A DNA stretch of 64,000 bases from an uncultured delta proteobacterium. Its GTDB lineage: Bacteria; Desulfobacterota; RBG-13-43-22. Made by a program: the position numbers and the translations under genes. Positions within the stretch are counted from its first letter, which is position 1; each line of letters opens with the position of its first letter. The DNA lies in assembly GCA_963843145.1 (NCBI GenBank), contig CAWJJC010000022.1, forward strand, positions 64,001 through 128,000, read 5' to 3'. Positions 1 through 64,000 of the stretch are shown in pieces. A model generated the notes under the pieces. That model saw nothing but the letters and a program-made list of their open reading frames with translations. It did no database searches and was not told where the DNA came from.

Positions 1-1304
1 GCCGCCTCCAAAATGGCTTCATGGGCTTCCAGGATATTTTCCACCTCCTTGGGATACACGTTCAGGCCCCCGGAGATGATCAGCTCTTTGGCCCGGCCTA
101 CTAAGAAAAGACGACCGGCGTCGGCCGGGTCCCGATAGCCCAGATCCCCGCTTTTAAACCAGCCGTCCTGAAAGGCTTCCGCCGTTTTCTCCGACTGCCA
201 CCAGTATCCCTTGAAGATATTATTTCCCCGGATTTGAACTTCCCCAACCTCCCCGGGAAGTACCTCATCCCCTTTGGAATCCGCAATACGCAGTTGAACG
301 CCGGCCAAAGGATATCCCACGCTTTTGGCTATCCTCTTTTTCGAGAGATAGGGGTTGGAGGCGATCATCCCCGCCTCGGTCATGCCGTAGCGTTCCAGGA
401 TGGTGTGGCCAGTCTGCTCCCGGAAGCGATTGAATAGGGGCTCGGACAAAGGGGCTGACCCGGAGATGAAGACCCGCAAGGATTTTATTTGGGGTTTTTC
501 GGGCAGTCGTTCCCAGGTCTGGCTCAATCGCTGATACATGGTGGGTACCCCCATGAAAAGGGTGCAGGATTCCTTTTCGAGGGTTTCCCAAACCTTCCGG
601 GGATCGAAACTTTCGAGCAGGATCAGCGAGGCCCCGGCCAGCAGACCACCGTGCAGGGCCACCACCAGTCCGTGGATATGAAACAGGGGCAGGGCATGCA
701 GGAGGATATCCCGGTCCGACCACTGCCAGGCCTGGTGCAACGCCTGCAGATTGCGGACCAGGTTGCCGTGGGTGATCATGGCCCCTTTGGAGCGGCCGGT
801 GGTACCGGAGGTGTAACAAAGGAGGGCGAGGTCCTCTTCTGAGGTGGGATAGGGGGGATCCGCGCCAACGGGGGTTTTGGCCAGCAGACCTTCATAAGAC
901 AGGCAGTTGGGGCATTCCCCGTCGATCGACAATACCGGGATGTCGGGAAATCCGATTAAACCATTCTTGAGTTCATCATATTTTTCTTGATAGGTGACCA
1001 GCAGATTGGTCTCAGAATCGAACAGGAAATAGGCGATCTCCTCCGGACGGTATCCAGGATTGAGGGGCAGGACCACCGCACCAAGGGCTAAGGCCGCCAG
1101 GTGGATTTCGATGAACTCCAGTCCCTTGGGCAGGAGGAGACCAACACGGTCCCCCTTAGCAATTCCTAAAGCTTGCAAGCAAACGGCCGAATGGCCGATT
1201 TGTTGTTGAAGATCGGCGTAGGATAAGTCCCGATGGCTGAAGTGAATGGCAATTTTGTCGCCGAGACCTAATCTGTTTTCTATCAGAGTTTGGGTCAGAT
1301 TCAT
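1..1304 (-). CDS. AMP-forming acyl-CoA synthetase (MatB/malonyl-CoA synthetase-like), runs off the left edge
   Basis: Manual translation from ATG at 1304: MNLTQTLIENR...LLCYTSGTTGRSKGAMITHGNL...GRAKELIISGGLNVYPKEVE. Both ends are in the same frame; absent from the ORF track, consistent with no stop inside the window. Confidence 0.9.
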   Translation of the reverse strand, partial: MNLTQTLIENRLGLGDKIAIHFSHRDLSYADLQQQIGHSAVCLQALGIAKGDRVGLLLPKGLEFIEIHLAALALGAVVLPLNPGYRPEEIAYFLFDSETNLLVTYQEKYDELKNGLIGFPDIPVLSIDGECPNCLSYEGLLAKTPVGADPPYPTSEEDLALLCYTSGTTGRSKGAMITHGNLVRNLQALHQAWQWSDRDILLHALPLFHIHGLVVALHGGLLAGASLILLESFDPRKVWETLEKESCTLFMGVPTMYQRLSQTWERLPEKPQIKSLRVFISGSAPLSEPLFNRFREQTGHTILERYGMTEAGMIASNPYLSKKRIAKSVGYPLAGVQLRIADSKGDEVLPGEVGEVQIRGNNIFKGYWWQSEKTAEAFQDGWFKSGDLGYRDPADAGRLFLVGRAKELIISGGLNVYPKEVENILEAHEAILEA

Positions 1305-1568
1305 GGTTCGCTACCGCTTAACCAGCTCCATCTTTCGATTGTTATCCCGACCGGTCTCCTGATCATTGGAACCCGCTGGGGTCAGAGTGGCCTATTATTT
1401 GTCCGCCGGGCATCGATCCCAAACCGTGGGACCAAAGGTTGGCCTACCGCTTAGGCGCGACGCCGGGATATTTTAATAGTATTCCAATTGTTTGATTTGT
1501 TCAAGCGTTCAAAATCTGCTATGAATATTTTAAATCAATTGCCTTACTCCGGCAAAGAAAGGCTGTCT

Positions 1569-2603
1569 ATGAATTCTTTAACCGAGCAAGTTCTGGACTT
1601 TGCCCGTTCCTGGGGGGCGGCCTTAGTCGGGGTGGCCACCGGGGAAACCCTGGCGGGCGGTCCGCCGTCGGTGGATCTCGAGTATGTCCTGCCCGGCGCC
1701 CGTTCGGCGGTGTCTATTGCCGTTCCGCTGAACACGGATTATATTAAAACGTATCTGGCCAAAGAAGACCGCCAGAGTCACGAGCAGGATAACTTTCGAG
1801 TCAACATGCAGGCTACCGGAATCGCCGCCTACCTGGCCCGCTACCTGGAGCAGAAAGGCCATCCCTCCAAAGGGGTGACCTCCAACGACGCCTACCGGGA
1901 TGACGTGCCGGGCGGCCGCCAGAGCAGGCTGCCGGACCTTTCCCACCGTTACCTGGCCGTTCGATCGGGCCTGGGCTGGTTCGGGTTCTCGGGAAACGTG
2001 ATCATCCCCCAATACGGGGCGGCAGTCATATTAGCGACCTGCGTCACCACAGTCGAGCTGGAGCCGACCAATCCTTTACCGGCCGCTGAAAACTACTGCG
2101 ACCGCTGCGGCCTATGCTTGGCCGCCTGCTGTTCGGCCCTGATGGACCCGAAAGAGGAAACCCGGGTAACCCTGGGAGGAATGGAATTTGCTTATGCCCA
2201 GCGAAGAAATTACCTGCGCTGCGAGCTGGTCTGCGGCGGGCCCACCGGGCTGCACCCGTCTGGGAAATGGTCCACCTGGTCACCGGGACGTTTCCTGATC
2301 CCCGAGGATGACCAGGCCTTTCGGGAAGTCATGATCAAAGGCCTGCGGGCTTACAACCGGCGTCCGCCTCTGGAGGGCGGATACCCGCATATCCTCATGC
2401 GGTCCAAGCTCTACCTGACCTGCGGCAACTGCCAGCTCCTCTGCCGGCCCGACCCGGCCGAACGGAAGGAATTGTATAAACTGCTGGCTATTTCAGGGTG
2501 CGTCATCCAACAGCCGGACGGGAGTCTGGAAAGGGTTTCTCCCGAGGAGGCGGAGGGCTATGTGGGGGCCTTGGATCAGGACCGGCAAAACCTTTATACC
2601 TAA
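1569..2603 (+). CDS. Epoxyqueuosine reductase (QueG)/reductive dehalogenase-superfamily 4Fe-4S protein
   Basis: GAALVGVA N-terminus, SHRYLAVRSGLGWFG, CDRCGLCLAAC and CGNCQLLC motifs. ATG 1569 preferred over the upstream TTG. Confidence 0.75.
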   Translation: MNSLTEQVLDFARSWGAALVGVATGETLAGGPPSVDLEYVLPGARSAVSIAVPLNTDYIKTYLAKEDRQSHEQDNFRVNMQATGIAAYLARYLEQKGHPSKGVTSNDAYRDDVPGGRQSRLPDLSHRYLAVRSGLGWFGFSGNVIIPQYGAAVILATCVTTVELEPTNPLPAAENYCDRCGLCLAACCSALMDPKEETRVTLGGMEFAYAQRRNYLRCELVCGGPTGLHPSGKWSTWSPGRFLIPEDDQAFREVMIKGLRAYNRRPPLEGGYPHILMRSKLYLTCGNCQLLCRPDPAERKELYKLLAISGCVIQQPDGSLERVSPEEAEGYVGALDQDRQNLYT

Positions 2604-2625
2604 CAATTTTTTGTAAGGGTTTGAG

Positions 2626-3302
2626 ATGCGTATCTTATTGGTAGAGGACGATGTCAAAATCGCCTCTTTTATAATGACGGGCTTAAAAGCCGCCGGCTAT
2701 GCCGTGGATCATGCCCTCGATGGAGAAATGGGCCTGGATCTGGCCTTAACCGAATCCTACGATACCGCGATTATTGATATTATGCTGCCCAAACGGGATG
2801 GGTTATCCCTCATCGAAACGATACGGAAGGAGAAGATCCGAACCCCGGTTATCATTTTGAGCGCCAAGGGGTCGATTGACGACCGGATAAAAGGGCTGCA
2901 GACCGGGGGCGATGACTATATTACCAAACCATTTGCTTTTTCCGAGCTTCTGGCCCGGGTTCAGGCCCTGATTCGCCGGGCCAGCGGACTTTCGGAACCA
3001 ACCCAATTGATCCTGAGTGACCTATCCATCAACCTGCTTACCCGAGAAGTAATTCGGGGGGGAGAAAAATCGACCTCCAACCGATCGAGTTTTCCTTGCT
3101 CGAATATTTGATGCGCAGTGCCGGTCGGGTCGTTTCCAAAACCATGATCATGGAACATGTCTGGAACTACAATTTTGATCCCCAGACCAATGTGGTCGAA
3201 GCCAGGATCTGCCGGTTAAGGGAGAAAATCGACCGGGATTTTGAACGAAAACTAATCCATACCCTTCGGGGGGTGGGCTATGTCCTTAAAGAAACGGATT
3301 AG
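2626..3302 (+). CDS. OmpR-family response regulator (CusR/CzcR-like), split by a 1-nt frameshift at about 3065-3069
   Basis: Receiver domain MRILLVEDD...DIMLP...KPF in 2626-3111; the winged-helix part (LEYLMR...TNVVEARICRLREKID...TLRGVGY) is in another frame, 3096-3302. Confidence 0.9.
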
Positions 3303-4698
3303 ACCTCGCCTCACCCTCGCCTTTCGCCTGACGCTCTGGTATGCCGGGATCTTCACCCTTTCGTCGGCTATCGCCTTTCTCTTGTTTTATACGCTCATCA
3401 ACTCTTTCCTGCGAGAGCAGACCGATCAGGAACTTTTAGGACAGGTTAATCGCTTCTCGACGCTTCTGGCCTCGGAAGGGGTCGAGGCCGTCCAAAACGC
3501 CGCCCTGATTGAAGCCCAGGCCGCCGGCGTTAAAAAGGTCTTCTTTCGTTTCCTTTCCATCGATGGACAGGTTTTTTCCTCTTCCAACATGGCCTACTGG
3601 AAAAATATCTATATTACCGAAGGGGCCATTCGGACCGTGCTTCGTGACGGGCGGCCGGTTTTGGAAACCATTACTATTCCCGACCACCCGGATCAAGTCC
3701 GGATCCTTTATGCCCGGATCTCTCCCGCCATCATTGCGCAGGTAGGGGAAACCATGGAGAGTCATTCCAGGTTTCTGGCGGCCTTTAAGGGGATCTTTAT
3801 CGGTACCATGACCTTGCTTATCCTGGTGGCTGCCGGACTGGGCTGGTTCATGGCCCGCCGGGCCGTCTCCGGGGTGGAAGCGGTGACGCAGACCGCCCGA
3901 AAGATATCTGCAGGCACGCTGGAAGAGCGGGTCCCGGTTAAAGGCGGGGGGGATGAAATCGATCAACTGGCCCTAACCTTTAATCAGATGCTGGACCGTA
4001 TTCAAACCCTGCTGACCGAAATCAAAGAAATGACCGACCACCTGGCGCATGATCTGCGCAGCCCCCTGACCCGGATCCGCGGGATCGCCGAAGTGACCCT
4101 CACCACCGCCAACTCCCTGAATGAATACCAGAGCATGGCCGCCAGCACCATCGAGGAGTGCGACCGCCTGCTCGACATGATCAATACCATGTTGCTGATT
4201 TCAAAAACCGAATCGGGCGTGGATACGTTCTCCTTCGAGGAGGTCGATCTAGCCGTCCTGGTGCGGGAAGCCTGGGAATTGTTTTCTCCCACGGCGGAAG
4301 ATAAAGGGGTGACCCTGCGCTGCAATCTGCCGGGGAGGGCCCTTCTGGCCGGAAATACTCGGATGATTCAACGTCTGCTCTCCAATCTTTTGGACAATGC
4401 CATCAAATATACCCCTGCCGGGGGATCCGTAACCGTTTCCCTGGAGGAAAAGAGGGAACAACAGGTGATCTCGGTAAAGGACACCGGTATCGGTATATCC
4501 CCCAGCGAGCTTCCCCACATTTTTGAACGATTCTATCGCTGCGACCGGAGCCGGTCCCAGGTAGGCATCGGGTTGGGCTTGAGCCTGGCCCGGGCCTTTG
4601 CCCGAGCCCACAACGGAGAACTTACCGCCACCAGCCAAATGAATCAAGGAAGTACTTTTAGGGTTACCCTCCCCAAGTTTCGAACTTCCCCATCCTGA
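3280..4698 (+). CDS. Sensor histidine kinase (TM-HAMP-HisKA-HATPase), heavy-metal sensor type
   Basis: AHDLRSPL H-box, NLLDNAIKY N-box, DTGIGI, GLGLSL, two TM segments. Confidence 0.93.
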   Translation: MSLKKRIRPRLTLAFRLTLWYAGIFTLSSAIAFLLFYTLINSFLREQTDQELLGQVNRFSTLLASEGVEAVQNAALIEAQAAGVKKVFFRFLSIDGQVFSSSNMAYWKNIYITEGAIRTVLRDGRPVLETITIPDHPDQVRILYARISPAIIAQVGETMESHSRFLAAFKGIFIGTMTLLILVAAGLGWFMARRAVSGVEAVTQTARKISAGTLEERVPVKGGGDEIDQLALTFNQMLDRIQTLLTEIKEMTDHLAHDLRSPLTRIRGIAEVTLTTANSLNEYQSMAASTIEECDRLLDMINTMLLISKTESGVDTFSFEEVDLAVLVREAWELFSPTAEDKGVTLRCNLPGRALLAGNTRMIQRLLSNLLDNAIKYTPAGGSVTVSLEEKREQQVISVKDTGIGISPSELPHIFERFYRCDRSRSQVGIGLGLSLARAFARAHNGELTATSQMNQGSTFRVTLPKFRTSPS

Positions 4699-4715
4699 TC
4701 ACCCGCACTCCCAAC

Positions 4716-4761
4716 ATTACCAACTTGTAATCTTCCGGTCAGCTTCCGGTCAGCTTCCGGG
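4716..4761 (+). promoter_or_regulatory. Putative OmpR-family operator upstream of htrA
   Basis: Imperfect palindrome ATTACCAACTTGTAAT (4716-4731) followed by 11-bp direct repeats CTTCCGGTCAG x2 plus CTTCCGGG. Confidence 0.55.
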
Positions 4762-4829
4762 CTTATCATTCAGTCAAGAGAAAAGGCTGGAGGCAGCCGA
4801 AAATCCACCATTCAAATGAGGAGAAAAAC

Positions 4830-6293
4830 ATGGAACAGAAAAAAAGGATCAAAACATTATTTATCGCCCTGATCCTGTTCGGGGCACTGCTGGGAGTCGG
4901 GCTGGGGGTACCCGCCGCGGTCAGGCACTCTGAGACGGCGGGGTCGGCCAGCCCGGTCCTTTCCGAGACCCCCATGGTCCCGGCAAACTTCAGTGAGCTG
5001 GCGGAAAAGGTTCGTCCGGGGGTGGTCAATATCCAGGTGGTTAAGAAAATAAAGAACGTGGGCCTGGGATTCCCCAATTTCCCCGGCCATCCCGATGGGG
5101 ACAGGAACCCCTTCGGGGATTTCTTTGGACCTTTTTCTCAGGGGAATCAGCCCAGGAGCTTTGAACAGCAGGGTGTCGGGTCCGGCGTGGTCATCAGCCG
5201 AGACGGGTATATCCTGACCAACAACCACGTGGTTGAAGAGGCCGACCAGATCAAAGTAAAGCTCAGCAACGGAAAGGAATACCGTGGCAAGGTCGTGGGA
5301 CGGGATCCCAAGACCGACCTGGCCCTGCTCAAGATTGAAGGGGCCTCGGAACTTCAGCCCCTCAAGCTGGGCAATTCTGAAGAAATGAAGGTGGGCAGTT
5401 GGGTAGTGGCCGTCGGGAGTCCTTTCGGACTGGAACAGACCGTTACGGCGGGCATTATCAGCGCCAAGGGAAGAATAATCGGCTCCGGCCCCTATGATAA
5501 CTTTATTCAAACGGACGCCTCCATCAATCCCGGGAACAGCGGCGGTCCCCTGATCAACATGAAGGGCGAAGTGGTCGGCATCAACACGGCCATTATGGCC
5601 CAAGGCCAGGGGATCGGCTTTGCCATCCCGATCAACATGGCCAAACAGGTGGAGGTGCAACTCCAGAATAAGGGCCATGTCACCCGAGGCTGGCTGGGGG
5701 TGACCATTCAGGAAGTGACCCCGGAACTGGCCAAGTCGTTTGGTCTCAAGGACAATAAGGGAGCCCTGGTGGCCCAGGTAGGTCCGGGCAGTCCGGCCGA
5801 AAAGGCCGGGATCGAGCAGGGGGATATCATCTTGACCTTCGACGGTCAGGCGATCTCGGATTCGAAAGACCTCCCTCGGATCGTAGCCTCAACCGCGGTG
5901 GGTAAAACGGTCACGGTGAAGCTTTTCCGAGAGGGAAAAGAGATGGACCGTTCGTTGAAAGTGGGAGAATTGGAAGAAAAAGTCGATCGGGAAAAGGCAG
6001 GCGCTTCCCATAAAACGCTGGGTGCTTCGGTTCAGGATCTGACCCCTGATATCGCTCAGGGACTCGGCTTAAAGAAGTCCGGAGGGGTAGTGGTGGCTCA
6101 GGTGGAACCCGGGAGTCCGGCCGATGAGGCGGGTCTTCAAAACGGGGATGTCATCCGAGAGGTCAACCGGAAACCGGTCAAGAATACCGATGATTTTGTC
6201 CAGAAGCTGGAAAAAGCCCAGGGTCAGGGTACCCTTCTGCTCTCCATCCAGAGAGGGGAAAACCATCTTTTTGCGGCCGTAAAACTAAAGTAG
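4830..6293 (+). CDS. degP: DegP/DegQ (HtrA) serine endoprotease with two PDZ domains
   Basis: TNNHVV, DLALLK, QTDASINPGNSGGPL, PDZ-like GWLGV; N-terminal signal/TM. Confidence 0.93.
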   Translation: MEQKKRIKTLFIALILFGALLGVGLGVPAAVRHSETAGSASPVLSETPMVPANFSELAEKVRPGVVNIQVVKKIKNVGLGFPNFPGHPDGDRNPFGDFFGPFSQGNQPRSFEQQGVGSGVVISRDGYILTNNHVVEEADQIKVKLSNGKEYRGKVVGRDPKTDLALLKIEGASELQPLKLGNSEEMKVGSWVVAVGSPFGLEQTVTAGIISAKGRIIGSGPYDNFIQTDASINPGNSGGPLINMKGEVVGINTAIMAQGQGIGFAIPINMAKQVEVQLQNKGHVTRGWLGVTIQEVTPELAKSFGLKDNKGALVAQVGPGSPAEKAGIEQGDIILTFDGQAISDSKDLPRIVASTAVGKTVTVKLFREGKEMDRSLKVGELEEKVDREKAGASHKTLGASVQDLTPDIAQGLGLKKSGGVVVAQVEPGSPADEAGLQNGDVIREVNRKPVKNTDDFVQKLEKAQGQGTLLLSIQRGENHLFAAVKLK

Positions 6294-6418
6294 TTAGGAT
6301 ACACGCCCGATCGGGGACGCAGCCAAGGTTTCCTCGATCGGGCGGCTTTTCCCCCCTCCTGCCAAAATCACCTTCTTAATTAAATCAATCCCAACCGGCA
6401 ATAGTCTAGCCAAAGACA

Positions 6419-6470
6419 TTTGAATTTCGAAACTCGAAACAAATTCAAACGGGCTCGTTTCGAATTTAGG
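6419..6470. repeat. Short intergenic palindromic repeat (TTCGAAA-type)
   Basis: TTTGAATTT...AAATTCAAA inverted arms with CGAAAC units. Confidence 0.4.
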
Positions 6471-6648
6471 GATCCTATTACCCGGGCACCTCGTTTCGAT
6501 TGCCCGGCCGGAATAACCGGAGTAGCCAGGTTCCGGCTTTACTAAGTTTCTGGGTAAAGGTAAAATGGCTGAGTGAAAAATTTTTCCCCTACCTAGGCGA
6601 ATTATGGACCAGTCTGAAAGCGACGGGGGGCGATGATTCGATACAACC

Positions 6649-7251
6649 ATGTCTTTTATACCCAACATTGAACACTTTCCCTATATAGGGCTGTTTATTC
6701 TCCTCCTCCTGGGAGGTGTTGGGTTTCCTATTCCGGAAGACACCACACTAATCCTTTGTGGATTTTTGATCGCCACCTTAGTGATAGAACCTATCCCCGG
6801 AGTGCTCACCGTCTATGCCGGCCTTTTGCTCTCCGATTTGTCCCTTCATTTTATTGGCCGAAAATATGGCCGCCAAAGCGTATCCCATAAACGTTTCAGC
6901 AAATGGATTTCTGCCGAAAGGCTGTCCCTGCTCGAGGAAAAGTTTAATCGTCGGGGTGTAGTGATCATCCTGCTGGGAAGGCACCTGGTTGGACTTCGGG
7001 CTAAAATTTTTTTGGTGTCGGGCGTCTTGCGAATGCCGACGTTAAAATTTTTATTGGCCGATGGAGTATCTTCCCTCTTCACCATGGGGATCATGGTCGG
7101 GGCCGGTTACCTGGGAGGAAACAGTCTGCGGATCCTGAGACGGGGCGTAACCCGCCTGGAACATGTAGGGATCCTGCTTCTGGTGGTTGCCTTGGCTGTT
7201 TTTCTAGCCTACAACTATTTCAATACATTGAAGAAAGGGAACCGGCTGTGA
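6649..7251 (+). CDS. DedA family membrane protein
   Basis: GFPIPED, GRKYG and GRHLVGLR motifs. Confidence 0.9.
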   Translation: MSFIPNIEHFPYIGLFILLLLGGVGFPIPEDTTLILCGFLIATLVIEPIPGVLTVYAGLLLSDLSLHFIGRKYGRQSVSHKRFSKWISAERLSLLEEKFNRRGVVIILLGRHLVGLRAKIFLVSGVLRMPTLKFLLADGVSSLFTMGIMVGAGYLGGNSLRILRRGVTRLEHVGILLLVVALAVFLAYNYFNTLKKGNRL

Positions 7252-9770
7252 ATCAAACCCCCGGCGACTTTTGGAGCCTTCCCGCCGATCAATTGTTGCA
7301 GCAACTGGAGACAACCCCGGTGGGCCTCAAGGAGGCCGAAGCCCGGCAACGATTGCAGCGCTATGGACCCAACCTCCTTAAACTGGCCAGAAGATCCGAC
7401 ACCCTGACCCTTTTCTTGGGTCAATTCAAGAGCCCGATCATCTTGATTCTGATCTTTGCCGCCGGGTTATCCCTCGTACTTAAGGACTCGGTCGATGCCT
7501 TGATCATCCTGAGCATTGTGCTGGTCAGCGGCCTCCTGGGATATTGGCAGGAACGGGGGGCCTCTAAGGCGATCAAGGAATTATTGGCGTTGGTCCAAAT
7601 AAAGGCCATGGTCTTGCGTGACGGGGATCCCAGGGAACTTCCGGTCGAAGAGCTCGTTCCCGGGGATATCATCCAACTGACAGCCGGAGATGTCATACCC
7701 GGAGATGGAGTGCTTCTTCAATCCAAAGATCTATTTGTGGATGAGGCCACCTTGACCGGAGAAACCTATCCGGTGGAAAAAATGGCCGCGGTGCTGGCAC
7801 CCGAAACCCCGCTGGCTAAAAGGACCAACACCCTTTTTATGGGAACCCATGTGGTCAGCGGCAGCGCCCGGGCCCTGATAGTCCGAACCGGAATCGAAAC
7901 CGAATTCGGACGGGTTTCCGAACGGCTGAAACTCCGACCTCCCGAAACCGAGTTCGAACGCGGTGTCAGGCGTTTCGGCTACCTGCTCATGGAAGTGACC
8001 TTGATCCTGGTGATCGCCATCTTTGGTATTAATGTTTATCTGGCCCGGCCGGTGCTGGAGGCCTTCCTTTTTTCCATGGCCTTGGCCGTGGGGTTAACGC
8101 CCCAGCTTCTGCCGGCGATTATCAGCATCAATCTGGCCCATGGCGCCAAAAAGATGGCCCAGGCCAAGGTGATCGTTAAGCGCTTATCCTCGATTGAAAA
8201 TTTCGGCAGCATGAACGTCCTTTGTTCTGATAAGACCGGTACGTTGACCGAGGGGTTGGTCAAGGTCCACTCGGCCCTGGATTGTGAGGGCCGGGATAAC
8301 GAAAAGGCCCTCTTCTACGCCTTTCTGAATGCCTATTACGAAACCGGCTTTACCAATCCTATTGACCAGGCCATCTGTGCTTTCCGCACCTTTGACCTGT
8401 CCGGCTTTCAAAAACTCGATGAGATACCTTATGATTTTATTCGTAAGCGATTGAGTATCCTGGTTTCCCACGGCGAAAACCATCTGATCATTGCCAAGGG
8501 AGCTCTATCCAATATCCTGTCCGTTTGTTCCCGAGCGGAGACCTCCAGCGGGACCCTGGTGGAACTGAGCCAGGTTCGGGAGCAGATCGACCTTCACTTC
8601 AAAGAGTTCAGCAGTCAAGGCTTCCGTATGCTCGGGGTGGCCTATCGAGAAGTGAAGCCCGAGCTGGTTTTGACCAAAGACTTGGAAAGGGATTTGATAT
8701 TTCTGGGATTCCTGGTCCTCTTCGACCCGCCCAAGAGCGGCATTGTGGAGACGATTCATCAGCTCAAGAGTCTGGGCGTCTCACTCAAAATTATTACCGG
8801 GGATAACCGCCTGGTAGCGGCTACGATCGGTCAGGAGATGGGCCTTTCGAATCTTAACCTGATTACCGGCCCCGAAATTCAAAAGACCAGTGGCCGGGCC
8901 TTGCTGCAAAAGGTCAATACGGTAGATATCTTTGCCGAGGTAGAACCCAACCAGAAAGAGCGTGTTATCCTGGCTCTGAGAAAAGCGGGGAATGTCGTCG
9001 GTTACATGGGGGATGGCATTAATGACGTCTCGGCTCTGCACGCGGCCGATGTGGCTATCTCCGTGGAGCAAGCCGTGGATGTAGCCAAAGAGGCGGCGGA
9101 TATCGTTCTGCTGGAAAAGGACCTAAAGGTCCTGGCCCAGGGCATCGCCGAAGGACGGAGGACCTTCGCCAATACCCTCAAGTATGTCTTCATGGCCACC
9201 AGCGCCAACTTTGGCAATATGTTCAGTATGGCCGGGGCCTCCCTCTTTTTGCCCTTTCTGCCGCTGCTCCCCAAGCAGATCCTGCTGACCAATCTGCTGA
9301 CCGATTTTCCGGAGTTGACCATTGCCACCGACCGCGTGGACCCGGAAATGGTCGAAAAACCTCGCCGCTGGAATATCCGCTTCATCCGCAATTTTATGAT
9401 CACTTTCGGCTTGATCAGTTCGATCTTTGACTATTTAACTTTTGGCGTGCTCATTTTTTTCCTGAAGGCCCAACCCGAACAGTTTCGGATCGGCTGGTTT
9501 ATTGAATCCGTCATTTCGGCCTCTCTGATCGTCCTGGTAATACGCACGCGCCAGCCTTTTTTTAAGAGCCGGCCCAGTAAATATCTAGCGTTGGCCACCT
9601 TGCTGGTAACCGGGGTAACCCTGCTTTTTCCTTTTACTCCCCTGGGGGAGCTGTTTGATTTCAAGCCGCTGCCCTTCTATTTTCTCCTGTTATTGGCCGT
9701 TATTATGGGGATGTATATTGTTACTGCCGAAGCGGCAAAAAGGATCTTTTACCGGAAAATGAAATTTTGA
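7248..9770 (+). CDS. mgtA: Magnesium-translocating P-type ATPase
   Basis: DKTGTLT, TGET, GDGIND, AVGLTPQLLP, SANFGNMFS. Confidence 0.9.
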   Translation: MNQTPGDFWSLPADQLLQQLETTPVGLKEAEARQRLQRYGPNLLKLARRSDTLTLFLGQFKSPIILILIFAAGLSLVLKDSVDALIILSIVLVSGLLGYWQERGASKAIKELLALVQIKAMVLRDGDPRELPVEELVPGDIIQLTAGDVIPGDGVLLQSKDLFVDEATLTGETYPVEKMAAVLAPETPLAKRTNTLFMGTHVVSGSARALIVRTGIETEFGRVSERLKLRPPETEFERGVRRFGYLLMEVTLILVIAIFGINVYLARPVLEAFLFSMALAVGLTPQLLPAIISINLAHGAKKMAQAKVIVKRLSSIENFGSMNVLCSDKTGTLTEGLVKVHSALDCEGRDNEKALFYAFLNAYYETGFTNPIDQAICAFRTFDLSGFQKLDEIPYDFIRKRLSILVSHGENHLIIAKGALSNILSVCSRAETSSGTLVELSQVREQIDLHFKEFSSQGFRMLGVAYREVKPELVLTKDLERDLIFLGFLVLFDPPKSGIVETIHQLKSLGVSLKIITGDNRLVAATIGQEMGLSNLNLITGPEIQKTSGRALLQKVNTVDIFAEVEPNQKERVILALRKAGNVVGYMGDGINDVSALHAADVAISVEQAVDVAKEAADIVLLEKDLKVLAQGIAEGRRTFANTLKYVFMATSANFGNMFSMAGASLFLPFLPLLPKQILLTNLLTDFPELTIATDRVDPEMVEKPRRWNIRFIRNFMITFGLISSIFDYLTFGVLIFFLKAQPEQFRIGWFIESVISASLIVLVIRTRQPFFKSRPSKYLALATLLVTGVTLLFPFTPLGELFDFKPLPFYFLLLLAVIMGMYIVTAEAAKRIFYRKMKF

Positions 9771-9771
9771 T

Positions 9772-10494
9772 ATGCGTCCAGTCCCTGCGGAAAAAATTGT
9801 CGAACGGCATGATCTCCGGAATCAAGTCCGGGTTTTTCGAAACCGGGATCACGCCGGCCGGGTGCTGGCCGGTATGCTGGAAAAATTTAAGGGGACCGAT
9901 TCCCTGGTCCTGACGATTCCCTCGGGCGGGGTCCCGGTGGGGGTGGCCATTGCCGAAGAATTGAACCTGCCCCTGGAGGCCGCCGTGGTCAGCAAGATTA
10001 CCCTGCCCTGGAACACGGAGGCCGGGTATGGAGCCGTGGCCTTCGACGGTACGGTGCGGATCAATGAGGACTTGCTGCCTCATCTGCGGTTGAGCGAACA
10101 GCAGATCGCCGAGGGGGTCGAGAAGACCTGGCAGAAAGTGCAACGGCGGGTCAGGAGATTTCTGGGGGGACGGCCTTTCCCCGATCTCACCCATAAAACC
10201 ATTATCCTGGTGGACGACGGCTTGGCCTCCGGGTTCACCTTGCTAGTGTCGATAGAGGCTATTCGCCGCCTGGGGTCCGGGGAGATCATCATCGCCGTAC
10301 CGACCGGCAGCGCCGACCGGTTGCGCCAGGTGGCGCGGGAGGTGGATAGCCTCTACTGCGCCAATATCCGCGAAGGCTGGGGGTTTGCCGTGGCCGAGGC
10401 TTATCGGCGGTGGGTTGACCTGGAGGAAGAGGAGGCCGTACGGCTATTCAAGGATTATCAGGTCCGCTTTGAGAAGGCCCCTATCCCCATTTGA
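9772..10494 (+). CDS. Phosphoribosyltransferase family protein
   Basis: FRNRDHAG, IILVDDGLASGFT PRPP-binding motif. Confidence 0.88.
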   Translation: MRPVPAEKIVERHDLRNQVRVFRNRDHAGRVLAGMLEKFKGTDSLVLTIPSGGVPVGVAIAEELNLPLEAAVVSKITLPWNTEAGYGAVAFDGTVRINEDLLPHLRLSEQQIAEGVEKTWQKVQRRVRRFLGGRPFPDLTHKTIILVDDGLASGFTLLVSIEAIRRLGSGEIIIAVPTGSADRLRQVAREVDSLYCANIREGWGFAVAEAYRRWVDLEEEEAVRLFKDYQVRFEKAPIPI

Positions 10495-10578
10495 AAAGTC
10501 CTCCCCACATCCCTTTTCCCAGGCCAAGGCCTGGCAGGCTCAAGAGGAGTCAGAAGGAATAGGGGCCGTTGACAACAC

Positions 10579-11358
10579 CTATCGTTCTTTCCACTCCGGC
10601 TGTCTCTTTCCAATGGAAGCTGTCATGCCTTCGATGGCGTCGGGCCACTGGGCCTGGGAGGCCATCAACTCCTTGGCGTAATGATAGGCCTGGCGTTCGG
10701 GCATGTCGATCTGCTGGTAATAATGCTGCTTGGCCGTACCCAGGACCAGGATACTGTACTGGGCGATTTCCCGGGCTAGCTTCCAGGTCTCTTCTTCGAG
10801 ATTTTCATCGGCGACCACCCGGTTGATCAACCCCCATTCCAGGGCCTGTTGGGCGCTAATAAAGTTCCCGGTGAAAAGCATCTCCAGGCAGCGCTTGGAG
10901 CCGATGGCCCGGCTGACGGCCACCGTGGGGGTGGAACAGTTGTAGCCGATCTTGACCCCGGTCATGGCAAACTGGGCCTTTTTTTGACCGGCCACGGCCA
11001 GGTCGCAGCCGGCGACCAGGTGACAGCCACCGGCCATGGCGATCCCCTGGACCTGGGCGATAACCGGCTGGGGGATGGACCGCAAGGCGTCGTACATATC
11101 GATGCAGGTTTGAAAGAACCGGCGGACGTCGTTGATCGGCTGGTTCAGAATCTCCAAGCGGTCATGGCCGGAGCAGAACAGATCCCCCGCGGCCTGGATG
11201 ATGATCACCCGGACGGTTTTTTCGTGGCCGGCCACTTTCAAGCAATGGGTCATTTCCAGTTCGGCCTGGATGCCCAGAGCATTGCGCTTCTCCGGCCGGT
11301 TCAAAGTCAAGATGCCAATTTGTTCTTTTTCTTCATAAAGGATGTGCTGGTAGGACAT
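10579..11358 (-). CDS. Enoyl-CoA hydratase/isomerase (crotonase) family protein
   Basis: LNRPEKRNAL, FCSGHD, AMAGGCHL, WGLINRVV. Confidence 0.92.
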   Translation of the reverse strand: MSYQHILYEEKEQIGILTLNRPEKRNALGIQAELEMTHCLKVAGHEKTVRVIIIQAAGDLFCSGHDRLEILNQPINDVRRFFQTCIDMYDALRSIPQPVIAQVQGIAMAGGCHLVAGCDLAVAGQKKAQFAMTGVKIGYNCSTPTVAVSRAIGSKRCLEMLFTGNFISAQQALEWGLINRVVADENLEEETWKLAREIAQYSILVLGTAKQHYYQQIDMPERQAYHYAKELMASQAQWPDAIEGMTASIGKRQPEWKER

Positions 11359-11390
11359 GGGAGCGCTCCTTCAAAAAATGGGGTGGGGAT

Positions 11391-11483
11391 GAATGGAAGA
11401 TTGGAATAATGGAATAAAGGGAAAAACCCCCCGGGGCCTGAAGGTTTTATCATTATTCCAATATTCCATCATTCCATTACTCC
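11391..11483. repeat. Intergenic inverted array of GGAATAAT / ATTCCATC units
   Basis: GGAATAATGGAATAAAGG ... CATTATTCCAATATTCCATCATTCCATTACTCC; foldback repeat. Confidence 0.7.
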
Positions 11484-11507
11484 GAAACAGGTGATTCCTT
11501 TTCCGTG

Positions 11508-13022
11508 TTATCTTACCTCTTCCTTGTCCCGGAGCAGCCGCCGCAGGGCCTTGCCGGCCGCGGACCGGGGTATCTCGTCAATGAACTCCACAGCCGACGG
11601 GACCTTGTAGGGGGCCATTTTGGCCTTGCAGAAAGCCCGGATTTCTTCGGCGGTAGCCGTCTCACCTTCCTTAATCTGGATGAAAGCCTTCGGGGTCTCT
11701 CCCTTAAGTTCATCGGCGATGCCGATGACGACCACATCCTTAATCCGGGGATGGGCCAGCATCATATCCTCCACCTCGGAGGGGAAGACCTTTTCCCCAC
11801 CCACATTGATCATGTCTTTCAGGCGATCAACGATATAGGCATAACCCTCTTCATCCAGGTAGGCGATGTCCCCCGAGTGGAACCAGCCTTCGGCATCAAA
11901 GACCTGCCGGGTGGCCTCGGGTTTGTTCAGATACCCGCGGGTGACACAGGTCCCCCGCACGCAAAGTTCTCCCTGCTCCCTCGGGGGAAGGGTCCGGCCG
12001 CTGGGATCGACCACTTTCATCTGGGCATCGGCCATTCCTCGTCCGCAGGAGCCGATCCGGGTTTCGGTGTAGGGGGAGGTGGCGCCCACGCAGGAGACCT
12101 CGGTCAGTCCCCAGGCTTCGGCGTAACGCCAGTTCATATTTTCCTGGACCTGGCGGATGAGATTTTCCGGCATTTTGGTGGCGGCGGACAGACAAAAGAC
12201 CACGGAAGAGAGATCCCGTTGAGTCAGGTCCGGCAGCTTGAGGATCAGGTTGTACATGGGGGGGACGCCAATAAAGATCGTGGGCCTTAAGCGTTCGATA
12301 TCATGAACGGCTTTCTCGGGATAAAAACGCTCTACGGTGATCACCGTGCCTCCCCGGGAGAGCATGCCGAAGGTCCCATTGATCAAGCCCCAGCAATGGA
12401 AAATCGGGGTGGCCACCATAATGGTGTCCTGAGGGTTAAGATGGACTTTTCCGAACTCGACGGCGTTATGCCAAATGTTCAGATGGGTGGCCATGACCCC
12501 TTTAGGCCATCCCGTGGTTCCGGAGGTGTACATGAGGTGGCAGGTATCGCTGCCTTTAGTTCCCGGGTCCACGAAAACGGGGTCTGTTTCCCGCAGAATG
12601 GTTTCAAAGGCGGCGTAGGCCGGTCTACCCGATTCCTTCAACGGGATCACCGTGCTCAAAGAGGGGACCTCCGGTCGAACGGACTCGATGATCGGGAACC
12701 GGGTTTCGTCCACCAGGACAGCACTGGATTGGCAGTCCTTTAGAATGTAGGCCACTTCCTGTTCTTTGAGCAGGGCATTGACCACATTGACGATCAATCC
12801 GGCCCGGACCGTTCCCAGATACCCGATGATCAACTCCGGAAGGCTGGGGAGAAAGAGGGACAAGACGTCCCCTTTCTGCAATCCCAGTTTCAGGAAACCG
12901 GCAGCCGCCCGATCGATTAGCGTATCGAGTTCGGCGTAAGAGATGCGTCGATCTTCGAAGACAATCGCGGTTTTTTGAGGGGTTTCCTTTAAAGGTTTAT
13001 TGATGATTCGGGAAACATTCAT
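11508..13022 (-). CDS. Long-chain fatty acid/acyl-CoA ligase
   Basis: YTSGTTGWPKG, WGLTE, GWFHSGD, DRLKDMINVGGEKV, PRSAAGK. Confidence 0.93.
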   Translation of the reverse strand: MNVSRIINKPLKETPQKTAIVFEDRRISYAELDTLIDRAAAGFLKLGLQKGDVLSLFLPSLPELIIGYLGTVRAGLIVNVVNALLKEQEVAYILKDCQSSAVLVDETRFPIIESVRPEVPSLSTVIPLKESGRPAYAAFETILRETDPVFVDPGTKGSDTCHLMYTSGTTGWPKGVMATHLNIWHNAVEFGKVHLNPQDTIMVATPIFHCWGLINGTFGMLSRGGTVITVERFYPEKAVHDIERLRPTIFIGVPPMYNLILKLPDLTQRDLSSVVFCLSAATKMPENLIRQVQENMNWRYAEAWGLTEVSCVGATSPYTETRIGSCGRGMADAQMKVVDPSGRTLPPREQGELCVRGTCVTRGYLNKPEATRQVFDAEGWFHSGDIAYLDEEGYAYIVDRLKDMINVGGEKVFPSEVEDMMLAHPRIKDVVVIGIADELKGETPKAFIQIKEGETATAEEIRAFCKAKMAPYKVPSAVEFIDEIPRSAAGKALRRLLRDKEEVR

Positions 13023-13123
13023 ATCTTATCGAAACTCCTTGCTTTTTGCAAAACTTATAATTAATGTCTGGGATTGTCAATATTTTTCCCGTTGGCCGAT
13101 AGACGAAGCAGGAGGACAAAACC

Positions 13124-14182
13124 TTGAAGGACCATATCCCCTTGGGCGTCGGGTTTTACCCGGACTGGTGGAACAAGCATTACGGCCTCTCGTACGACCG
13201 GAATTATTATTTCGACCCGGAAACCCGGATCGCGGCCCGTTTGGAAATGGACCAAAGACTGCACGAACGTTTTGGGGACGTCGGCCTGGGAGACCCGGAC
13301 CCGAAGCCCAAACCCTTCATCACCTTCGGCATGGTCATGCTGCCGGCCATTTTCGGCTGCGAGATCGTCTTCAAGAAGGACGCCCTCCCCTGGGCCCTGC
13401 CGCTAAACCTATCCGAAGACCGGATCATGAAACTGGAGGTCCCGGACATTGGTAAGGTCTATCCCCTGACCGAGATAATTAAGCAGATTGATTATCTCCA
13501 GGGTAAATACGGGCGGGTCGTGGGGGATATCAATACCACCGGGGTCCAGAATCTGGCCTTGAAGCTGCGCGGCGAACAGCTTTATTTTGATTATTTTGAA
13601 AATCCGGACCTCTGCCATCACCTGCTGAGGGTCTGCACCCGGGCCATCATCCAATTATTCCAATGGGTCTATAAAATTACCGGGACCGGGGCCCTGGACG
13701 TGACCCCCATGTGCGACCCCCGGTTGTTTGTCCTGCCCAACTGCACGGTGGAGCAGGTTTCCCTGGGCACCTACGAAAAATTTAATCTGCCCTATGACAA
13801 TCAGGTGGCCAAGGCCTGTCATCCCCTGGGAATTCACCATTGCGGATCGGTGAACCAGGTCCTGGAGGGTTATGCCCGGGTCCGCCATTTGAAATTTTTA
13901 GAGATCGGTTTCGGATCGGACGTCCGGCGGACCCGCGAAGTCCTGGGGCCCAAGGTGGCGGTCAACGCCCGCATCAACCCCGTCCTGATGAAGAACGGGA
14001 CCCCGGAAGAGGTCTCCCAAGAAGTGCGCCGGTTGATCGACCAGGGCGATCCCCTGAAAAATTTTTCCATCGATACGGTCGGGCTGACCTTTGGCACCCC
14101 CGATGAAAATGTGAAGGCGGCCCGGCAGGCGGCGGCCGAATATGGAAAAATTACGAAAAAGAAGACTTCCATAAAGGAATAA
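13124..14182 (+). CDS. Uroporphyrinogen decarboxylase-fold methyltransferase (MtaA/CmuA-like)
   Basis: LALKLRGEQLYFD..ENPD, HHCG, GTPEEV..EVRRL, TPDENVKA; adjacent to corrinoid protein and activator genes. Confidence 0.8.
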   Translation: MKDHIPLGVGFYPDWWNKHYGLSYDRNYYFDPETRIAARLEMDQRLHERFGDVGLGDPDPKPKPFITFGMVMLPAIFGCEIVFKKDALPWALPLNLSEDRIMKLEVPDIGKVYPLTEIIKQIDYLQGKYGRVVGDINTTGVQNLALKLRGEQLYFDYFENPDLCHHLLRVCTRAIIQLFQWVYKITGTGALDVTPMCDPRLFVLPNCTVEQVSLGTYEKFNLPYDNQVAKACHPLGIHHCGSVNQVLEGYARVRHLKFLEIGFGSDVRRTREVLGPKVAVNARINPVLMKNGTPEEVSQEVRRLIDQGDPLKNFSIDTVGLTFGTPDENVKAARQAAAEYGKITKKKTSIKE

Positions 14183-14186
14183 AGTC

Positions 14187-15752
14187 TTGGTTTCAGGGGT
14201 ATCAAAAAAGAGGAAGCTCCTGGAAACAGCCGTTCAGAGCCCCACCCGGACGGTATGGATCGGGTCTCACCATCCTCTGGTGATCATCGGTGAACGGATC
14301 AATCCGACCGGACGGAAGAATCTGGCCCGGGCCCTGGAGGAAGGGGACCTGAAAATGGTGCAGGAAGAGGCTCTGGCCCAGGTTCGGGAAGGGGCGCATA
14401 TTCTGGACGTCAATGTCGGGGTTTCCGGGATTGATGAGCCTCGGGTCCTGCAGCAGGCCATCCGGGCCATTCAGGAGGTAACGGAGGCGCCGTTATGCCT
14501 TGATTCCGCCCTGCCCCGGGCCCTGGAGGCCGGGTTGGAAGTGTACCGGGGAAAGGCGTTGGTCAATTCCGTTAATGGAGAATCGGAGAAACTGGATCGG
14601 ATCCTGCCGCTGGTTAAGGCTCACGGGGCGGCGGTGATCGGCCTGACCATGGACGATCGGGGTATACCCCAAAAGGCCGAGGACCGGCTGGAGATCGCCC
14701 GAACCATCGTGAAGCGCGCTGAAAAAATGGGAATATCCCGGGAAGACGTGATCATCGATCCCTTGGCCATGGCCCTGAGCGCCGACCACCTTACCGCCCT
14801 GGAAACCCTGAAGGCCCTGCGGATGATCCGCGAAGAACTGGGCGTCAACCTGACCCTCGGCCTATCCAATATTTCCTTCGGTCTGCCGGACCGTACGACG
14901 ATCAATGCGGCCTTTTTAAACATGGCGGTTTGGAGCGGGCTCACCTGTGCCATCATGGATCCCACGATTCGGGAGATGCACCGGGCCGCCCTGCTGGGGG
15001 ATTTGCTGCTGGGTAAAGATGAAAACTGCCTGAAATACATTGACGTGATGGGGCGAAGGGTTAGAGGTGAGGAAGCGCTGCTGGCGGGACCTAGTCCAGC
15101 CGAGGCCCCCTCCGGCGACCTGGAACGGCTGAAGTCGGCGGTAATCGAGGGAAAACGAAGGGCAGCGGAGGAGCTCACCCGCCGGGTCCTGGAGGGGGGG
15201 ACTGACCCGCAGGAGATCATCCAGGGGACGCTGATCCCGGCCCTGAACGTGGTCGGGGAACGGTTCGAAAACCGGAAGATCTTCGTCCCGGAAATGATGG
15301 TCTCGGCCAAGGCCATGCAGGCCTGCGTGGACCTGGTCAAGCCCCATTTGAAGCAGGCGGCGGAGGAATCCCCGCTGGCCACTATCGTGCTGGGCACGGT
15401 ATTCGGTGATCTCCACGACATCGGGAAAAATCTGGTGAAGCTGCTCCTGGAATCGGCCGGCTTCCGGGTGGTCGATCTGGGGGAAAACGTCCCGGCCGAG
15501 CGATTCGTGGCGGCGGCCCGGGAACATCAGGCGCGGGTGGTCGGCCTGTCATCACTGCTGACCACCGGCGACCCTTTCGTGGAGCAGACCATCAAGGCTA
15601 TCAGGGCCAGCGACATCGCCGGAAAGGTCAAGGTGGTCTGCGGCGGCGCGGCCCTCACCCCGAAATTCGTTCTGGATACCTGCGGCGCCGACGCCCACGC
15701 CAAAGACGCGGCCGACGGGCTGAAGAAGATCAAGGAGATGGTTAGAATTTAA
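14187..15752 (+). CDS. Fusion of methyl-THF:corrinoid methyltransferase (pterin-binding, AcsE/MetH-like) and B12-binding corrinoid protein
   Basis: IIGERINPTG, LVNSVNG, GLSNISFGLP, then DLHDIGKNLV...GLSSLLT...GGA. Confidence 0.9.
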   Translation: MVSGVSKKRKLLETAVQSPTRTVWIGSHHPLVIIGERINPTGRKNLARALEEGDLKMVQEEALAQVREGAHILDVNVGVSGIDEPRVLQQAIRAIQEVTEAPLCLDSALPRALEAGLEVYRGKALVNSVNGESEKLDRILPLVKAHGAAVIGLTMDDRGIPQKAEDRLEIARTIVKRAEKMGISREDVIIDPLAMALSADHLTALETLKALRMIREELGVNLTLGLSNISFGLPDRTTINAAFLNMAVWSGLTCAIMDPTIREMHRAALLGDLLLGKDENCLKYIDVMGRRVRGEEALLAGPSPAEAPSGDLERLKSAVIEGKRRAAEELTRRVLEGGTDPQEIIQGTLIPALNVVGERFENRKIFVPEMMVSAKAMQACVDLVKPHLKQAAEESPLATIVLGTVFGDLHDIGKNLVKLLLESAGFRVVDLGENVPAERFVAAAREHQARVVGLSSLLTTGDPFVEQTIKAIRASDIAGKVKVVCGGAALTPKFVLDTCGADAHAKDAADGLKKIKEMVRI

Positions 15753-15791
15753 TTTATCAGGGTTACGAATTTTTTTGCCGGCAGTCCTTTT

Positions 15792-17645
15792 ATGGTCTCC
15801 ATACTTTTCCTGCCTTTTCAAAAATCAATTGAAACCGATGGCCGGAGGACCCTCCTGGAGCTGGGCCGCGAGTTAAGGTTGCCGTTACAGGCTGCCTGCG
15901 GAGGGAAGAAAATCTGCGGGCGGTGCCGGGTCATCGTTGAAGAAACCAGGGAACTCTTGCCAGCGCCCACGGAAAGGGAACGGGAGGTCTTAGGGGATTT
16001 AGTTGAAATGGGCTACCGGCTGGCCTGTGAAACGGTTTTGTCCAGGGGGGCGCGGGTGCGCATCCCGGAAGAGAGTCAAATCCGCCCCCCCGTTATTCTG
16101 ACCTCCGACGGGTTCGGCGAACTCCCGGTCCGCCTGCGGCCCGCGGTGGGGGCTTATTATCTGGAGGTGCCTCTGCCGGTCCAGGGGCGGGTGATTGCCG
16201 ATCGGGAAAGACTGCTTCAAGCACTGGAAGCGGATTATGGACTTAAAAAAGTCGACATCGACCCGCTCGTTCTGCCGCACCTCCCCCAAACCCTTCGAGC
16301 CTTGGAAAATCGAGTCACGGCGGCCGTCCGGAACGGCCGGAAGGTGGTGGGGTTATTCCCGGGGCGGGAAGGACGGCTGCTGGGCCTGGCCGTGGATATC
16401 GGGACGACTACGCTGGTGGCCTATCTCCTCGATCTTCTGACCGGAGAACGGCTGGCAGTCTCTTCGGCCTTGAACCCGCAGGGCCATTTTGGGGATGACG
16501 TCATTACCCGGATCGCCTTTGGTCAGAAGGACCCGGTAGGAGCGGTTCAACTCCGGGAGGCCGTCAGGCTAGGAATCAATGATCTGATTGGCCGGGTGGT
16601 GGAAAAGGCCGGCGTTCGGCCGGAGCTGATTCTGGAAGCGGCCGTGGTGGGGAATACGGCCATGCATCATTTTTTCCTGGGTTTGGAAACACAATTTTTG
16701 GCCAGGGCGCCGTACCCCCCGGTGGTCCAGGAAGGTTTGTTTATAAAGGCCCGCGACGCCGGGCTGGCCATCAACCCTTCCGGAACGGTGCATTTGCTGC
16801 CGCTCAAGGCCGGGTTTGTCGGCGGCGATATTATCGCCGGCATTCTGGCCACGGGGCTGCATAAGTCCAGTCAGGTCCGGCTGCTGATCGATTTAGGTAC
16901 AAACGGGGAAATCGTTTTAGGAAATAAAGACCGGATCCTCTGCTGCTCCACGGCCGCTGGCCCGGCCTTCGAGGGCGGGCATATCCGCTGGGGCATGCGG
17001 GCCTCGGCCGGGGCAGTGGAAAAGGTTCGGATCGATCCGCGGTCCCTGGAGATCAGCCTGGAGACGATAGAGGACCAGCCTCCCCAGGGCCTCTGTGGAT
17101 CCGGTATCCTTTCCCTGGTGGCCGAGATGATCCGGGGGGGGGTTCTTCTGGCCAAGGGAAATTTTAATCGGGAGATTACCTCCCCTCGCTTGCGGGCAGG
17201 ACGAGACGGCCAGGAAATGGTGCTCCTCCGGCACTGGGAGTCCCTGACCGACCAGGAAATCGTCTTTACTCAAAAGGATGTCGCTGAAGTACAAATGGCC
17301 AAGGCCGCCATTCAAGCAGGGGTCGGTCTGCTGAAGGAATTGTTCGGGAATAACCCGATCGAGGAAATTCTTCTGGCCGGAGCCTTTGGAAATTATGCCG
17401 ATCCGGAAGACGCCCGGACCCTGGGACTTATTCCGGCTTTACCGGCACCCAAGGTCCGCGGCGTTGGAAACGCGGCCGGATACGGGGCCTGCCTGACCCT
17501 GTTGGATAAAAACCGGGCGAAGGAAGCCGACCGGATTGCTCGAAAGTTGGAGTATGTAGAACTGGCCGGGAACAGCCGGTTTCAGGAACTGCTGGTGGAC
17601 AGCCTGCTTTTTCCGGAGGCGAAGGATTATAAGGATTTTTTTTGA
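15792..17645 (+). CDS. ASKHA-domain corrinoid reductive activator (RACo/DUF4445) with N-terminal 2Fe-2S
   Basis: CGGKKICGRC...RLAC, DIGTTT, DLGTNGE, AGPAFEG, LAGAFG. Confidence 0.92.
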   Translation: MVSILFLPFQKSIETDGRRTLLELGRELRLPLQAACGGKKICGRCRVIVEETRELLPAPTEREREVLGDLVEMGYRLACETVLSRGARVRIPEESQIRPPVILTSDGFGELPVRLRPAVGAYYLEVPLPVQGRVIADRERLLQALEADYGLKKVDIDPLVLPHLPQTLRALENRVTAAVRNGRKVVGLFPGREGRLLGLAVDIGTTTLVAYLLDLLTGERLAVSSALNPQGHFGDDVITRIAFGQKDPVGAVQLREAVRLGINDLIGRVVEKAGVRPELILEAAVVGNTAMHHFFLGLETQFLARAPYPPVVQEGLFIKARDAGLAINPSGTVHLLPLKAGFVGGDIIAGILATGLHKSSQVRLLIDLGTNGEIVLGNKDRILCCSTAAGPAFEGGHIRWGMRASAGAVEKVRIDPRSLEISLETIEDQPPQGLCGSGILSLVAEMIRGGVLLAKGNFNREITSPRLRAGRDGQEMVLLRHWESLTDQEIVFTQKDVAEVQMAKAAIQAGVGLLKELFGNNPIEEILLAGAFGNYADPEDARTLGLIPALPAPKVRGVGNAAGYGACLTLLDKNRAKEADRIARKLEYVELAGNSRFQELLVDSLLFPEAKDYKDFF

Positions 17646-17790
17646 TTAGCGGGTACCAGGACAGAAAGGCTGATACTGGATGACGACCCAAAAGCCTTGA
17701 CCCACCGCCCTATTTGCATCGTTCGCGAGTGGCCATTCGGTTACGGGGGTTTAATAAGGGAATAGCTTTCTACGCCAATTGGCCCTTTTT

Positions 17791-17836
17791 GTCATTCTGA
17801 AGGAGTCACGCCCAGGCGTGACGATTGAAGAATCTC
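17791..17836. repeat. REP-like palindromic element
   Basis: GTCATTCTGAAGGA-GTCACGCC CA GGCGTGAC-GATTGAAGAATCT. Confidence 0.6.
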
Positions 17837-17996
17837 CCTGGCAAGATGCGCATCAAAGGCCTGGTGCTGCTCGGCGTCATGATCGCGGCCACAATCTTTT
17901 ATTTATTTGCCGGGAATTTGAAAGGCTGCACCGTCACCCGGGTTGGCAACCAGCCGACACAGGACTCAAAAACCGTTGCACCTGAAAGGAGGTAAT

Positions 17997-18686
17997 TCAA
18001 CCCAGTATGATCAAGGCATCCACTGCGATGGGTTGGCCGTCCGGTTGAATTTTTAAGGGATTGATGTCGATTTCACGAATGACGGGATTTTCCAGGCCTA
18101 TGGTTCCCAAGGTGATTAAAATGTCGGCCAAGGCTTCCCGATCAACCGGCGGCATCCCCCGAAAGGCGTCCAGGATCTTTCGGCCGCGAAATTCTTCCAT
18201 CATTTGCCGGGCGTCCCAGCGGGACAGAGGCGCCACCCGGAAAGCCACATCTTCCAAAGCCTCCGTGTAAATACCCCCTAACCCGATCATCACACTGGGC
18301 CCGAACTGAGGATCGCGAACCAGTCCGGCTACCAACTCTCGCTCGCCCGCTACCATCTGCTGCACCAGCATTTGCTTCAACGGCACTTGGGTAGCGGCGG
18401 CAAGCTGCTCATAGGCTTCCCTGAGGGCCGAATCGTCTTTCAGACCGAGCTTAAGCAGGCCCAATTCCGTCTTGTGAAGCAGTTCCTCCCCCGAGCCTTT
18501 GAGCGCCAGCGGATAGCCGAGGGCTTCGGCCGCCGCCAGGGCCGCCTTCAAGGAGCTAACGGCTTTCTCGGGTGTAGTCGGAATACCATAGTCCGCAAGA
18601 AACCGTTTGGAGTGGTACTCGCTCAGGGCGCGGGCGCCGCGCGATTGGGCCTGTTGCAGCACTTCGTTCCGGACCGCCACGATCAA
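17997..18686 (-). CDS. ADP-forming acetate/acyl-CoA ligase beta subunit (ATP-grasp)
   Basis: HKTELG, RDPQFGP, EIDINPL, AVDALI. Confidence 0.92.
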   Translation of the reverse strand: MIVAVRNEVLQQAQSRGARALSEYHSKRFLADYGIPTTPEKAVSSLKAALAAAEALGYPLALKGSGEELLHKTELGLLKLGLKDDSALREAYEQLAAATQVPLKQMLVQQMVAGERELVAGLVRDPQFGPSVMIGLGGIYTEALEDVAFRVAPLSRWDARQMMEEFRGRKILDAFRGMPPVDREALADILITLGTIGLENPVIREIDINPLKIQPDGQPIAVDALIILG

Positions 18687-20152
18687 TCCTCCTCCCGGGC
18701 GTTTAGAAATTTCCCGTAATCGACCATCATCCGCAAGACCCGCACCGCCCTTTCCGGCGTAGGGTAGGAGGCCAAGCCGTAGACTTCCATTGATTCCTTA
18801 TGGAAATCCTGGGAACCCATGGTCACCGAAATGATGGGCTTTCCGGTTTCCTTGATTAAGGCCCCGGTAAAATTCATAACTTTATGGTGGCTTTCCTGAT
18901 AATAGGCGGCGATCTGTTTCAAGAGTCCTTCCTGGGCCTTCAACTGTTCATGGAAGCGGGGCTTGTCCGAAACCCGTCCGGGGATGCTGGCCCGTCCGCC
19001 CAGGGCGATGACTGCGTCGATCCCCTTCCAGCGGGCCAGCGTCTCCAGGCATTCCATGAAGGGTTCGGCGGTGATGACGGCGGCCATGTCCACCGGGTTG
19101 TTGCGGCTCCAGTAGCGGGGGAGAATTTTATCCAGCTTGTGAATTATTTCTTCGGGAAGCCGGGGGACGATCAATCCGGCTTCCTCGCAGGCATCGGTAG
19201 TGATTACCCCCCAACCGCCGCCCCGGGTCAAAATCGCCACCCGGTTTCCACGGGGGATCGGGAAGAGGGTCAGGGCCTTGGTGCAATCCATGATTTCCTG
19301 GGTGGTTGAGGCCTCGATTAAGCCCGTTTGCCGAAAGACGCCTTGATAGATGCGGTAGGAGCCGGCCAGGGCGCCGCTGTGCGAGGCAGCCGCCCGGGTA
19401 CCGGCTTGGGTCCGCCCCCCCTTGAAAACCACTACCGGTTTTTTTTTGGAAGCCTCCCGGGCCGCGGGCAGGAACTCGGAGTCGGCATCAACCCCCTCCA
19501 GGTAGGCCAGGATAACCCGGGTCGCTTCATCCTCGGCGAAGTACTTCAGGTAGTCTACGCAGGTCAGATCCCCTTCATTGCCGCTGCTGACAAACTTCTC
19601 AAAACCGATGCCGGCCTCCACCCCCCAGGCCAGTATCTGGGTGCCGATGTTTCCGCTTTGGGAAAACATGGAGACCGGCCCCGGAAGCGGCTCCACCGGC
19701 GGCATCAGGGCATGGAGGCTGGACTGGGCGCTGAAAAGACCCATGGTATTGGGGCCCACCAGGCGGATACCATACCCCCGAGCCTTGGCTACCACCACCT
19801 GCTCCAGGGTGGCGCCTTCAGCCCCGGTTTCACTGAAATCCGAGGTGATGACTACCAGATTGGGGATTTTTTTGGCGCCACAGGCATCGATCAATCCCAG
19901 GACGGTTTCCGCCGGGGTGGCGATAACGGCCAGGTCTACGGGACCGGGGATATCTTCAATTTTGGCAAAACAGGGAACCCCTAAAACCTCCTTGGCCCGG
20001 GCATTGACCGGGTAAATCGTACCCTGGTAATTCCCTTTGAGGATATTTAAGAAGACGAAGAAGCCCCATTTGCCGGGAGTGCCGGAGGCGCCGATCAAGG
20101 CCATCTGCCGCGGATTGAAGAGCAGGTCGAGATTCGGGTGCGTTCTATCCAT
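18683..20152 (-). CDS. ADP-forming acetate/acyl-CoA ligase alpha subunit (CoA-binding)
   Basis: IGASGTPGKWG, GPNTMG, SQSGN, ASHSGALAG phospho-His motif, NNPVDM. Confidence 0.92.
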   Translation of the reverse strand: MDRTHPNLDLLFNPRQMALIGASGTPGKWGFFVFLNILKGNYQGTIYPVNARAKEVLGVPCFAKIEDIPGPVDLAVIATPAETVLGLIDACGAKKIPNLVVITSDFSETGAEGATLEQVVVAKARGYGIRLVGPNTMGLFSAQSSLHALMPPVEPLPGPVSMFSQSGNIGTQILAWGVEAGIGFEKFVSSGNEGDLTCVDYLKYFAEDEATRVILAYLEGVDADSEFLPAAREASKKKPVVVFKGGRTQAGTRAAASHSGALAGSYRIYQGVFRQTGLIEASTTQEIMDCTKALTLFPIPRGNRVAILTRGGGWGVITTDACEEAGLIVPRLPEEIIHKLDKILPRYWSRNNPVDMAAVITAEPFMECLETLARWKGIDAVIALGGRASIPGRVSDKPRFHEQLKAQEGLLKQIAAYYQESHHKVMNFTGALIKETGKPIISVTMGSQDFHKESMEVYGLASYPTPERAVRVLRMMVDYGKFLNAREED

Positions 20153-20181
20153 AATAAAAGGAATCAAAAAGAAGGCGATAA

Positions 20182-20203
20182 ATTGATTGATAAGTCAATC
20201 AAT
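20182..20203. promoter_or_regulatory. Perfect palindromic operator (TetR-like)
   Basis: ATTGATTGA-TAAG-TCAATCAAT between divergent genes. Confidence 0.65.
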
Positions 20204-20322
20204 AATATACAGCAAAGAGAGGGATCCGGTCAACTAAAAACGGTTTGGTATAATTTTAGAAACCGTTTATAATCAGTCCGGATTTGCAGGCTGAAAAATA
20301 TTTTCTGAGGGAGGACGCTGCC

Positions 20323-20895
20323 ATGGATCAAGATTTTATAGTCGCGGAAATGGGCGAAAAGCCGGAGATTAAAGGGGAGCACCTGGTTGAAGAGGTTACC
20401 GCCCAGGAGGTCAATATAACCCACAGCGGCGTCCAGGATGTGCGGGCGGCCACCGTGACCCTGCGGCAGGCAGGCGCCCGCTCGGTAAGCGCCGATCACC
20501 TGACCATCAAGCAGGGAGGAGCCGTAAAAGCCGAGGCCGAAAACCTGGAAATGACCCAGGGATGCCTGGTCGCGGCCAAGACCAAAACGGCCAAGCTGAA
20601 CACCTCCATGGCGACCCTGCTTGTTGCCCAGGGCGACGTAGAGATGGAGCAGTCCGGCGCCCAATTGCTTTTGGCCAAAGGAGAGGTGAAAATGGACCAG
20701 AGTGGAGCGGTCATTCTGGTTTCCAGAAGTGTCAAGGCGGAACATTCCGGGGTCACCTTTTTAATAGCCCGTGAGGTTGAAGGAGACCTCAAGGTCTCCT
20801 TTGGTCCCAGGGAGTCTTTTGTTTTCGGCACCGTAGCCGGCCTGGTGGGCGGGCTGACGTATTACCTCTTGCGCCGGCTGCAGCCAGGGAGATGA
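20323..20895 (+). CDS. Hypothetical beta-solenoid repeat protein with C-terminal membrane anchor
   Basis: About eight 15-16 aa repeats (V-x-M-x-Q-S-G-A) and a hydrophobic C-terminus followed by RR; SD GGAGG. Confidence 0.75.
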   Translation: MDQDFIVAEMGEKPEIKGEHLVEEVTAQEVNITHSGVQDVRAATVTLRQAGARSVSADHLTIKQGGAVKAEAENLEMTQGCLVAAKTKTAKLNTSMATLLVAQGDVEMEQSGAQLLLAKGEVKMDQSGAVILVSRSVKAEHSGVTFLIAREVEGDLKVSFGPRESFVFGTVAGLVGGLTYYLLRRLQPGR

Positions 20896-20965
20896 AAAGC
20901 CGTGACTTGGCCAGCGGGTGTTGTTTGAAATCGGCTAAAGTTTCCTTCCCGGCGGGTATTGAAAC

Positions 20966-23188
20966 TTGACCCGGCCCCGGATCCAAGACCTCAGCCTTAA
21001 ATGGAAATTGGTCATTCCCTTTCTTTTCCTCGCGGCCATGGGGGCGGCCGCCCTGTTTGTTGTTTCCTATCGGTTCCAGGCCAGCCTGATCCAGGTTAAT
21101 GAAGACACGCGGCTGAGAAATCTTTATCAGGTCTTCTTAAACGACATTGAATCGCGAAAAAATGCAGCCCTGAGTCTGGCCTACCTGACCGCCAAAAATC
21201 CGGAGGTGGCCGAGGCCCTGGCCCGAAGGGACCGAAACCGTTTGATCACCCTGCTGTATCCCGCTTATCAGATCCTGGAAAGAGATTTCGGGGTCAGGCA
21301 GTTTCACTTCCACCTTCCCCCGGCCACCTCGTTTTTGCGGCTTCACGCCCTGGGCCGGTACGGGGAAAAAATGGAGGCCTACCGGCCGACGATCAACCGG
21401 GTCCGGGAGACCGGAGTCGGGGTGGGCGGGATCGAACGGGGGGTCCTGGGCTTGAGCATCCGCAGTGTGGCACCTGTTTTTTATCAGGGCCGCCAGATCG
21501 GGACGGTGGAATTCGGGCTCTCCCTGGAGAAGCCGCTTTTAAATGAATTTAAGAAGAATTATGGTTCGGACGTCGTTCTCTATATCCAAGAAAAACCTGA
21601 GCAAGATGGGCCCAAAGTCTTTGCCTCCACCCTGGAGCAGACCTTCCTGCCTAAGAAACTTTTCAGTCGATTGCTGGCTTCCGGGGAGGTGGTATTTCAA
21701 CCGGAGTTTCTTGGAAACCGTAAGATGGCCTCTATCATCGGACCGGTCCGGGACTTTTCCACCAAGATTATCGGGGTGGTGAAAATAAGCGTTGATCGAA
21801 GCCCGACCCTCTCCTTGCTCAATCGATATGCCTTTCTGGCCGCCGGGCTCGGTCTCCTCGGGTTGGCCGCCTCCATTTGCTTTGTCTGGTTTATTTCCGT
21901 TGCCTTTACTCGGCGGATTGGTGAGGTGGTCAAGGGTGCCGACGAAATCGCCTCCGGCCGTCGCGATACCCGCCTGGCCATAAAGAGCGGGGATGAACTG
22001 GGAGTCATGGCCCGGGCCATTAACCAGATGTTGGCATCTTTGGAGACTTCACAATCTCATCTCCAAGAGTATGCCCAAAACCTGGAGTCTATGGTCGAAC
22101 AGCGGACACGGAGCCTGAAAGAATCCGAGAAGACCTACCGGACCCTGGTGGAAAATGTCCCCCTTATCGTCTATATGATTCAACCGGATGGGACCACGGC
22201 TTTTTTGAACCGTTCGGTTGAACAGATCCTCGGCGCGCCTCCTCAACAGATGAATGGTCGGTATGATATATGGACCGGTTACATCCATCCGGAAGACCGC
22301 GATCGCATCGTTGCCCTAAGGGAAAACTGCCTGAGGGATAGAAAAGAACTTCACACGGAATACCGGATGGTTCATAAGGGAGGCGCCGTGGTCCATGTTT
22401 TTGAACACGCGGTTCCCGTTTACGATGAGGAAAAGAATTTTATTCGGATGGACGGTATCGTGGTTGACGTTACGGTGAACAAAGAACTGCAGGAGAAGAT
22501 CCTTCAGGCCCAGGAACTGGAAACCCTGGGGCAGATTTCGGCCCGGATGGCCCATGAAGTGCGCAACCCACTCACTGCGATCGGCGGACTGGCCAGGCGC
22601 TTGGTTAAATCCTTCGAACCCTCGGATCCCAGGTTGGAAAAAGGCCGACTGATCGTCGACCAGGTTCAAAAACTCGAAAAGATATTGCAAATGATGCTCG
22701 CCTATATTGAACCTCCCTCGATCCGCTTGCAGCCCGGAGACCTTAACCTGGCAGTCACCCGAGCTATTGCCGGCCTTCGAACGGAAAACCCGCCTGACGG
22801 TTTTTCCGTCAGAACCACCCTGGACCAGGATCTGGGTCTGATAAAGCTGGACCAGGACTTGTTGGAAGAAACACTGACGCACTTGCTGGAACACGCCCGG
22901 CAGCATATGGGGGGGAAAGGCGAACTAGAAGTGGCCACCCGCAAGAATGGAGCCCAGGCAACCGTAACGCTGGGTTACCCGGTACCCAGCCTTTCCGAGG
23001 AGGATCTGGAGCATTTTTTCTATCCCTTTGCCCTGGACGCCTCTCCGGAAAAAGGGGGCCTGGGAACCGAGCGGGGGGACGTTTCCCTGGTCAAAATCGT
23101 TATTCACCGGCACGGCGGCGTGATCAACGTCAGCAAAGAAAATGGTGACCGGATAAAAATCACCATCTCCCTTCCTCGGGCTTCCTAA
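20966..23188 (+). CDS. Cache-HAMP-PAS sensor histidine kinase with degenerate ATPase domain
   Basis: QFHFH...SFLRLH Cache motif, HAMP DELG, PAS IHPED, AHEVRNPL H-box; N/G1 boxes altered. Confidence 0.85.
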   Translation: MTRPRIQDLSLKWKLVIPFLFLAAMGAAALFVVSYRFQASLIQVNEDTRLRNLYQVFLNDIESRKNAALSLAYLTAKNPEVAEALARRDRNRLITLLYPAYQILERDFGVRQFHFHLPPATSFLRLHALGRYGEKMEAYRPTINRVRETGVGVGGIERGVLGLSIRSVAPVFYQGRQIGTVEFGLSLEKPLLNEFKKNYGSDVVLYIQEKPEQDGPKVFASTLEQTFLPKKLFSRLLASGEVVFQPEFLGNRKMASIIGPVRDFSTKIIGVVKISVDRSPTLSLLNRYAFLAAGLGLLGLAASICFVWFISVAFTRRIGEVVKGADEIASGRRDTRLAIKSGDELGVMARAINQMLASLETSQSHLQEYAQNLESMVEQRTRSLKESEKTYRTLVENVPLIVYMIQPDGTTAFLNRSVEQILGAPPQQMNGRYDIWTGYIHPEDRDRIVALRENCLRDRKELHTEYRMVHKGGAVVHVFEHAVPVYDEEKNFIRMDGIVVDVTVNKELQEKILQAQELETLGQISARMAHEVRNPLTAIGGLARRLVKSFEPSDPRLEKGRLIVDQVQKLEKILQMMLAYIEPPSIRLQPGDLNLAVTRAIAGLRTENPPDGFSVRTTLDQDLGLIKLDQDLLEETLTHLLEHARQHMGGKGELEVATRKNGAQATVTLGYPVPSLSEEDLEHFFYPFALDASPEKGGLGTERGDVSLVKIVIHRHGGVINVSKENGDRIKITISLPRAS

Positions 23189-23310
23189 AAATCCCGTACC
23201 GCCAAGGAGACGTCAGACCCCCGGTTGCCTCAGGGGTCCGTATCGAGGTGCAAGCACCTAAAAGAGTAATCGGGGGAAGTCTTCTTTTAGAGAGGGAAAG
23301 GAGAGAGGTT

Positions 23311-24216
23311 ATGGCTGATGTTAGAAGCCGGGTGGTGTTGGTGAAGACCAGTGATCGCCAGGAAGGGGTGAAGGCCTCCATCCGGGCCTTGGAGCTCAAC
23401 CCGGTCAAGGGGAAGGCTGTTCTGATTAAACCCAATTTCAACACCGCCGATGCCCCCCCGGGGTCCACCCATAACGATACGCTGGTTGCCCTGGTGGAAG
23501 AACTGTGGGCCATGGGGGCCAAGTCGATCAGCCTCGGGGAGCGGAGCTACCCGCCAACAAAAGAAGTCATGGAGGAGAAGGGAATCCCGCAACTCCTGGA
23601 GCGGTTGCAGGTCAAGATCATCGATTTTGACGAACTGTCCCAGAAGGATTGGGTGGAAGTGGTCCCCAGGGAAAGCCACTGGAAGAGAGGGTTCCGTGTC
23701 GCCCGGCCGGTGCTTGAAGCTGAATGCTTGGTTTCCACCGGGTGCCTGAAGACCCACCAGTACGGCGGCGTCTTCACCCTCTCCCTGAAGCTGCACGTGG
23801 GGGTGGTGCCCACCTCCCGCCAGGGGTTCGACTACATGAAGGAACTTCACACTTCTCCCTTTCAGCGGAAGCTGATCGCTGAGATCAACCAAGCCTTCAA
23901 ACCGGCCCTGGTGGTTATGGACGGAGTGGAGGTCTTCGTGGACGGCGGTCCAATGACTGGAAAGTTGGCCAAGGGAGAGGTTTTTCTGGCTTCCGCCGAC
24001 CGGGTAGCCGTCGACGCCGTCGGGGTGGCCGTGTTAAAGTTCCTGGGGAGTAATCCGTCGATAATGAAGACCAGAATTTTCGATCAGGAGCAGATCGCCC
24101 GGGCCGTGGAACTCGGGCTGGGGGCACCATCTTCAGAGGCCGTTGAACTGATTGCGGTCGATGAAAAGAGCCGTCTGGTTCGGGACCAGATCTGGGAGGT
24201 TCTCCAGCAAGGCTGA
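23311..24216 (+). CDS. DUF362 domain protein
   Basis: VLIKPNFN, LKTH, TLSLK, DRVAVDAVG. Confidence 0.88.
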   Translation: MADVRSRVVLVKTSDRQEGVKASIRALELNPVKGKAVLIKPNFNTADAPPGSTHNDTLVALVEELWAMGAKSISLGERSYPPTKEVMEEKGIPQLLERLQVKIIDFDELSQKDWVEVVPRESHWKRGFRVARPVLEAECLVSTGCLKTHQYGGVFTLSLKLHVGVVPTSRQGFDYMKELHTSPFQRKLIAEINQAFKPALVVMDGVEVFVDGGPMTGKLAKGEVFLASADRVAVDAVGVAVLKFLGSNPSIMKTRIFDQEQIARAVELGLGAPSSEAVELIAVDEKSRLVRDQIWEVLQQG

Positions 24217-24314
24217 TGAGGTAATCCGTCAGTACTTCCAGATAATGGAGATCGCCATTGCTGGGCTGAAAATAGGGTTAGCATTATTAGGCCCGGCGGG
24301 GTGGTCTTTCCCGG

Positions 24315-24710
24315 TTAGGTACGGTTTTCGTCCAAGGGCGGGGCGCCCTCCAGGTCTTCATAGGCTTCGGGGATGAAGCGAGGGGTGCAGAGGCAGAGAA
24401 AAATCAAATCCTGCTGACCGGTATTGGTGATTCGCTGGCGGCAGTCCGGCGGGATCAGCACCACGTCACCGGGGTTCACTTCCCGCGGGGGCAGGCTGCC
24501 GACCTCCACGCGCCCCTTTCCTTCCAGGATGAGATAGCGCTCAGCGGTCTTCCGGACCCGATGCCAGCGGGTGGCCTTGCCCGGGGCGAGCCGGGCCCGG
24601 GCGATGGACGCCGCCGGATCGTCAGGGGTGTTGGACAATTCCAGTATATAGCAGCCTTCGGGTGTAAAATATTCCCGAAGGGGATCGAAGGGGAAAACCG
24701 TTTCTTTCAT
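24315..24710 (-). CDS. Cupin domain protein
   Basis: WHRV...ERYLILEGKG...PGDVVLIPP. Confidence 0.88.
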   Translation of the reverse strand: MKETVFPFDPLREYFTPEGCYILELSNTPDDPAASIARARLAPGKATRWHRVRKTAERYLILEGKGRVEVGSLPPREVNPGDVVLIPPDCRQRITNTGQQDLIFLCLCTPRFIPEAYEDLEGAPPLDENRT

Positions 24711-24732
24711 TTTTTTTAGGAGTGGTATCGTT

Positions 24733-25434
24733 TTAAGCCCTCTGGGTAAGGGCCAGGAGCCAGCGGTGCAGGGGGAGCATATTTTTATAATGATCGAAAC
24801 AGAAATCCACCAGGCCGGCGGAAAAAACCTTCGGGGTAATTGCGAAGTCCACGGCCGCGTGGAGGCCGTTGTAGAGAAGGAACTCCGCCCGGGGATGTTT
24901 AGGGTCGTAGCCGGACGGTATTTTTTTATAGTGCTTTCCGCCTATCTGATAGTTTCCCGTCACTTTGACCTTGGCTAATGCCTGGTCCAGGGCTTTTCCC
25001 TCCCGGGGATGGACCACGGATTGCCGATAAGGTTCCACCATATCCCTGGGAAAACAGTAGAGCCCCGTTCCCAATAAAATTTTGGCTGGTTCCAGGTGAA
25101 AGTAAAAACCGGAACACTCCATCCGCGGGCGGGATCCTTCCCAGAACCAGAGGGCCAGATGGGTCTTGTAGGGGGTTTTATCATGGCGGAAGCGGGTATC
25201 CCGGTTGATGCGGAAAAGGGTCTTGTTCACCCGCGGATCGGCCTGGATCCCGGGGGCGATGCTCTTTAACCGGTTTCCCAGGGCGACGATAAAATCCCGG
25301 GCCGGACCAAGGACATAGCGCTCATAGTCTTCCCGATGGTCATCAAACCACAGCTTGTTGTTGTTTTCGGCGAGCGCTTTAAAAAAAGTAAGTCCCCTTG
25401 GCGGGAAACCGGTGAAGGACGGGGGAGGATTCAT
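24733..25434 (-). CDS. DUF2461 family protein
   Basis: FFKALAENNNKLWF, FRINRDTRF..DKTPYK, GFYFHLEP. Confidence 0.9.
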   Translation of the reverse strand: MNPPPSFTGFPPRGLTFFKALAENNNKLWFDDHREDYERYVLGPARDFIVALGNRLKSIAPGIQADPRVNKTLFRINRDTRFRHDKTPYKTHLALWFWEGSRPRMECSGFYFHLEPAKILLGTGLYCFPRDMVEPYRQSVVHPREGKALDQALAKVKVTGNYQIGGKHYKKIPSGYDPKHPRAEFLLYNGLHAAVDFAITPKVFSAGLVDFCFDHYKNMLPLHRWLLALTQRA

Positions 25435-25464
25435 GGCGTATCCTTTCCAGAGGCGAAGGTTCCT

Positions 25465-25712
25465 GATCAATAATTTTTTTCAATTATCGGTAATCCGTTG
25501 CTGGCAATCAGGGGAGATTATAACCACATCTCCCGGCCCAACCTCTTAAGGCGGCAGGTCACCGTTCTCCACCCGTCCCTTCCAGAATGGCATAGCGTCA
25601 ACCGCGTTTCGAACCCGGTGCCAACGGGTCCGAGCCCGGGCGATGGAGGCCTGCGGGTCAGAGGGGTGTTGGCCGGCCCAAGGATGTAGCCGTCGTCGGT
25701 GGCGAGAAATTC
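25465..25712 (-). pseudogene. Decayed paralog of the cupin gene at 24315-24710
   Basis: Frameshifted fragments DPQASIARARTRWHRVR / RYAILEG / GRVENGDLPP*EVGPGDVVIISPDCQQRIT match the intact cupin DPAASIARARLAPGKATRWHRVR...PGDVVLIPPDCRQRIT. Confidence 0.85.
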
Positions 25713-26119
25713 TACTGGCTGACTCTTTTTTCGAGCACGGGAAAAATATCCGTCTGCTGGAAATCACCGCCCTTAAAAAGAAGGGTTTGACCGGAATATT
25801 TAGCCAGGGCATAGGAGCAACAATCTCCGCTGTTGAGTCCGGCAGGATGATTTCCTTTTCCATATTGGCGCCAGGCCGACCGGGCCAATTCCGCCTGATC
25901 ACCAGTCAAGGCCACGGTTTCTATTTGGGCCCGGTGCAATAGGAGATCCAGTTCGCGTCCTCCCGCCTCACCCTTTTTGGCCTCGATGACGATGGCTGTC
26001 TCCAATAAGGTGAAGGCGCTTATCAAACGCCGGTGATCCCCTGTGATGGCCCGGGCGAAAATTTCTGCTTCGGGCTCATTGAGCAGAATGGCGATCAGCG
26101 CGGAGGAGTCGATCACCAT
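25712..26119 (-). CDS. vapC: VapC PIN-domain toxin
   Basis: MVIDSSALIAIL...HPAGLNSGDCCSYALA...LLFKGGDF. Confidence 0.93.
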   Translation of the reverse strand: MVIDSSALIAILLNEPEAEIFARAITGDHRRLISAFTLLETAIVIEAKKGEAGGRELDLLLHRAQIETVALTGDQAELARSAWRQYGKGNHPAGLNSGDCCSYALAKYSGQTLLFKGGDFQQTDIFPVLEKRVSQ

Positions 26120-26373
26120 TACCGAGGCACCCCCTGCTGGTCATACCCCAAAATTTCTTCCGCTGAACGTAGGTCCATGTCAGGCAAGCTGCCGCAGCGG
26201 CGAGCGATCTTCATAAGCTCGACCTCCAGATCCGGCGAAGATCTTTGACCATGGAGACGTTCCAGGCGATCTTCCAGGGCTTGAATAATCGCCTGGGTTA
26301 TATTCTCCCCACTTTCAGTAGCCACCTCACGGGCCAGCTTTTCGGCCCGCGGATTGCGAATGCTTAGAGCCAT
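26119..26373 (-). CDS. vapB: VapB antitoxin (Rv0623-like)
   Basis: MALSIRNPRAEKLAREVA..TGE..TQAI...EEILGYD; translationally coupled to vapC. Confidence 0.9.
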   Translation of the reverse strand: MALSIRNPRAEKLAREVATESGENITQAIIQALEDRLERLHGQRSSPDLEVELMKIARRCGSLPDMDLRSAEEILGYDQQGVPR

Positions 26374-26457
26374 TTGGTCTCCCTTTAGAGTATATAAAAT
26401 ATAAATCAATATATATTATTGAAATATTTTAGTCAAGATTCCACGCCATTTGCTGCG

Positions 26458-26481
26458 AAGGGGAGGCCGTGGCCTCCCCTT
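26458..26481 (-). terminator. Hairpin downstream of amtB
   Basis: AAGGGGAGGCC-GT-GGCCTCCCCTT. Confidence 0.55.
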
Positions 26482-26516
26482 GTAAGGGCAACAAACTGAA
26501 GCGTCAAATTCCTGTC

Positions 26517-27839
26517 TTATCCCAAGAAACCATAGCCTTGTTCTCCATGGAGGCTTTGATCCATCCCGACCATTTCGTCCTGTTCATCCAGACGAAAGCC
26601 CATCATTTTGTTGACCAGCCAGACTAAAAGCAAAGTGAGCAACCCGGCATAAAGGATGGTGACGGCCATACCGGCAGCCTGAACGCCCAGTTGATTAAAA
26701 GAATCCCAGCTTCCACCGGCCTTCCGGGCGGCTTCGACCATCCAGCTCGGCCGGATGAAGAAGGACAGAAGGAGCACGCCAAGACCGCTGCCGACGCCGT
26801 GAACCCCGAAGACGTCGAGGGTGTCATCGTAGCCGAGTTTGTACTTCATGAGGATGGCCCCATAGCAGACCAGAGATGAAAGCGCCCCCAGAATTACGGC
26901 CCCGTACGGCAAAACCACCCCGGCCGCGGGGGTAATCACCACCAGGCCGGCCAGGATCCCGGTAACAAAACCCAGAGAAGTGGCTTTGCGAAGGTGCAGG
27001 GCTTCGATCAGCATCCAGGTTAAGGCCCCGGACGCCGCCGAGATCTGGGTCATGGTTAAGGCCCGGGCCGTATGCAGGCCGCTGGAAATGGTGCTCCCGG
27101 CATTGAATCCAAACCAGCCGACCCACAAGAGTCCCGCGCCGATCATGGTCATAACCAAGTTGTTCGGAGTGGCGGAGAGGCGCGGGTACCCTTTCCGGGC
27201 TCCCAAGAATAACACGGCCACCAGGGCGCTCACTCCGGCGGAAACGTGGATCACGGTGCCGCCGGCCAGGTCGATAATCCCCCGGGCCCCCATTGTAAAA
27301 AGGAAGCCATCCTCCGCCCAGACCCAATGGCACAGGGGACAGTATACCAGAAGAAACCAAAGGGTAATAAAAACACAGTAACTGCGAAAACGGACCCTTT
27401 CGGCAAAGGCCCCGGCGATCAAGGCCGGAGTGATGATGGCAAATTTGCCTTGAAACATGGCCACCACGTATTCGGGAACCCCGGCGGGATGAATGGCCTC
27501 GTCAATCCCTTTCAGAAAAAAGTAGTCCGGATTCCAACCGATCCAGCCCCCCAATATATTTTTTCCGAAGGACAGGGCGTATCCGCAGACCGCCCAGAGG
27601 ACCCCGATAATGGCCATGGAAACAAAACTATGCATCATGGTCCCCAGGACATTCTTGGTCCGGACCAGGCCGCCGTAAAACATGGCCAGTCCGGGAACCA
27701 TCAAAAGGACCAGCCCGGTAGAAATCAGCATCCAGGCGGTAGAACCAGTGTCAATCGGGATTTTGTCGGCGGAAAAAGCGATTTCCGGTAAACCCCATAA
27801 AGGCCAAAATAACAGGAAGAGACAACTTTTTCTAATCAT
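26517..27839 (-). CDS. amtB: Ammonium transporter
   Basis: PGLAMFYGG, FQGKFAIIT, DLAGGTVIH, WFGFNAGS, DDTLDVFGVHG. Confidence 0.96.
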   Translation of the reverse strand: MIRKSCLFLLFWPLWGLPEIAFSADKIPIDTGSTAWMLISTGLVLLMVPGLAMFYGGLVRTKNVLGTMMHSFVSMAIIGVLWAVCGYALSFGKNILGGWIGWNPDYFFLKGIDEAIHPAGVPEYVVAMFQGKFAIITPALIAGAFAERVRFRSYCVFITLWFLLVYCPLCHWVWAEDGFLFTMGARGIIDLAGGTVIHVSAGVSALVAVLFLGARKGYPRLSATPNNLVMTMIGAGLLWVGWFGFNAGSTISSGLHTARALTMTQISAASGALTWMLIEALHLRKATSLGFVTGILAGLVVITPAAGVVLPYGAVILGALSSLVCYGAILMKYKLGYDDTLDVFGVHGVGSGLGVLLLSFFIRPSWMVEAARKAGGSWDSFNQLGVQAAGMAVTILYAGLLTLLLVWLVNKMMGFRLDEQDEMVGMDQSLHGEQGYGFLG

Positions 27840-27874
27840 AAGGATCTCCTTAGTACTATTTCCACCGGTTCCAA

Positions 27875-27890
27875 TGCAAAGGAAATGCCC
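27875..27890 (-). promoter_or_regulatory. Sigma54 -24/-12 promoter of amtB
   Basis: Minus strand GGGCATTTCCTTTGCA; GG and GC at canonical spacing. Confidence 0.7.
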
Positions 27891-27952
27891 GCCGGGGGCT
27901 AATAAAAAAATATAATGATATTAATATATTGTATAGATTGCCTTAATAATAT

Positions 27953-27999
27953 ATTACATTAATGTAATTATATACTAAAAAACAATTACAATAATGTAT
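27953..27999. promoter_or_regulatory. Tandem palindromic activator sites upstream of amtB
   Basis: ATTACATTAATGTAAT (27953-27968, perfect) and ATTACAATAATGTAT (27985-27999), 32 bp apart. Confidence 0.65.
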
Positions 28000-28036
28000 C
28001 TTAATTAGTGGCGACAGGCTCGAAAAAAGGGGTGAC

Positions 28037-28052
28037 TGTTCCACGTGGAACT
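28037..28052. promoter_or_regulatory. parS centromere-like site
   Basis: TGTTCCACGTGGAACT matches the parS consensus TGTTNCACGTGNAACA; about 60 bp upstream of parA. Confidence 0.9.
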
Positions 28053-28115
28053 TTTTAATCGTTGAAAAAAAAATAGTTCTGGCCTAATGATAACAATTAG
28101 AAACAGGGGGTGATT

Positions 28116-28889
28116 ATGGGCAAAGTCATTGCGGTGGTCAATCAAAAGGGGGGGGTGGGTAAGACCGCCACGGTGATCAACTTAGCGGCAGCCTTGGCCC
28201 TGGGTGAAAATAGGACGCTGATCGTGGACTGCGATCCACAGGGAAACGCCAGCAGTGGATTGGGAGTACCGGAAGAGGAGGGCCGACTAACTCTATATCA
28301 TTTATTGACCGGATCCATTCCGCCCGGGGAATTGATTCTCCCTACAGCTTTCCCGTTACTTCAGTTGCTTCCAGCCGATATCAATCTCGTAGGGGCTGAA
28401 ATCGAATTGGTCCAATCTTCTGATCGCGAAGGGGTCCTGAGGGAAAAGATTGCCCCTTTGGTTTCCCGATATGATTTTATTTTACTGGATGCCCCGCCCT
28501 CATTAGGGTTGTTGACCTTAAACGCTCTGACGGCGGCCCAGACCTTGATTGTCCCCACCCAATGTGAATATTATGCCATGGAAGGGCTGAGCAAGCTGCT
28601 TAAAACCGTTGCCCTGGTCCAGCAAAAGCTCAATCCTTCCCTGAGGATCGAGGGAATCCTCTTAACCATGTTTGATTCCCGAAACAACCTATCCAGTCAG
28701 GTGGAAGAAGAAGTCCGGGCGCATTTTGAAGCCCTGGTTTTCAAAACCGTGATTCCCAGAAACGTGCGCATCAGCGAAAGCCCCAGCCACGGGATGCCGG
28801 TAATCCACTACGATCTTCATTCACGCGGGGCCCAAAGCTATTTGGAGTTGGGAAAAGAATTGTTGGAAAGGGGGCAGGTGGATGGTTGA
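28116..28889 (+). CDS. parA: Chromosome partitioning ATPase ParA/Soj
   Basis: NQKGGVGKT, DPQGNA, DAPPSLG, QCEYYAMEG, IPRNVRISESPSHG. Confidence 0.96.
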   Translation: MGKVIAVVNQKGGVGKTATVINLAAALALGENRTLIVDCDPQGNASSGLGVPEEEGRLTLYHLLTGSIPPGELILPTAFPLLQLLPADINLVGAEIELVQSSDREGVLREKIAPLVSRYDFILLDAPPSLGLLTLNALTAAQTLIVPTQCEYYAMEGLSKLLKTVALVQQKLNPSLRIEGILLTMFDSRNNLSSQVEEEVRAHFEALVFKTVIPRNVRISESPSHGMPVIHYDLHSRGAQSYLELGKELLERGQVDG

Positions 28890-29742
28890 AGCGAAACATC
28901 AAAAAAAAGGTTTAGGGAAGGGATTAGGGGCCTTGATTCCCCAGGCGCAACCGGCCCCGGACCTCCGAAAACGGACTTACTTGCTGGTGGGGATTGAGGA
29001 AATCCGGCCAAACCCCTGGCAACCCAGGAAAAAGGTGGGAAGTGCGGCGATAGATCAATTGGCCGAGTCCATCCGGGAGCATGGTATCATCCAACCCCTG
29101 GTAGTCAGGTCAGCGGAAAATGGCTACGAATTGATTGCCGGGGAACGACGCTGGCGGGCGGCTCAAAAGGCAGGCCTTCACGAAGTGCCGGTGGTCATCA
29201 AGGAAACCGACGCGCACCAACAACTGGAATTGGCTCTGATTGAAAATATTCAGCGGCAAAATTTGAATCCCCTGGAGGAAGCGGAGGCTTATCAGCAATT
29301 GCTGGAAGAATTCGGGCTGTCTCAGGAGGAAATCGGGCAAAGGGTAGGAAAGGATCGTTCGACCATTGCCAATTTGTTAAGGATTTTGAAACTCCCTCTT
29401 CAAATTCGGGAAAAAATCCTGGAGGGGCAGTTATCGCTGGGACAGGCCAAGTGTCTGTTAAGCCTGGATTCGTCCCAAGAGCAGTTGGAGTTGGCTGATC
29501 TCATCATCAAACGCGGGCTTTCTGTCCGGGAACTGGAAAAAAGGATCAAAAAGGGGGGGGGCGGAGTGGAACGGAAAAGCCCTCCCTTGGCGGAACGCGA
29601 GGAGGATTGGGTCAAGCCTTTAATACGTCAATACCAAACAAAAGTTCAAGTCAAGAGAGGAAAAAAAGGGGGCCGCATCGAAATTCATTTTCTCTCGGAA
29701 GAAGAATTGATTCGCCTGGTCGACCTTCTGATGCACCGTTAG
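28882..29742 (+). CDS. parB: Chromosome partitioning protein ParB/Spo0J
   Basis: GLGKGLGALI, PNPWQPRK, AGERRWRAA, ENIQRQNLNPLEEA. Confidence 0.96.
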   Translation: MVEAKHQKKGLGKGLGALIPQAQPAPDLRKRTYLLVGIEEIRPNPWQPRKKVGSAAIDQLAESIREHGIIQPLVVRSAENGYELIAGERRWRAAQKAGLHEVPVVIKETDAHQQLELALIENIQRQNLNPLEEAEAYQQLLEEFGLSQEEIGQRVGKDRSTIANLLRILKLPLQIREKILEGQLSLGQAKCLLSLDSSQEQLELADLIIKRGLSVRELEKRIKKGGGGVERKSPPLAEREEDWVKPLIRQYQTKVQVKRGKKGGRIEIHFLSEEELIRLVDLLMHR

Positions 29743-29763
29743 ATATTTTTGGCTGGGGGCAGT

Positions 29764-30282
29764 ATGGCGATTCAGATAATAATTGACGGGTATAATTTAA
29801 TCCGGCTTTACCCGCCCCTGGCCCGGGCAGAGCAGCAAAACTTTTCGGAGGGGCGGGAAAAATTGCTTCGCTGGTTGGAGGAGTACCGGCGAACAAAGCC
29901 ACTCTCTTTGACAGTGGTTTTTGACGGTGGCCAAGGCGGGGGATTGAAGGAAGAACATGACCGCTATAAGGGAATAAAAATAACCTATTCCCCTTTGGGG
30001 GTGACGGCCGACGATATCATAAAACGGTTGGTCAGGAAAAATTCCGCTCAGATCCTGGTGGTAACTTCCGACCTGGAATTAGCCAATTACTGCCAGTCTC
30101 AAGGGGCCGGGGCCATGGGGTCTCTGGAATTTGCGTCCCGGGTGAACGCCAAATTGGAAGAGGAGGATGATTTTCCAGATAAAGAGGAGGAGGAAAACCT
30201 AAATCCCAGGAAAAAGAAGGGTGTATCTCATCGAATCTCCAAGCGAAAGAAACGGGAGACGCGCTTGTGGGAGAAGATTTAG
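29764..30282 (+). CDS. NYN-domain (YacP-like) RNase
   Basis: IIDGYNL, VVFDG, TADDII, VVTSD. Confidence 0.88.
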   Translation: MAIQIIIDGYNLIRLYPPLARAEQQNFSEGREKLLRWLEEYRRTKPLSLTVVFDGGQGGGLKEEHDRYKGIKITYSPLGVTADDIIKRLVRKNSAQILVVTSDLELANYCQSQGAGAMGSLEFASRVNAKLEEEDDFPDKEEEENLNPRKKKGVSHRISKRKKRETRLWEKI

Positions 30283-30347
30283 CCAAAAAAATTAGATTTT
30301 TACATCCGTTGCTAGAGACAAATTCTCAGAACAATGGATGTAAAAAT

Positions 30348-30953
30348 CTAATTTTTCCAGGATTTCTCTTCCCCTCGAATGATTCTTTTGATGTTCTCGT
30401 GGTGTTTGAGGATGATGCCTAAGGCAATGAAGAGGGAAAGAACCACGGTTTCGGTCGGGTAGTGTAACCACCAGAGAAAAACCGGAAAGGAGACGGCCGA
30501 TACCATTGAACCCAAGGACACGAATTTCCCGAAGTAGGTAGTAACCAGAAAGATCGGAATGGCCAGCAGCACAACCAGAGGGCTGAATATCAGGAAAATG
30601 CCTAAGGCGGTTGCCACGCCTTTTCCCCCCTTGAAGCCCAGGTAGACCGGAAAACAATGCCCCAAAAAGGCCCCAAAAGCAATCATGGCCAAGGGGTATC
30701 CGCCAGAGCTGGAAAAACCGCTTAATCCCCATTGTCCGATCCAAACCGCGATCATCCCTTTTAATACGTCGCCCAGGAGAGTTAGAATACCCCATTTTTT
30801 ACCCATTACCCGGGAGACGTTGGTGGCTCCGATATTCCTGCTGCCCTGCCGCTGAAGATCTCCTTGACCAAAGAGACTTGATAAAATTACACCGGTCGGT
30901 ATCGCACCGATCAGGTAAGCGATTACAAATAACAAGGATAGGTAGAGTATCAT
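30348..30953 (-). CDS. plsY: Glycerol-3-phosphate acyltransferase
   Basis: GSRNIGATN, GHCFPVYLGFKGGKGVAT, HHENIKR. Confidence 0.96.
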   Translation of the reverse strand: MILYLSLLFVIAYLIGAIPTGVILSSLFGQGDLQRQGSRNIGATNVSRVMGKKWGILTLLGDVLKGMIAVWIGQWGLSGFSSSGGYPLAMIAFGAFLGHCFPVYLGFKGGKGVATALGIFLIFSPLVVLLAIPIFLVTTYFGKFVSLGSMVSAVSFPVFLWWLHYPTETVVLSLFIALGIILKHHENIKRIIRGEEKSWKN

Positions 30954-30974
30954 AAGGCCCTATGGTTATTAAGA

Positions 30975-31886
30975 TTATTTAATTAACTTGGATAGGGAGA
31001 CGATTTCCACCCTGCTTTTAATCGAAGGGAGCTGCTCTCTCATAACCTGCAATAACAGAGGATAAGGATGGCCAGAGCCTACCGCGAACTCTCGGGTCTG
31101 GGCCAAACGGATCAGTTTTTCCAATTGCTGGCGAATAGGACCCTCGGCGATTTCGTTATCCAGGAAGACATTTCTCTGGAGATACTTTACTCCTAAGTCT
31201 TTGGCCAAGGAGGGAACCACCGATTGGGGAGTGGTAAGGCTGTCCAAAAAAAATAGATTTCTTTTCTTTAGAGATTCTAAAACTACCGCCATCTTTTCCC
31301 GGTTTTCAGTAAAACGGGAGCCCATATGATTATTAGCCCCCGGAACAAAAGGAAACTCTTTAAAATCATTATCGACAATATGCATGATCTCGGCTGCGCT
31401 CATAGAAAGCAGCAGCGCCCCCGGACCCGGATTGGTTCTGGGGTAGTCAAGGGGTTCCATCGGTAAATGTAATATAATTTCCTTGCCCTTTTCCCGGGCT
31501 AAAAGGGCCATTTCTTTGGCGTGAGGGGCCTGAGGCAAAAAGGAAAGCGTCAAAGGGGCCTGAAGATCGATAAATTCCTGGGCTATATGCCTATCATATC
31601 CTAAGTCATCGATTACTATAGCTATTTTGTGTAGTTCGGGAATTGGTTTAAGCACGGTCTCCTGCTTCGAAAGGGGGGCTTGAGGCACGAATATATCTTT
31701 GGGAGGCTGCGGTTCCATGGCTTCGTAAGGAAGTTCTGGAACCATCCTTGAAGTTAGATAGTTTTTCCAGAAATAATAACCTCCAATAGTGGAAAGAAGC
31801 AGGGTAAGCCCAAAAAGGAGAAGGATTCCCTGGTATAAGGGAATCCTTCTTTTTTTTTCGGGAGAGGTTTTGTTTTTCGGGGGCAC
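30975..31886 (-). CDS. Divergent polysaccharide deacetylase (YibQ family)
   Basis: AIVIDDLG, LHLPMEP, NNHMGS, FFLDSLT, VFLDN. Confidence 0.92.
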   Translation of the reverse strand: MPPKNKTSPEKKRRIPLYQGILLLFGLTLLLSTIGGYYFWKNYLTSRMVPELPYEAMEPQPPKDIFVPQAPLSKQETVLKPIPELHKIAIVIDDLGYDRHIAQEFIDLQAPLTLSFLPQAPHAKEMALLAREKGKEIILHLPMEPLDYPRTNPGPGALLLSMSAAEIMHIVDNDFKEFPFVPGANNHMGSRFTENREKMAVVLESLKKRNLFFLDSLTTPQSVVPSLAKDLGVKYLQRNVFLDNEIAEGPIRQQLEKLIRLAQTREFAVGSGHPYPLLLQVMREQLPSIKSRVEIVSLSKLIK

Positions 31887-31894
31887 CGGGGGCT

Positions 31895-33238
31895 TTAAGG
31901 GGCAGCCGACTTAAAGACCTGAGAAAACACACCCCAACTTTTTAATAAATGCAAAGCACTAGCCAATTGGGGGTCGTCAGCCTCTTCCTCTTCTGGGGTC
32001 TTTTTACTTTCCGGCGGAAGAATCTCTTTGCCATTGGCGGGACCTTTTGGTTTTACTTCTTCTTCCATATGCCGTTCCAGGTCTTTTTCCCGCAACATCC
32101 GTGGTTCCTTTTCTGCGGGTTCGCCCTTTTTCAGGGGCTTCCCTTTCACCAGGATATCCGGAATGATCCCTTTGGCCTGAATGGACCGCCCGTTGGGGGT
32201 ATAGTAACGTGCGGTGGTCAGTTTTAGGCCGGACCCGTCGTCCAGGGGAATGATCGTCTGGACCGAACCCTTGCCAAACGTGGGCGTACCTAAAATAATG
32301 GCCCTTTTTTGGTCTTGAAGTGCTCCGGCGACAATCTCGGAGGCGCTGGCGCTGCCCCCATTGACCAAGACCACCATCGGGTATTTTTGGGGGGTTTTAT
32401 TAGGATGCGCGTTGAACTTTAAGTTTTGATCTTTGAGCCGCCCTTGGGTATAAACAATCAATCCGGATTCCAGAAATTCATCGGCTATCTTCACTGCTTC
32501 GTTCAATAGGCCGCCCGGATCGTTTCTCAAATCCAAAATCAACCCCTTCAATCCCCCTGGAGCGGCTTCCAACTTTTTTAAGGCCGCCTGGAAATCTTCG
32601 GTGGTTTTATCCTGAAAGGTGCTAATCCGGATATAACCAAAATTTTCTTCCAAGCTTTTGGATTTAACGCTTTTTATGGGGATGACTTCCCGGGTGATAC
32701 TATATTTTTTGGTTTCTTTTTCGCCTTCGTGCAAGATGGTTAGATTAACTTTTGTTCCTCTTGTTCCCCGGATCAAACGGACCGCCTCGGTCAAACTCAT
32801 ATTCTTGGAGGATTTTTCGTTGATCTGAAGAATTTTATCGCCGGCCCGCAATCCGGCTTTATCCGCCGGGGTTCCTTCGATGGGTGAAACCACGGTGAGG
32901 ATACCATCTTTCAAAGTGATTTCAATTCCGATGCCGCTGAAGATCCCGGTGGTTTCAATTTCCAGTTCTTTAAATTCCTCCGGGGTCAAAAAGGCCGAAT
33001 GGGGATCCAGAGTGTTGACCATCCCTTTGATGGCGCCATAAATCAGATCCTTGGAGTCCTTTTCCTCCACATATTTTTTTTGAATTTCCGAAAGGGCCTC
33101 GCCAAAAATTTTGATTTTCTGGAAGGTCTTGTCCGAATCCGCGGCAACGATCGGATCTCCATGTTGGTCGATGAAAACGAAAAAAGTAAGGAGCACGAGA
33201 ATCAGACTGGCATATTTAATCTTGGCCGTTTTAGACAT
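31895..33238 (-). CDS. ctpA: Carboxy-terminal processing protease (S41)
   Basis: LDPHS, DLRNDPGGLL, SASASEIVAGALQD, TFGKGSVQ. Confidence 0.94.
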   Translation of the reverse strand: MSKTAKIKYASLILVLLTFFVFIDQHGDPIVAADSDKTFQKIKIFGEALSEIQKKYVEEKDSKDLIYGAIKGMVNTLDPHSAFLTPEEFKELEIETTGIFSGIGIEITLKDGILTVVSPIEGTPADKAGLRAGDKILQINEKSSKNMSLTEAVRLIRGTRGTKVNLTILHEGEKETKKYSITREVIPIKSVKSKSLEENFGYIRISTFQDKTTEDFQAALKKLEAAPGGLKGLILDLRNDPGGLLNEAVKIADEFLESGLIVYTQGRLKDQNLKFNAHPNKTPQKYPMVVLVNGGSASASEIVAGALQDQKRAIILGTPTFGKGSVQTIIPLDDGSGLKLTTARYYTPNGRSIQAKGIIPDILVKGKPLKKGEPAEKEPRMLREKDLERHMEEEVKPKGPANGKEILPPESKKTPEEEEADDPQLASALHLLKSWGVFSQVFKSAAP

Positions 33239-33270
33239 AAATCCCCCAGGAAATAAGATAAGGTTAAATT

Positions 33271-33436
33271 AAGTTTGACGGACTCACAAAAAGTCCGCCC
33301 CGCCAAAGGCGGGGTTAAGCCCCGGTCTGAGGTAGGGGTGGAACCATTGGATTTCACTTCCAATGGCGGGGGAGGGGAAGCCATCCCCCGCCGAACAGAA
33401 AGTCGTTTTTTTGACTTTTTGCGAGGTTATCAACTT
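33271..33436. mobile_element. MITE-like element with imperfect terminal inverted repeats
   Basis: TTGACGGACTCACAAAAAGTC (33275-33295) and GACTTTTTGCGAGGTTATCAA (33413-33433), with internal GC hairpins. Confidence 0.7.
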
Positions 33437-34791
33437 CATTGACTTCCCATCGCCTTCTGCAGTCTGGCATCACCAATCTGAAACCCATATAAGGCGCGGT
33501 AATAATTCACTTTGGCCTGGGTCAGCAGAGTCTGGGCGTCAAACAATTCCAAGGTCGTGGCCACTTGTTCACGGAAGCGGACCTCACTGATTCGAAAGTT
33601 CTCTTCGGCCTGCTCGATAGCTTTGAGAGCCACGCCGATATTTTTTTCCGATTCTTTCAGGTTAATATAGGCTTCCTGCACTTCCAATTGAACGGAGTCC
33701 TGGACCTGGGTTAAGGCGGCCTTCACCTGCTCCCGCTCCCTGATTTTTTCTTGAACCAGATAATGGGTCCGACCCCATTCCCAGAAATTCCACTTTATCC
33801 CGGCACTGATTTCAAAATTATCGGCATAGGTAAAATCGTTGCCGGAGACGTTGGGGGTGTCGCCCTCTTTCTTGTATCGGCTTTGTAAATAGACCTGGGG
33901 GTAGTATTCACTCCGGGCTAATTGGATATTCTTTTGGGCTATTTCCAGTTGGGTATTCACTTCCTTTACTTCCGGACGTTTTTGCAGGGCCTCCTGCTGG
34001 CATTCGCTCAATCTCTTTTCATAGGGTTCGTACTGCTGGATATCTTGAACCGACACCCGTTGCTCCAAGGGCAGTCGTAAAAGGGTATTTAATTGAGATT
34101 GGCTCAATAAGACCAGATTCTCCGCCCGGACCAGCTTTTGCCGGGCATCGGCTAACTCGACTTCGGATTTCAACAAGTCATTTAAAGGGATCAGGCCTAC
34201 TTGAAAATAGTCCTGAGCGATGCGGACATTATCCGCGATTTGAAGGACTGTTTTCTCGGCCACCAGTTTGAGTTGCTGGTTTCCCAGCAGGTTAAAATAG
34301 GCTTCCTTGACGCGCAGGGCTAATTGGAGTTGCTCCTGCTGAAATTTTACTTTTGAGAGATCCACTCCCAATTGGGCCAAGTCATAGTTGGTAATCAGCG
34401 CCAGACCGGTAAAAATCGGCTGCTCCAAGGTGATATTGAAACTATAATTGTCTTGGGTGCCGACGGCAAAGGTGCTTTCCGGTATGGTAAACACCCCAAA
34501 GTCCTGGGCCGGGATTTTGGCCTTGGGGGGATTGTCAACATAACTATAATTATATTGGCTACTTAGCTTAGGAAAAAATCCTGTTTGCGCCCTTTTCTTT
34601 TTATAGGCAGCCGATTGGATGGCTTCTTTGGAAGCTTGCAGGGTTGGACTGACCTCAAAAGCCCGGGCGATAGCTTCTGTCAGGGTCCAGGTTTTCAAGG
34701 AGGTCTCCGAGGCCGGGGCGACTCCGGTCAAGCAGGCCAGGAGCAATCCCGGGATGAGGACCCGAAAAGACCATGTAATCAAAGGCAGCAT
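33436..34791 (-). CDS. TolC family outer membrane protein
   Basis: Signal peptide, two OEP repeats (FFPKLS, LEQPIFTG, VKEAYF, YYPQV). Confidence 0.9.
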   Translation of the reverse strand: MLPLITWSFRVLIPGLLLACLTGVAPASETSLKTWTLTEAIARAFEVSPTLQASKEAIQSAAYKKKRAQTGFFPKLSSQYNYSYVDNPPKAKIPAQDFGVFTIPESTFAVGTQDNYSFNITLEQPIFTGLALITNYDLAQLGVDLSKVKFQQEQLQLALRVKEAYFNLLGNQQLKLVAEKTVLQIADNVRIAQDYFQVGLIPLNDLLKSEVELADARQKLVRAENLVLLSQSQLNTLLRLPLEQRVSVQDIQQYEPYEKRLSECQQEALQKRPEVKEVNTQLEIAQKNIQLARSEYYPQVYLQSRYKKEGDTPNVSGNDFTYADNFEISAGIKWNFWEWGRTHYLVQEKIREREQVKAALTQVQDSVQLEVQEAYINLKESEKNIGVALKAIEQAEENFRISEVRFREQVATTLELFDAQTLLTQAKVNYYRALYGFQIGDARLQKAMGSQ

Positions 34792-34923
34792 AAATCCAGG
34801 ATCGTTTTTCTATTTATATCTAAAAAAGCATTATAATCCGAATCAGGTTAAGTCAAGTGAAAAAGCAGGGAATATCTTTATTTATTTAAAATAGTTGTCG
34901 AGGACTTGGCCGGTGGGGGAAAA

Positions 34924-34956
34924 GTGGGGAACCTTGTCGATGACAGGGTTCCCCAC
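34924..34956 (-). terminator. Hairpin downstream of lsrF
   Basis: GTGGGGAACCTTGTC-GAT-GACAGGGTTCCCCAC. Confidence 0.6.
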
Positions 34957-34992
34957 CGTTTGAACCAGCGGTATCTGAGAGAGATCCGGTGA

Positions 34993-35778
34993 TTAACCCG
35001 AATGCTTCACCGTATTAAACAATTCCAGGGCTTGCCGGGGGGTCGCTTTTTCGTGGACTACGGCCCGAACGGCCTGGATCATGGCCTTGGGGTTCTCGGA
35101 TTGAAAGATGTTCCGCCCCATATCCACGCCCACGGCCCCCCGTTGCACGGCATTGTAAGCCAACTCCAGCGCCTCGGGTTCAGGCAGTTTCTTACCACCG
35201 GCGATCACCACCGGGACCGGGCAACTGTTGACCAATTTGTCGAAATCTTCGCAATAATATGTTTTTATCAAATGGGCGCCCAGTTCAGCCGCTATTCGCG
35301 AAGCCAGGCTTAAATAGCGGACATCCCTGCCCATTTCCTTGCCGACGGCTGTGACGGCCAAAATGGGAATTCCGTATTTTTCCCCTTCATTAATCAGGTT
35401 GGACAGGGAGACCAAGGTCTGTTTTTCATATTCCGCACCGATAAAAATGGACAGGGCCAGGCCGGAAGCATTCAGCCGGATGGCGTCTTCCATAGATAGG
35501 GTGATTTCTTCATTGGACAGCTCTTTCAGGACGCTGGAGCCACCCGAGACCCTCAGGACGATAGGAACCTGGACTTCCTCGGGGATCGAACTCCTTAACA
35601 TCCCCCGGTTAAGCATCAGGCAATCCGCATAGGGAATCAACGGAACAATGGTTTCACCGGGCTTTTCCAGGCCTGAAGTAGGCCCTAAAAAATAACCATG
35701 GTCCACGGCCAGCATTACGGTCCGGCCGGTATCCGGTCTGATAATCTTCGCCAGACGATTTTTCATGCCCCAATCCAC
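34993..35778 (-). CDS. lsrF: LsrF-like class I aldolase/thiolase
   Basis: (M)DWGMKNRL, MLAVDHGYFLGPT, KTYYC, IAGGKK, GVDMGRNIFQ; GTG start with SD GGAGG. Confidence 0.88.
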   Translation of the reverse strand: MDWGMKNRLAKIIRPDTGRTVMLAVDHGYFLGPTSGLEKPGETIVPLIPYADCLMLNRGMLRSSIPEEVQVPIVLRVSGGSSVLKELSNEEITLSMEDAIRLNASGLALSIFIGAEYEKQTLVSLSNLINEGEKYGIPILAVTAVGKEMGRDVRYLSLASRIAAELGAHLIKTYYCEDFDKLVNSCPVPVVIAGGKKLPEPEALELAYNAVQRGAVGVDMGRNIFQSENPKAMIQAVRAVVHEKATPRQALELFNTVKHSG

Positions 35779-35919
35779 GATAATCTTCCTCCTTCCGAGT
35801 CTGATATATTGATCAAATGAACAACAGACCAATGTCCGGGCCACCCCGGATTTTGACTGAAATTACTTAGGTATCTTTGCAATTTAACAGCGCCGCCCCT
35901 ACAAAACAAGGGATTTTTT

Positions 35920-36948
35920 TCATTTTTGCGGTTCAATAATGACTTTTAGGGAGGTATCGCCTTCGACCACCAAACGAAACCCTTCCTGGGTCTGGGCTAA
36001 AGGGTAGCGGTGGGTGATCAACCGGTCCAGATCCAGGATACCGGCCTGGATGAGTTGGCTGGCCCGCCAGTGGTCGGCCGGGCTGCCGGCGTAGGAGGTG
36101 GTCAGGGTGATGTCGTTTCGGAAAAAAAGATCATTGATGGACAGCGGGATGGTCACCCCCTGGTCGGTGGGGGCAAAAAAAAGAACCGTTCCTCCACGTT
36201 CCACGGAGCCCAGGGCCTGAAGCTGGGCCTGCCGAGCACCGGTGCAGACCAGAACCCGGTCGGCCAAAAAACCGCCGTTAACTTCCTGAAGCAAGGATGG
36301 TATGAAGTGGTCGGCGGGGAAAACGAAATCGGCCCCCAGTTGTCTGGCTGCCTCCAGACGGAAGGAACTGAGATCAGTGGCCACAATCCGACCGGCTCCC
36401 AATGATCGGGCCAGTTGAATATGAAGCAAACCGGCAAGGCCGCTTCCCAGGACCAAGACTGTCTGCCCGGGACCGATCCGGGCGATCTGCTGGGCCCTTA
36501 ACACGCAGGCCAGGGGCTCGATGAAGGTGGCGGCCTCATAGGACAGGCCTTCCGGCAGCCGATAGATCCCGCGGTCGACGTTGATGGCCGGGAGACGGAC
36601 ATATTCGGCGAATCCTCCGGGGTAGAAGTTGGTTCGGCGCAAGGTGTCGCAAACGGTCGGATGACCGCTCAGGCAATAAGGACAGGTATTGCAGGGCACG
36701 TGATGGGAGGCGGCTACCCGGTCCCCGGGGTGGTATTTCTCGACTTGGGCACCCACTTCCACAATTTCGCCGCCGATTTCATGCCCCAGGACCAGGGGGG
36801 CCTTGTGAAGGCGATACCATTCCATCACGTCGCTGCCGCAGATCCCGCTGGCTTCAATGCGTATCAGGATCTCCTCGGGTCCGATTTCCGGTCGGGGCAG
36901 CTCTTCGATCCGGATATCCCGATTGTTATAGTACATGGCTACACGCAT
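35920..36948 (-). CDS. Zinc-dependent alcohol/sugar dehydrogenase
   Basis: GICGSD, GHE, CNTCPYC..C, GSGLAG. Confidence 0.92.
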   Translation of the reverse strand: MRVAMYYNNRDIRIEELPRPEIGPEEILIRIEASGICGSDVMEWYRLHKAPLVLGHEIGGEIVEVGAQVEKYHPGDRVAASHHVPCNTCPYCLSGHPTVCDTLRRTNFYPGGFAEYVRLPAINVDRGIYRLPEGLSYEAATFIEPLACVLRAQQIARIGPGQTVLVLGSGLAGLLHIQLARSLGAGRIVATDLSSFRLEAARQLGADFVFPADHFIPSLLQEVNGGFLADRVLVCTGARQAQLQALGSVERGGTVLFFAPTDQGVTIPLSINDLFFRNDITLTTSYAGSPADHWRASQLIQAGILDLDRLITHRYPLAQTQEGFRLVVEGDTSLKVIIEPQK

Positions 36949-37153
36949 ACTTGGCTCCTGAAACCCTTCTGAGGGAGGGAAATTTAATTTTTCCCATATT
37001 ACGAATGGAGGTCAATAATATCCAGAAAAAAGGAAAACTTTCAACAGGCAGAAGCAGGAATTAATTAGGAGACATTCTTAGATTTCGGGAACGGGGAGAA
37101 GCAGCCGAGAAGGCAAGGACATCATTTAGGTCAGAAATTCACTCTATACCTTC

Positions 37154-37759
37154 TTAATTTCTTGCCACCTCTTCCTGAAAACGACAAAAATGGATTGAAA
37201 GTTTAAAGACAAATAAATAAAAACCAAAACGGCTTAAAGTGAAGACCTTAGAGTTTTCATTTTCTAGGTCTAATACTTTTGAAGGCATTGTATAAAGTTG
37301 ATCAAATAGGGCTATATAATCTTCTGGCAGGTAACTATCAGCCGGCAGGAAAAAAATACTGGTGATTCTCTGCTTCTTGATAGATTCAACCTTATTTTCA
37401 ATTTCTGGATCCTTAATTTTTTCTTTTTTGAGCAAAGCCACATACCCGGAAAGAGGAATAAGCGGAGCGAAGGTTATTTGAATTGGCAAGTCACGCTTAT
37501 TATTCGGTGAAACATCACAACTATTGGATAAAATAATTCCTAAAATTAATGCCTTATCTCCAGAATCAAAATTACGAATTTGTAATTTTTTCCAACCGTC
37601 GCCCTGTAACATTTTATCTTGGAAGTTGTTTGAAAAATAATTTGTTTTTATGGTTGAATTATTGATGAAGGCGTTTAATTCCTTTAAAAGCCCGTCTTTC
37701 TGGCCTTGGGTAAGATAGTAAGGAATTTGATCTCTAAAAGACTCAGATGTTATTTCCAT
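37154..37759 (-). CDS. Hypothetical protein, possibly PemK/MazF-like fold
   Basis: LQGD...GIILSNSCD...ITFAPL pattern; AT-rich. Confidence 0.6.
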   Translation of the reverse strand: MEITSESFRDQIPYYLTQGQKDGLLKELNAFINNSTIKTNYFSNNFQDKMLQGDGWKKLQIRNFDSGDKALILGIILSNSCDVSPNNKRDLPIQITFAPLIPLSGYVALLKKEKIKDPEIENKVESIKKQRITSIFFLPADSYLPEDYIALFDQLYTMPSKVLDLENENSKVFTLSRFGFYLFVFKLSIHFCRFQEEVARN

Positions 37760-37768
37760 AGTACCACT

Positions 37769-38116
37769 TCAGGTGCGAACGAGCAGATCCCAAAGATTAT
37801 CGAACAATACTTGTTCGAATTCTTTTCCAAGCGGCTCTTGCTTTGCTAAAAGTTGCGCGTAGAAGGAGGCTAATTTATCCTCAAAGCTAAGGTCCAAACT
37901 CTCATACTCTCCGGTAAATTGGTTGGAATATTGTCCAAATGTTCTTGAACTTTTTTCTATTTTGACGGGAGAGCGAACAAGGGATGCTATATCATTCTTT
38001 GAATTCGGCCCATCACCTAATATAGGTCCAAAGGATCCAAGAAGGAGACCCGCTCCTATAATTATCGCAATGGCTCCTGAGGTGTTTGTCTCCTGATTGA
38101 TAGTATAGTCATTCAT
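37769..38116 (-). CDS. Small hypothetical protein with hydrophobic segment
   Basis: MNDYTINQ start overlaps the upstream gene end; GAIAIIIGAGLLLGSFG; acidic C-terminus. Confidence 0.7.
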   Translation of the reverse strand: MNDYTINQETNTSGAIAIIIGAGLLLGSFGPILGDGPNSKNDIASLVRSPVKIEKSSRTFGQYSNQFTGEYESLDLSFEDKLASFYAQLLAKQEPLGKEFEQVLFDNLWDLLVRT

Positions 38117-38861
38117 AGACTGCCTCCAAATAAGCAAGGGTTTCTGGTTTTAGGCAATCGAAAAACGTTTTCTCGGTTTCATTATGTATTTGATCCAAGC
38201 GATCAATAAATTCCACCATAAATTCGCTCAAATCACTTGTTTGATAATTACAAACAGTATCTATGGCAACCAACACGCCTTTTCGCTCTTGGGCATTCGG
38301 TATTTTAGCTGAAGCTGGGGCAGCTATTTGTATAGCATTTATAAAATTTTCGTGCGGGATTTCGACACGAACGGTAAAATTTTCTTCCTTCAGTCTATGG
38401 GTGCCGATCAAAATATCTAAGGCGACCCTCTCGATTTGTTTAGCCAAATCTTCGCCTTCTATTATATCGACATATTTTATTGAATACCGTTCCACATTTT
38501 GAACAATATCACTATCAATAAGAATCCTAATAACTTCTACAATTTTTTCCCTAAAGTTTGTCCACCCTGGGTATGGGACAGTACATGCGATTCCAAGAGT
38601 TTTGTCCCCTATTAGAATAATAAAATTATCCCAATTTATTTTCATTAAGGGTTGATATCGCAAATTGGGATCGATATCTCTAATTTGGGGAGGAACTTGA
38701 GCAATAGGGAGAGGTTCGACGACTGTTTTTGCACCCAATTTAGCAAAGAAGAAGCCGGGGAGAACACTAGATGCCGCAAGTGCCGCAGAAAAACGAATCT
38801 CAAAAACTGCCTCGATTAGCGGTTCTTTTTTCAGTTTTTTTGGAAGCGCTTGATTTGTCAT
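38109..38861 (-). CDS. TIGR04255 family protein
   Basis: PKKLKKEPLIEAVFEIRF, PYPGWTNF, RYSIKYVD, ET.KTFF.L. Confidence 0.8.
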   Translation of the reverse strand: MTNQALPKKLKKEPLIEAVFEIRFSAALAASSVLPGFFFAKLGAKTVVEPLPIAQVPPQIRDIDPNLRYQPLMKINWDNFIILIGDKTLGIACTVPYPGWTNFREKIVEVIRILIDSDIVQNVERYSIKYVDIIEGEDLAKQIERVALDILIGTHRLKEENFTVRVEIPHENFINAIQIAAPASAKIPNAQERKGVLVAIDTVCNYQTSDLSEFMVEFIDRLDQIHNETEKTFFDCLKPETLAYLEAVYE

Positions 38862-39151
38862 TTCTTCCCCTCTATCGAACCCGCATAGAGTGGTCGGAAA
38901 GGTAATATAATCATCTTACGAATTAATTTAAAGTCAATTCTCGAAATACCTTAGCCTCGCGGTAACCGACCATTTTTTAAATATATCAGAAAATGGCCAG
39001 GTAAGCATTAAATTTTCGGTAATTATACTTGCTAAAATATAGTTTGCAACTAGAAAAACCAATTGGAATCGCCGAATTTTTTTGTAATTATCCCAAGATA
39101 ATACAACAGTTTTTGTTTAGAGGCTTGGGCACCTCCTTCCCCCTCAAAGGG

Positions 39152-39285
39152 GGTCCAGACTATGCCCGCCAGTGTGATACTCGGGGTGGTAGATTCAGGT
39201 CCTGACGGTTCGAGAATTCGAAGCGGTCCGTCCCGGCTCCCCTCAGTGACCTGACCATCCGGGCTTAGGACCATTCCTTTTTTTT
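39152..39285 (+). other. Candidate structured non-coding RNA (nested rod followed by T8)
   Basis: Six nested complementary segments; see findings. Strand inferred from the T-tract only. Confidence 0.4.
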
Positions 39286-39545
39286 GATTTTTTCGTGCAG
39301 GGCCTCTTTTTGCAGCCCTTGGGTTTGTTCCCATTGATGGAGCAGGTTTGTCGGGACTTCAACCAAAAAATACCCGGGCCTGATCTGGCAGGTCTCCGGT
39401 TCCTCGTCCCAGTCATAGCGGTTGGTGCTGTCCAGATCGAAAGGCGTTCCCCGAAAGGCCCCGGTCAGGGGAGAAATCCGGGAGAAGATATGGCGGTCCA
39501 GAACACCGAGGCAATTCGGTATGGCATGAGGGCTGATGCAGCGAA

Positions 39546-41000
39546 TCAGGTGGGAGGGACTCGGGTACGCAGCCAGTAGCCGGTGGAAGCGAAATAGGCC
39601 CCTTCCCGGATGAGGGATAGGGAATCCATCTGAAAGGCATTCAGGATCAGGCCGTACCGGGGCCCAACGAGTATCGGGATATTCATTTCCTCCAATTGCT
39701 GCAGAAAGACCAGCATCCGTTCCAGGTAGGAGATAAAGGTGACCAGTTCTTCTTTTTTGAGCTCCAAACTTTCCGCTATTTGCCCAACCTGGTAAAGAAT
39801 CTCCTGAGATAATAATGGGATGGGATGTAGATCGTACAGGGCGGTCAGGTTATAGGACGCCAGTCTATCCCGAAGGGAATCTTTAAGGGGATAGGACAAG
39901 GGAGCGCGATCTTCGGAAGGCAGGCCCTGAAGGATGAGCTGGGCCGGCACCTTGCCTACCGTGATCAAGCCCATGGATTCCAAGGCCTGGGATTGCTGGC
40001 CGGAGAAGACTTGAAACAGGTCTTCCCGGACTTCCGGAGAGATGTATTTCCGCCGGAAGTCCTGCATAATGGTATAGATCTGGCGGTAAATAAAAGTAGT
40101 CAATAATAAATCGGATTTCAGATTGCTCAGTTGGATTCGGCTATGGATTAAGCGCAAAATGTCTTCATTGGTATTGCGAAGAACCAAAAAACGGCCTACC
40201 TGGAGGGCCTCTATTTCGTTCTTCCTGCGGAGGAAGTCGATAAAGCGCGTCACCAAATGAGAGAAGCTGTCTCGATATTCGAGCCGTTTCTTCAGTTCAT
40301 CATAATTCTCCCCGAACCAGTTCAGGCTGATCTGGTGCTTGTCCCCGATTTCATCCTGTAATTCCAGGAATTTTCGATAGATTGTTTGATAGGCCGACAA
40401 ACTCTGAAAGAGGATTTGTTTTTCTTCCTCCCGCAGGGAAGGATGACAGGCACAAAAAATAAAAAGCGATTCCACCTCAAAATGGGTGATTAAAACCGCG
40501 CAGGCCAGGGTTTTAACTCCCCGTTTGACCGCCGGATTTTTCCCTAAGACGATCTTGGAAAGGGGCTCGATGATAATTAAAAACTCAGGGGATAGTTTGA
40601 GCAGGAAGTTGAGTAATTCGATGAATAGTTGGGGGGACACGGGAGGGTAATTCGGGGAAAGCACCTCCAGCACTATTTTGGCAATAAGACCTTCCAGGAG
40701 GACCGAGGATTCCCCTTCCGGGAAAATATCATAAAGGGCCTGGATGTTTTCAATGATCCTTAAATCGTAGGGGGTTTCCGGGAACAGGATGGCCTTTAAA
40801 TCATCCCAGACTTCTTCATCCGTCAGATTTTCCAGGAGTGTTTCGGATTCATTCCATAGTTCCAGGAGTGTCTTCCGGTCAAGATATCCCGTTTTTTGAG
40901 GAGAAAAAAGAAAGGCCGAGCTGGAAGGGTCGGTTCGACTAATCTGGGAAGTGATCGAGGCCCTGACTTGCTCTTTGAGCGCTAATCGGGGAGGGGACAT
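39546..41000 (-). CDS. Hypothetical 484-aa alpha-helical protein
   Basis: Long ORF with SD GGAGG, Leu/Glu-rich, no motif recognised. Confidence 0.75.
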   Translation of the reverse strand: MSPPRLALKEQVRASITSQISRTDPSSSAFLFSPQKTGYLDRKTLLELWNESETLLENLTDEEVWDDLKAILFPETPYDLRIIENIQALYDIFPEGESSVLLEGLIAKIVLEVLSPNYPPVSPQLFIELLNFLLKLSPEFLIIIEPLSKIVLGKNPAVKRGVKTLACAVLITHFEVESLFIFCACHPSLREEEKQILFQSLSAYQTIYRKFLELQDEIGDKHQISLNWFGENYDELKKRLEYRDSFSHLVTRFIDFLRRKNEIEALQVGRFLVLRNTNEDILRLIHSRIQLSNLKSDLLLTTFIYRQIYTIMQDFRRKYISPEVREDLFQVFSGQQSQALESMGLITVGKVPAQLILQGLPSEDRAPLSYPLKDSLRDRLASYNLTALYDLHPIPLLSQEILYQVGQIAESLELKKEELVTFISYLERMLVFLQQLEEMNIPILVGPRYGLILNAFQMDSLSLIREGAYFASTGYWLRTRVPPT

Positions 41001-41014
41001 GGGGACCTCCAGAA

Positions 41015-41047
41015 GGCCGTCCCCTCTAATCTCTTGGGGGGACGGCC
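41015..41047 (-). terminator. Hairpin between the carboxylase gene and the 484-aa ORF
   Basis: GGCCGTCCCC...GGGGACGGCC. Confidence 0.5.
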
Positions 41048-41060
41048 GTTGAAGGATTTT

Positions 41061-42482
41061 TTAGGAAGAAACCTGCCGGGGCTTCTCTTCCAGCCCGTAT
41101 TTCCATTTTAAAAACTGTTCGCCGGTAGTGGGATAGAGGGCATAGATGAGCAGGTCAAAGTCGTCCTTGGCCAGGTCCCCGATTTTAGCGCGGGCCTCGT
41201 CCAGTTCCGGTTCCAGGTAGTCGGCCGCCCGCCCGGTAACCGGGGTCTGGCCCCGCTTGTAGTTTTTCAGGACCAGTTTCTGCACTTCAGGGTCAATGGG
41301 GGTGGGGGTTTTACCATAGAGGCCGAAGACCAGATCTTTGACTTGATTGGTGACCATCTTGTATTTTCCTAAAAGAACATTCAGGACGGCCTGGACCCCC
41401 ACGATCTGGGAGGTGGGAGTGACCAGGGGAGGCGTGCCTAATTCCTTGCGGGTTTTGGGTACCTCGGCATAGACCTCGTTCAGCCGATCCAGGGCCTTGG
41501 CTTCCTTTAACTGGCTGACCAGGTTGGAGATCATGCCGCCCGGGACCTGGTGGACCAGGACCGCCGTGTCGATCACCGACATGCGGTTGGTGGCCAGGTA
41601 TTCCTTATACTTAGGAGCTATGGTTTCCAGATATTCATCCATCTCGATCAGGGCATTCAAGTTCATTCCGGGATCCCGGGGAGTTCCTGCCAGCGCGGCC
41701 ACAATGGGTTCAATGGCCGGCTGGGAAGTCCTTAAAGCAAAAGGGGCCAGGCAGGTATCGATGATATCGACACCGGCTTCAATGGCCTTGAGATAGGTCA
41801 TGGAGGCCATGCCGCTGGTATAATGGGTGTGCAAATGGATGGGGATGGTGATGTTCTTTTTGAGCTCCGAAATCAACCAGGCGATATCGTAAGGAGCCAT
41901 AATGCCGGCCATGTCCTTGATGCAGAGGGTATCGGCGCCCATCGCTTCCAGCTCCTTGGCCTTATTCACGTAATAGTCCATGTTGAAGACCGGACCGCCC
42001 AGGGTTTTTTCCGTCAGGGAATAACAGATGGCCGCCTGAAAATGCTTGCCGTTGGCCTTGATCCGCTCCACACAGGTCTCGAAGTTTCGAAAATCATTCA
42101 AGGCGTCGAATACTCGGAAAATATCCATGCCGGCTTCACAGGTTTTGTCCACGAAGAGACGGCAGACATCATCGGCGTAGTTGCGGTATCCCACCAAATT
42201 TTGGCCCCGCAGAAGCATGGTCAGGGGAGTCTTCTTAATATGCTTTTTTAGGGTACGCAACCGGTCAAAGGGATCTTCGGCCAAGAAGCGGTGCATGGTG
42301 TCAAAGGTCGCACCGCCCCAGACTTCCATGGCCCAAAAGCCCATTTCATCCATCCGCTCGGCAATGGGCAGCATGTCTTCGAGGCGCATTCGGGTAGCCA
42401 GCAAAGACTGGTGGCCGTCCCGCAGGGTGTTGTCCTGAATTTTAATCGGGTTCTTCGGCCCATCCATAAACATATGATGCAT
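41061..42482 (-). CDS. Pyruvate carboxylase subunit B / oxaloacetate decarboxylase alpha carboxyltransferase, no biotinyl domain
   Basis: RDGHQSLLATR, EVWGGATFD, IKDMAG, HTHYTSG, PLVTPTSQIVG; no AMKM motif. Confidence 0.9.
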   Translation of the reverse strand: MHHMFMDGPKNPIKIQDNTLRDGHQSLLATRMRLEDMLPIAERMDEMGFWAMEVWGGATFDTMHRFLAEDPFDRLRTLKKHIKKTPLTMLLRGQNLVGYRNYADDVCRLFVDKTCEAGMDIFRVFDALNDFRNFETCVERIKANGKHFQAAICYSLTEKTLGGPVFNMDYYVNKAKELEAMGADTLCIKDMAGIMAPYDIAWLISELKKNITIPIHLHTHYTSGMASMTYLKAIEAGVDIIDTCLAPFALRTSQPAIEPIVAALAGTPRDPGMNLNALIEMDEYLETIAPKYKEYLATNRMSVIDTAVLVHQVPGGMISNLVSQLKEAKALDRLNEVYAEVPKTRKELGTPPLVTPTSQIVGVQAVLNVLLGKYKMVTNQVKDLVFGLYGKTPTPIDPEVQKLVLKNYKRGQTPVTGRAADYLEPELDEARAKIGDLAKDDFDLLIYALYPTTGEQFLKWKYGLEEKPRQVSS

Positions 42483-42733
42483 TCCAATATCCTCCTTTAT
42501 ATCAAGGTAACTATCCGCGAATTCCCCGATTCGCCAGTTAATCTAAATTTACTTTAAAAAAGGAATGGCGTCAAGAAAGCGATTGATTTGGTTCTTAGTA
42601 TGTCTTTTGTCAGATGACACCCTGGACCTTTCAGGTTTCATCTCCCGATCACGCCCACGAGGTTTATAACCCGCAGAAGTTTTAACTCATTATTATTACA
42701 ATAAATTTATGTTCAAGGGGCGTCCAGTGCATG

Positions 42734-42748
42734 TGGCATAGATATTGC
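42734..42748 (+). promoter_or_regulatory. Sigma54 promoter of the usp-DVU0150-like operon
   Basis: TGGCATAGATATTGC, preceded by an AT-rich IHF-like tract. Confidence 0.8.
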
Positions 42749-42807
42749 CACTGGGTAAGATGTTCAAAAATTTCGGGCAAGCGAATCCTATAAAAAGGAG
42801 GTTTTAT

Positions 42808-43221
42808 ATGAAAGTACTCGTGGCAACCGACGGCTCGGAACATTCGATGAAGGCCGTTCAAAAAGCCCTGGAGATGGCCCAGAAGGAAGGGGTACAGGTC
42901 ACCCTGATGTCCGTGGCCTATTTCTCCAAAGATGACTTCGATGACATGCCACCCAATATCCAGGACAAGCTGGAAGCCCAGGCGGCCGCGGCCTTAAAAA
43001 AAGCCAAGTCGGTCTTTGAGGCGCAAAAGATCCCCGTGGAAGCGGTGCTCGAAGCCGGGGTGGTGCCGGCCAATAACCTCCTCAGGCGGGCCGAGGAGGG
43101 CGAGTTTGATCTTATCCTGATCGGCAGCTCCGGGTTGACCGGGATCAAACGGGCGCTCATGGGCAGCACGGCGGCCAAGGTGGTGGCCCAGGCCCCTTGC
43201 AGCGTCATGGTCATCCGTTGA
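42808..43221 (+). CDS. Universal stress protein
   Basis: VLVATDGSEHS, DLILIGSSG, MGSTAAKVV..APCSVMVIR. Confidence 0.93.
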   Translation: MKVLVATDGSEHSMKAVQKALEMAQKEGVQVTLMSVAYFSKDDFDDMPPNIQDKLEAQAAAALKKAKSVFEAQKIPVEAVLEAGVVPANNLLRRAEEGEFDLILIGSSGLTGIKRALMGSTAAKVVAQAPCSVMVIR

Positions 43222-43321
43222 TATTTTCAGGGACGGTGATTTCAACCCTCGACGGCCGTCGTAGAAGAAAAAAAATTAACTAGTACCTATGGAAATAAAA
43301 AAAAGACAACGGAGGATAACG

Positions 43322-43615
43322 ATGAAGATTTGGACAAAGATCACCACTCTGATCACCGGCCTGCTTATCTTGTTTCCAGGCCTGGTTCTGGCGGCGGCCG
43401 AAAAGGCGGCCCCCCTGGTCATCGTGGCCGACACCCGGAAATTTACCGGCTGGGAGGCCTGGTGGACCAATCTCTACAATGAAAGTCATTTGTATTTTAC
43501 CTTGCTCACGGTGATCATCATTCCCCTGGTGGGAGTGATTTTTGGGACCATCGCCGACCTGGCCATGAGTCGTATCGGTCTCGACTTGAAGTCCAGGGAA
43601 TTAGCCGAACATTAA
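43322..43615 (+). CDS. DVU0150-family small membrane protein
   Basis: IVADTRK..GW.AWW.NLYNESH...IGLDLKSRELAEH. Confidence 0.75.
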   Translation: MKIWTKITTLITGLLILFPGLVLAAAEKAAPLVIVADTRKFTGWEAWWTNLYNESHLYFTLLTVIIIPLVGVIFGTIADLAMSRIGLDLKSRELAEH

Positions 43616-43707
43616 TTGATGGCCACTTCGGCTTCCGGCTCTCAGCGGAGATCGGGGAAGCGTTTTAGTCGAACGGATTAATAACTCTATTTTTAGGAGG
43701 TCACACT

Positions 43708-44760
43708 ATGGATTGGTTATATGTTCTCATGCCTATCGCCGGGGTCCAGATTTTCTGGCCCGGACTGATTATCCTCGGCGTGGGGGTCGGTGTCATTGGC
43801 GGGTTCTTCGGAATGGGCGGCGCCTGGATGGTAACGCCGGGCCTTAATATACTCGGTTTTCCCATGGCCTTTGCCATTGGCACCGATATCGCCCACATGG
43901 CCGGAAAATCCCTCATCGCCACCATGCGGCATGGCAAGTTCGGTAATGTGGATTATAAACTGGGATTGGTCATGCTGGTGGGCACGATAGTCGGATTTGA
44001 AGTGGGCGCCCAGATGGTCATGTGGCTGGAACGATTGGGCAAGGTGGAAGCGTATGTCCGCTATATGTATCTGGTCCTTCTGGCCCTGATCGCCTGGATG
44101 GTCTTCGCCGATGTGGCCAAGAAAAGGAGGAAAGAACGGGAGGCCAAAGCGGAGGGCAAAGAGATCGATCAAATGGCCACCGGCATCGAGTGGCACAAGA
44201 CCCTTCATAAGCTCAAGATCCCCCCGATGGTCCATTTCAAAGTGGCCCAGATCTATTGCACTGCCTGGTTGCCCATTCTGGTGAGCTTCTTGACCGGCTG
44301 GCTGGCCGGGATCCTGGGCATCGGTGGTGGCTTGATCCGCATGCCGGCCTTGATCTATTTTGTCGGCTGCCCTACCCATGTGGCGGTGGGAACGGACCTG
44401 TTTGAGGTTATGATTTCCGGTCTTTACGGGGCCGCCACCTATACCTATAAGGGGCGGACGGAACTGGTGGCGGCGATTATCATGCTGGTCGGCGCAGCGA
44501 TCGGGGCCCAGGTGGGCACCGTGGCCACCAAATATATTAAAGGTTACGGGATTCGCATCATTTTCGGGTTGGCCGTTATCGGCTGCGCGGTTTCCATTGT
44601 GTTAAAGTTGATTGCCAAGGCAACTGCCGGCATGACCCAAATCATCTTTGATGACGCTTCTACGGTCCTGGTACTGGGCCTGGTGGGGGCCATGTCGCTC
44701 TATATTATTGTTAAAATGGTTCAGGGCGCCAAGCAGGAATTGGCCTCTAAAAAAAGATAA
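43708..44760 (+). CDS. TauE/SafE (TSUP) sulfite-exporter family transporter
   Basis: GGFFGMGGAWMVTP, AIGTD, GILGIGGG, AVGTDL. Confidence 0.9.
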   Translation: MDWLYVLMPIAGVQIFWPGLIILGVGVGVIGGFFGMGGAWMVTPGLNILGFPMAFAIGTDIAHMAGKSLIATMRHGKFGNVDYKLGLVMLVGTIVGFEVGAQMVMWLERLGKVEAYVRYMYLVLLALIAWMVFADVAKKRRKEREAKAEGKEIDQMATGIEWHKTLHKLKIPPMVHFKVAQIYCTAWLPILVSFLTGWLAGILGIGGGLIRMPALIYFVGCPTHVAVGTDLFEVMISGLYGAATYTYKGRTELVAAIIMLVGAAIGAQVGTVATKYIKGYGIRIIFGLAVIGCAVSIVLKLIAKATAGMTQIIFDDASTVLVLGLVGAMSLYIIVKMVQGAKQELASKKR

Positions 44761-44799
44761 GGGTCAATTAGAAACCTAAAGCAAAAGGAGAAAAGCGTT

Positions 44800-45393
44800 A
44801 TGCTGAAAAAATATTGTGGGTTGACTCTGCTGGTGCTCCTGCCTTTGATCCTGGCCTACGGCTGCGGAGAAATGGGTAAAGTGGACCAGGGTCGGGTTAT
44901 TGAATTCGACAAAGCCAAAGGGACGGTCACCCTGATCCAGGATATGAAAGCCGATCCTAAAAACCCGGATTACAACCATCTGCCGCCCGTGACCTATGAA
45001 ATTCCCAAGGATCCGGCTGAGATGGGCCCGGAACCCAAGGCCGGGTGGCGAATGAAGCTGGATGCCAAAGCCAAACAGATCATTATTTTCGATCCGGCCT
45101 CTCAGAATTTCAAAAAAATCGACTATACCCTCATCGACCAGAAGGAAGGGGTGGATGCCGAAAACCCTTTAGTCAAGGATAAGAAATTCCCGCTGGTGGA
45201 AAAGGAGAAGAAGGCCATCACCCTCTACTCCAAGAGACAAAAGCTTTTGACCACCTTCAGCGTCCCGGATGAGTATTTCGCCCTTCCGGACGGCGCCTGG
45301 GATGCGGGCGACGAGGTGCGGATTTATTATAAGGAGACCGGGAAGGCCCGGCGTTTCATGAATATCAGCAAGACCAATATTTATAAGAAATAG
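44800..45393 (+). CDS. Lipoprotein (DUF4881/DVU0148-like)
   Basis: Lipobox LAYGC; DQGRVI, EMGPEPKAG, GDEVRIYYK. Confidence 0.75.
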   Translation: MLKKYCGLTLLVLLPLILAYGCGEMGKVDQGRVIEFDKAKGTVTLIQDMKADPKNPDYNHLPPVTYEIPKDPAEMGPEPKAGWRMKLDAKAKQIIIFDPASQNFKKIDYTLIDQKEGVDAENPLVKDKKFPLVEKEKKAITLYSKRQKLLTTFSVPDEYFALPDGAWDAGDEVRIYYKETGKARRFMNISKTNIYKK

Positions 45394-45419
45394 CCGTCCC
45401 GGCTCCGGTAGTGCCAGAG

Positions 45420-45454
45420 GATCGCCGGGGGATCCGAGGGGCCCCCTGGCGATC
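45420..45454 (+). terminator. Intrinsic terminator-like hairpin
   Basis: GATCGCCGGGGG...CCCCCTGGCGATC followed by TTCTT. Confidence 0.6.
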
Positions 45455-45528
45455 TTCTTGCTTAATGACGAGTTTATTGGTTTAATGATGATTCAAATTT
45501 TTCTAGCCAGGAAGCGAACGGTCTGACG

Positions 45529-45738
45529 ATGAATATTCAACAAAAAATAGGTGTAGCCGTACTGGATGTACTGATATTGATCGATTTGGGAATCGGTATG
45601 TATCGGGCCAACAAGACCCCTGATTTATTCACTCCGATTTTTTTCAAGACCTTTTTTGTCCTGGTCATCCCCACCCTGCTCGTGGCCTGGATAGTCATTA
45701 AAATGCTCAGGACCATCGAAGCTTCACCAAGCGTATGA
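45529..45738 (+). CDS. Small two-TM membrane protein
   Basis: 69-aa hydrophobic ORF, ATGA overlap with the next gene. Confidence 0.7.
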   Translation: MNIQQKIGVAVLDVLILIDLGIGMYRANKTPDLFTPIFFKTFFVLVIPTLLVAWIVIKMLRTIEASPSV

Positions 45739-46523
45739 CCCTGGATCGGATTTCACGGTGGAGACGAGGGGCCGGAATTGCCGGCTCAATTTTTTGTCTC
45801 CTCAGCCTGCTGGCGGTCATAGACGCCCTGGTGGCCCGATTTAAGCAGCCGCTCAGTTTATTTCAAGTGCTTCCGGGGGCCGTCCTAGAGATCCAGGGGC
45901 CTCTGCGGGAGAAGGTAGACACCCCCGATAAACTGGCTTTTCAATGCGATTCCCGGGAAATCCGGATCCTTTTTGATGGAGTTCAGACCGGCTATTGGAT
46001 GGGGGGGTATCTCTGGCGGGGGCGTCTGGTCATCGGTCCTGAAACCCGTCCCGGTCTCTATACACTTAAGATCCTCGGTCCTGGAATGGCCGCCAGCCCA
46101 CCCTTCCCTCCTTTTCAGATCCGGGTATTCGGGGATGCGGATACGTATCGCCGGGCACTGCCTTCTCTTGTTCAAAGATACACGGGGGTTGTGCCCTGGG
46201 TGGCGGCGGTCTTCGCTTTTATCCCGGCCCTGGGATGCTTTGCCCTGGTTTTCTTTTTGTCCCAAAGAATAGAAGGCCTGCTGGCCGGGGAAGGGCGGGC
46301 GGAAATCTACCGGGTCCGTCAAACGGAGCGGGGTATCGAAATCTCCTTTGGCCTGGGCAGGGATCAGGGCTTGGAAGAAGGGACCCTGTTGAACCTGTTT
46401 GATGAAAAAGGCCAATCTCTGGGTACGGTAGAGGTCCAGACCTTAACCGCCGGAGATGCCGTGGCCCTAGCCGTCGAGGAGCAGGGGGTGCGCCCCGGCT
46501 ATTGGTTGGCTAAAATTAGCTAG
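45735..46523 (+). CDS. Hypothetical membrane protein (2 TM, periplasmic domain)
   Basis: TM segments flank GYWMGGYLWRG; operonic with the kinase. Confidence 0.75.
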   Translation: MTLDRISRWRRGAGIAGSIFCLLSLLAVIDALVARFKQPLSLFQVLPGAVLEIQGPLREKVDTPDKLAFQCDSREIRILFDGVQTGYWMGGYLWRGRLVIGPETRPGLYTLKILGPGMAASPPFPPFQIRVFGDADTYRRALPSLVQRYTGVVPWVAAVFAFIPALGCFALVFFLSQRIEGLLAGEGRAEIYRVRQTERGIEISFGLGRDQGLEEGTLLNLFDEKGQSLGTVEVQTLTAGDAVALAVEEQGVRPGYWLAKIS

Positions 46524-46547
46524 CTGATCAACGGATGGAATAAGCGA

Positions 46548-48200
46548 ATGAAAGAGAAGGAATATCGCACTTTATGGTGGAAGATCGTCTTTACCACCCT
46601 GGGTTTCTCTCTGATCCCCTTGTTCGGTCTGGGGTTTACCATCTATTATCAGTTCAGCGTTTCGTACACCGCCAAGGTCATGGAGAACCTGAAAACCCTG
46701 GCGGAAAACCGCCGCAGCGCCATGGACCTTTTTTTTGACGAACGGATCTCCCAGTTGGTCACCATGGCCCATACCCACTCGATCAAGCAATTGGCCGATG
46801 AAAATTACCTCAACAGAGTCTTTAATATCATGCAAACCCGATCCAAATCCTATATCGATATCGGGGTTATTGATCAGGAAGGAAACCATTTGGCCTATGT
46901 GGGTCCCTATCCTGAACTCAAGGGCGTCAATTACCAAAAGGAAGACTGGTTTCAATCGGTCATGTCGGGCGGAGTATACATCAGCGACGTTTTTTTAGGT
47001 TTTCGAAAATACCCCCATTTTATTATTGCCGTGATGACTCGCGAAGGAAATCAGACTTGGATCCTGCGGGCGACCATTAACTCCGAAATCATCGACCAAG
47101 TTGTCCGGGCCGGCCAGATCGGGAAGAAGGGGGATGCCTTCATCGTCAATAAACGGAATATCTTGCAGACCGCACCCCGCTTCAGCGGGGAAATTTTCGG
47201 CCACCCCAAGACCCCGGATTTTTCCCGGGTGATCGAGAATCAAGTGGAGGAACAGTCCCTGGAAGGGGTAAGGGCCCTCTTTGCCGCTACGGTGATCAAT
47301 AATACCAAGTGGGTCCTGGTGATCAAGGAGGATCCCCAAGAACAGCTTACTCCACTATTGCGGGCCCGCTTTCTGGCCGCTTTTCTTTTATTGGCGGGCG
47401 TCTTGCTGATTATCGTCGGGACGATTGTTACTTCCCGCTTGATGATGAAAAGGCTGATTCAAATCGACCGGGAAAAAGCGGTGAGTGAGGATTTGGTCAT
47501 TCAGTCCAGCAAAATGGCAGCCCTGGGAAAAATGGCGGCTGGGATCGCCCACGAGATTAATAATCCCTTAGCCGTCATCGGCGAGAAAGCGGGCTGGATG
47601 AAAGACCTGCTGACTGAAGAAGATATCTCGCGAAGTGAAAATTTCAAGGAGTTTGAAGATTCCATCCGCAAGATTGAGTACCACGTGGAACGGGCTAAAA
47701 AAGTCACCCATCGTCTCTTAGGGTTTGCCCGAAGAATGGAACCGCTTCAGGAAACCGTGGATGTGAACAAAACTTTGGACGAAACCATCGATTTTCTGAA
47801 AAACGAGTCCCGGTATCGCAATATCGACCTTCAAACCGACTTCTTCCCTGATTTGCCGAATATTACCAGTGATTCCTCTCAGTTACAGCAAGTCTTTTTA
47901 AACATCCTGAACAATGCCATCGATGCCATCGGCAAGAATGGGATGGTGATGATAAAAACCAGATTCCTCCCCAAAAATAGTGAACTTTCTGTTGAAATTA
48001 CGGATAATGGCCCGGGAATCCCTAAGGAGATGGTAGCCAAAATTTTTGATCCTTTTTTTACGACCAAGGAAGTGGGCAAGGGAACGGGCCTGGGTCTATC
48101 CATTGTTTTCAGCATACTGGAAAAACTGGGGGGAAGAATCATGGTGGCCAGCGAAGAGGGGAAAGGCACTACCTTTACGATTTATCTTCCGACCAAGTAA
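46548..48200 (+). CDS. Cache-domain NtrB-type sensor histidine kinase
   Basis: [36 protein letters not shown]. Confidence 0.94.
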
Positions 48201-48223
48201 AGTGTTTCCGGGGGAGGTGACCC

Positions 48224-48625
48224 ATGGAGGAATTCAAGATACTGGTGGTAGACGATGAAGACGATTTTCGGGAGACGATTGTCAAACGGCTGCAAAAACG
48301 GAAGATGACGGCCCGGGGGGCGGAAAGCGGGGAAAAAGCGCTCGAACTCATTGAGGCCCAGCCTTTTGATGTGGTGGTTCTAGATGTCAAAATGCCCGGT
48401 CTGGATGGAATAGACACCCTGCGGGAGATCAAAAAGAGAAAACCCCTGATCGAGGTGATTTTGCTTACCGGGCATGCCTCGCTGGAATCGGGCATCGAGG
48501 GGATGAAATTAGGGGCCTACGATTACGTGATGAAACCGGCCAACCTGGAGGAGCTGATTGAAAAAATGCGCCAGGCCTATGAAAAAAAAGTGGTCTCCGA
48601 AGCCCAGGAACTGGAAGGTCGCTAA
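48224..48625 (+). CDS. Single-domain response regulator
   Basis: LVVDDE, DVKMPG, LTGH, MKP. Confidence 0.93.
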   Translation: MEEFKILVVDDEDDFRETIVKRLQKRKMTARGAESGEKALELIEAQPFDVVVLDVKMPGLDGIDTLREIKKRKPLIEVILLTGHASLESGIEGMKLGAYDYVMKPANLEELIEKMRQAYEKKVVSEAQELEGR

Positions 48626-48637
48626 TCCCCTAGCCCC

Positions 48638-49579
48638 TCACGGGTTGATGGGGGATTTTTTGGGATCGTTAGTCCCGAACAAATTTTGGAGGGCCCTCTT
48701 CAACTCCGGGAATTCAAACTGGAAACCCAGGCCGACCAGTTTTTGCGGGAGTACCTTCTGGCCTTTCAACAGGACATTCCCAAATTCCCCCAGGATAAGT
48801 TTAAGCATAAACCCGGGGACGGCCGGGAGAAAGGCCGGTTTGCCGAGCACTTCGGCCAATATTCGGGTCAATTCTTTATTCCTCACCGGAGTGGGGCTCG
48901 TGCAGTTAATGGGACCGGCGGCTTCTTTTTGTTCCAATAAGAAAAGAAAGATTCGAGTCAGATCCTGCTGGTGGATCCAGGGAAACCACTGGTTTCCAGT
49001 GCCCAGCGGGCTTCCTAACCCTTTATTAAACAAAGGGATCATCTGATCCAGGGCGCCGCCTCTCCCGCCTAGAACAATCCCGAAGCGGCAACGAACTACC
49101 CGGACCCCGAAGACCTCGGCTTTCCGGGCCTCAGCCTCCCAGTCTTGGGCCATTAAAGCCAGGAAGTCGGACCCCGGCGGGGTGTCCTCCGTGATCTCTT
49201 CATCTTCGTGAAAGCCGTAATAGCCTACGGCCGAAGTGCTGAGCAGGACGGTCTCCAGCCCTTTTCGATCGGCTAAAGCGGAGACCAAGTTGCGGGTGGT
49301 CAGGATACGGCTGTCCCGCATTTCTTTTTTTGAAGCTTCGGTCCAGCGGCTGAAGATCGAGGCCCCCGCCAGGTTGATGAAGGCCTGGTGGTCAGCCACC
49401 GCTTTTTGCCAGGGACCCGGTTCTTTGGGATTGCCTTCCAGAAAGGCAGCCCCGGGAGGCAGGGGGCGGCCGGGTTTGATGGCCCGAGTCAAAAGGGTGA
49501 CCAGATGGCCCTGGTCGGTCAACCGGGCTGTCAAATGGCTACCGACAAAACCCGTTCCGCCAGTGATAAGAATTTTCAT
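48638..49579 (-). CDS. TIGR01777 family NAD-dependent epimerase/SDR
   Basis: ITGGTGFVG, INLAGA, SAVGYYG, GNQWFPWIH. Confidence 0.92.
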   Translation of the reverse strand: MKILITGGTGFVGSHLTARLTDQGHLVTLLTRAIKPGRPLPPGAAFLEGNPKEPGPWQKAVADHQAFINLAGASIFSRWTEASKKEMRDSRILTTRNLVSALADRKGLETVLLSTSAVGYYGFHEDEEITEDTPPGSDFLALMAQDWEAEARKAEVFGVRVVRCRFGIVLGGRGGALDQMIPLFNKGLGSPLGTGNQWFPWIHQQDLTRIFLFLLEQKEAAGPINCTSPTPVRNKELTRILAEVLGKPAFLPAVPGFMLKLILGEFGNVLLKGQKVLPQKLVGLGFQFEFPELKRALQNLFGTNDPKKSPINP

Positions 49580-49582
49580 AAT

Positions 49583-50983
49583 TTAGATTGTATCAAAACC
49601 ATCCACTTTGGCAATATTTTTGATATCCATCCCGAATTCCCTGATCCGGTTCCAGACCGTGACCCGCGAAACCCCCAGGATTCGGGCGGCCTCGGTTTGA
49701 TTGCCACTGGATCGCTCCAGGGCTTCCCGCAGGGCTTTCTTTTTCATTTCTTTTCGATCGGAGGGAGCGTTTGGAGTCGAACTATTAAACCGTTTTCCCT
49801 GGAAAATTCCGAGAGGGAGGTGCTGGGGCTGAATCAGGGCTTCCTGACAAGTCACCAGGGCGTATTCAAAGGCGCTTTTTAATTCTCGTACATTTCCCGG
49901 CCATTCGTAGCTTATCAAGGCCTCCATGGTTTCCGGGCTGATCCCCTGGATCGGCTTGCCGGTTTTCAACTGGATTCGCTTAAAGAAAAATTCCGCCAGC
50001 AGGGGAATGTCTTCCACCCGGTCTCGCAATGGGGGTAAGACGATAGGGATGACGTTGATTCGGAAAAACAGATCCTCCCGAAACCCCCCCGAAGCGACGA
50101 GTTGTTTCAAATTTCTGTTTGTGGCCGAGATAATCCGGACATCCACCGGGACCGGCCGGTTTTCGCCCACCCGCTCAATAACTTTTTCCTCCAGGACCCG
50201 AAGCAGTTTCACCTGAGTGGAAAGCGGCAGGTCCCCGATCTCATCAAAAAAAAGGTCCCCCCCGTGGGCCGCTTCAAAGCGTCCTTTGCGACCCTCATAC
50301 GCTCCGGTGTAGGCACCCCGTACGTGTCCAAAAAGTTCGCTTTCCAGTAAAGTTTCGGTCAAAGCGGCGCTGTTGACCTTGACAAAAGGCTTTCGTTTTC
50401 GCGGACCGATCTCATGGAGGGCTTTAGCGGCCAGCTCTTTCCCGGTGCCACTCTCGCCTAAGATAATCACCGGAGCATCGGAACGGGCGGCATTGGTGAT
50501 CATATTTAAGGCCTGTTGCAGGGGAGCAGCGTGGCCCAATATTCCATGAAAGGTGTCTTCTTCCCGCAGTTCACGCCGGAAGGCCTCTATCTGGCTGTCT
50601 TTTTCCACGATCTCGGTCAGGTCGGTCAGTGTTTCCACGGCCCCAATAACCTGGTTTCCGACATCATAAAGAAGGGAAGCGTTTTTTAGGACCGGGACAG
50701 AGCTCCCGTCCTTTCGCTGGATGGCGCAACGCCGCCGACTCAGGCTGCCGAACTCAAAAACCGAACAAAACATCCGCCCCTTTTTGTCGCGCGCTTTTTT
50801 GCAAATATTACACTTCAGGACCGAACAGGACTGTCCCAAGATCCCCTCCCGGGAATAGCCGGTAATTTCTTCAAAGGCCCGATTTACCGAGACGATAAGA
50901 CCCTGTGGGTCGACAATCATCACTCCATCCTGGATCGTGTCCACTACTGTCTTCCAGTAACGACTCAACTCCTGTTCACGCAT
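49583..50983 (-). CDS. Sigma54-dependent activator (PAS-AAA+-Fis HTH) with Cys-rich PAS
   Basis: GESGTGKE, ESELFGH.RGAYTGA, FREDLFFR, WPGNVREL, HTH; PAS contains CSVLKCNIC...FC...C. Confidence 0.95.
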   Translation of the reverse strand: MREQELSRYWKTVVDTIQDGVMIVDPQGLIVSVNRAFEEITGYSREGILGQSCSVLKCNICKKARDKKGRMFCSVFEFGSLSRRRCAIQRKDGSSVPVLKNASLLYDVGNQVIGAVETLTDLTEIVEKDSQIEAFRRELREEDTFHGILGHAAPLQQALNMITNAARSDAPVIILGESGTGKELAAKALHEIGPRKRKPFVKVNSAALTETLLESELFGHVRGAYTGAYEGRKGRFEAAHGGDLFFDEIGDLPLSTQVKLLRVLEEKVIERVGENRPVPVDVRIISATNRNLKQLVASGGFREDLFFRINVIPIVLPPLRDRVEDIPLLAEFFFKRIQLKTGKPIQGISPETMEALISYEWPGNVRELKSAFEYALVTCQEALIQPQHLPLGIFQGKRFNSSTPNAPSDRKEMKKKALREALERSSGNQTEAARILGVSRVTVWNRIREFGMDIKNIAKVDGFDTI

Positions 50984-50996
50984 GGCTCCCCCTTCC

Positions 50997-51042
50997 GTTA
51001 AAATTTAACAGGGTATTAAATATATAATTTAACATTTTAACA
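50997..51042. promoter_or_regulatory. Putative enhancer (UAS) sites
   Basis: GTTAAAATTTAAC palindrome (50997-51009) plus further TTTAACA half-sites at 51028 and 51036. Confidence 0.55.
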
Positions 51043-51121
51043 TCTTTGAGACTATAAAATTAATCCTTTCGCTCCTATTTGTTATTTCAATCAGGGTTCA
51101 AAAAAATACTTATAGCATCAA

Positions 51122-51134
51122 AATCAAATGGTTA
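51122..51134 (+). promoter_or_regulatory. IHF binding site
   Basis: AATCAAATGGTTA matches WATCAANNNNTTR, located between the UAS and the sigma54 promoter. Confidence 0.7.
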
Positions 51135-51174
51135 ATAAAAAAATGGCCGGATCGAGCAAGCCCTAGAAGGCGCT

Positions 51175-51190
51175 TGGCTGGAATCTTGCT
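51175..51190 (+). promoter_or_regulatory. Sigma54 promoter of the tusA-hdr operon
   Basis: TGGCTGGAATCTTGCT. Confidence 0.82.
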
Positions 51191-51282
51191 TCTTCATTGT
51201 ATCAAGTATCAAACCAAAGTTTTCGCCTGAGGGGAAGGATTGATGTCAATTAATTTTAGTACCTATTCAAGGAGGAAAAAAA

Positions 51283-51537
51283 ATGGCTGAAACAGATTTG
51301 AACAGCATTACCGCGGCCAATACCGTCGATGCCCGGGGGAGCGCTTGCCCCGGACCACTTTTGGAAGCCAAAAAAGGGATCGGCAAGGTGAAGGTGGGAG
51401 AGATCCTGGAGGTCCTGTCCGGTGATCCCGGGACCCGAGATGACATCCCGGCCTGGGCCGACAAGGTCGGACATGAATACCTGGGTCTGCTGGAAGCGAG
51501 CGGCTATACCCGGCTTTTTGTGCGTCGGAAAAAATAA
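51283..51537 (+). CDS. tusA: TusA family sulfurtransferase
   Basis: VDARGSACPGPLL...DIPAWA...GHEYL. Confidence 0.92.
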   Translation: MAETDLNSITAANTVDARGSACPGPLLEAKKGIGKVKVGEILEVLSGDPGTRDDIPAWADKVGHEYLGLLEASGYTRLFVRRKK

Positions 51538-51548
51538 TCGGAGGAGTC

Positions 51549-52016
51549 ATGGCCGTTCAGGAACAGGAAGGGAAAATCCTCATCTTGGCAACCGAACACT
51601 GTGCCTACCCGGGGGCCAATTCCGTGGGACAGGCCCACAGTCCGTATCCGGCCAACACCTATATTCTCCGGGTGCCGGCGCCGGTGCTGTTTCCTGAAAC
51701 GTTTTACTTGAACTGTTTCAAGAAAGGGGTCAGCGGCCTGATTATTATGACCTGCGGGTCCGAATGCCCTTACGAGGGGGCTTACCAGGCCTTGGCCAAG
51801 CGGATCGACCGGGTCTACGCACTGATGAAGGCGCAGGACCTGGACCTTCGCCGGCTCCGGCTCACGGCGATCTGCACGGTCTGCAATCGGGCTTTCCTGA
51901 AGGAGGTCCAGGAGATGAATGCCCTGGTCCAGGAATTAGGACCCCCGGTTTTTGGAAAGGACTATCCGGATAAACGAGGAGGAAGCCATGGAACCCAACC
52001 AAACCCTGACGTTTGA
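51549..52016 (+). CDS. MvhD/FlpD-like hydrogenase iron-sulfur subunit (atypical)
   Basis: CAYPGA..VG...YP...ILRV...CGSECPY...RLRL. The true stop may be 51973 if one T is missing near 51950. Confidence 0.8.
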   Translation: MAVQEQEGKILILATEHCAYPGANSVGQAHSPYPANTYILRVPAPVLFPETFYLNCFKKGVSGLIIMTCGSECPYEGAYQALAKRIDRVYALMKAQDLDLRRLRLTAICTVCNRAFLKEVQEMNALVQELGPPVFGKDYPDKRGGSHGTQPNPDV

Positions 52017-53298
52017 CGCCCTGGTGGTGGGGGGGGGTATCGCCGGCCTGCAGTCGGCGTTGGATCTGGCGGAGCAGGATTTTCGAGTGGCGGTAGTAGA
52101 GAAAGACACCACCATCGGCGGCAAGATGATCCGGCTTTCCAAGGTTTTTCCGACGCTCGATTGCGCCAGTTGCATTACCACCCCCAAGATGGCCGCGGCG
52201 GCCCATCATGAGCGGATTACGCTATTCACCTATTGTGAGCTGAACGCGCTGGATCGGACTCCGGAAGGGTTGACGGCTACCATCACTCAGAAACCCCGTT
52301 ATGTGGAGGCCCATAAGTGCATCGGCTGTCGGCAGTGCGAGTACACTTGTCCGGTTTATGTGCGGGATGAAGAGCAGGGTGGGTTTTCCGCCAGGAAAGC
52401 CATCTATATTCCTTTCTCCAACGCCATCCCTCAGACGGCCCTGCTGGATGTGGAAAATTGTTTGCTGTGCGGGAAATGTGAAAAGATCTGTCCGACACAG
52501 GCCGTGAATTTTTTTCAGGAACCCCGGGTATTCCGGGTAGAGGCCAAAACGGCTGTTTTGGCCACCGGGTTTGAACCGATCCCGCTCGCCGACAAGGTCC
52601 AGTACGGCAAGGGAGAGATCCCTAATGTCATTACCGCGTTGCAGATGGAGCGGCTCCTGGCCCCCCATGGGCCCTACGCCCGGGTCCTGCGTCCTTCGGA
52701 CGGAATGGAGCCGGATTCCATCGCTTTTATTCAATGCGTCGGCTCCCGGGACCAGAGTCTGGGTGTTCCCTACTGTTCCCGGGTCTGTTGCATGTACGCG
52801 ATCAAGCAGGCCATGCTCCTTTCCGGTGCCCTGCCTTTGGCGGATATTATTATTTATTACATAGACATCCGGGCCTTTGGAAAAGGCTATGAACAGTTCT
52901 TCCAAAATGCGCAGGCCATGGGGATCCAGTTTGTCAGAGCCAAAGTGGCCACCCTGAGCGAAGGCGAAAGCGGACGGGTCACGGTCCGCTACGAAGCCCA
53001 GGATGGAGAGGGGGTGACCACGGCGGATCATGATCTGGTGGTGCTCTCCCTGGGGATGCTTCCGGGGTGGAACCCCGAGGGCCTCTGTGCCGTGTCTCGG
53101 GATGCAGACGGTTTTATAAAGACCATTCAACCCAAAATCGCCCCGACCTTGACGGACCTGGAGGGTGTTCTGGTGACCGGAGCGGCAGCCGGTCCTAAGG
53201 ACATTGTGGACACCATAGCGGAGTCCGGCGCCGCTTCCATGGAGGCCGCGAAGTACCTGACGGTCCGAGCCGCTTCCCCCAAGGTCCAGACCGTTTGA
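51988..53298 (+). CDS. HdrA-like flavoprotein 1 (no N-terminal domain, inserted ferredoxin)
   Basis: GGGIAG, KVFPTLDCASC, CIGCRQC..CP, CLLCGKC..CP, QCVGSRD, YCSRVCC, GPKDI. Confidence 0.92.
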   Translation: MEPNQTLTFDALVVGGGIAGLQSALDLAEQDFRVAVVEKDTTIGGKMIRLSKVFPTLDCASCITTPKMAAAAHHERITLFTYCELNALDRTPEGLTATITQKPRYVEAHKCIGCRQCEYTCPVYVRDEEQGGFSARKAIYIPFSNAIPQTALLDVENCLLCGKCEKICPTQAVNFFQEPRVFRVEAKTAVLATGFEPIPLADKVQYGKGEIPNVITALQMERLLAPHGPYARVLRPSDGMEPDSIAFIQCVGSRDQSLGVPYCSRVCCMYAIKQAMLLSGALPLADIIIYYIDIRAFGKGYEQFFQNAQAMGIQFVRAKVATLSEGESGRVTVRYEAQDGEGVTTADHDLVVLSLGMLPGWNPEGLCAVSRDADGFIKTIQPKIAPTLTDLEGVLVTGAAAGPKDIVDTIAESGAASMEAAKYLTVRAASPKVQTV

Positions 53299-53338
53299 AA
53301 ACCGGCCGATTAAATCCAGTGGATCGGGAGATTGGATG

Positions 53339-55249
53339 ATGATGGAAGAAACGAAAGTGATCAACGCCACAGGGGAAAAGATCGGGGTTTACCTTTGTCA
53401 TTGCGGAGGGAACATTTCCGATCAGGTGGCCGTGGAAAAGGTCCGGGAGCGGGCCGAGAAGATCCCCGGTGTGGCCGTGGTCCGCACCAACCCTTTCATG
53501 TGTTCGGATCCCGGGCAGGAACTGATCGCCGAAGACCTGAAAATGGGAACCGTCGACCGGGTGGTGGTGGCCTCCTGCGCTCCCAGTCTTCATGAAACTA
53601 CTTTTCGGGGCGTCATGGTCCGGGCGGGCGCAAATCCCTACCTCTATGAACACGCCAACATCCGGGAGCAGGTGAGCTGGGTCCACCACGGCGACGCGGC
53701 CACGGATAAAGCGACCCGGCTGGTGGCTGCCGCGGTGGGCAAGGCCAAAAACCTAAAACCGCTGAAACCCTTGCGGGTCGAGGCCAGAAGGCATGCCACC
53801 GTGATCGGCGGGGGAGTGGCGGGGCTTCGGGCGGCCAAAGACCTGGCCGTCAGGGGATTTAAGGTGGCCCTAGTGGAACGGTCTCCTTTTTTGGGGGGGC
53901 GGTCGGCCTTATTGGACCGCATAGCCCCCACGGGAGAACCGGCCGCCGATCTGGTCTCCAACCTGGCCCGGGAGGTCCTGAGCGATCCGGCCGTCAGTCT
54001 GTACACCTGTTCCCAGGTAATCGGATTTGAAGGGACCATCGGTAATTTCAATCTTCGGATCAGGACCGCGCCTCCGGACTCGGAAGCGGACCACGAAAAA
54101 ATCCGACGACTGAGTACCTCCGGAGCCGGATTGAGAGAATTTGTCCCTTTGGTCGGGATGTATCCGGGCGGCATTCCTGAGCGGACCGAAGATCGCACGA
54201 TCGAAACCGGGGTAGTCATCCTGGCCACGGGTTTTAAACCGTACACTCCCCGCCAGGGAGAGTACGGACAGGGAGTCTTCCCGGAGAGCCTGACCCTTCC
54301 CCAGTTTATTCTGGAGACGGCCCATCAAAAAACCAATGGGGGGGTTCTGGAGTTGGGAGGACGGCCGATTCGAAGCCTGGCCCTGATCCACTGTGTAGGC
54401 AGCCGGCAGATCCCCGGTATTCATGAACCGGATAAAACGGGGGTCCTTAATGAATATTGCTCCCGCACCTGTTGCACCGCCACCATACAGGCGGCGCTCC
54501 AGGTTCGTAAAAACTATCCGGGAACGCGGGTCTATGAATTCTATCGGGATATTCGCACCTATGGCCGGGGCCAGGAGGAGCTTTATCGGCAAGCCTCCAA
54601 CAGTGGAGTCGTCTTCCTGCGCTTCCAGGCGGAAGAACCCCCCCAAGTGTCTCGATCGATCGACGGCAGCGATTTTCCTCTTCGGATCATGGTCAAGGAT
54701 ACCCTGACCTTTGGAGAAGAGGTGGAAGTTCCGGTGGATTTGTTGGTGCTGGCGGTGGGCATGGAGCCGAATCCCGTGCCCGACCTGGTGGAGATGATGA
54801 AACTTCCGGTAGGTGTCGACCGATTTCTATTGGAGGTGCATCCCAAGCTGCGCCCGGTGGAGCTTTCCGTAGCCGGAATCCTGCTGGCCGGTACCTGCCA
54901 AGCCCCCATGGATATTGGAGAAGCCTGTGCCGGAGCGGGTGCGGCAGCGGTCAAGGCCTCGGGTATCCTTTCCCGGGGCTACGTGGAGTTGGATCCCTTC
55001 GTGGCCGAAGTGGATATTCATAAGTGCCGAGGTAGGGGCGCCTGTGTGGAGGCCTGTTTGAATCCGGGTGCGCTGACGATGGTGGAGACCGAAGTCGAAG
55101 GGCGGCAGGTCCGGCAAGCCCGGGTGAATCCGGCCCTCTGCCGGGGTTGCGGCGCCTGCGTGGCGGTTTGTCCGGAGAACGCCATTCAGGTCAACGGGTG
55201 GACGCTGGGACAATACGAGGAAATGGTGGATATGATTCTGATCCGATGA
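53339..55249 (+). CDS. HdrA-like flavoprotein 2 (N-terminal domain, C-terminal ferredoxin)
   Basis: GVYLCHCGGNI, VVASCAP, NIREQVSWVH, GGGVAG, HCVGSR, YCSRTCC, HPKLRPV, CRGCGACVAVCP. Confidence 0.92.
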   Translation: MMEETKVINATGEKIGVYLCHCGGNISDQVAVEKVRERAEKIPGVAVVRTNPFMCSDPGQELIAEDLKMGTVDRVVVASCAPSLHETTFRGVMVRAGANPYLYEHANIREQVSWVHHGDAATDKATRLVAAAVGKAKNLKPLKPLRVEARRHATVIGGGVAGLRAAKDLAVRGFKVALVERSPFLGGRSALLDRIAPTGEPAADLVSNLAREVLSDPAVSLYTCSQVIGFEGTIGNFNLRIRTAPPDSEADHEKIRRLSTSGAGLREFVPLVGMYPGGIPERTEDRTIETGVVILATGFKPYTPRQGEYGQGVFPESLTLPQFILETAHQKTNGGVLELGGRPIRSLALIHCVGSRQIPGIHEPDKTGVLNEYCSRTCCTATIQAALQVRKNYPGTRVYEFYRDIRTYGRGQEELYRQASNSGVVFLRFQAEEPPQVSRSIDGSDFPLRIMVKDTLTFGEEVEVPVDLLVLAVGMEPNPVPDLVEMMKLPVGVDRFLLEVHPKLRPVELSVAGILLAGTCQAPMDIGEACAGAGAAAVKASGILSRGYVELDPFVAEVDIHKCRGRGACVEACLNPGALTMVETEVEGRQVRQARVNPALCRGCGACVAVCPENAIQVNGWTLGQYEEMVDMILIR

Positions 55250-55315
55250 ACTGATCTGCTGATTTTAAATTCCGGTCTAAGCCAACGGGGAAGAAAGGAG
55301 AGGGAAAAGATTCCA

Positions 55316-55651
55316 ATGACAGCAGCCGAAACGGACAAGGAAGCACGGAATAAGCTTCGATTGGCCCGAAAAGGGATAATCGCGGGGGTTGCGGCCCGGG
55401 TAAAGGAGCAGCAGCAGGCCGTCAAGGCCCTGAAGCAGTCCCTGCAGGCGGGCGGTAAAACGGTACCGGAACTGGCTCAGGACACCGGGCTGCCCGCGGC
55501 TGAGGTCTTGTGGTACCTGGCGGCTATGAAAAAGTATGGTGAAATCGCTGAAGGGGCCAAAGCAGGAAGCTATTTTCGCTATACGCTGGCGCCCGCGCTT
55601 CCCGTTGAAGGGGCCGTAGACCAGGAGATTTCAGGAGGGGCCGCGAAATGA
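55316..55651 (+). CDS. Small winged-helix protein
   Basis: KTVPELAQDTGL..AEVLWYL..MKKYG.I.E....YFRY. Confidence 0.75.
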   Translation: MTAAETDKEARNKLRLARKGIIAGVAARVKEQQQAVKALKQSLQAGGKTVPELAQDTGLPAAEVLWYLAAMKKYGEIAEGAKAGSYFRYTLAPALPVEGAVDQEISGGAAK

Positions 55652-55950
55652 TCACGGTGAATACGTCGTTCGCGGAAGAGTTGGCCCGTTTTGGCGTGGA
55701 TACCGCCCTCGATTGTTATCATTGCGGGACCTGTGCCGCCATTTGCCCGTTGATTTACGAGCACTTTCCACGAAAGATGATTCGCTATATCCAGTTGGGC
55801 GCCAGGGAAAGGATTCTGGAAAACCCGATCGATCTGTGGCGTTGTCTGCACTGCGGACTTTGCACCCAAACCTGCCCGCGGAAAGCCGATCCCGGAGAGC
55901 TGATTCTGGGCTTAAAACGTTTTGTAGTGGACCACTGGAGGAATCATTAG
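55648..55950 (+). CDS. HdrC-like 2x[4Fe-4S] protein
   Basis: CYHCGTCAAICP, PRKMIR, WRCLHCGLCTQTCP. Confidence 0.9.
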   Translation: MITVNTSFAEELARFGVDTALDCYHCGTCAAICPLIYEHFPRKMIRYIQLGARERILENPIDLWRCLHCGLCTQTCPRKADPGELILGLKRFVVDHWRNH

Positions 55951-55951
55951 C

Positions 55952-56884
55952 ATGTATCACCCCAAGGATATCATCGAGATTCTGGCCGCGAATGTACGTC
56001 ATACCCGAAGCCCCTTCGGCACCCCGAAATTTTTGGTGAACAACTGGTGGAAAGAACTGGGGCTCAGAAAGCAGGGGGAGTCCCTGTTGTTTACGGGCCT
56101 GATGTACCAGTTTGTCCCTTATATTGAAAAGACCACCAGTTACCTGGAAAAATTTGAAGATCGGCCACTGGCCGAATGGCTGCGGTTTGGGCGGTATCAG
56201 CCTAAGCGATTGGCCGGCCTGGGGCTGGCCATGCTCATCCCCGGTGCGGCCAAAAAGAGCGCCCAGACCACTCTCCGGAATATTGCCCGCATCCTCACCC
56301 AATCCGGAGTGGACTTTTATTATCAACCGCGACTGGACGAATACAGTGGGATCCTGCTTTACGATCTGGGTGACCAGGAGAGCTTTGTGGCGCATGCCCG
56401 GTATGTGGCCGGCCGGCTAAAAAGAGCGGGAGTGCGAAAGATCATCACCGTGGACCCTCACACTACTTATGCCTTGAAGGTCCTCTATCCTCAATATACC
56501 GGGGAGCATTTTGAAGTGAGGACCTATTTTGAACTGGCCAAGGGTTCTCCCCAAAATGATCAAGGCCGGGTTACCCTCCATGATCCCTGTTTTTACGGGC
56601 GATATCTGGAATTGTCCGCTGCGCCGCGAAAGGCCCTGGAAAGGATAGGCATCGAATGCCTGGAGATCCGGAATTCCGGCACCTTCACCCAATGCTGCGG
56701 CGGACCGGCGGAGTCCATCTCTCCCCATCTGGCCCGGGAGGTTATGGAGCGCAGGGTGGAAGAGTTGAAAGCTACCGGTGCCCCTTTGGTGGCCATGTGC
56801 CCCATCTGCCTGGGCAACTTGAGAAAGTCCGGGGCGGAGGTGGAGGACCTGTCGACTATCCTGGCCCGCGGGCTTCCGGCTTGA
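55952..56884 (+). CDS. CCG-domain (HdrB/HdrD-like) Fe-S protein
   Basis: HDPCFYGR, CCGGP, CPIC; first CCG repeat degenerate (FTGLM, YSG, TVDPHT). Confidence 0.85.
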   Translation: MYHPKDIIEILAANVRHTRSPFGTPKFLVNNWWKELGLRKQGESLLFTGLMYQFVPYIEKTTSYLEKFEDRPLAEWLRFGRYQPKRLAGLGLAMLIPGAAKKSAQTTLRNIARILTQSGVDFYYQPRLDEYSGILLYDLGDQESFVAHARYVAGRLKRAGVRKIITVDPHTTYALKVLYPQYTGEHFEVRTYFELAKGSPQNDQGRVTLHDPCFYGRYLELSAAPRKALERIGIECLEIRNSGTFTQCCGGPAESISPHLAREVMERRVEELKATGAPLVAMCPICLGNLRKSGAEVEDLSTILARGLPA

Positions 56885-56968
56885 GGGTAGGCAAATTCTG
56901 GATTGGCTAATGTCTTTGAACGCTATTTTTCATAAAACCCATTTCTAAGCAAAGAAAGGAGCAGTATC

Positions 56969-57343
56969 ATGACAGAAAAAGAAGAAAAGATCCTGGTGAT
57001 CGGCACCCATGCCTCAGACAATCCGGAGAAGGCGGCCATGCCCTTTGTCATGGCCAACGCGGCCCTGGCCATGGATGTCAAGGCCATGGTGGTGTTGCAG
57101 GGGGAAGGCGTCTATCTGGCCAAGAAAGGGTATATGGAAAACCTGGTCAAGCCGGGGGGCTTCAGCCCTTTCACCAAACTGATGGCCGACTTCCTGGAAC
57201 TGGGGGGGTCCCTCAGAGTTTGCGTGCCCTGCATCAAAGAGAGGAACATAGAAGAGTCCGATCTGATCGCAGGGGCACAGACCACAGCCGCCGGGCGCCT
57301 GATTACCGAAGCGCTCCAGGCGGACGCCGTTTTCACCTATTAA
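56969..57343 (+). CDS. DsrE family protein
   Basis: PEKAAMPFVMANAALAMD, LQGEGV, CVPCIKER. Confidence 0.88.
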   Translation: MTEKEEKILVIGTHASDNPEKAAMPFVMANAALAMDVKAMVVLQGEGVYLAKKGYMENLVKPGGFSPFTKLMADFLELGGSLRVCVPCIKERNIEESDLIAGAQTTAAGRLITEALQADAVFTY

Positions 57344-57546
57344 AACCTTTTATACGAATTTCCTACAGGCTGAGTTCCTCGGGTATAAGGGGCGATCCGT
57401 TCGCCCCGCCTCCGGGATCTTTCATTCTTGTCCCGAAGGTGAGCCCGGCTCGCTAATTAAGGAATTCTAATTGATTCGGTTGATAAAAGGAGGTTTAAAA
57501 TGGAAGGAATCTCATTTCCAGACATCCCCAGCGTATTTCCGATCTT

Positions 57547-58200
57547 GTGACTCTAATAGAAAAAGGCGCCCGGGTGACTTGTCAATCCTCCTTTGCGGTC
57601 ATCCCGGTGGATTTTCGGCACCGCCGGAATCCCTATCAGGCCCATGTATTCCTGGTCTATTTTTCCGGAATGATGGACGGAGAACCCTACACCTTCCGCA
57701 AATGCTATGCTCGGGGGTGCTCCCACAACCTCTGCCCCCATGTCTCCCAGGCCGTTCTGATTGCCAATCGTTATCTCCAGCGGGATTATCGGTTACTGGA
57801 AAAAGCGGGCCTGGCGGTAGATCCCCGGTTGTTTACCCTGGAGGATATGATCGTCAAGTTTGAAGGGTATCGAGAGGAACATCCTCCCAACCAGACGATC
57901 GAGGATTACCTCCATCTGGCCCAAGAAGGGAATGAGATTTTCGTGGAAGTGGAACTGGAGTATGTCCCGGCGGTGGAACATTTCGCTAATTACCAAAACA
58001 AGCAGACCTTCCTGGTTGCTGGTTTTACCATCACCTATAGGGGAAAACCCAATTATTTGGAACGCTGCCTGGCCTGTTTTGCCTCTGAAAAGGAAAAGGA
58101 AGAAAAATCTCCAATGGTCTTGGTGGCCAATGCCCGACTGGAGGAGCTCTATCAGGTTTTCGAACAAGGCGCGATTCACTTGGTCAAACGATATTTTTAG
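57547..58200 (+). CDS. Hypothetical protein with Cys/His cluster
   Basis: KCYARGCSHNLCPH and RCLAC motifs; start uncertain. Confidence 0.75.
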   Translation: MTLIEKGARVTCQSSFAVIPVDFRHRRNPYQAHVFLVYFSGMMDGEPYTFRKCYARGCSHNLCPHVSQAVLIANRYLQRDYRLLEKAGLAVDPRLFTLEDMIVKFEGYREEHPPNQTIEDYLHLAQEGNEIFVEVELEYVPAVEHFANYQNKQTFLVAGFTITYRGKPNYLERCLACFASEKEKEEKSPMVLVANARLEELYQVFEQGAIHLVKRYF

Positions 58201-58331
58201 GGGAGTATTCTGATTTCGTCGCAAATCTTAAGAAGGATCTCAATCAAAAGCGGGCTAGCAGCCGCCGGGGCGGTTTCGGCGTTCTGGTTTCCAGACCCAG
58301 TTACGGTTTGTGGCGGTCCCGAGGAGGAGTC

Positions 58332-58853
58332 ATGGAACTACAAGGGAAGAAGGTCATAATCTTTGCCGAAGAGATGTACAACGAGTTTGAACTCTGGTAC
58401 CCTTATTATCGGTTGCTGGAAGCCGGGGCGGAGGTGGCCCTGGTCGGATCCGGGAGTGCCCCCGTTTATAAGAGCAAATTAGGACTTCCGGTCAGCGTCC
58501 AGACGAGCGCCGACCAGGTTGATCCGAAAAATTTCAACGGCCTGATCATCCCGGGCGGGTATGCCCCGGATCATATGCGGCGCTACCCGGCGATGGTCGG
58601 CCTGGTGAAAGAGATCTTTGGCGCCGGGAAGGTGGTGGCGGCCATCTGCCACGCCGGTTGGATGCTGGCTTCCGCCGAGGTGGTCCGGGGGAAGAAGTTG
58701 ACCTCTTTCTTTGCCATCAAAGACGACCTGATTCACGCCGGGGCGGAATGGGTCGATCAGGAGGTGGTGGTGGACGGCAACCTGATCACTAGCCGGAAAC
58801 CGGACGACCTGCCGGCTTTCATGCGGGCCGTGATTGCCGCCCTGAAGGGTTAG
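58332..58853 (+). CDS. PfpI/DJ-1 family protein
   Basis: EFELWYP, IPGGYAPD, AICHAG, DGNLITSR.PDDLPAF. Confidence 0.93.
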   Translation: MELQGKKVIIFAEEMYNEFELWYPYYRLLEAGAEVALVGSGSAPVYKSKLGLPVSVQTSADQVDPKNFNGLIIPGGYAPDHMRRYPAMVGLVKEIFGAGKVVAAICHAGWMLASAEVVRGKKLTSFFAIKDDLIHAGAEWVDQEVVVDGNLITSRKPDDLPAFMRAVIAALKG

Positions 58854-58898
58854 TATGTAAATAAAGTCGAACACCGCTTTCGGGGAGTTGTTCTTGCC

Positions 58899-58985
58899 GT
58901 CATGCCGGACCTGATCCGGCATCCAGGGTATTCGAAGCTCAAAGGGCTCTGGATTCCGGATCTCGCTTCTCTCGTCCGGAATGAA
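58899..58985. repeat. REP/RPE-like palindromic element
   Basis: GTCATGCCGGACCTGATCCGGCATCCAG ... CTGGATTCCGGA...TCCGGAATGA. Confidence 0.75.
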
Positions 58986-59231
58986 GACCTTTTTCCTTGC
59001 GTAGCGAATCCTGTCAACCTGGGTAGGTTCATACAAATATTTCCTGGACCCACTATAGATCGAACTCTCCTTTTTCTGGATAGAACAGCAGCCTGGGGGG
59101 GTGGGTTACGAGTCGGCGTGAGAACTCGAAGGCAAATCAAGGCCGAAAATATGACCCTGGATGGCCTGGCCATTCGATACGGGCAGTTATAGAGAGGATG
59201 CCGGGAGATGGACGATCCTCCCGGCCAAAAG

Positions 59232-59972
59232 TTATTTTAGCAGGTTTCCGCGAACCCCGATCACTCTTTCCGCCAGGGGGATATTCTTCCCCGCCTTTTC
59301 CATGGCCTGCTTGACGATCCAGGGGAGTCCCGAGCAGCAGGGGACCTCCATGACCACGGTGGTCACGCTGTTGATCTGGGCCGTGTTAAAAATATCCGTA
59401 AACTTCTGAATATATTCCTGGACATCGTCAAACTTGGGGCAGCCCATCATGACCACTTTGCCCTGGAGAAAATCCTGGTGAAAGTTGGGATACGCCAGGG
59501 GGGCGCAGTCGGCTACCACTAAAAGGTCGGCGTTCTTGAGAAAGGGCGCTGTCGGGGGCACCAGCTTGATCTGCACCGGCCAATGGCTGAGGGCCGAACC
59601 CGAAGCGGTTTGGGCCTTCGGCTGGTTGGCTTCCTGACAGGAGGAGACAGGGGCAAAGGTCTGCAGCGTGGTGGAGGGGCAGCCGCAGGGCAGTTTGGTT
59701 TCAGGCTGGGGAACAGCCGGGGGCCTTATAGCCTTCAAATGCTCCTCGACGGCGTGTTCGTCGAAATCCTCGGACTCCCGTTCGATGATGTGCAAGGCGT
59801 CGTTGGGGCATTCCCCCAGGCAGGCCCCCAGACCGTCGCAATATTTTTCAGCCGTCAAGGTGGCCTTCCCGTCTATGATCTGGATGGCCCCTTCGGCACA
59901 GGAAGGGACGCACAGGCCGCAGCCGTCGCAGCGTTCGGGGTCGATTTCAATGATTTTGCGTTTAATTATCAT
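59232..59972 (-). CDS. 4Fe-4S ferredoxin-domain protein of hcp neighbourhoods
   Basis: CDGCGLCVPSC.EGA, CDGLGACLGECP, CGCP, HWPVQI, GCPKFD, MEVPCC. Confidence 0.88.
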   Translation of the reverse strand: MIIKRKIIEIDPERCDGCGLCVPSCAEGAIQIIDGKATLTAEKYCDGLGACLGECPNDALHIIERESEDFDEHAVEEHLKAIRPPAVPQPETKLPCGCPSTTLQTFAPVSSCQEANQPKAQTASGSALSHWPVQIKLVPPTAPFLKNADLLVVADCAPLAYPNFHQDFLQGKVVMMGCPKFDDVQEYIQKFTDIFNTAQINSVTTVVMEVPCCSGLPWIVKQAMEKAGKNIPLAERVIGVRGNLLK

Positions 59973-60000
59973 TAGTTTTTCCTTTGGATAAAAAAGGTTC

Positions 60001-60064
60001 ACCCACCCCCCAACGTTCGGCTGAGCTCACGTCGAAGCCCCCCTTCCGTCAAGGGAGGGGGAGC
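60001..60064. repeat. REP-like element
   Basis: CCCACCCCC...TTCGGCTGAGCTCACGTCGAA...CCCCCTTCC-GTCAA-GGGAGGGGG. Confidence 0.5.
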
Positions 60065-60088
60065 AGGAAGCGTTTGAGGTTAGGGGTT

Positions 60089-60822
60089 CTACGAAGTTTT
60101 TAAGAACACCTTAATGGCCAATTCCCGGCCGCTGTCGGTTAAAAAAGATCGGTCAATGATCGCGGCCAGCCGTTCCGGGGATGAGGCCTTTTCTTTCTGA
60201 TTTTCTTCCAGGTTGACGATCAGGTCCGAGTCGTAGATCGCTTTGAAGTTGGTGGTTTCCTTCTCCCGGGGATGATGGTGATGGCCGACTATATCGCAGA
60301 CTTCCTCGATCAGCTCTTCCCGGGCGCCCAGTTTGGTCAGGATCTGTCGCGCAATCGGCGGGCCTTCTTCCTCCTGGTAGCGGGCGGCCGTGCTGTGGTA
60401 TTTCCTTTCCGCCTCATGGATGCCGATGTCGTGCAGATAGGCGGCTGAGAGGATCACCGCCGGGTTCCCTTTTTCTTTTCTGGCCAACTCCTCGGCATAG
60501 CGGGCCACCCGGGTGGCATGGCCGATCCGTTTGAAATCTGTGGTGAAGTAGCGCTTCATTTCAATGGCCACCCGGTCCTTTAACAGATCCTCTTTTTGGG
60601 CCATTAGTTCCGGGGGCAGCCCCCCAGGCACTGCTCGGCATGAGGGCAGTAAGAGGCGCAGCCGAAATCCATTTGGGGATTGATGATCCGCTTCCCGCAT
60701 TTCTTGCAGAGTCGGGTGGTGTCGTCTTTAAAGAACTCGAGCTCGGCGCCGCAATGGGGGCATTGGGTCTCGAAAATTGACCCGGGCTTCCAGTAGCGGC
60801 TGTCCTGTCCAGGGCATTTCAT
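60089..60822 (-). CDS. HD-domain phosphohydrolase with N-terminal Cys-rich zinc ribbon; 1-nt frameshift at about 60620-60625
   Basis: MKCPGQD...CPHC...CKKC...CASYCPHAEQCLG joins LPPELMAQ...RIGHA...LHDIG...HHH...DSD if one G is added. Confidence 0.88.
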
Positions 60823-60872
60823 AAAAAATCCTTTTATCCTTGAATTCGGGTTAATCCGTGATCGGGGTCCAT

Positions 60873-60900
60873 TAGGGGCGGGTTTTGAACCCGCCCCTAC
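60873..60900. repeat. GTAG-type REP / hairpin after hcp
   Basis: TAGGGGCGGGTT-TTG-AACCCGCCCCTAC. Confidence 0.65.
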
Positions 60901-60928
60901 GACAATCATTTATGAAAACAGGATTTTT

Positions 60929-62557
60929 TTAACCCAATATCGCCTTGAGATCCTCGTCCGGTGTGGTGATGGGCATGACGTTGAACGTCTTTACCAACAC
61001 ATCCAGGACATTGGGGGTGATGAAGGCCGGTAGGGAGGGCCCCAGCCGAATGTTCTTGATCCCCAGGTAAAACAAGGTCAACAAAATGGCTACGGCCTTC
61101 TGCTCATACCAGGAAAGGATCATGGACAAGGGTAGGTCATTGACCCCCACGTTAAAGGCCTTGGACAAGGCCACAGCGATCTGGATGGCCGAATAGGCAT
61201 CATTGCACTGCCCCACGTCCAGGAGGCGCGGGATCCCGCCGATATCTCCCAATTCTTTGTCAAAAAACCGGAACTTGCCGCAGGCCAGGGTGAGGATGAC
61301 CGAATCTTTGGGCGCTTTTTCCACAAACTCGGTGTAGTAGTTTCGGCCCGGTTTGGCCCCGTCGCAACCGGCTACGAGGAAGAAGTGACTGATCGCCTTG
61401 TTCTTGACCGCCTCGATCACCTGGCCGGCCACGCTCATCACGGTGTTCCGGCCGAACCCGACGGTGACCGTTTTCCCGTTGCTGTCTTCCGCAAATCCAG
61501 GCAGGGCCAAAGCCTTTTCGATAACCGGAGCAAAGTCTTTCCCGGCAATATGGGCGACGCCGGGGAAGCCCACCAATCCCGTGGTGAAAATATTGGCCTG
61601 GTAGGATTCCTTGGGCTTCTGAATGCAGTTGGTGGTCATCAGGATGGCCCCGGGAAACTCGCCGAACTCTTTGTGCTGATTCTGCCAGGCCGTCCCATAA
61701 TGGCCATAGAAATGGGCATACTTTTTCAATGCAGGATAACCGTGGGTGGGCAGCATCTCGCCGTGGGTATAAACATTAATCCCTTTGCCTTCGGTCTGTT
61801 TCAGGATCAGTTCCAGGTCTTTCAGGTCATGGCCGGAAACCAGGATGGCCTTGCCCTTTTTATGCCCTAGGGGAACCTTGGTTGGTACGGGATGTCCGTA
61901 GGTTTCCGTATTGGCTGCATCCAGGATTTCCATGGCTTTTAAATTGGCCTCGCCGCATTTCAAGGTCAGGCCCACCCAGTCGTCCAAGGTCAGGTCTTTG
62001 TTCAGGGCGGCGGCCAATCCTTCATGGATAAAGGCATAGACGGACTCATCTTCCTTGCCCAAGATCTGGGCATGGTCAGCGTAAGCGGCGACCCCCTTAA
62101 TCCCGAAAGTGACGGTCCAAATCAGCGCGTGAATATCTCTATCCGTAGTGGTATCTGATTGAATTCCAACCTTTTCTCCCTGGGCGATCATTCCCTCCAG
62201 GGTATCGGCCAGGATTAAATCCGCCGGTCCCTTCGGAAAATCCACTTTTCCGCCGGCCGCTTTCACCTTGGCTTTCAATTTTTCCCGCAGGGCCACGGTC
62301 TCTTTCAGTAAAGGAGCGAACCGCTCGGCGTCAAAATCGACATTGGTCAAAGTCGAAAACAAGGCCTTGACGGTAAAAATATTGGCCTCCGGGTCGCTGA
62401 TGCCCACCTTCCGGCCTTCCACTGCCACCTGGGACAAGCCCCGCATGGCATACACGACCAGATCCTGCAGGGCGGCTACTTCGGGTTGCTTTCCGCAGAC
62501 CCCGACTTTGGTACAGCCTTCCCCTTTGGCGGTTTGTTCACATTGATAACAAAACAT
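60929..62557 (-). CDS. hcp: Hybrid cluster protein (hydroxylamine/NO reductase)
   Basis: MFCYQCEQTA..GC...GVCGK, SGHDL, THGEML, GCDG, LACGK, GQCND, SWYEQKA. Confidence 0.97.
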   Translation of the reverse strand: MFCYQCEQTAKGEGCTKVGVCGKQPEVAALQDLVVYAMRGLSQVAVEGRKVGISDPEANIFTVKALFSTLTNVDFDAERFAPLLKETVALREKLKAKVKAAGGKVDFPKGPADLILADTLEGMIAQGEKVGIQSDTTTDRDIHALIWTVTFGIKGVAAYADHAQILGKEDESVYAFIHEGLAAALNKDLTLDDWVGLTLKCGEANLKAMEILDAANTETYGHPVPTKVPLGHKKGKAILVSGHDLKDLELILKQTEGKGINVYTHGEMLPTHGYPALKKYAHFYGHYGTAWQNQHKEFGEFPGAILMTTNCIQKPKESYQANIFTTGLVGFPGVAHIAGKDFAPVIEKALALPGFAEDSNGKTVTVGFGRNTVMSVAGQVIEAVKNKAISHFFLVAGCDGAKPGRNYYTEFVEKAPKDSVILTLACGKFRFFDKELGDIGGIPRLLDVGQCNDAYSAIQIAVALSKAFNVGVNDLPLSMILSWYEQKAVAILLTLFYLGIKNIRLGPSLPAFITPNVLDVLVKTFNVMPITTPDEDLKAILG

Positions 62558-62666
62558 GATCGATCTCCTTTCTTTGATTAAAGTTAGGTTCAATTAATTC
62601 GGAACCAACAGGGCCCGTTTAAACGTCATTTACGTTTAATAATAAGGCGACAACCGCCGAATTGCC

Positions 62667-62680
62667 TTGATTTAAGTCAA
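62667..62680 (-). promoter_or_regulatory. HcpR/FNR-type binding site of hcp
   Basis: TTGATTTAAGTCAA; with -10 TATTAT (minus strand, 62644-62639) its centre falls at about -41.5. Confidence 0.8.
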
Positions 62681-62833
62681 CGAACGGAAGTTAAAGTGCA
62701 AGAAAAATCGGGAAAGAGATCGATGGTTAAAATAAAACTAATAATAACAAGTTAATACATCCGGCCATGGCACGCAAGGGAAACGCGGAAAATTAAATTT
62801 TATTTTCCCCATTTTTTTCTTGATTTCTCTAGA

Positions 62834-62867
62834 AATCAACATATAAATGTTTATTTATATGTTGATT
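62834..62867. promoter_or_regulatory. ArsR/SmtB-type operator
   Basis: Perfect 15-bp inverted repeat AATCAACATATAAAT-GTTT-ATTTATATGTTGATT upstream of arsR. Confidence 0.8.
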
Positions 62868-62927
62868 ATTTCAACGGTTGATTTCAAGAATCAGGAATAC
62901 CTAATGATCAATAAGAGCAGAAACAAA

Positions 62928-63284
62928 ATGAGCGGGGAAGAGGCTGAGGCTTACCCGGAGGAGATAGGAAACCAAGAGGAAGGGGAACAGTCCCTCTCCA
63001 CGGTGGCTTTTTTAGCCAAAAGCCTATCGGATGAAAACCGTTTGCGGGTGCTCCTCAGTCTGCGCCAGGGCCGGCTTTCGGTATCCAGCCTGGTGGAGGG
63101 CTTACAATTGTCCCAACCGCTGATTTCACATCATTTAAAGGAATTAAAAAGGTCGCTTCTAGTCAAGGTCGAGCGCAATGGGCCATTTATCTATTACGAA
63201 CTGGCCGATAAAAGAATCCTTCAGATCATGAAAGACCTGGGGACCGTGGCCGGGGAATTACTGGCCAACCGTCGAACTTTTTAG
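62928..63284 (+). CDS. ArsR/SmtB family transcriptional regulator
   Basis: KSLSDENRLRVL, LSQPLISHHLKELK, VERNG..IYY. Alternative start at 62904. Confidence 0.92.
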   Translation: MSGEEAEAYPEEIGNQEEGEQSLSTVAFLAKSLSDENRLRVLLSLRQGRLSVSSLVEGLQLSQPLISHHLKELKRSLLVKVERNGPFIYYELADKRILQIMKDLGTVAGELLANRRTF

Positions 63285-63299
63285 TCAGGAGAACAGCCG

Positions 63300-63755
63300 A
63301 TGCCTGGAAAAACGATACTGGAATTAATCGAGAAACTCGAGCCGGAAAAAGCCTTAAAAGAAATTTCTCTGGCGGTCAAAACCCTTTTCCCCTTGCTGGA
63401 TCAGGAGTCCCGGCTGAATTTTGTGGTCAGCCTGATCGGGGATGCCGGAGCGGACAAGGTGGCCAGCCTGGTGAACCTCTGACTGGCGGAATGCCTGGAC
63501 GAAGGTGTCGATCCAACCAAGATGTGCCAGAGTCTAGTGGATAAGGTTTTTCAATCGAAACAGTTAAGAACCGTGGCCGAACCGGATATTTTAGTGCTTT
63601 TTGAAGACTGGCTGGAGGAATTGGAAGAGGAAATCATAAAACAGGTGCAAAAAATCGGTCCCAACGATCTGGGGAAATTGGCTCGAGGGTTGGGGTTGTC
63701 CCAGGCCGGCGTAAATTTCCTGATCACCAAATTAAAGCGGGAAGAAAGGATTTGA
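63300..63755 (+). CDS. Candidate selenoprotein, 151 aa, U61xxxC65, C-terminal HTH-like segment
   Basis: The two tracked ORFs 63300-63482 and 63522-63755 are in frame and separated only by TGA 63480-63482; a SECIS-like hairpin follows. Confidence 0.72.
63496..63515 (+). promoter_or_regulatory. Putative bacterial SECIS element
   Basis: TGGA-CGA-[AGGTG]-TCG-A-TCCA; the apical loop starts 20 nt after the UGA with G at its second position. Confidence 0.6.
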
Positions 63756-63795
63756 AAGAAAAAGGGCCCTGAATTATTTGGCGGAGGTGTTCTTT

Positions 63796-64000
63796 ATGAA
63801 CCATAAAACCATATTTATTGCCGCCCTCTCAGTGGCTCTGGTAATCGGGGTTCTCTGGTTTACCAACCGGGCCGTAACCCCAACGGCGGCTACCTGGGAA
63901 GATGTTCTCCAGGAAGCCCAGCGCGGCGGCTATCGGATTATCAAGACGGATGAGATCTGGGAACGGGTTCAAAAAAATCCACAGAACCTGATGCTGGTGG
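63796..64000 (+). CDS. Exported/membrane-anchored rhodanese-like protein (5' part only)
   Basis: MNHKTIFIAALSVALVIGVLWF...EAQRGGYRIIKTDEIWER...NLMLV, with SD GGAGG; resembles a rhodanese N-terminus. Active site is outside the window. Confidence 0.6.
   Translation, partial: MNHKTIFIAALSVALVIGVLWFTNRAVTPTAATWEDVLQEAQRGGYRIIKTDEIWERVQKNPQNLMLV

Follow-up and report, generated by a model that had tools for sequence, protein, structure and literature searches.

The DNA analysed here carries, as judged from its sequence, a tightly conserved ten-gene operon of sulfate-reducing bacteria, which appears to combine two sulfur-carrier proteins with a heterodisulfide-reductase-like iron-sulfur flavoenzyme. 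Within the window, i.e. the whole 64,000-nucleotide stretch that was analysed, the core of the operon is located at 51283-57343 on the + strand and encodes TusA, MvhD, a short HdrA, a long HdrA, a winged-helix protein, an HdrC-like ferredoxin, a CCG protein and DsrE (Table 1). Our literature search has found no published description of a tusA-hdr-dsrE cluster, and the type of enzyme that the operon encodes has not yet been studied. The enzyme probably reduces protein-bound zero-valent sulfur; our best explanation, to which we assign an even chance, is an inducible, soluble Hdr-type complex that would reduce the sulfane sulfur carried on TusA and DsrE, possibly with electron bifurcation. The first-pass annotation had read the operon as a sulfur-relay bifurcating complex, and as a whole this reading is partly supported; the eight genes that it named have all been recovered on the + strand at the same coordinates, by Pfam and NCBIfam matches and, for the winged-helix gene, by AlphaFold and Foldseek.

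Table 1. Positions of the operon genes and of the regulatory features around them, with the supporting matches.
Feature	Position	Strand	Evidence
Sigma-54-dependent activator, divergent (PAS - AAA+ - Fis-type HTH)	49583..50983	-	Sigma54_activat 6e-67, PAS_9 1.3e-15, HTH_8 2.7e-11 (Pfam)
Sigma-54 type -24/-12 promoter, TGGCTG-N5-TTGCT	51175..51190	+	108 nt upstream of tusA
tusA, 84-aa sulfur-carrier protein	51283..51537	+	PF01206, E 1.6e-20
mvhD, [2Fe-2S]-type electron-transfer subunit, FlpD family	51549..52016	+	PF02662, E 3.2e-17
hdrA-short, 437 aa	51985..53298	+	NCBIfam HdrA2 model positions 133-561, E 5e-136
hdrA-long, 637 aa	53336..55249	+	NCBIfam HdrA2 model 1-233 and HdrA model 324-644, E 1e-142
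Small Cys-free (winged-helix) protein, 111 aa	55316..55651	+	no Pfam/NCBIfam match; AF2 pLDDT 85
hdrC-like ferredoxin, 100 aa	55648..55950	+	Fer4_8 3e-10 (Pfam)
CCG protein, 310 aa	55952..56884	+	PF02754, E 3.4e-11, residues 207-291 only
dsrE, 124-aa DsrE-family sulfur transferase	56969..57343	+	PF02635, E 1.4e-17
orf217, cysteine-rich, family without a name	57547..58200	+	no Pfam/NCBIfam match; AF2 pLDDT 77
Terminator-like hairpin, weak, 3' of orf217	58263..58281	+	see shuffled-sequence comparison in the text

The comparison of 80 related loci, where each gene is counted over the loci that are long enough for a judgement, has revealed an almost invariant order: TusA is in place in 58/58 loci, MvhD in 58/59, the short HdrA in 60/60 and the long HdrA in 65/65, while the winged-helix protein is present in 72/72, the HdrC-like ferredoxin in 73/73, DsrE in 58/60, the activator in 45/50 and orf217 in 43/57. 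The linkage of tusA and dsrE with the Hdr genes, on which the first-pass annotation depended, thus holds across these loci. Its claim of a single operon stands in that the unit is conserved, but the extent that it gave was incomplete: the unit continues beyond 51283-57343 with the divergent sigma-54/PAS regulator and orf217, both of which it had missed, and with the -24/-12 promoter. Outside these genes the flanks show no conservation, since the commonest other neighbour occurs in 13/81 loci. The gaps are short and genes overlap, which fits one transcript, and all of the expected cofactor cysteines are invariant over 41-81 orthologues. In agreement with the earlier observation, no hydrogenase, Flx, Apr or lipoate-binding gene adjoins the cluster in the window; the unit itself encodes no electron donor module (hydrogenase, Fdh, Flx or NADH-binding subunit), and neither a rhodanese nor a YedE-type sulfur importer belongs to the conserved core, as seen from the flanks of 81 loci. 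The variable neighbours include a peroxiredoxin (split at a stop), OsmC, thioredoxin reductase, Usp, DJ-1/PfpI and a hybrid-cluster protein.

Of 59 related loci, 42 have the pattern TGG[CT]-N8-TGC in the 350 nt upstream of tusA, where 0.08 occurrences per 350 nt would be expected; such sigma-54 control implies that the operon is inducible. The PAS domain of the activator is cysteine-rich, with C53, C58, C61, C73 and C86 conserved at 0.96-1.0 in 46 sequences. Terminator-like sites are not enriched here (9 found, 10.6 expected in shuffled sequence).

Two small proteins of the operon lack a family assignment. The 111-aa protein, whose stop overlaps the start of hdrC (ATGA), is modelled by AlphaFold with a winged helix after a long, basic helix at the N-terminus; the best Foldseek match is SqrR (6o8k, E 9.8e-4), followed by other ArsR/SmtB proteins, with DsrD at rank 46, which supports the earlier winged-helix call. 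The protein could be a regulator instead of a subunit. The model of orf217 consists of two tandem modules, each with three beta-strands and a long helix, for which we have found no clear fold relative; its conserved motifs are C53-x4-C58-x4-C63-x-H65 and C174-x2-C177 (39 aligned sequences). It has only 111 representatives among 1.84 billion proteins, and it is absent from 14/57 loci, the two closest relatives among these.

Both sulfur carriers retain their active cysteines, as the first-pass annotation had noted: TusA has C22 of its CPGP motif in all of 61 sequences, and DsrE its CxxC (C85 and C88, VCVPC) in all of 69. The single PDB match of DsrE is 3mc3_A (E 1.3e-9), with the cysteines aligned. 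In the sHdr pathway, TusA receives sulfur from DsrE3 proteins and interacts with sHdr proteins (PMC11094781), which provides a precedent for an Hdr-like enzyme that is fed by TusA and DsrE.

The two HdrA proteins are complementary, as had been proposed. The short HdrA consists of the FAD/thioredoxin-reductase-like core and the inserted 2x[4Fe-4S] ferredoxin with its eight cysteines kept, lacks the domain at the N-terminus and the ferredoxin at the C-terminus, and is aligned with HdrA residues 145-561 of PDB 9sfi_A (E 2e-114); the long HdrA, whose cysteines are conserved, has the N-terminal 4-Cys domain, the FAD core and the C-terminal ferredoxin, a Cys-free 41-residue linker at the place of the inserted ferredoxin, and a match to 5odc_A at E 5.7e-113. 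An alternative start of the short HdrA at TTG 51952 has been rejected in favour of ATG 51985, since stop codons align upstream of the latter in 22 orthologous loci. In phmmer searches methanogen HdrA scores 364-386 bits with both proteins and sHdrA matches them at E 1e-28 to 1e-35; tblastn gives 219 and 112 bits with the apr-linked QmoA/B of the same genome, the two score types not being strictly comparable; these scores would class both proteins as the methanogen, bifurcating type, far closer to it than to sHdrA or to the genome's own Qmo. The split into a short and a long HdrA is not unique to the operon; some ten other HdrA-like loci are present in this genome, and several of them are fused forms of about 1000 aa. 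In MvhD, six cysteines are invariant.

The HdrC-like protein keeps eight invariant cysteines for 2x[4Fe-4S] and has no membrane part. The expectation that the subunits would differ from canonical Qmo and sHdr is supported by the methanogen affinity of the HdrA proteins and by the best NCBIfam match of the HdrC-like protein, the N-terminus of QmoC, at 77.8 bits (qmoC cut-off 300); the HdrC model matches at 1.6e-13. The CCG protein is likely to be the catalytic subunit. HdrB has two CCG motifs, while conservation in 81 sequences supports one complete motif here (C213, C248-C249, C283 and C286), preceded by a Cys-free N-terminal half in which H148, D168 and H170 are conserved, and hhalign detects no relationship between the two halves. 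Of the earlier designation hdrB/D, only the HdrD part fits: the single CCG motif with the Cys-free N-terminal half is the pattern of the HdrD-like paralogue C6:88114-90183 of the same genome, and not that of the two-motif HdrB. The CCG protein has more than 1000 homologues, and a relative is present in 208 genomes.

We propose that the divergent activator with its cysteine-rich PAS sensor would switch on the sigma-54-dependent operon, and that the two HdrA proteins may form a heterodimer with two FAD sites and each accessory Fe-S domain once, for which MvhD would be the wire for electron entry or exit. Electrons would pass through the HdrC-like 2x[4Fe-4S] ferredoxin to the CCG subunit, whose single motif would bind one noncubane [4Fe-4S] cluster. 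TusA Cys22 and Cys85 of the DsrE3-like protein would bring sulfane sulfur to this site as a cysteine persulfide or thiosulfonate, and reduction of the S-S bond would yield H2S and the regenerated carrier; this exergonic step may drive the reduction of ferredoxin at the HdrA flavin, i.e. bifurcation. The gene content suggests the bifurcation, the direction and the protein-persulfide substrate; in sulfate reducers, the complex could serve to use or to remove zero-valent sulfur, polysulfide or thiosulfate-derived sulfur. The presence of dsrA in nearly all carriers (counts below) speaks for this explanation, as do the methanogen type of both HdrA proteins and the lack of a lipoate-binding protein gene. 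Against it stand the missing electron donor module, the lack of a rhodanese or YedE-type importer in the core, the stress-type neighbours, the loss of orf217 from 14/57 loci, the possible regulator role of the winged-helix protein and the patchy distribution, which shows that sulfate reduction does not depend on the cluster as one of its core steps.

The same chemistry could have a different role, i.e. stress defence or repair instead of energy metabolism, which we consider unlikely: the PAS activator would sense oxidants or reactive sulfur species, and the complex would remove persulfides and polysulfides or re-reduce oxidised thiols after exposure to O2 or to a burst of sulfide/S0. The five conserved cysteines of the PAS sensor, the inducible sigma-54 control and the patchy distribution agree with such a role, and the stress-type neighbours (from DJ-1/PfpI and the hybrid-cluster protein to OsmC, the split peroxiredoxin, thioredoxin reductase and Usp) would fit it as well as an energy role; however, none of these neighbours is conserved past a few loci, and two FAD and about ten Fe-S clusters would make a costly detoxifier.

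The distribution bears on a further, rather improbable reading, where the HdrC-like and CCG proteins would be a split, membrane-free DsrK-like unit, to which the HdrA pair would supply low-potential electrons for reducing the trisulfide or disulfide of DsrC; TusA and DsrE would only shuttle released or incoming sulfur. The cluster, traced by the CCG orthologue, occurs in 15/401 sampled genomes of the phylum and in 4/13 of its own family, and dsrA co-occurs in 14 of the 15 carriers, as compared with 204/401 in the phylum sample, related genomes not being independent. Desulfosarcina variabilis is a carrier of the operon. DsrK, TmcB and HmcF combine a single CCG motif with an N-terminal half that is free of Cys, as do the CCG protein and its HdrD-like paralogue; NCBIfam gives weak matches to TmcB and HmcF (E 0.002-0.005), and DsrC reportedly interacts with FlxABCD-HdrABC in Desulfovibrio. 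Against this reading, the conserved unit contains no dsrC, the strict linkage is with TusA and DsrE and not with Dsr genes, the likely DsrK of the same genome (C6, about 7090-7674) shares no more than 29% identity with the CCG protein along 198 residues, and about 190 of the 204 dsrA-positive sampled genomes are without the cluster.

It is very improbable that the operon works oxidatively, in the manner of sHdr, on the sulfane sulfur of TusA and DsrE, e.g. in sulfide oxidation or in the oxidative branch of disproportionation. The shdr clusters have a small gene between hdrA and hdrC, a resemblance to the present operon, and sHdr has two HdrC/CCG-subunit (HdrB) pairs, while here one HdrC and one CCG subunit with a single motif are found. 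The set of TusA, DsrE3-type and Hdr-like genes resembles that of the shdr clusters (PMC11094781), and PMC13293266 proposes a wide sulfur oxidation capacity for sulfate reducers; yet the known oxidative route is disfavoured because the unit has no lbpA-like, lipoate-binding protein gene, and the HdrA proteins match sHdrA (6tjr) at E 1e-28 to 1e-35, as against 1e-113 for methanogen HdrA. We give hardly any credence to selenium handling in selenoprotein-rich hosts, where a YedF/TusA-like carrier and the DsrE-like protein would deliver selenium species to the Hdr module for reduction: TusA matches the YedF models (31.9 bits) besides the TusA model (42 bits), and the CCG, HdrC-like and HdrA proteins weakly match NF045663 'diclust_near_Sec', but all of these scores are far under cut-off, the unit has no sel genes, and no selenocysteine codon is aligned with any conserved cysteine in 80 loci.

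Among the known systems, sHdr-LbpA resembles the operon in the genetic link of an Hdr-like Fe-S/flavin enzyme with TusA and a DsrE3-like protein that have the same active cysteines; it differs in its lipoate-binding protein gene, its two HdrB/HdrC pairs against one HdrC and one single-motif CCG subunit, and its one short sHdrA (6tjr) against two large methanogen-type HdrA proteins and MvhD, while the hosts of the operon are anaerobic sulfate reducers and its control is by sigma-54. With methanogen HdrABC-MvhAGD the operon shares MvhD, an HdrC-type 2x[4Fe-4S] ferredoxin and the HdrA type, since both HdrA proteins have their best matches in 5odc, 8rvu and 9sfi (E 1e-107 to 1e-114) and reach 455-477 bits with the Methanosarcina HdrA2B2C2 model NF040770; unlike the methanogen system, the operon divides HdrA over two complementary polypeptides, shortens HdrC to 100 aa and encodes a catalytic subunit with a single CCG motif in place of two, and TusA and DsrE are attached in a setting without hydrogenase, Fdh or CoM/CoB chemistry.

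QmoABC and the QmoAB-HdrCB variants, the latter reported (PMC10504309) from Gram-positive and some deltaproteobacterial sulfate reducers, likewise join a short and a long HdrA-like flavoprotein with an HdrC-like ferredoxin, and the 100-aa protein is nearest to the QmoC N-terminus; in contrast to QmoABC, the operon has no membrane haem-b domain, has MvhD as a separate gene and is not beside aprBA, the apr-linked QmoA/B-like pair being located separately on contig C14 and only 27-33% identical to the operon's HdrA proteins. Lastly, the DsrK/HdrD-type proteins (DsrMKJOP, Tmc, Hmc and membrane HdrD-like) also have a complete single CCG motif after a Cys-free DPH-signature domain, as in the C6 paralogue, and receive electrons from a ferredoxin module; in the operon, this module is a gene of its own, a membrane partner is absent, and the CCG subunit, 25-33% identical to its paralogues, is coupled to the HdrA pair.

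The sulfur-carrier and Hdr-type genes belong to a series of nine tightly packed genes on the + strand (51283-58200), which are listed in the table together with a divergent regulator gene; from tusA through dsrE, the genes overlap or are spaced by 1 to 84 nt, while orf217 follows dsrE after 203 nt. The Pfam and NCBIfam identifications bear out the eight genes, from TusA to DsrE, that the first-pass annotation had recognised, but not the boundary that it had drawn around them, as the unit also comprises the divergent activator, the promoter and orf217. The start of the short HdrA is placed at ATG 51985, because aligned stop codons occur upstream of it in 22 orthologous loci. A -24/-12 promoter (TGGCTG-N5-TTGCT) is located 108 nt 5' of tusA, and a motif of this type occurs within 350 nt 5' of tusA in 42 of 59 related loci, against 0.08 expected; all of the sigma-54 features, i.e. 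an AAA+ sigma-54 interaction domain, a C-terminal HTH and a -24/-12 target promoter, are present. In some related loci, a second small TusA-like ORF that lacks the CPxP cysteine is located just 5' of tusA (L056:2754-3122; about 200 nt upstream in L025, L035, L047 and L049), and in many loci with this extra ORF the sigma-54 promoter lies about 330-350 nt upstream.

Genes of the unit in the window, and the number of related loci in which each gene is found by tblastn with the window proteins (denominators count only the loci that are long enough for the given gene)
Feature	Position	Strand	Identification	Related loci
Sigma-54 enhancer-binding protein (activator)	49583-50983	-	N-terminal PAS; divergent, upstream of tusA	45/50
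TusA	51283-51537	+	PF01206, E 1.6e-20	58/58
MvhD/FlpD	51549-52016	+	PF02662	58/59
Short HdrA	51985-53298	+	NCBIfam HdrA2 model positions 133-561, E 5e-136	60/60
Long HdrA	53336-55249	+	NCBIfam HdrA2 model positions 1-233; HdrA model positions 324-644	65/65
111-aa protein	55316-55651	+	no Pfam/NCBIfam family match	72/72
HdrC-like ferredoxin, 100 aa	55648-55950	+	8 Cys; best NCBIfam match QmoC N-terminus	73/73
CCG protein, 310 aa	55952-56884	+	PF02754, residues 207-291 only	
DsrE	56969-57343	+	PF02635, E 1.4e-17	58/60
orf217, 217 aa	57547-58200	+	no family match	43/57

The operon is a conserved unit and not an accidental neighbourhood. Over 1000 database homologues of the CCG protein exist; the best 120 share 62-92% identity with it and have a length of about 310 aa. 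When one genome per species was scanned by pattern, 208 genomes contained a relative, and the best 80 of these loci have been analysed; with at least 208 species on this count, the cluster is sufficiently widespread to be of importance. By their record titles, the best 80 loci are mostly from Desulfobacterales, including Desulfosarcina variabilis and Desulfococcaceae, and the remaining ones are from Desulfatiglandales, Desulfatirhabdiaceae and a few Syntrophobacteraceae or Desulfobulbus MAGs. It had been proposed at the outset that a failure of tusA and dsrE to be kept with the cluster would speak against a sulfur-relay complex; both genes are kept, in 58 of 58 and 58 of 60 loci, respectively. 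The gene orf217 is absent from the window's two closest relatives (L001 and L002), and the clustering of the flanking ORFs of 81 loci has yielded no further gene common to more than 13 loci, a number reached by an MTHFR pair and by a second HdrA/MvhD set. In an even sample of the phylum, a CCG orthologue (E <= 1e-70) occurs in 15 of 401 genomes, and in 4 of 13 within the window's own family; dsrA is found in 14 of these 15 genomes (the lone exception is 90% complete), against 204 of the 401, which we treat as a consistent pattern only, because related genomes are not independent.

Other genes in the neighbourhood vary. About 6 kb upstream lie genes for Usp, a TauE/SafE sulfite-exporter-like protein and DUF4881 (42745-45393, +), and after them those for a histidine kinase of the dCache type and a response regulator (46548-48625); none of these genes is kept with the operon in other loci. 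In Dissulfuribacter, a TauE/SafE exporter is reported to be more abundant during thiosulfate disproportionation, together with a transmembrane protein that co-occurs with it. Downstream (58308-62593), a DJ-1/PfpI gene (+) is followed by three genes on the - strand, for a protein of 256 aa with a ferredoxin domain, one with an HD domain and a hybrid-cluster protein, with an ArsR-type gene beyond them at 62847-63284; these genes are common only to the window and its two closest relatives. Farther away, the window contains a corrinoid methyltransferase set (13124-17645, +), with a URO-D/MtaA-like protein, a pterin-binding and B12-binding protein and a RACo reductive activator, similar MtaB, B12 and RACo genes being located downstream of the operon in D. 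variabilis (L072), as well as an ordinary toxin-antitoxin pair of a PIN-domain (VapC-like) protein and an Rv0623-like antitoxin (25712-26409, -).

The putative catalytic subunit is the CCG protein, whose only conserved cysteines (C213, C248, C249, C283 and C286) constitute one CCG motif; its N-terminal 200 residues are free of cysteine, yet strongly conserved (H148, D168-P-H170, YDLGDQ). Among solved chains, only 9ojn_A matches its sequence (E 5.8e-9; C-terminal half), and the two halves of the CCG protein are unrelated in an hhalign comparison (probability 0.3%); that the N-terminal half might be a degenerate CCG domain is an idea based on a by-eye motif likeness (DPH versus CPxC) and on an HdrD-like, membrane-anchored paralogue in the same genome (contig C6:88114-90183). 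Because this paralogue has the same motif order ('DPH ... HDPC ... CCGG ... CPxC'), HdrC and the CCG protein together resemble an HdrD/DsrK-type module divided over two genes, with a single putative noncubane cluster, rather than HdrB. Longer, fused forms of the CCG protein have not been found at E <= 1e-20, which is weak evidence. HdrC has eight invariant cysteines in two CxxCxxCxxxC motifs (2x[4Fe-4S]), all of its NCBIfam HdrC scores are below the cut-off, and its start is overlapped by the stop of the 111-aa gene. A complex prediction of the CCG protein and HdrC with TusA as partner has scored 0.00 against a mark of 0.32, and is evidence neither way.

Against solved structures of methanogen HdrA, both HdrA proteins give E 1e-107 to 1e-114, and against the sHdrA structure 6tjr_A only E 1e-28 and 1.6e-34; their identity to the apr-linked QmoA/B-like pair of the same genome (contig C14) is 27-33%. 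The first-pass annotation had described the two as complementary, and the domain maps and conserved cysteines agree: the short HdrA opens at the FAD-binding GGGIAG, retains the inserted ferredoxin with its two CxxCxxCxxxC motifs and stops before the C-terminal ferredoxin, while the long HdrA has the N-terminal four-cysteine domain (C21, C23, C56, C81), a GGGVAG of its own and a ferredoxin at the C-terminus, being free of cysteine at residues 225-353, where the inserted ferredoxin would be located. The cysteine ligands are invariant across 41-62 orthologues. By these maps, a heterodimer would contain two flavins but just a single copy of each accessory domain, and would be an asymmetric counterpart of the methanogen HdrA, solved as a homodimer. 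The split is not peculiar to the operon, since the genome holds about ten further HdrA-like loci. These include loci on contigs C12, C20, C22 (305647-308688), C27, C28 and C32, and several are single proteins of 925-1476 aa with the short and long HdrA parts in the order of the operon. At C14:53502-55285, aprA matches are spread over several frames, each piece being stop-free, and the adjoining QmoB is also fragmented, which suggests assembly frameshift errors or a broken gene.

The two sulfur carriers score above their Pfam cut-offs. TusA (73.2 bits against 28.6 for PF01206) has the CPGP motif with an invariant C22 and is under the cut-off of both the TusA and the YedF NCBIfam equivalog models; DsrE (64.4 bits against 22.7 for PF02635) has invariant C85 and C88, and C85 aligns with the cysteine of its sole solved relative, 3mc3_A (E 1.3e-9). 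DsrE is putatively DsrE3-like. In the sHdr pathway, according to the accessible part of PMC11094781, TusA receives sulfur from DsrE3 trimers and has sHdr proteins as interaction partners; by analogy, this relay would be the closest precedent for carriers that feed an Hdr-like enzyme. In one related locus (L047:11386-12108), downstream of extra DsrE and DrsE_2 genes, a peroxiredoxin (AhpC/TSA) occurs in two ORFs with an in-frame stop, and is possibly a selenoprotein candidate.

Three members are less readily placed. In its model (pLDDT 85), the 111-aa protein has a basic helix of 42 residues that leads into a winged helix; its best Foldseek match is the persulfide sensor SqrR (E 9.8e-4), followed by other ArsR/SmtB proteins, with DsrD, a winged-helix protein not known to bind DNA, at rank 46, and a language-model search also points to ArsR-like clusters. 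It has no Pfam HTH_5 or HTH_20 match and, being free of cysteine, no sensing cysteine, and it might serve either as a subunit or in local regulation. orf217 belongs to a rare family (111 representatives in 1.84 billion proteins); its conserved residues (C53-x4-C58-x4-C63-x-H65 and C174-x2-C177) occur in a model (pLDDT 77) of two tandem modules, each of three β-strands and a helix. Neither Foldseek (best E 0.023) nor VIA-align, run against 48,161 chains (highest Z 5.1, across 62 residues), has given a convincing relative of this fold, a protein atlas search has given no usable match, and a Pfam scan of 18 distant relatives has given no family. The PAS domain of the activator, which we presume to resemble NreB or FisR, carries an insertion with five cysteines (C53, C58, C61, C73, C86) conserved in 46 sequences; the pattern suggests a possible Fe-S or thiol-based sensor of redox or sulfane sulfur, and no match of the insertion to a described sensor has been found.

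The gene families, the conservation of ligands and operon, and the promoter are directly established, and we propose that the operon proteins would form one soluble complex, in which TusA and DsrE would carry sulfane sulfur, as cysteine persulfide or thiosulfonate, to the CCG cluster, electrons would flow from the HdrA flavins through HdrC to the CCG site and reduce the carried sulfur to H2S, MvhD would connect the complex to a further partner, and the HdrA pair may bifurcate electrons to ferredoxin. Against this reading stand the patchy distribution of the cluster and the lack of an electron-donor module encoded in the unit. Its rivals differ in substrate or role: the complex might instead recycle DsrC (DsrK has the same single-CCG pattern), serve in stress or repair, or operate oxidatively like sHdr, with which it shares its carriers. 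We prefer the reductive direction, because HdrA is methanogen-type, no gene for a lipoate-binding protein is linked, the catalytic module is apparently of the reductive HdrD/DsrK kind, and the hosts are anaerobic and dsrA-bearing. Selenium handling is the remaining rival, and among the orthologues no selenocysteine has been found in place of a conserved cysteine.

Within the reductive reading, a more specific proposal, which we consider rather improbable, is that of a flavin-based bifurcating protein-persulfide reductase: a mid-potential donor would deliver electrons to MvhD, the asymmetric HdrA heterodimer would split them between ferredoxin and the single-cluster CCG site, and the latter would reduce the zero-valent sulfur bound to TusA/DsrE, with orf217 and the winged-helix protein as new subunits and the cysteine-rich PAS activator as a new sensor of sulfane sulfur or redox. 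If true, intracellular reduction of S0 or polysulfide would be energy-conserving in Desulfosarcina-type sulfate reducers, and an enzyme so far lacking for the processing of zero-valent sulfur reported in them would be at hand; disulfide disproportionation is reported in partners of methane-oxidising archaea. Desulfosarcina/Desulfococcus and Desulfatiglans sulfate reducers dominate the turnover of carbon and sulfur in anoxic sediments, and to our knowledge the intracellular fate of zero-valent sulfur, polysulfide and thiosulfate in them is poorly known. An operon of this kind, conserved, inducible and connecting sulfur carriers to a bifurcation-type Hdr module, would offer a concrete, testable enzyme for this chemistry; with it, the TusA/DsrE-Hdr partnership of aerobic sulfur oxidisers would be carried over to strict anaerobes, and it includes two families of no known function. 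As the cluster occurs in at least one cultivated species, D. variabilis, experiments are feasible.

No description of a tusA-mvhD-hdrA-hdrA-hdrC-CCG-dsrE unit has been found in the accessible parts of the literature, and the supplementary tables of PMC10504309 and PMC11094781 could list such clusters. The HdrA pair is not the HdrL of Desulfobacterium autotrophicum, which is defined, in the accessible part of PMC2702500, as a fusion of HdrA with a glutamate-synthase-type protein that has an NADH site; the hdrA1 locus of Desulfococcus multivorans is unlikely to be the same cluster, dsrE being 1.4 Mbp from hdrA1 according to the accessible part of PMC5109826.

Compared with HdrABC of methanogens, where one HdrA has the N-terminal domain and the inserted and C-terminal ferredoxins, the operon splits these parts across two genes; the 2x[4Fe-4S] HdrC is common to both, although that of the operon has only 100 aa. 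HdrB has two CCG motifs, corresponding to two noncubane [4Fe-4S] clusters, whereas the CCG protein has one CCG domain (residues 207-291). QmoABC has the membrane haem-b protein QmoC, while the HdrC of the operon scores 77.8 bits against a qmoC cut-off of 300 and covers only model positions 3-94 of 360; QmoABC is also linked to aprBA, whereas no Apr gene is near the operon in the window, aprA and a QmoA/B-like pair being located on contig C14. The absence of Apr, Flx and lipoate-binding protein genes that had been read from the sequence agrees with the annotation of the unit and its flanks; flxABCD, which adjoins HdrABC in FlxABCD-HdrABC, is lacking from the Pfam annotation of the window flanks and of six related loci, and LbpA, whose gene is linked in sHdr, is neither annotated in the unit nor a conserved neighbour in the 81 loci. 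sHdr further differs in its short, sHdrA-type flavoprotein (the operon proteins match 6tjr_A at E 1e-28 and 1.6e-34, versus 1e-113 for the methanogen type) and in its paired HdrB/C, a pairing that the operon does not have, and is alike in having TusA and DsrE3-type transferases alongside (58/58 and 58/60 loci, with the active cysteines conserved). As judged from the genes, the operon lacks defining features of HdrABC, QmoABC, sHdr and Flx-Hdr, yet it has modules common to all four.

Follow-up and report, generated by a model that had tools for sequence, protein, structure and literature searches.

The split reading frame upstream of a rhodanese-like gene in an uncultured delta proteobacterium is tsoA, a selenoprotein gene of a known family with a conserved intracoding hairpin

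Introduction

Several selenoprotein families are grouped under the name Tso, for "three selenoprotein operon." The tabulated entries of a 2026 review (PMC13188914) list TsoA, TsoB, TsoC, TsoX, and TsoY with their accessions, give LULAxC as the motif of TsoA (NF045695), UxxxxU as that of TsoB, and GxxU as that of TsoC, and credit the Tso families to Haft & Tolstoy, mSystems 2025. The same table includes many selenoproteins of the thioredoxin fold with UxxC or CxxU motifs. A full-text literature search for TsoA together with selenoprotein found nothing besides this review.

Here, we analyze a Tso locus in a 64,000-nucleotide stretch of DNA from an uncultured delta proteobacterium (positions 64,001 to 128,000 of contig CAWJJC010000022.1, assembly GCA_963843145.1), which we refer to as the window. 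A preliminary description of this stretch had presented one gene near its end as a candidate new selenoprotein. The gene belongs to a family that was already curated as NF045695 (TsoA) and that appears in the tables of PMC13188914, drawn from Haft & Tolstoy 2025; indeed, family, motif, and operon are all already known and curated (NF045695, NF045694, NF045708, and NF045707). Below, we compare the locus with these families and weigh what its product may do.

Results

Two open reading frames form a single selenoprotein gene

The gene and its internal UGA codon are placed as follows.

63300 to 63755, plus strand: tsoA, a single gene (151 codons and a stop codon), placed by its NF045695 match and an alignment of 30 homologues
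63480 to 63482, plus strand: UGA read as selenocysteine (U61), a TGA in all 95 distinct segments of homologous genes

Under translation table 11, this region holds two open reading frames (ORFs) in the same frame, one of 60 amino acids (63300 to 63482) and one of 77 (63522 to 63755), divided by the single TGA at 63480 to 63482. Reading that TGA as U yields a protein of 151 amino acids, ...KVASLVNL-U61-LAE-C65-LDEGVDPTKM-C76..., which is terminated by the TGA at 63753 to 63755. The ATG at 63300 is preceded by AGGAG 8 nt upstream, and inspection of the sequence found no Shine-Dalgarno-type motif ahead of the ATG at 63522, in agreement with the preliminary description of the second ORF.

The joined protein scores 224.4 bits against the NCBIfam model NF045695, "LULAXC motif selenoprotein TsoA" (cut-off, 170), and the alignment runs end to end, placing residues 6 to 149 on model positions 1 to 144 of 144. 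The LULAxC motif corresponds to L60-U61-L62-A63-E64-C65, with the U supplied by TGA, and the U column is invariant across the 30 aligned sequences. We found no difference from TsoA as modeled by NF045695: the motif is the same, the score covers the full length, and the partners are TsoR, TsoB, and TsoC. A Pfam search of TsoA returned no domain over threshold. The 60- and 77-amino-acid ORFs are thus a single selenoprotein gene, tsoA, of a known family. The source genome, of 5.35 Mb, has one copy of tsoA. Elsewhere, the gene can be multicopy: genome G169 has two copies, and G051 has four, arranged as two neighboring pairs and spread over two contigs. Another ORF of the window, 55952 to 56887, was considered as a selenoprotein gene on account of "one odd TGA" and was rejected, since that TGA is its ordinary stop.

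The UGA codon is conserved in two samples of homologues

Homologues were collected in two ways. In the sample chosen through TsoA, which covered 401 genomes of the phylum, 40 genomes had a match to NF045695, and in 30 of them the match was over the cut-off. Among the 45 matches in these 401 genomes, 41 contain exactly one TGA and 4 contain none; the latter are partial, distant relatives and not Cys forms. At the 30 loci inspected, out of the 41 TGA-bearing matches, U always occupies the same alignment column (30/30). Conservation is strong on both flanks of the UGA, and V58, U61, L62, A63, C65, E68, G69, D71, P72, M75, and C76 are invariant in the 30 homologues.

The second sample consisted of 80 loci picked via TsoR and not via TsoA, all titled Desulfobacterota or "delta proteobacteria" except three labeled Pseudomonadota. 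A TsoA gene directly follows TsoR in 74 of the 80, and each of the 74 has TGA at codon 61. The two samples overlap by nine genes; in their union of 95 distinct gene segments, codon 61 is TGA in every case (95/95) and never TAA or TAG.

No homologue with Cys at position 61 was found among the 45 matches from the 401 genomes or the 80 TsoR-chosen loci, so the pairing of Sec and Cys forms is missing here. Cys-form homologues are a usual discovery criterion for selenoproteins and not a requirement, and TsoA seems to exist solely in the Sec form.

The remaining six TsoR-chosen loci comprise four with a damaged tsoA (L078, L089, L125, and L090) and two with a different gene after TsoR (L119 and L121). 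The tsoA copy of L078 is truncated at the U codon. In L089 and L125, an in-frame deletion has removed the whole U/C core of tsoA beside an intact-looking tsoB, and the deletion in L090 extends into tsoC. One of the 74 loci with TGA, L075, carries an additional in-frame stop at residue 74. All five damaged copies are in loci of metagenome-assembled genomes (MAGs), and they may be real or may be assembly errors.

The machinery for selenocysteine is encoded in the source genome, where the preliminary description had proposed to look for it: selA (609 bits), selB (369 bits), selD (395 bits), and a tRNA-SeC with anticodon tca are all present. The selD gene (G000 C27:447576-448499, outside the window) itself has one in-frame TGA, so SelD is here a selenoprotein form.

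A covarying hairpin lies downstream of the UGA

63496 to 63515, plus strand: SECIS hairpin with a 7-bp stem, 98.5% of alignment cells paired, with a covarying pair and frozen synonymous sites

The hairpin had already been proposed, with its apical loop 20 nt from the UGA, and it holds as described, with the addition of one bulged base (A63511). It starts 13 nt downstream of the UGA. The 5′ arm (TGGACGA) spans 63496 to 63502, the apical loop (AGGUG) spans 63503 to 63507, and the 3′ arm is made up of 63508 to 63510 and 63512 to 63515. The whole element is inside the coding sequence, at codons 66 to 72 (L/M-D/G-E-G-V-D-P among the homologues and L-D-E-G-V-D-P here).

The minimum free energy of the surrounding 81 nt (63470 to 63550) is no better than that of shuffled sequences (z = 0.09), and an Rfam search of 60000 to 64000 at E values up to 10 gave five chance-level hits, none of them at the hairpin. 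Thus, the case for the hairpin must be a comparative one. In the 30-sequence alignment, the seven pairs are 98.5% paired, versus 19 to 40% for slid controls. At the pair 63499/63512, this alignment has A-U in 18 distinct rows, G-C in 11, and a broken pair in none. In the 95 distinct genes it is A-U in 34, G-C in 61, and broken in 0; these sequences are kin, and the switch may trace to few events. The A-U/G-C label needs three changes on the best protein tree, with just one change forced by well-supported branches, and the number of independent switches is uncertain (1 to 5). Position 63499 falls at the middle base of codon 67, which is GAC (Asp) or GGC (Gly), and position 63512 falls at the third, silent base of codon 71, which is GAT or GAC; GAC at codon 67 pairs with GAT at codon 71, and GGC pairs with GAC. 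The amino acid change D67G is therefore always met by a synonymous change.

Within the hairpin, codon usage departs sharply from that elsewhere in these genes. GAA is used in 30/30 sequences versus a background of 54%, GGT in 29/30 versus 12%, xTC in 30/30 versus 27% for GTC, and CCA in 23/30 versus 5%. Synonymous sites in the loop and the stem are frozen, showing a constraint on the hairpin at the level of RNA. A lower stem, formed by 63483 to 63488 with 63525 to 63530, was also considered; it is 83% paired with no compensatory change, and we do not claim it. The hairpin appears to share with the fdhF-type SECIS of Escherichia coli an intracoding position shortly 3′ of the UGA, G/U in the apical loop, and a bulged base. 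It differs from the fdhF type in sequence, and it had no bacterial SECIS match in Rfam.

The conservation of the TGA, the pairing of the hairpin, and the Sec machinery in the genome together identify tsoA as a real selenoprotein gene, in line with the preliminary description, which had proposed one UxxxC selenoprotein gene with a SECIS hairpin. Each of the refuting conditions that this description had set for itself turned out in its favor. The opposing explanation is that the region encodes no selenoprotein and consists of two small genes or of one gene broken by a nonsense mutation. Table 11 does split the frame, and the few damaged copies in MAG loci show broken genes of this family, but a nonsense mutation or a gene boundary fits poorly with a codon that is never TAA or TAG, with protein conservation on both of its sides (C65, E68, G69, D71, P72, M75, and C76 being invariant downstream), with a covarying hairpin, with an internal ATG that has no Shine-Dalgarno motif, and with a genome that encodes the Sec machinery. 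We consider this explanation almost inconceivable.

TsoA is predicted to be all helical with an HTH-like end

An AlphaFold model of TsoA built from the 30-row alignment is all helical and of moderate quality (mean pLDDT, 69.8; pTM, 0.39). This model places U61 and C65 on one helix, spanning residues 51 to 67, with a spacing of four residues. The pLDDT falls below 50 at residues 64 to 92, around the motif, and is good again at 95 to 147. The sequence contains no signal peptide, so TsoA should be cytoplasmic.

A Foldseek search of the model against the PDB gave no match at an E value of 0.001 or better. In local Foldseek comparisons, the C-terminal ~45 residues superpose on helix-turn-helix (HTH) domains of Lrp/AsnC, Z-alpha, ArsR, and MntR proteins, including winged-helix forms, with root mean square deviations of 1.3 to 1.8 Å; the probabilities are 0.9 to 0.98 and the E values are 0.8 to 3, and the best E value in the search is 0.25, with no match significant. 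The Pfam family HTH_24 scores 14.0 bits on TsoA, below its threshold of 21.9, and the protein has no wing, ending straight after the third helix. On these superpositions, the "HTH" of the preliminary description is a fair name for the predicted C-terminal shape and for the shape only.

With the thioredoxin-fold UxxC and CxxU selenoproteins TsoA shares a Sec near a Cys in a short motif, a likeness that suggests a selenenylsulfide. Unlike them, TsoA is predicted to be all helical, with U-x3-C within a helix, has no Pfam domain, and has no Cys-form homologues among those we found. U61, C65, and C76, all of them soft ligands and all invariant, point to either a selenenylsulfide redox centre or a thiophilic binding site.

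The tso operon and a possible link to TsoB

63796 to 64000, plus strand: 5′ end of tsoB, a rhodanese/DsbD-like fusion selenoprotein gene (NF045694, 56.3 bits on the 68 amino acids within the window)

The preliminary description had placed the gene in an operon of the order arsR, selenoprotein, rhodanese, and its neighbors bear this out: tsoR lies upstream (63284 is its last base) and tsoB starts downstream at 63796. Read past the window end, the contig has the order tsoR-tsoA-tsoB-gcvH-related-tsoC-tusE/dsrC-like, followed by a gene on the opposite strand. The products TsoR, TsoB, the GcvH-related protein (NF045810; 246 bits), TsoC, and the TusE/DsrC-family protein (TIGR03342; 66 bits) all score above the cut-offs of their own models. 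Further in-frame TGA codons, which the preliminary description had suggested looking for downstream, are present in two of these genes. The tsoB gene extends ~1.5 kb beyond the window end, and both of its UGA codons are outside the window; the full protein scores 1024.6 bits against NF045694 (cut-off, 805), with its 2 TGA codons in FYUAGLTUV. TsoC (NF045708; 143.6 bits; cut-off, 45) has 1 TGA, in NEPNGKPU. The Tso cluster is widespread in Desulfobacterota, and tsoA is its first structural gene.

The TusE/DsrC-family protein (L009 3481-3810, contig C22, outside the window) has the C terminus ...CKIAGIPKLETGYTLM. Of the two Cys in the C-terminal arm of DsrC, it appears to keep the inner one and to lack the penultimate one. 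On the other side of the locus, a hybrid-cluster protein/hydroxylamine reductase gene (60932 to 62557, minus strand; NF003658, 832 bits) is divergent from tsoR, and farther upstream are genes for a ferredoxin-like protein, a DJ-1/PfpI family protein, and an HDIG-domain protein, the last at 27.4 bits, just below its cut-off of 27.6.

TsoB consists of an N-terminal membrane anchor, a rhodanese domain that contains FYUAGLTUV, a membrane part resembling DsbD (residues 184 to 574 score 238 bits against DsbD), and a C-terminal thioredoxin domain with WCTPC. In DsbD systems, the partner of DsbD is thioredoxin. TsoA could take the place of thioredoxin, as a cytoplasmic carrier of redox equivalents or of sulfur or selenium that feeds the DsbD-like domain; by this route, the thioredoxin and Sec-Sec rhodanese domains of TsoB in the periplasm would receive reducing power or a chalcogen. 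The architecture of TsoB fits such a role, as do the lack of a signal peptide on TsoA, the spacing of U61 and C65 on a predicted helix, and the presence in the operon of GcvH-like and TusE/DsrC-like carrier proteins. Against it, TsoA does not have the thioredoxin fold, TsoB is absent beside TsoA in 7 of 30 loci (one of the seven ends at a contig edge), and L089 and L125 keep their intact-looking tsoB even though the U/C core of tsoA is deleted in frame. We treat this carrier role as tentative, with a real if minor chance of being right.

A cysteine-less regulator precedes tsoA

62834 to 62867, no strand assigned: perfect 15-nt inverted repeat, AATCAACATATAAAT-N4-ATTTATATGTTGATT, at a distance of 36 nt before the ATG of tsoR
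62904 to 63284, plus strand: tsoR, ArsR/SmtB-type regulator of 126 amino acids (NF045707); the start at ATG 62904 is not certain

TsoR scores 154.6 bits against NF045707, "ArsR/SmtB-type metalloregulator TsoR" (cut-off, 115), and 76.9 bits against NF033788 (cut-off, 55), with a match to Pfam HTH_5 at an E value of 2.6e-11. The TsoR of the window contains 0 Cys, and in an alignment of 30 homologues no column that is invariant or almost so holds a Cys; thus, TsoR lacks a thiolate (cysteine) sensing site. The gene lies directly upstream of TsoA, on the same strand, in 30/30 loci, whereas TsoB follows in just 23/30.

The inverted repeat at 62834 to 62867 is a likely candidate for the TsoR operator. 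In 18/30 loci, its core, ATATAAAT-N4-ATTTATAT, recurs with at most 3 mismatches within the 330 nt ahead of tsoR, and it has 24 matches across all 99,304 nt of the 30 loci.

The four TGA-less matches to NF045695 bear on the role of TsoA as well. These Sec-less relatives are 86 to 125 amino acids long (L043 2362-2739, L045 904-1278, L046 845-1219, and L044 1022-1282) and match NF045695 at E values of 9e-15 to 8e-11 over model positions 44 to 144 or shorter. They have in common with TsoA the C-terminal half, with ...MC/MF-Q...FEEWxKxLEDEI... and an HTH-like end. Unlike TsoA, they have no U and no LULAxC, and their N terminus is Met rich (for example, MDMGMMKEMMG). An ArsR-type gene whose product is 34 to 42% identical to TsoR lies upstream in three of the four, and in two of these three ArsR-bearing loci (L045 and L046) a 72-amino-acid membrane protein is encoded between the ArsR gene and the relative. 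No TsoB was found near the relatives in the four loci. From its model coordinates (44 to 144), the match in G119 was considered as a homologue in which a sense codon occupies the Sec position, and it was rejected, as it is a Met-rich protein without the motif. The Sec-less relatives possibly represent a wider family of ArsR-linked small proteins.

One explanation for this arrangement is that TsoA serves TsoR as a ligand- or redox-sensing partner, either a co-regulator or an adaptor. In that case, U61/C65/C76 of TsoA would bind the signal, and its HTH-like end would act on TsoR or on DNA. Since TsoR always comes first, has no conserved Cys, and has counterparts among the ArsR genes that the Met-rich relatives follow, such a role is worth testing; the superposition of the modeled C terminus on HTH domains of Lrp/AsnC, ArsR, and MntR is consistent with it. 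However, it is common for operons to place a regulator ahead of the first structural gene, the resemblance to HTH domains lacks significance (E values of 0.25 or worse, Pfam score below the cut-off), and TsoA stops after the third helix with no wing. We rate a sensing partnership with TsoR as unlikely.

Another explanation is that TsoA is a chaperone or buffer for a metal or metalloid such as As(III), Hg(II), or Cu(I), which would be bound by one selenolate and two thiolates. Three invariant soft ligands and a regulator of the ArsR/SmtB type would suit this function, and so would relatives in which Met-rich stretches replace the core, as Met-rich stretches can bind Cu(I) and Ag(I). Yet no metal or metalloid transporter or reductase was seen in the operon, and its rhodanese, DsbD-like, DsrC-like, and GcvH-like members point instead to sulfur/selenium and redox chemistry. 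A metal-buffering role is, in our judgment, highly doubtful.

Discussion

We are highly confident that tsoA is one gene of the Tso operon whose UGA codon 61 encodes selenocysteine through a SECIS hairpin, and we infer that its U61/C65/C76 centre works with TsoB and/or TsoR. In the mechanism that we favor, SelB and tRNA-Sec would decode the UGA as directed by the hairpin at 63496 to 63515. The product would be a cytoplasmic, all-helical protein of 151 residues that carries the invariant U61-x3-C65 on one helix, together with C76, and ends in three helices resembling an HTH. U61, C65, and C76 would make up a centre for redox chemistry or for thiophilic ligand binding, which may cooperate with the membrane protein TsoB in transferring electrons from the cytoplasm to the Sec-Sec rhodanese in the periplasm, and/or with the cysteine-less regulator TsoR.

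For the catalogue of selenoproteins, this locus adds little, as a curated NCBI model already names the gene. A true Sec gene and its SECIS were nonetheless recognizable from the raw sequence alone in the preliminary description. Our additions are modest, comprising a TsoR that has no conserved Cys and always comes first, a conserved palindrome upstream of it, and the Met-rich relatives, and Haft & Tolstoy 2025 may already cover some of them. They offer handles for functional tests in two cultured carriers, Desulfoprunum benzoelyticum DSM 28570 and Desulfoferrobacter suflitae DRH4.

A more speculative view, which we hold to be distinctly unlikely, is that TsoA is not an enzyme and that it forms a two-protein switch with TsoR, in which TsoA would be the subunit that senses by means of selenocysteine. 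The cysteine-less TsoR would be the repressor, bound to the conserved ATATAAAT-N4-ATTTATAT palindrome, and TsoA, with U61/C65/C76 and its HTH-like end, would confer the response to a sulfur, selenium, or metalloid signal. If this were true, the Met-rich relatives would be the same device adapted to another ligand, and TsoA would belong to a wider, undescribed family of accessory sensors for ArsR-type regulators.
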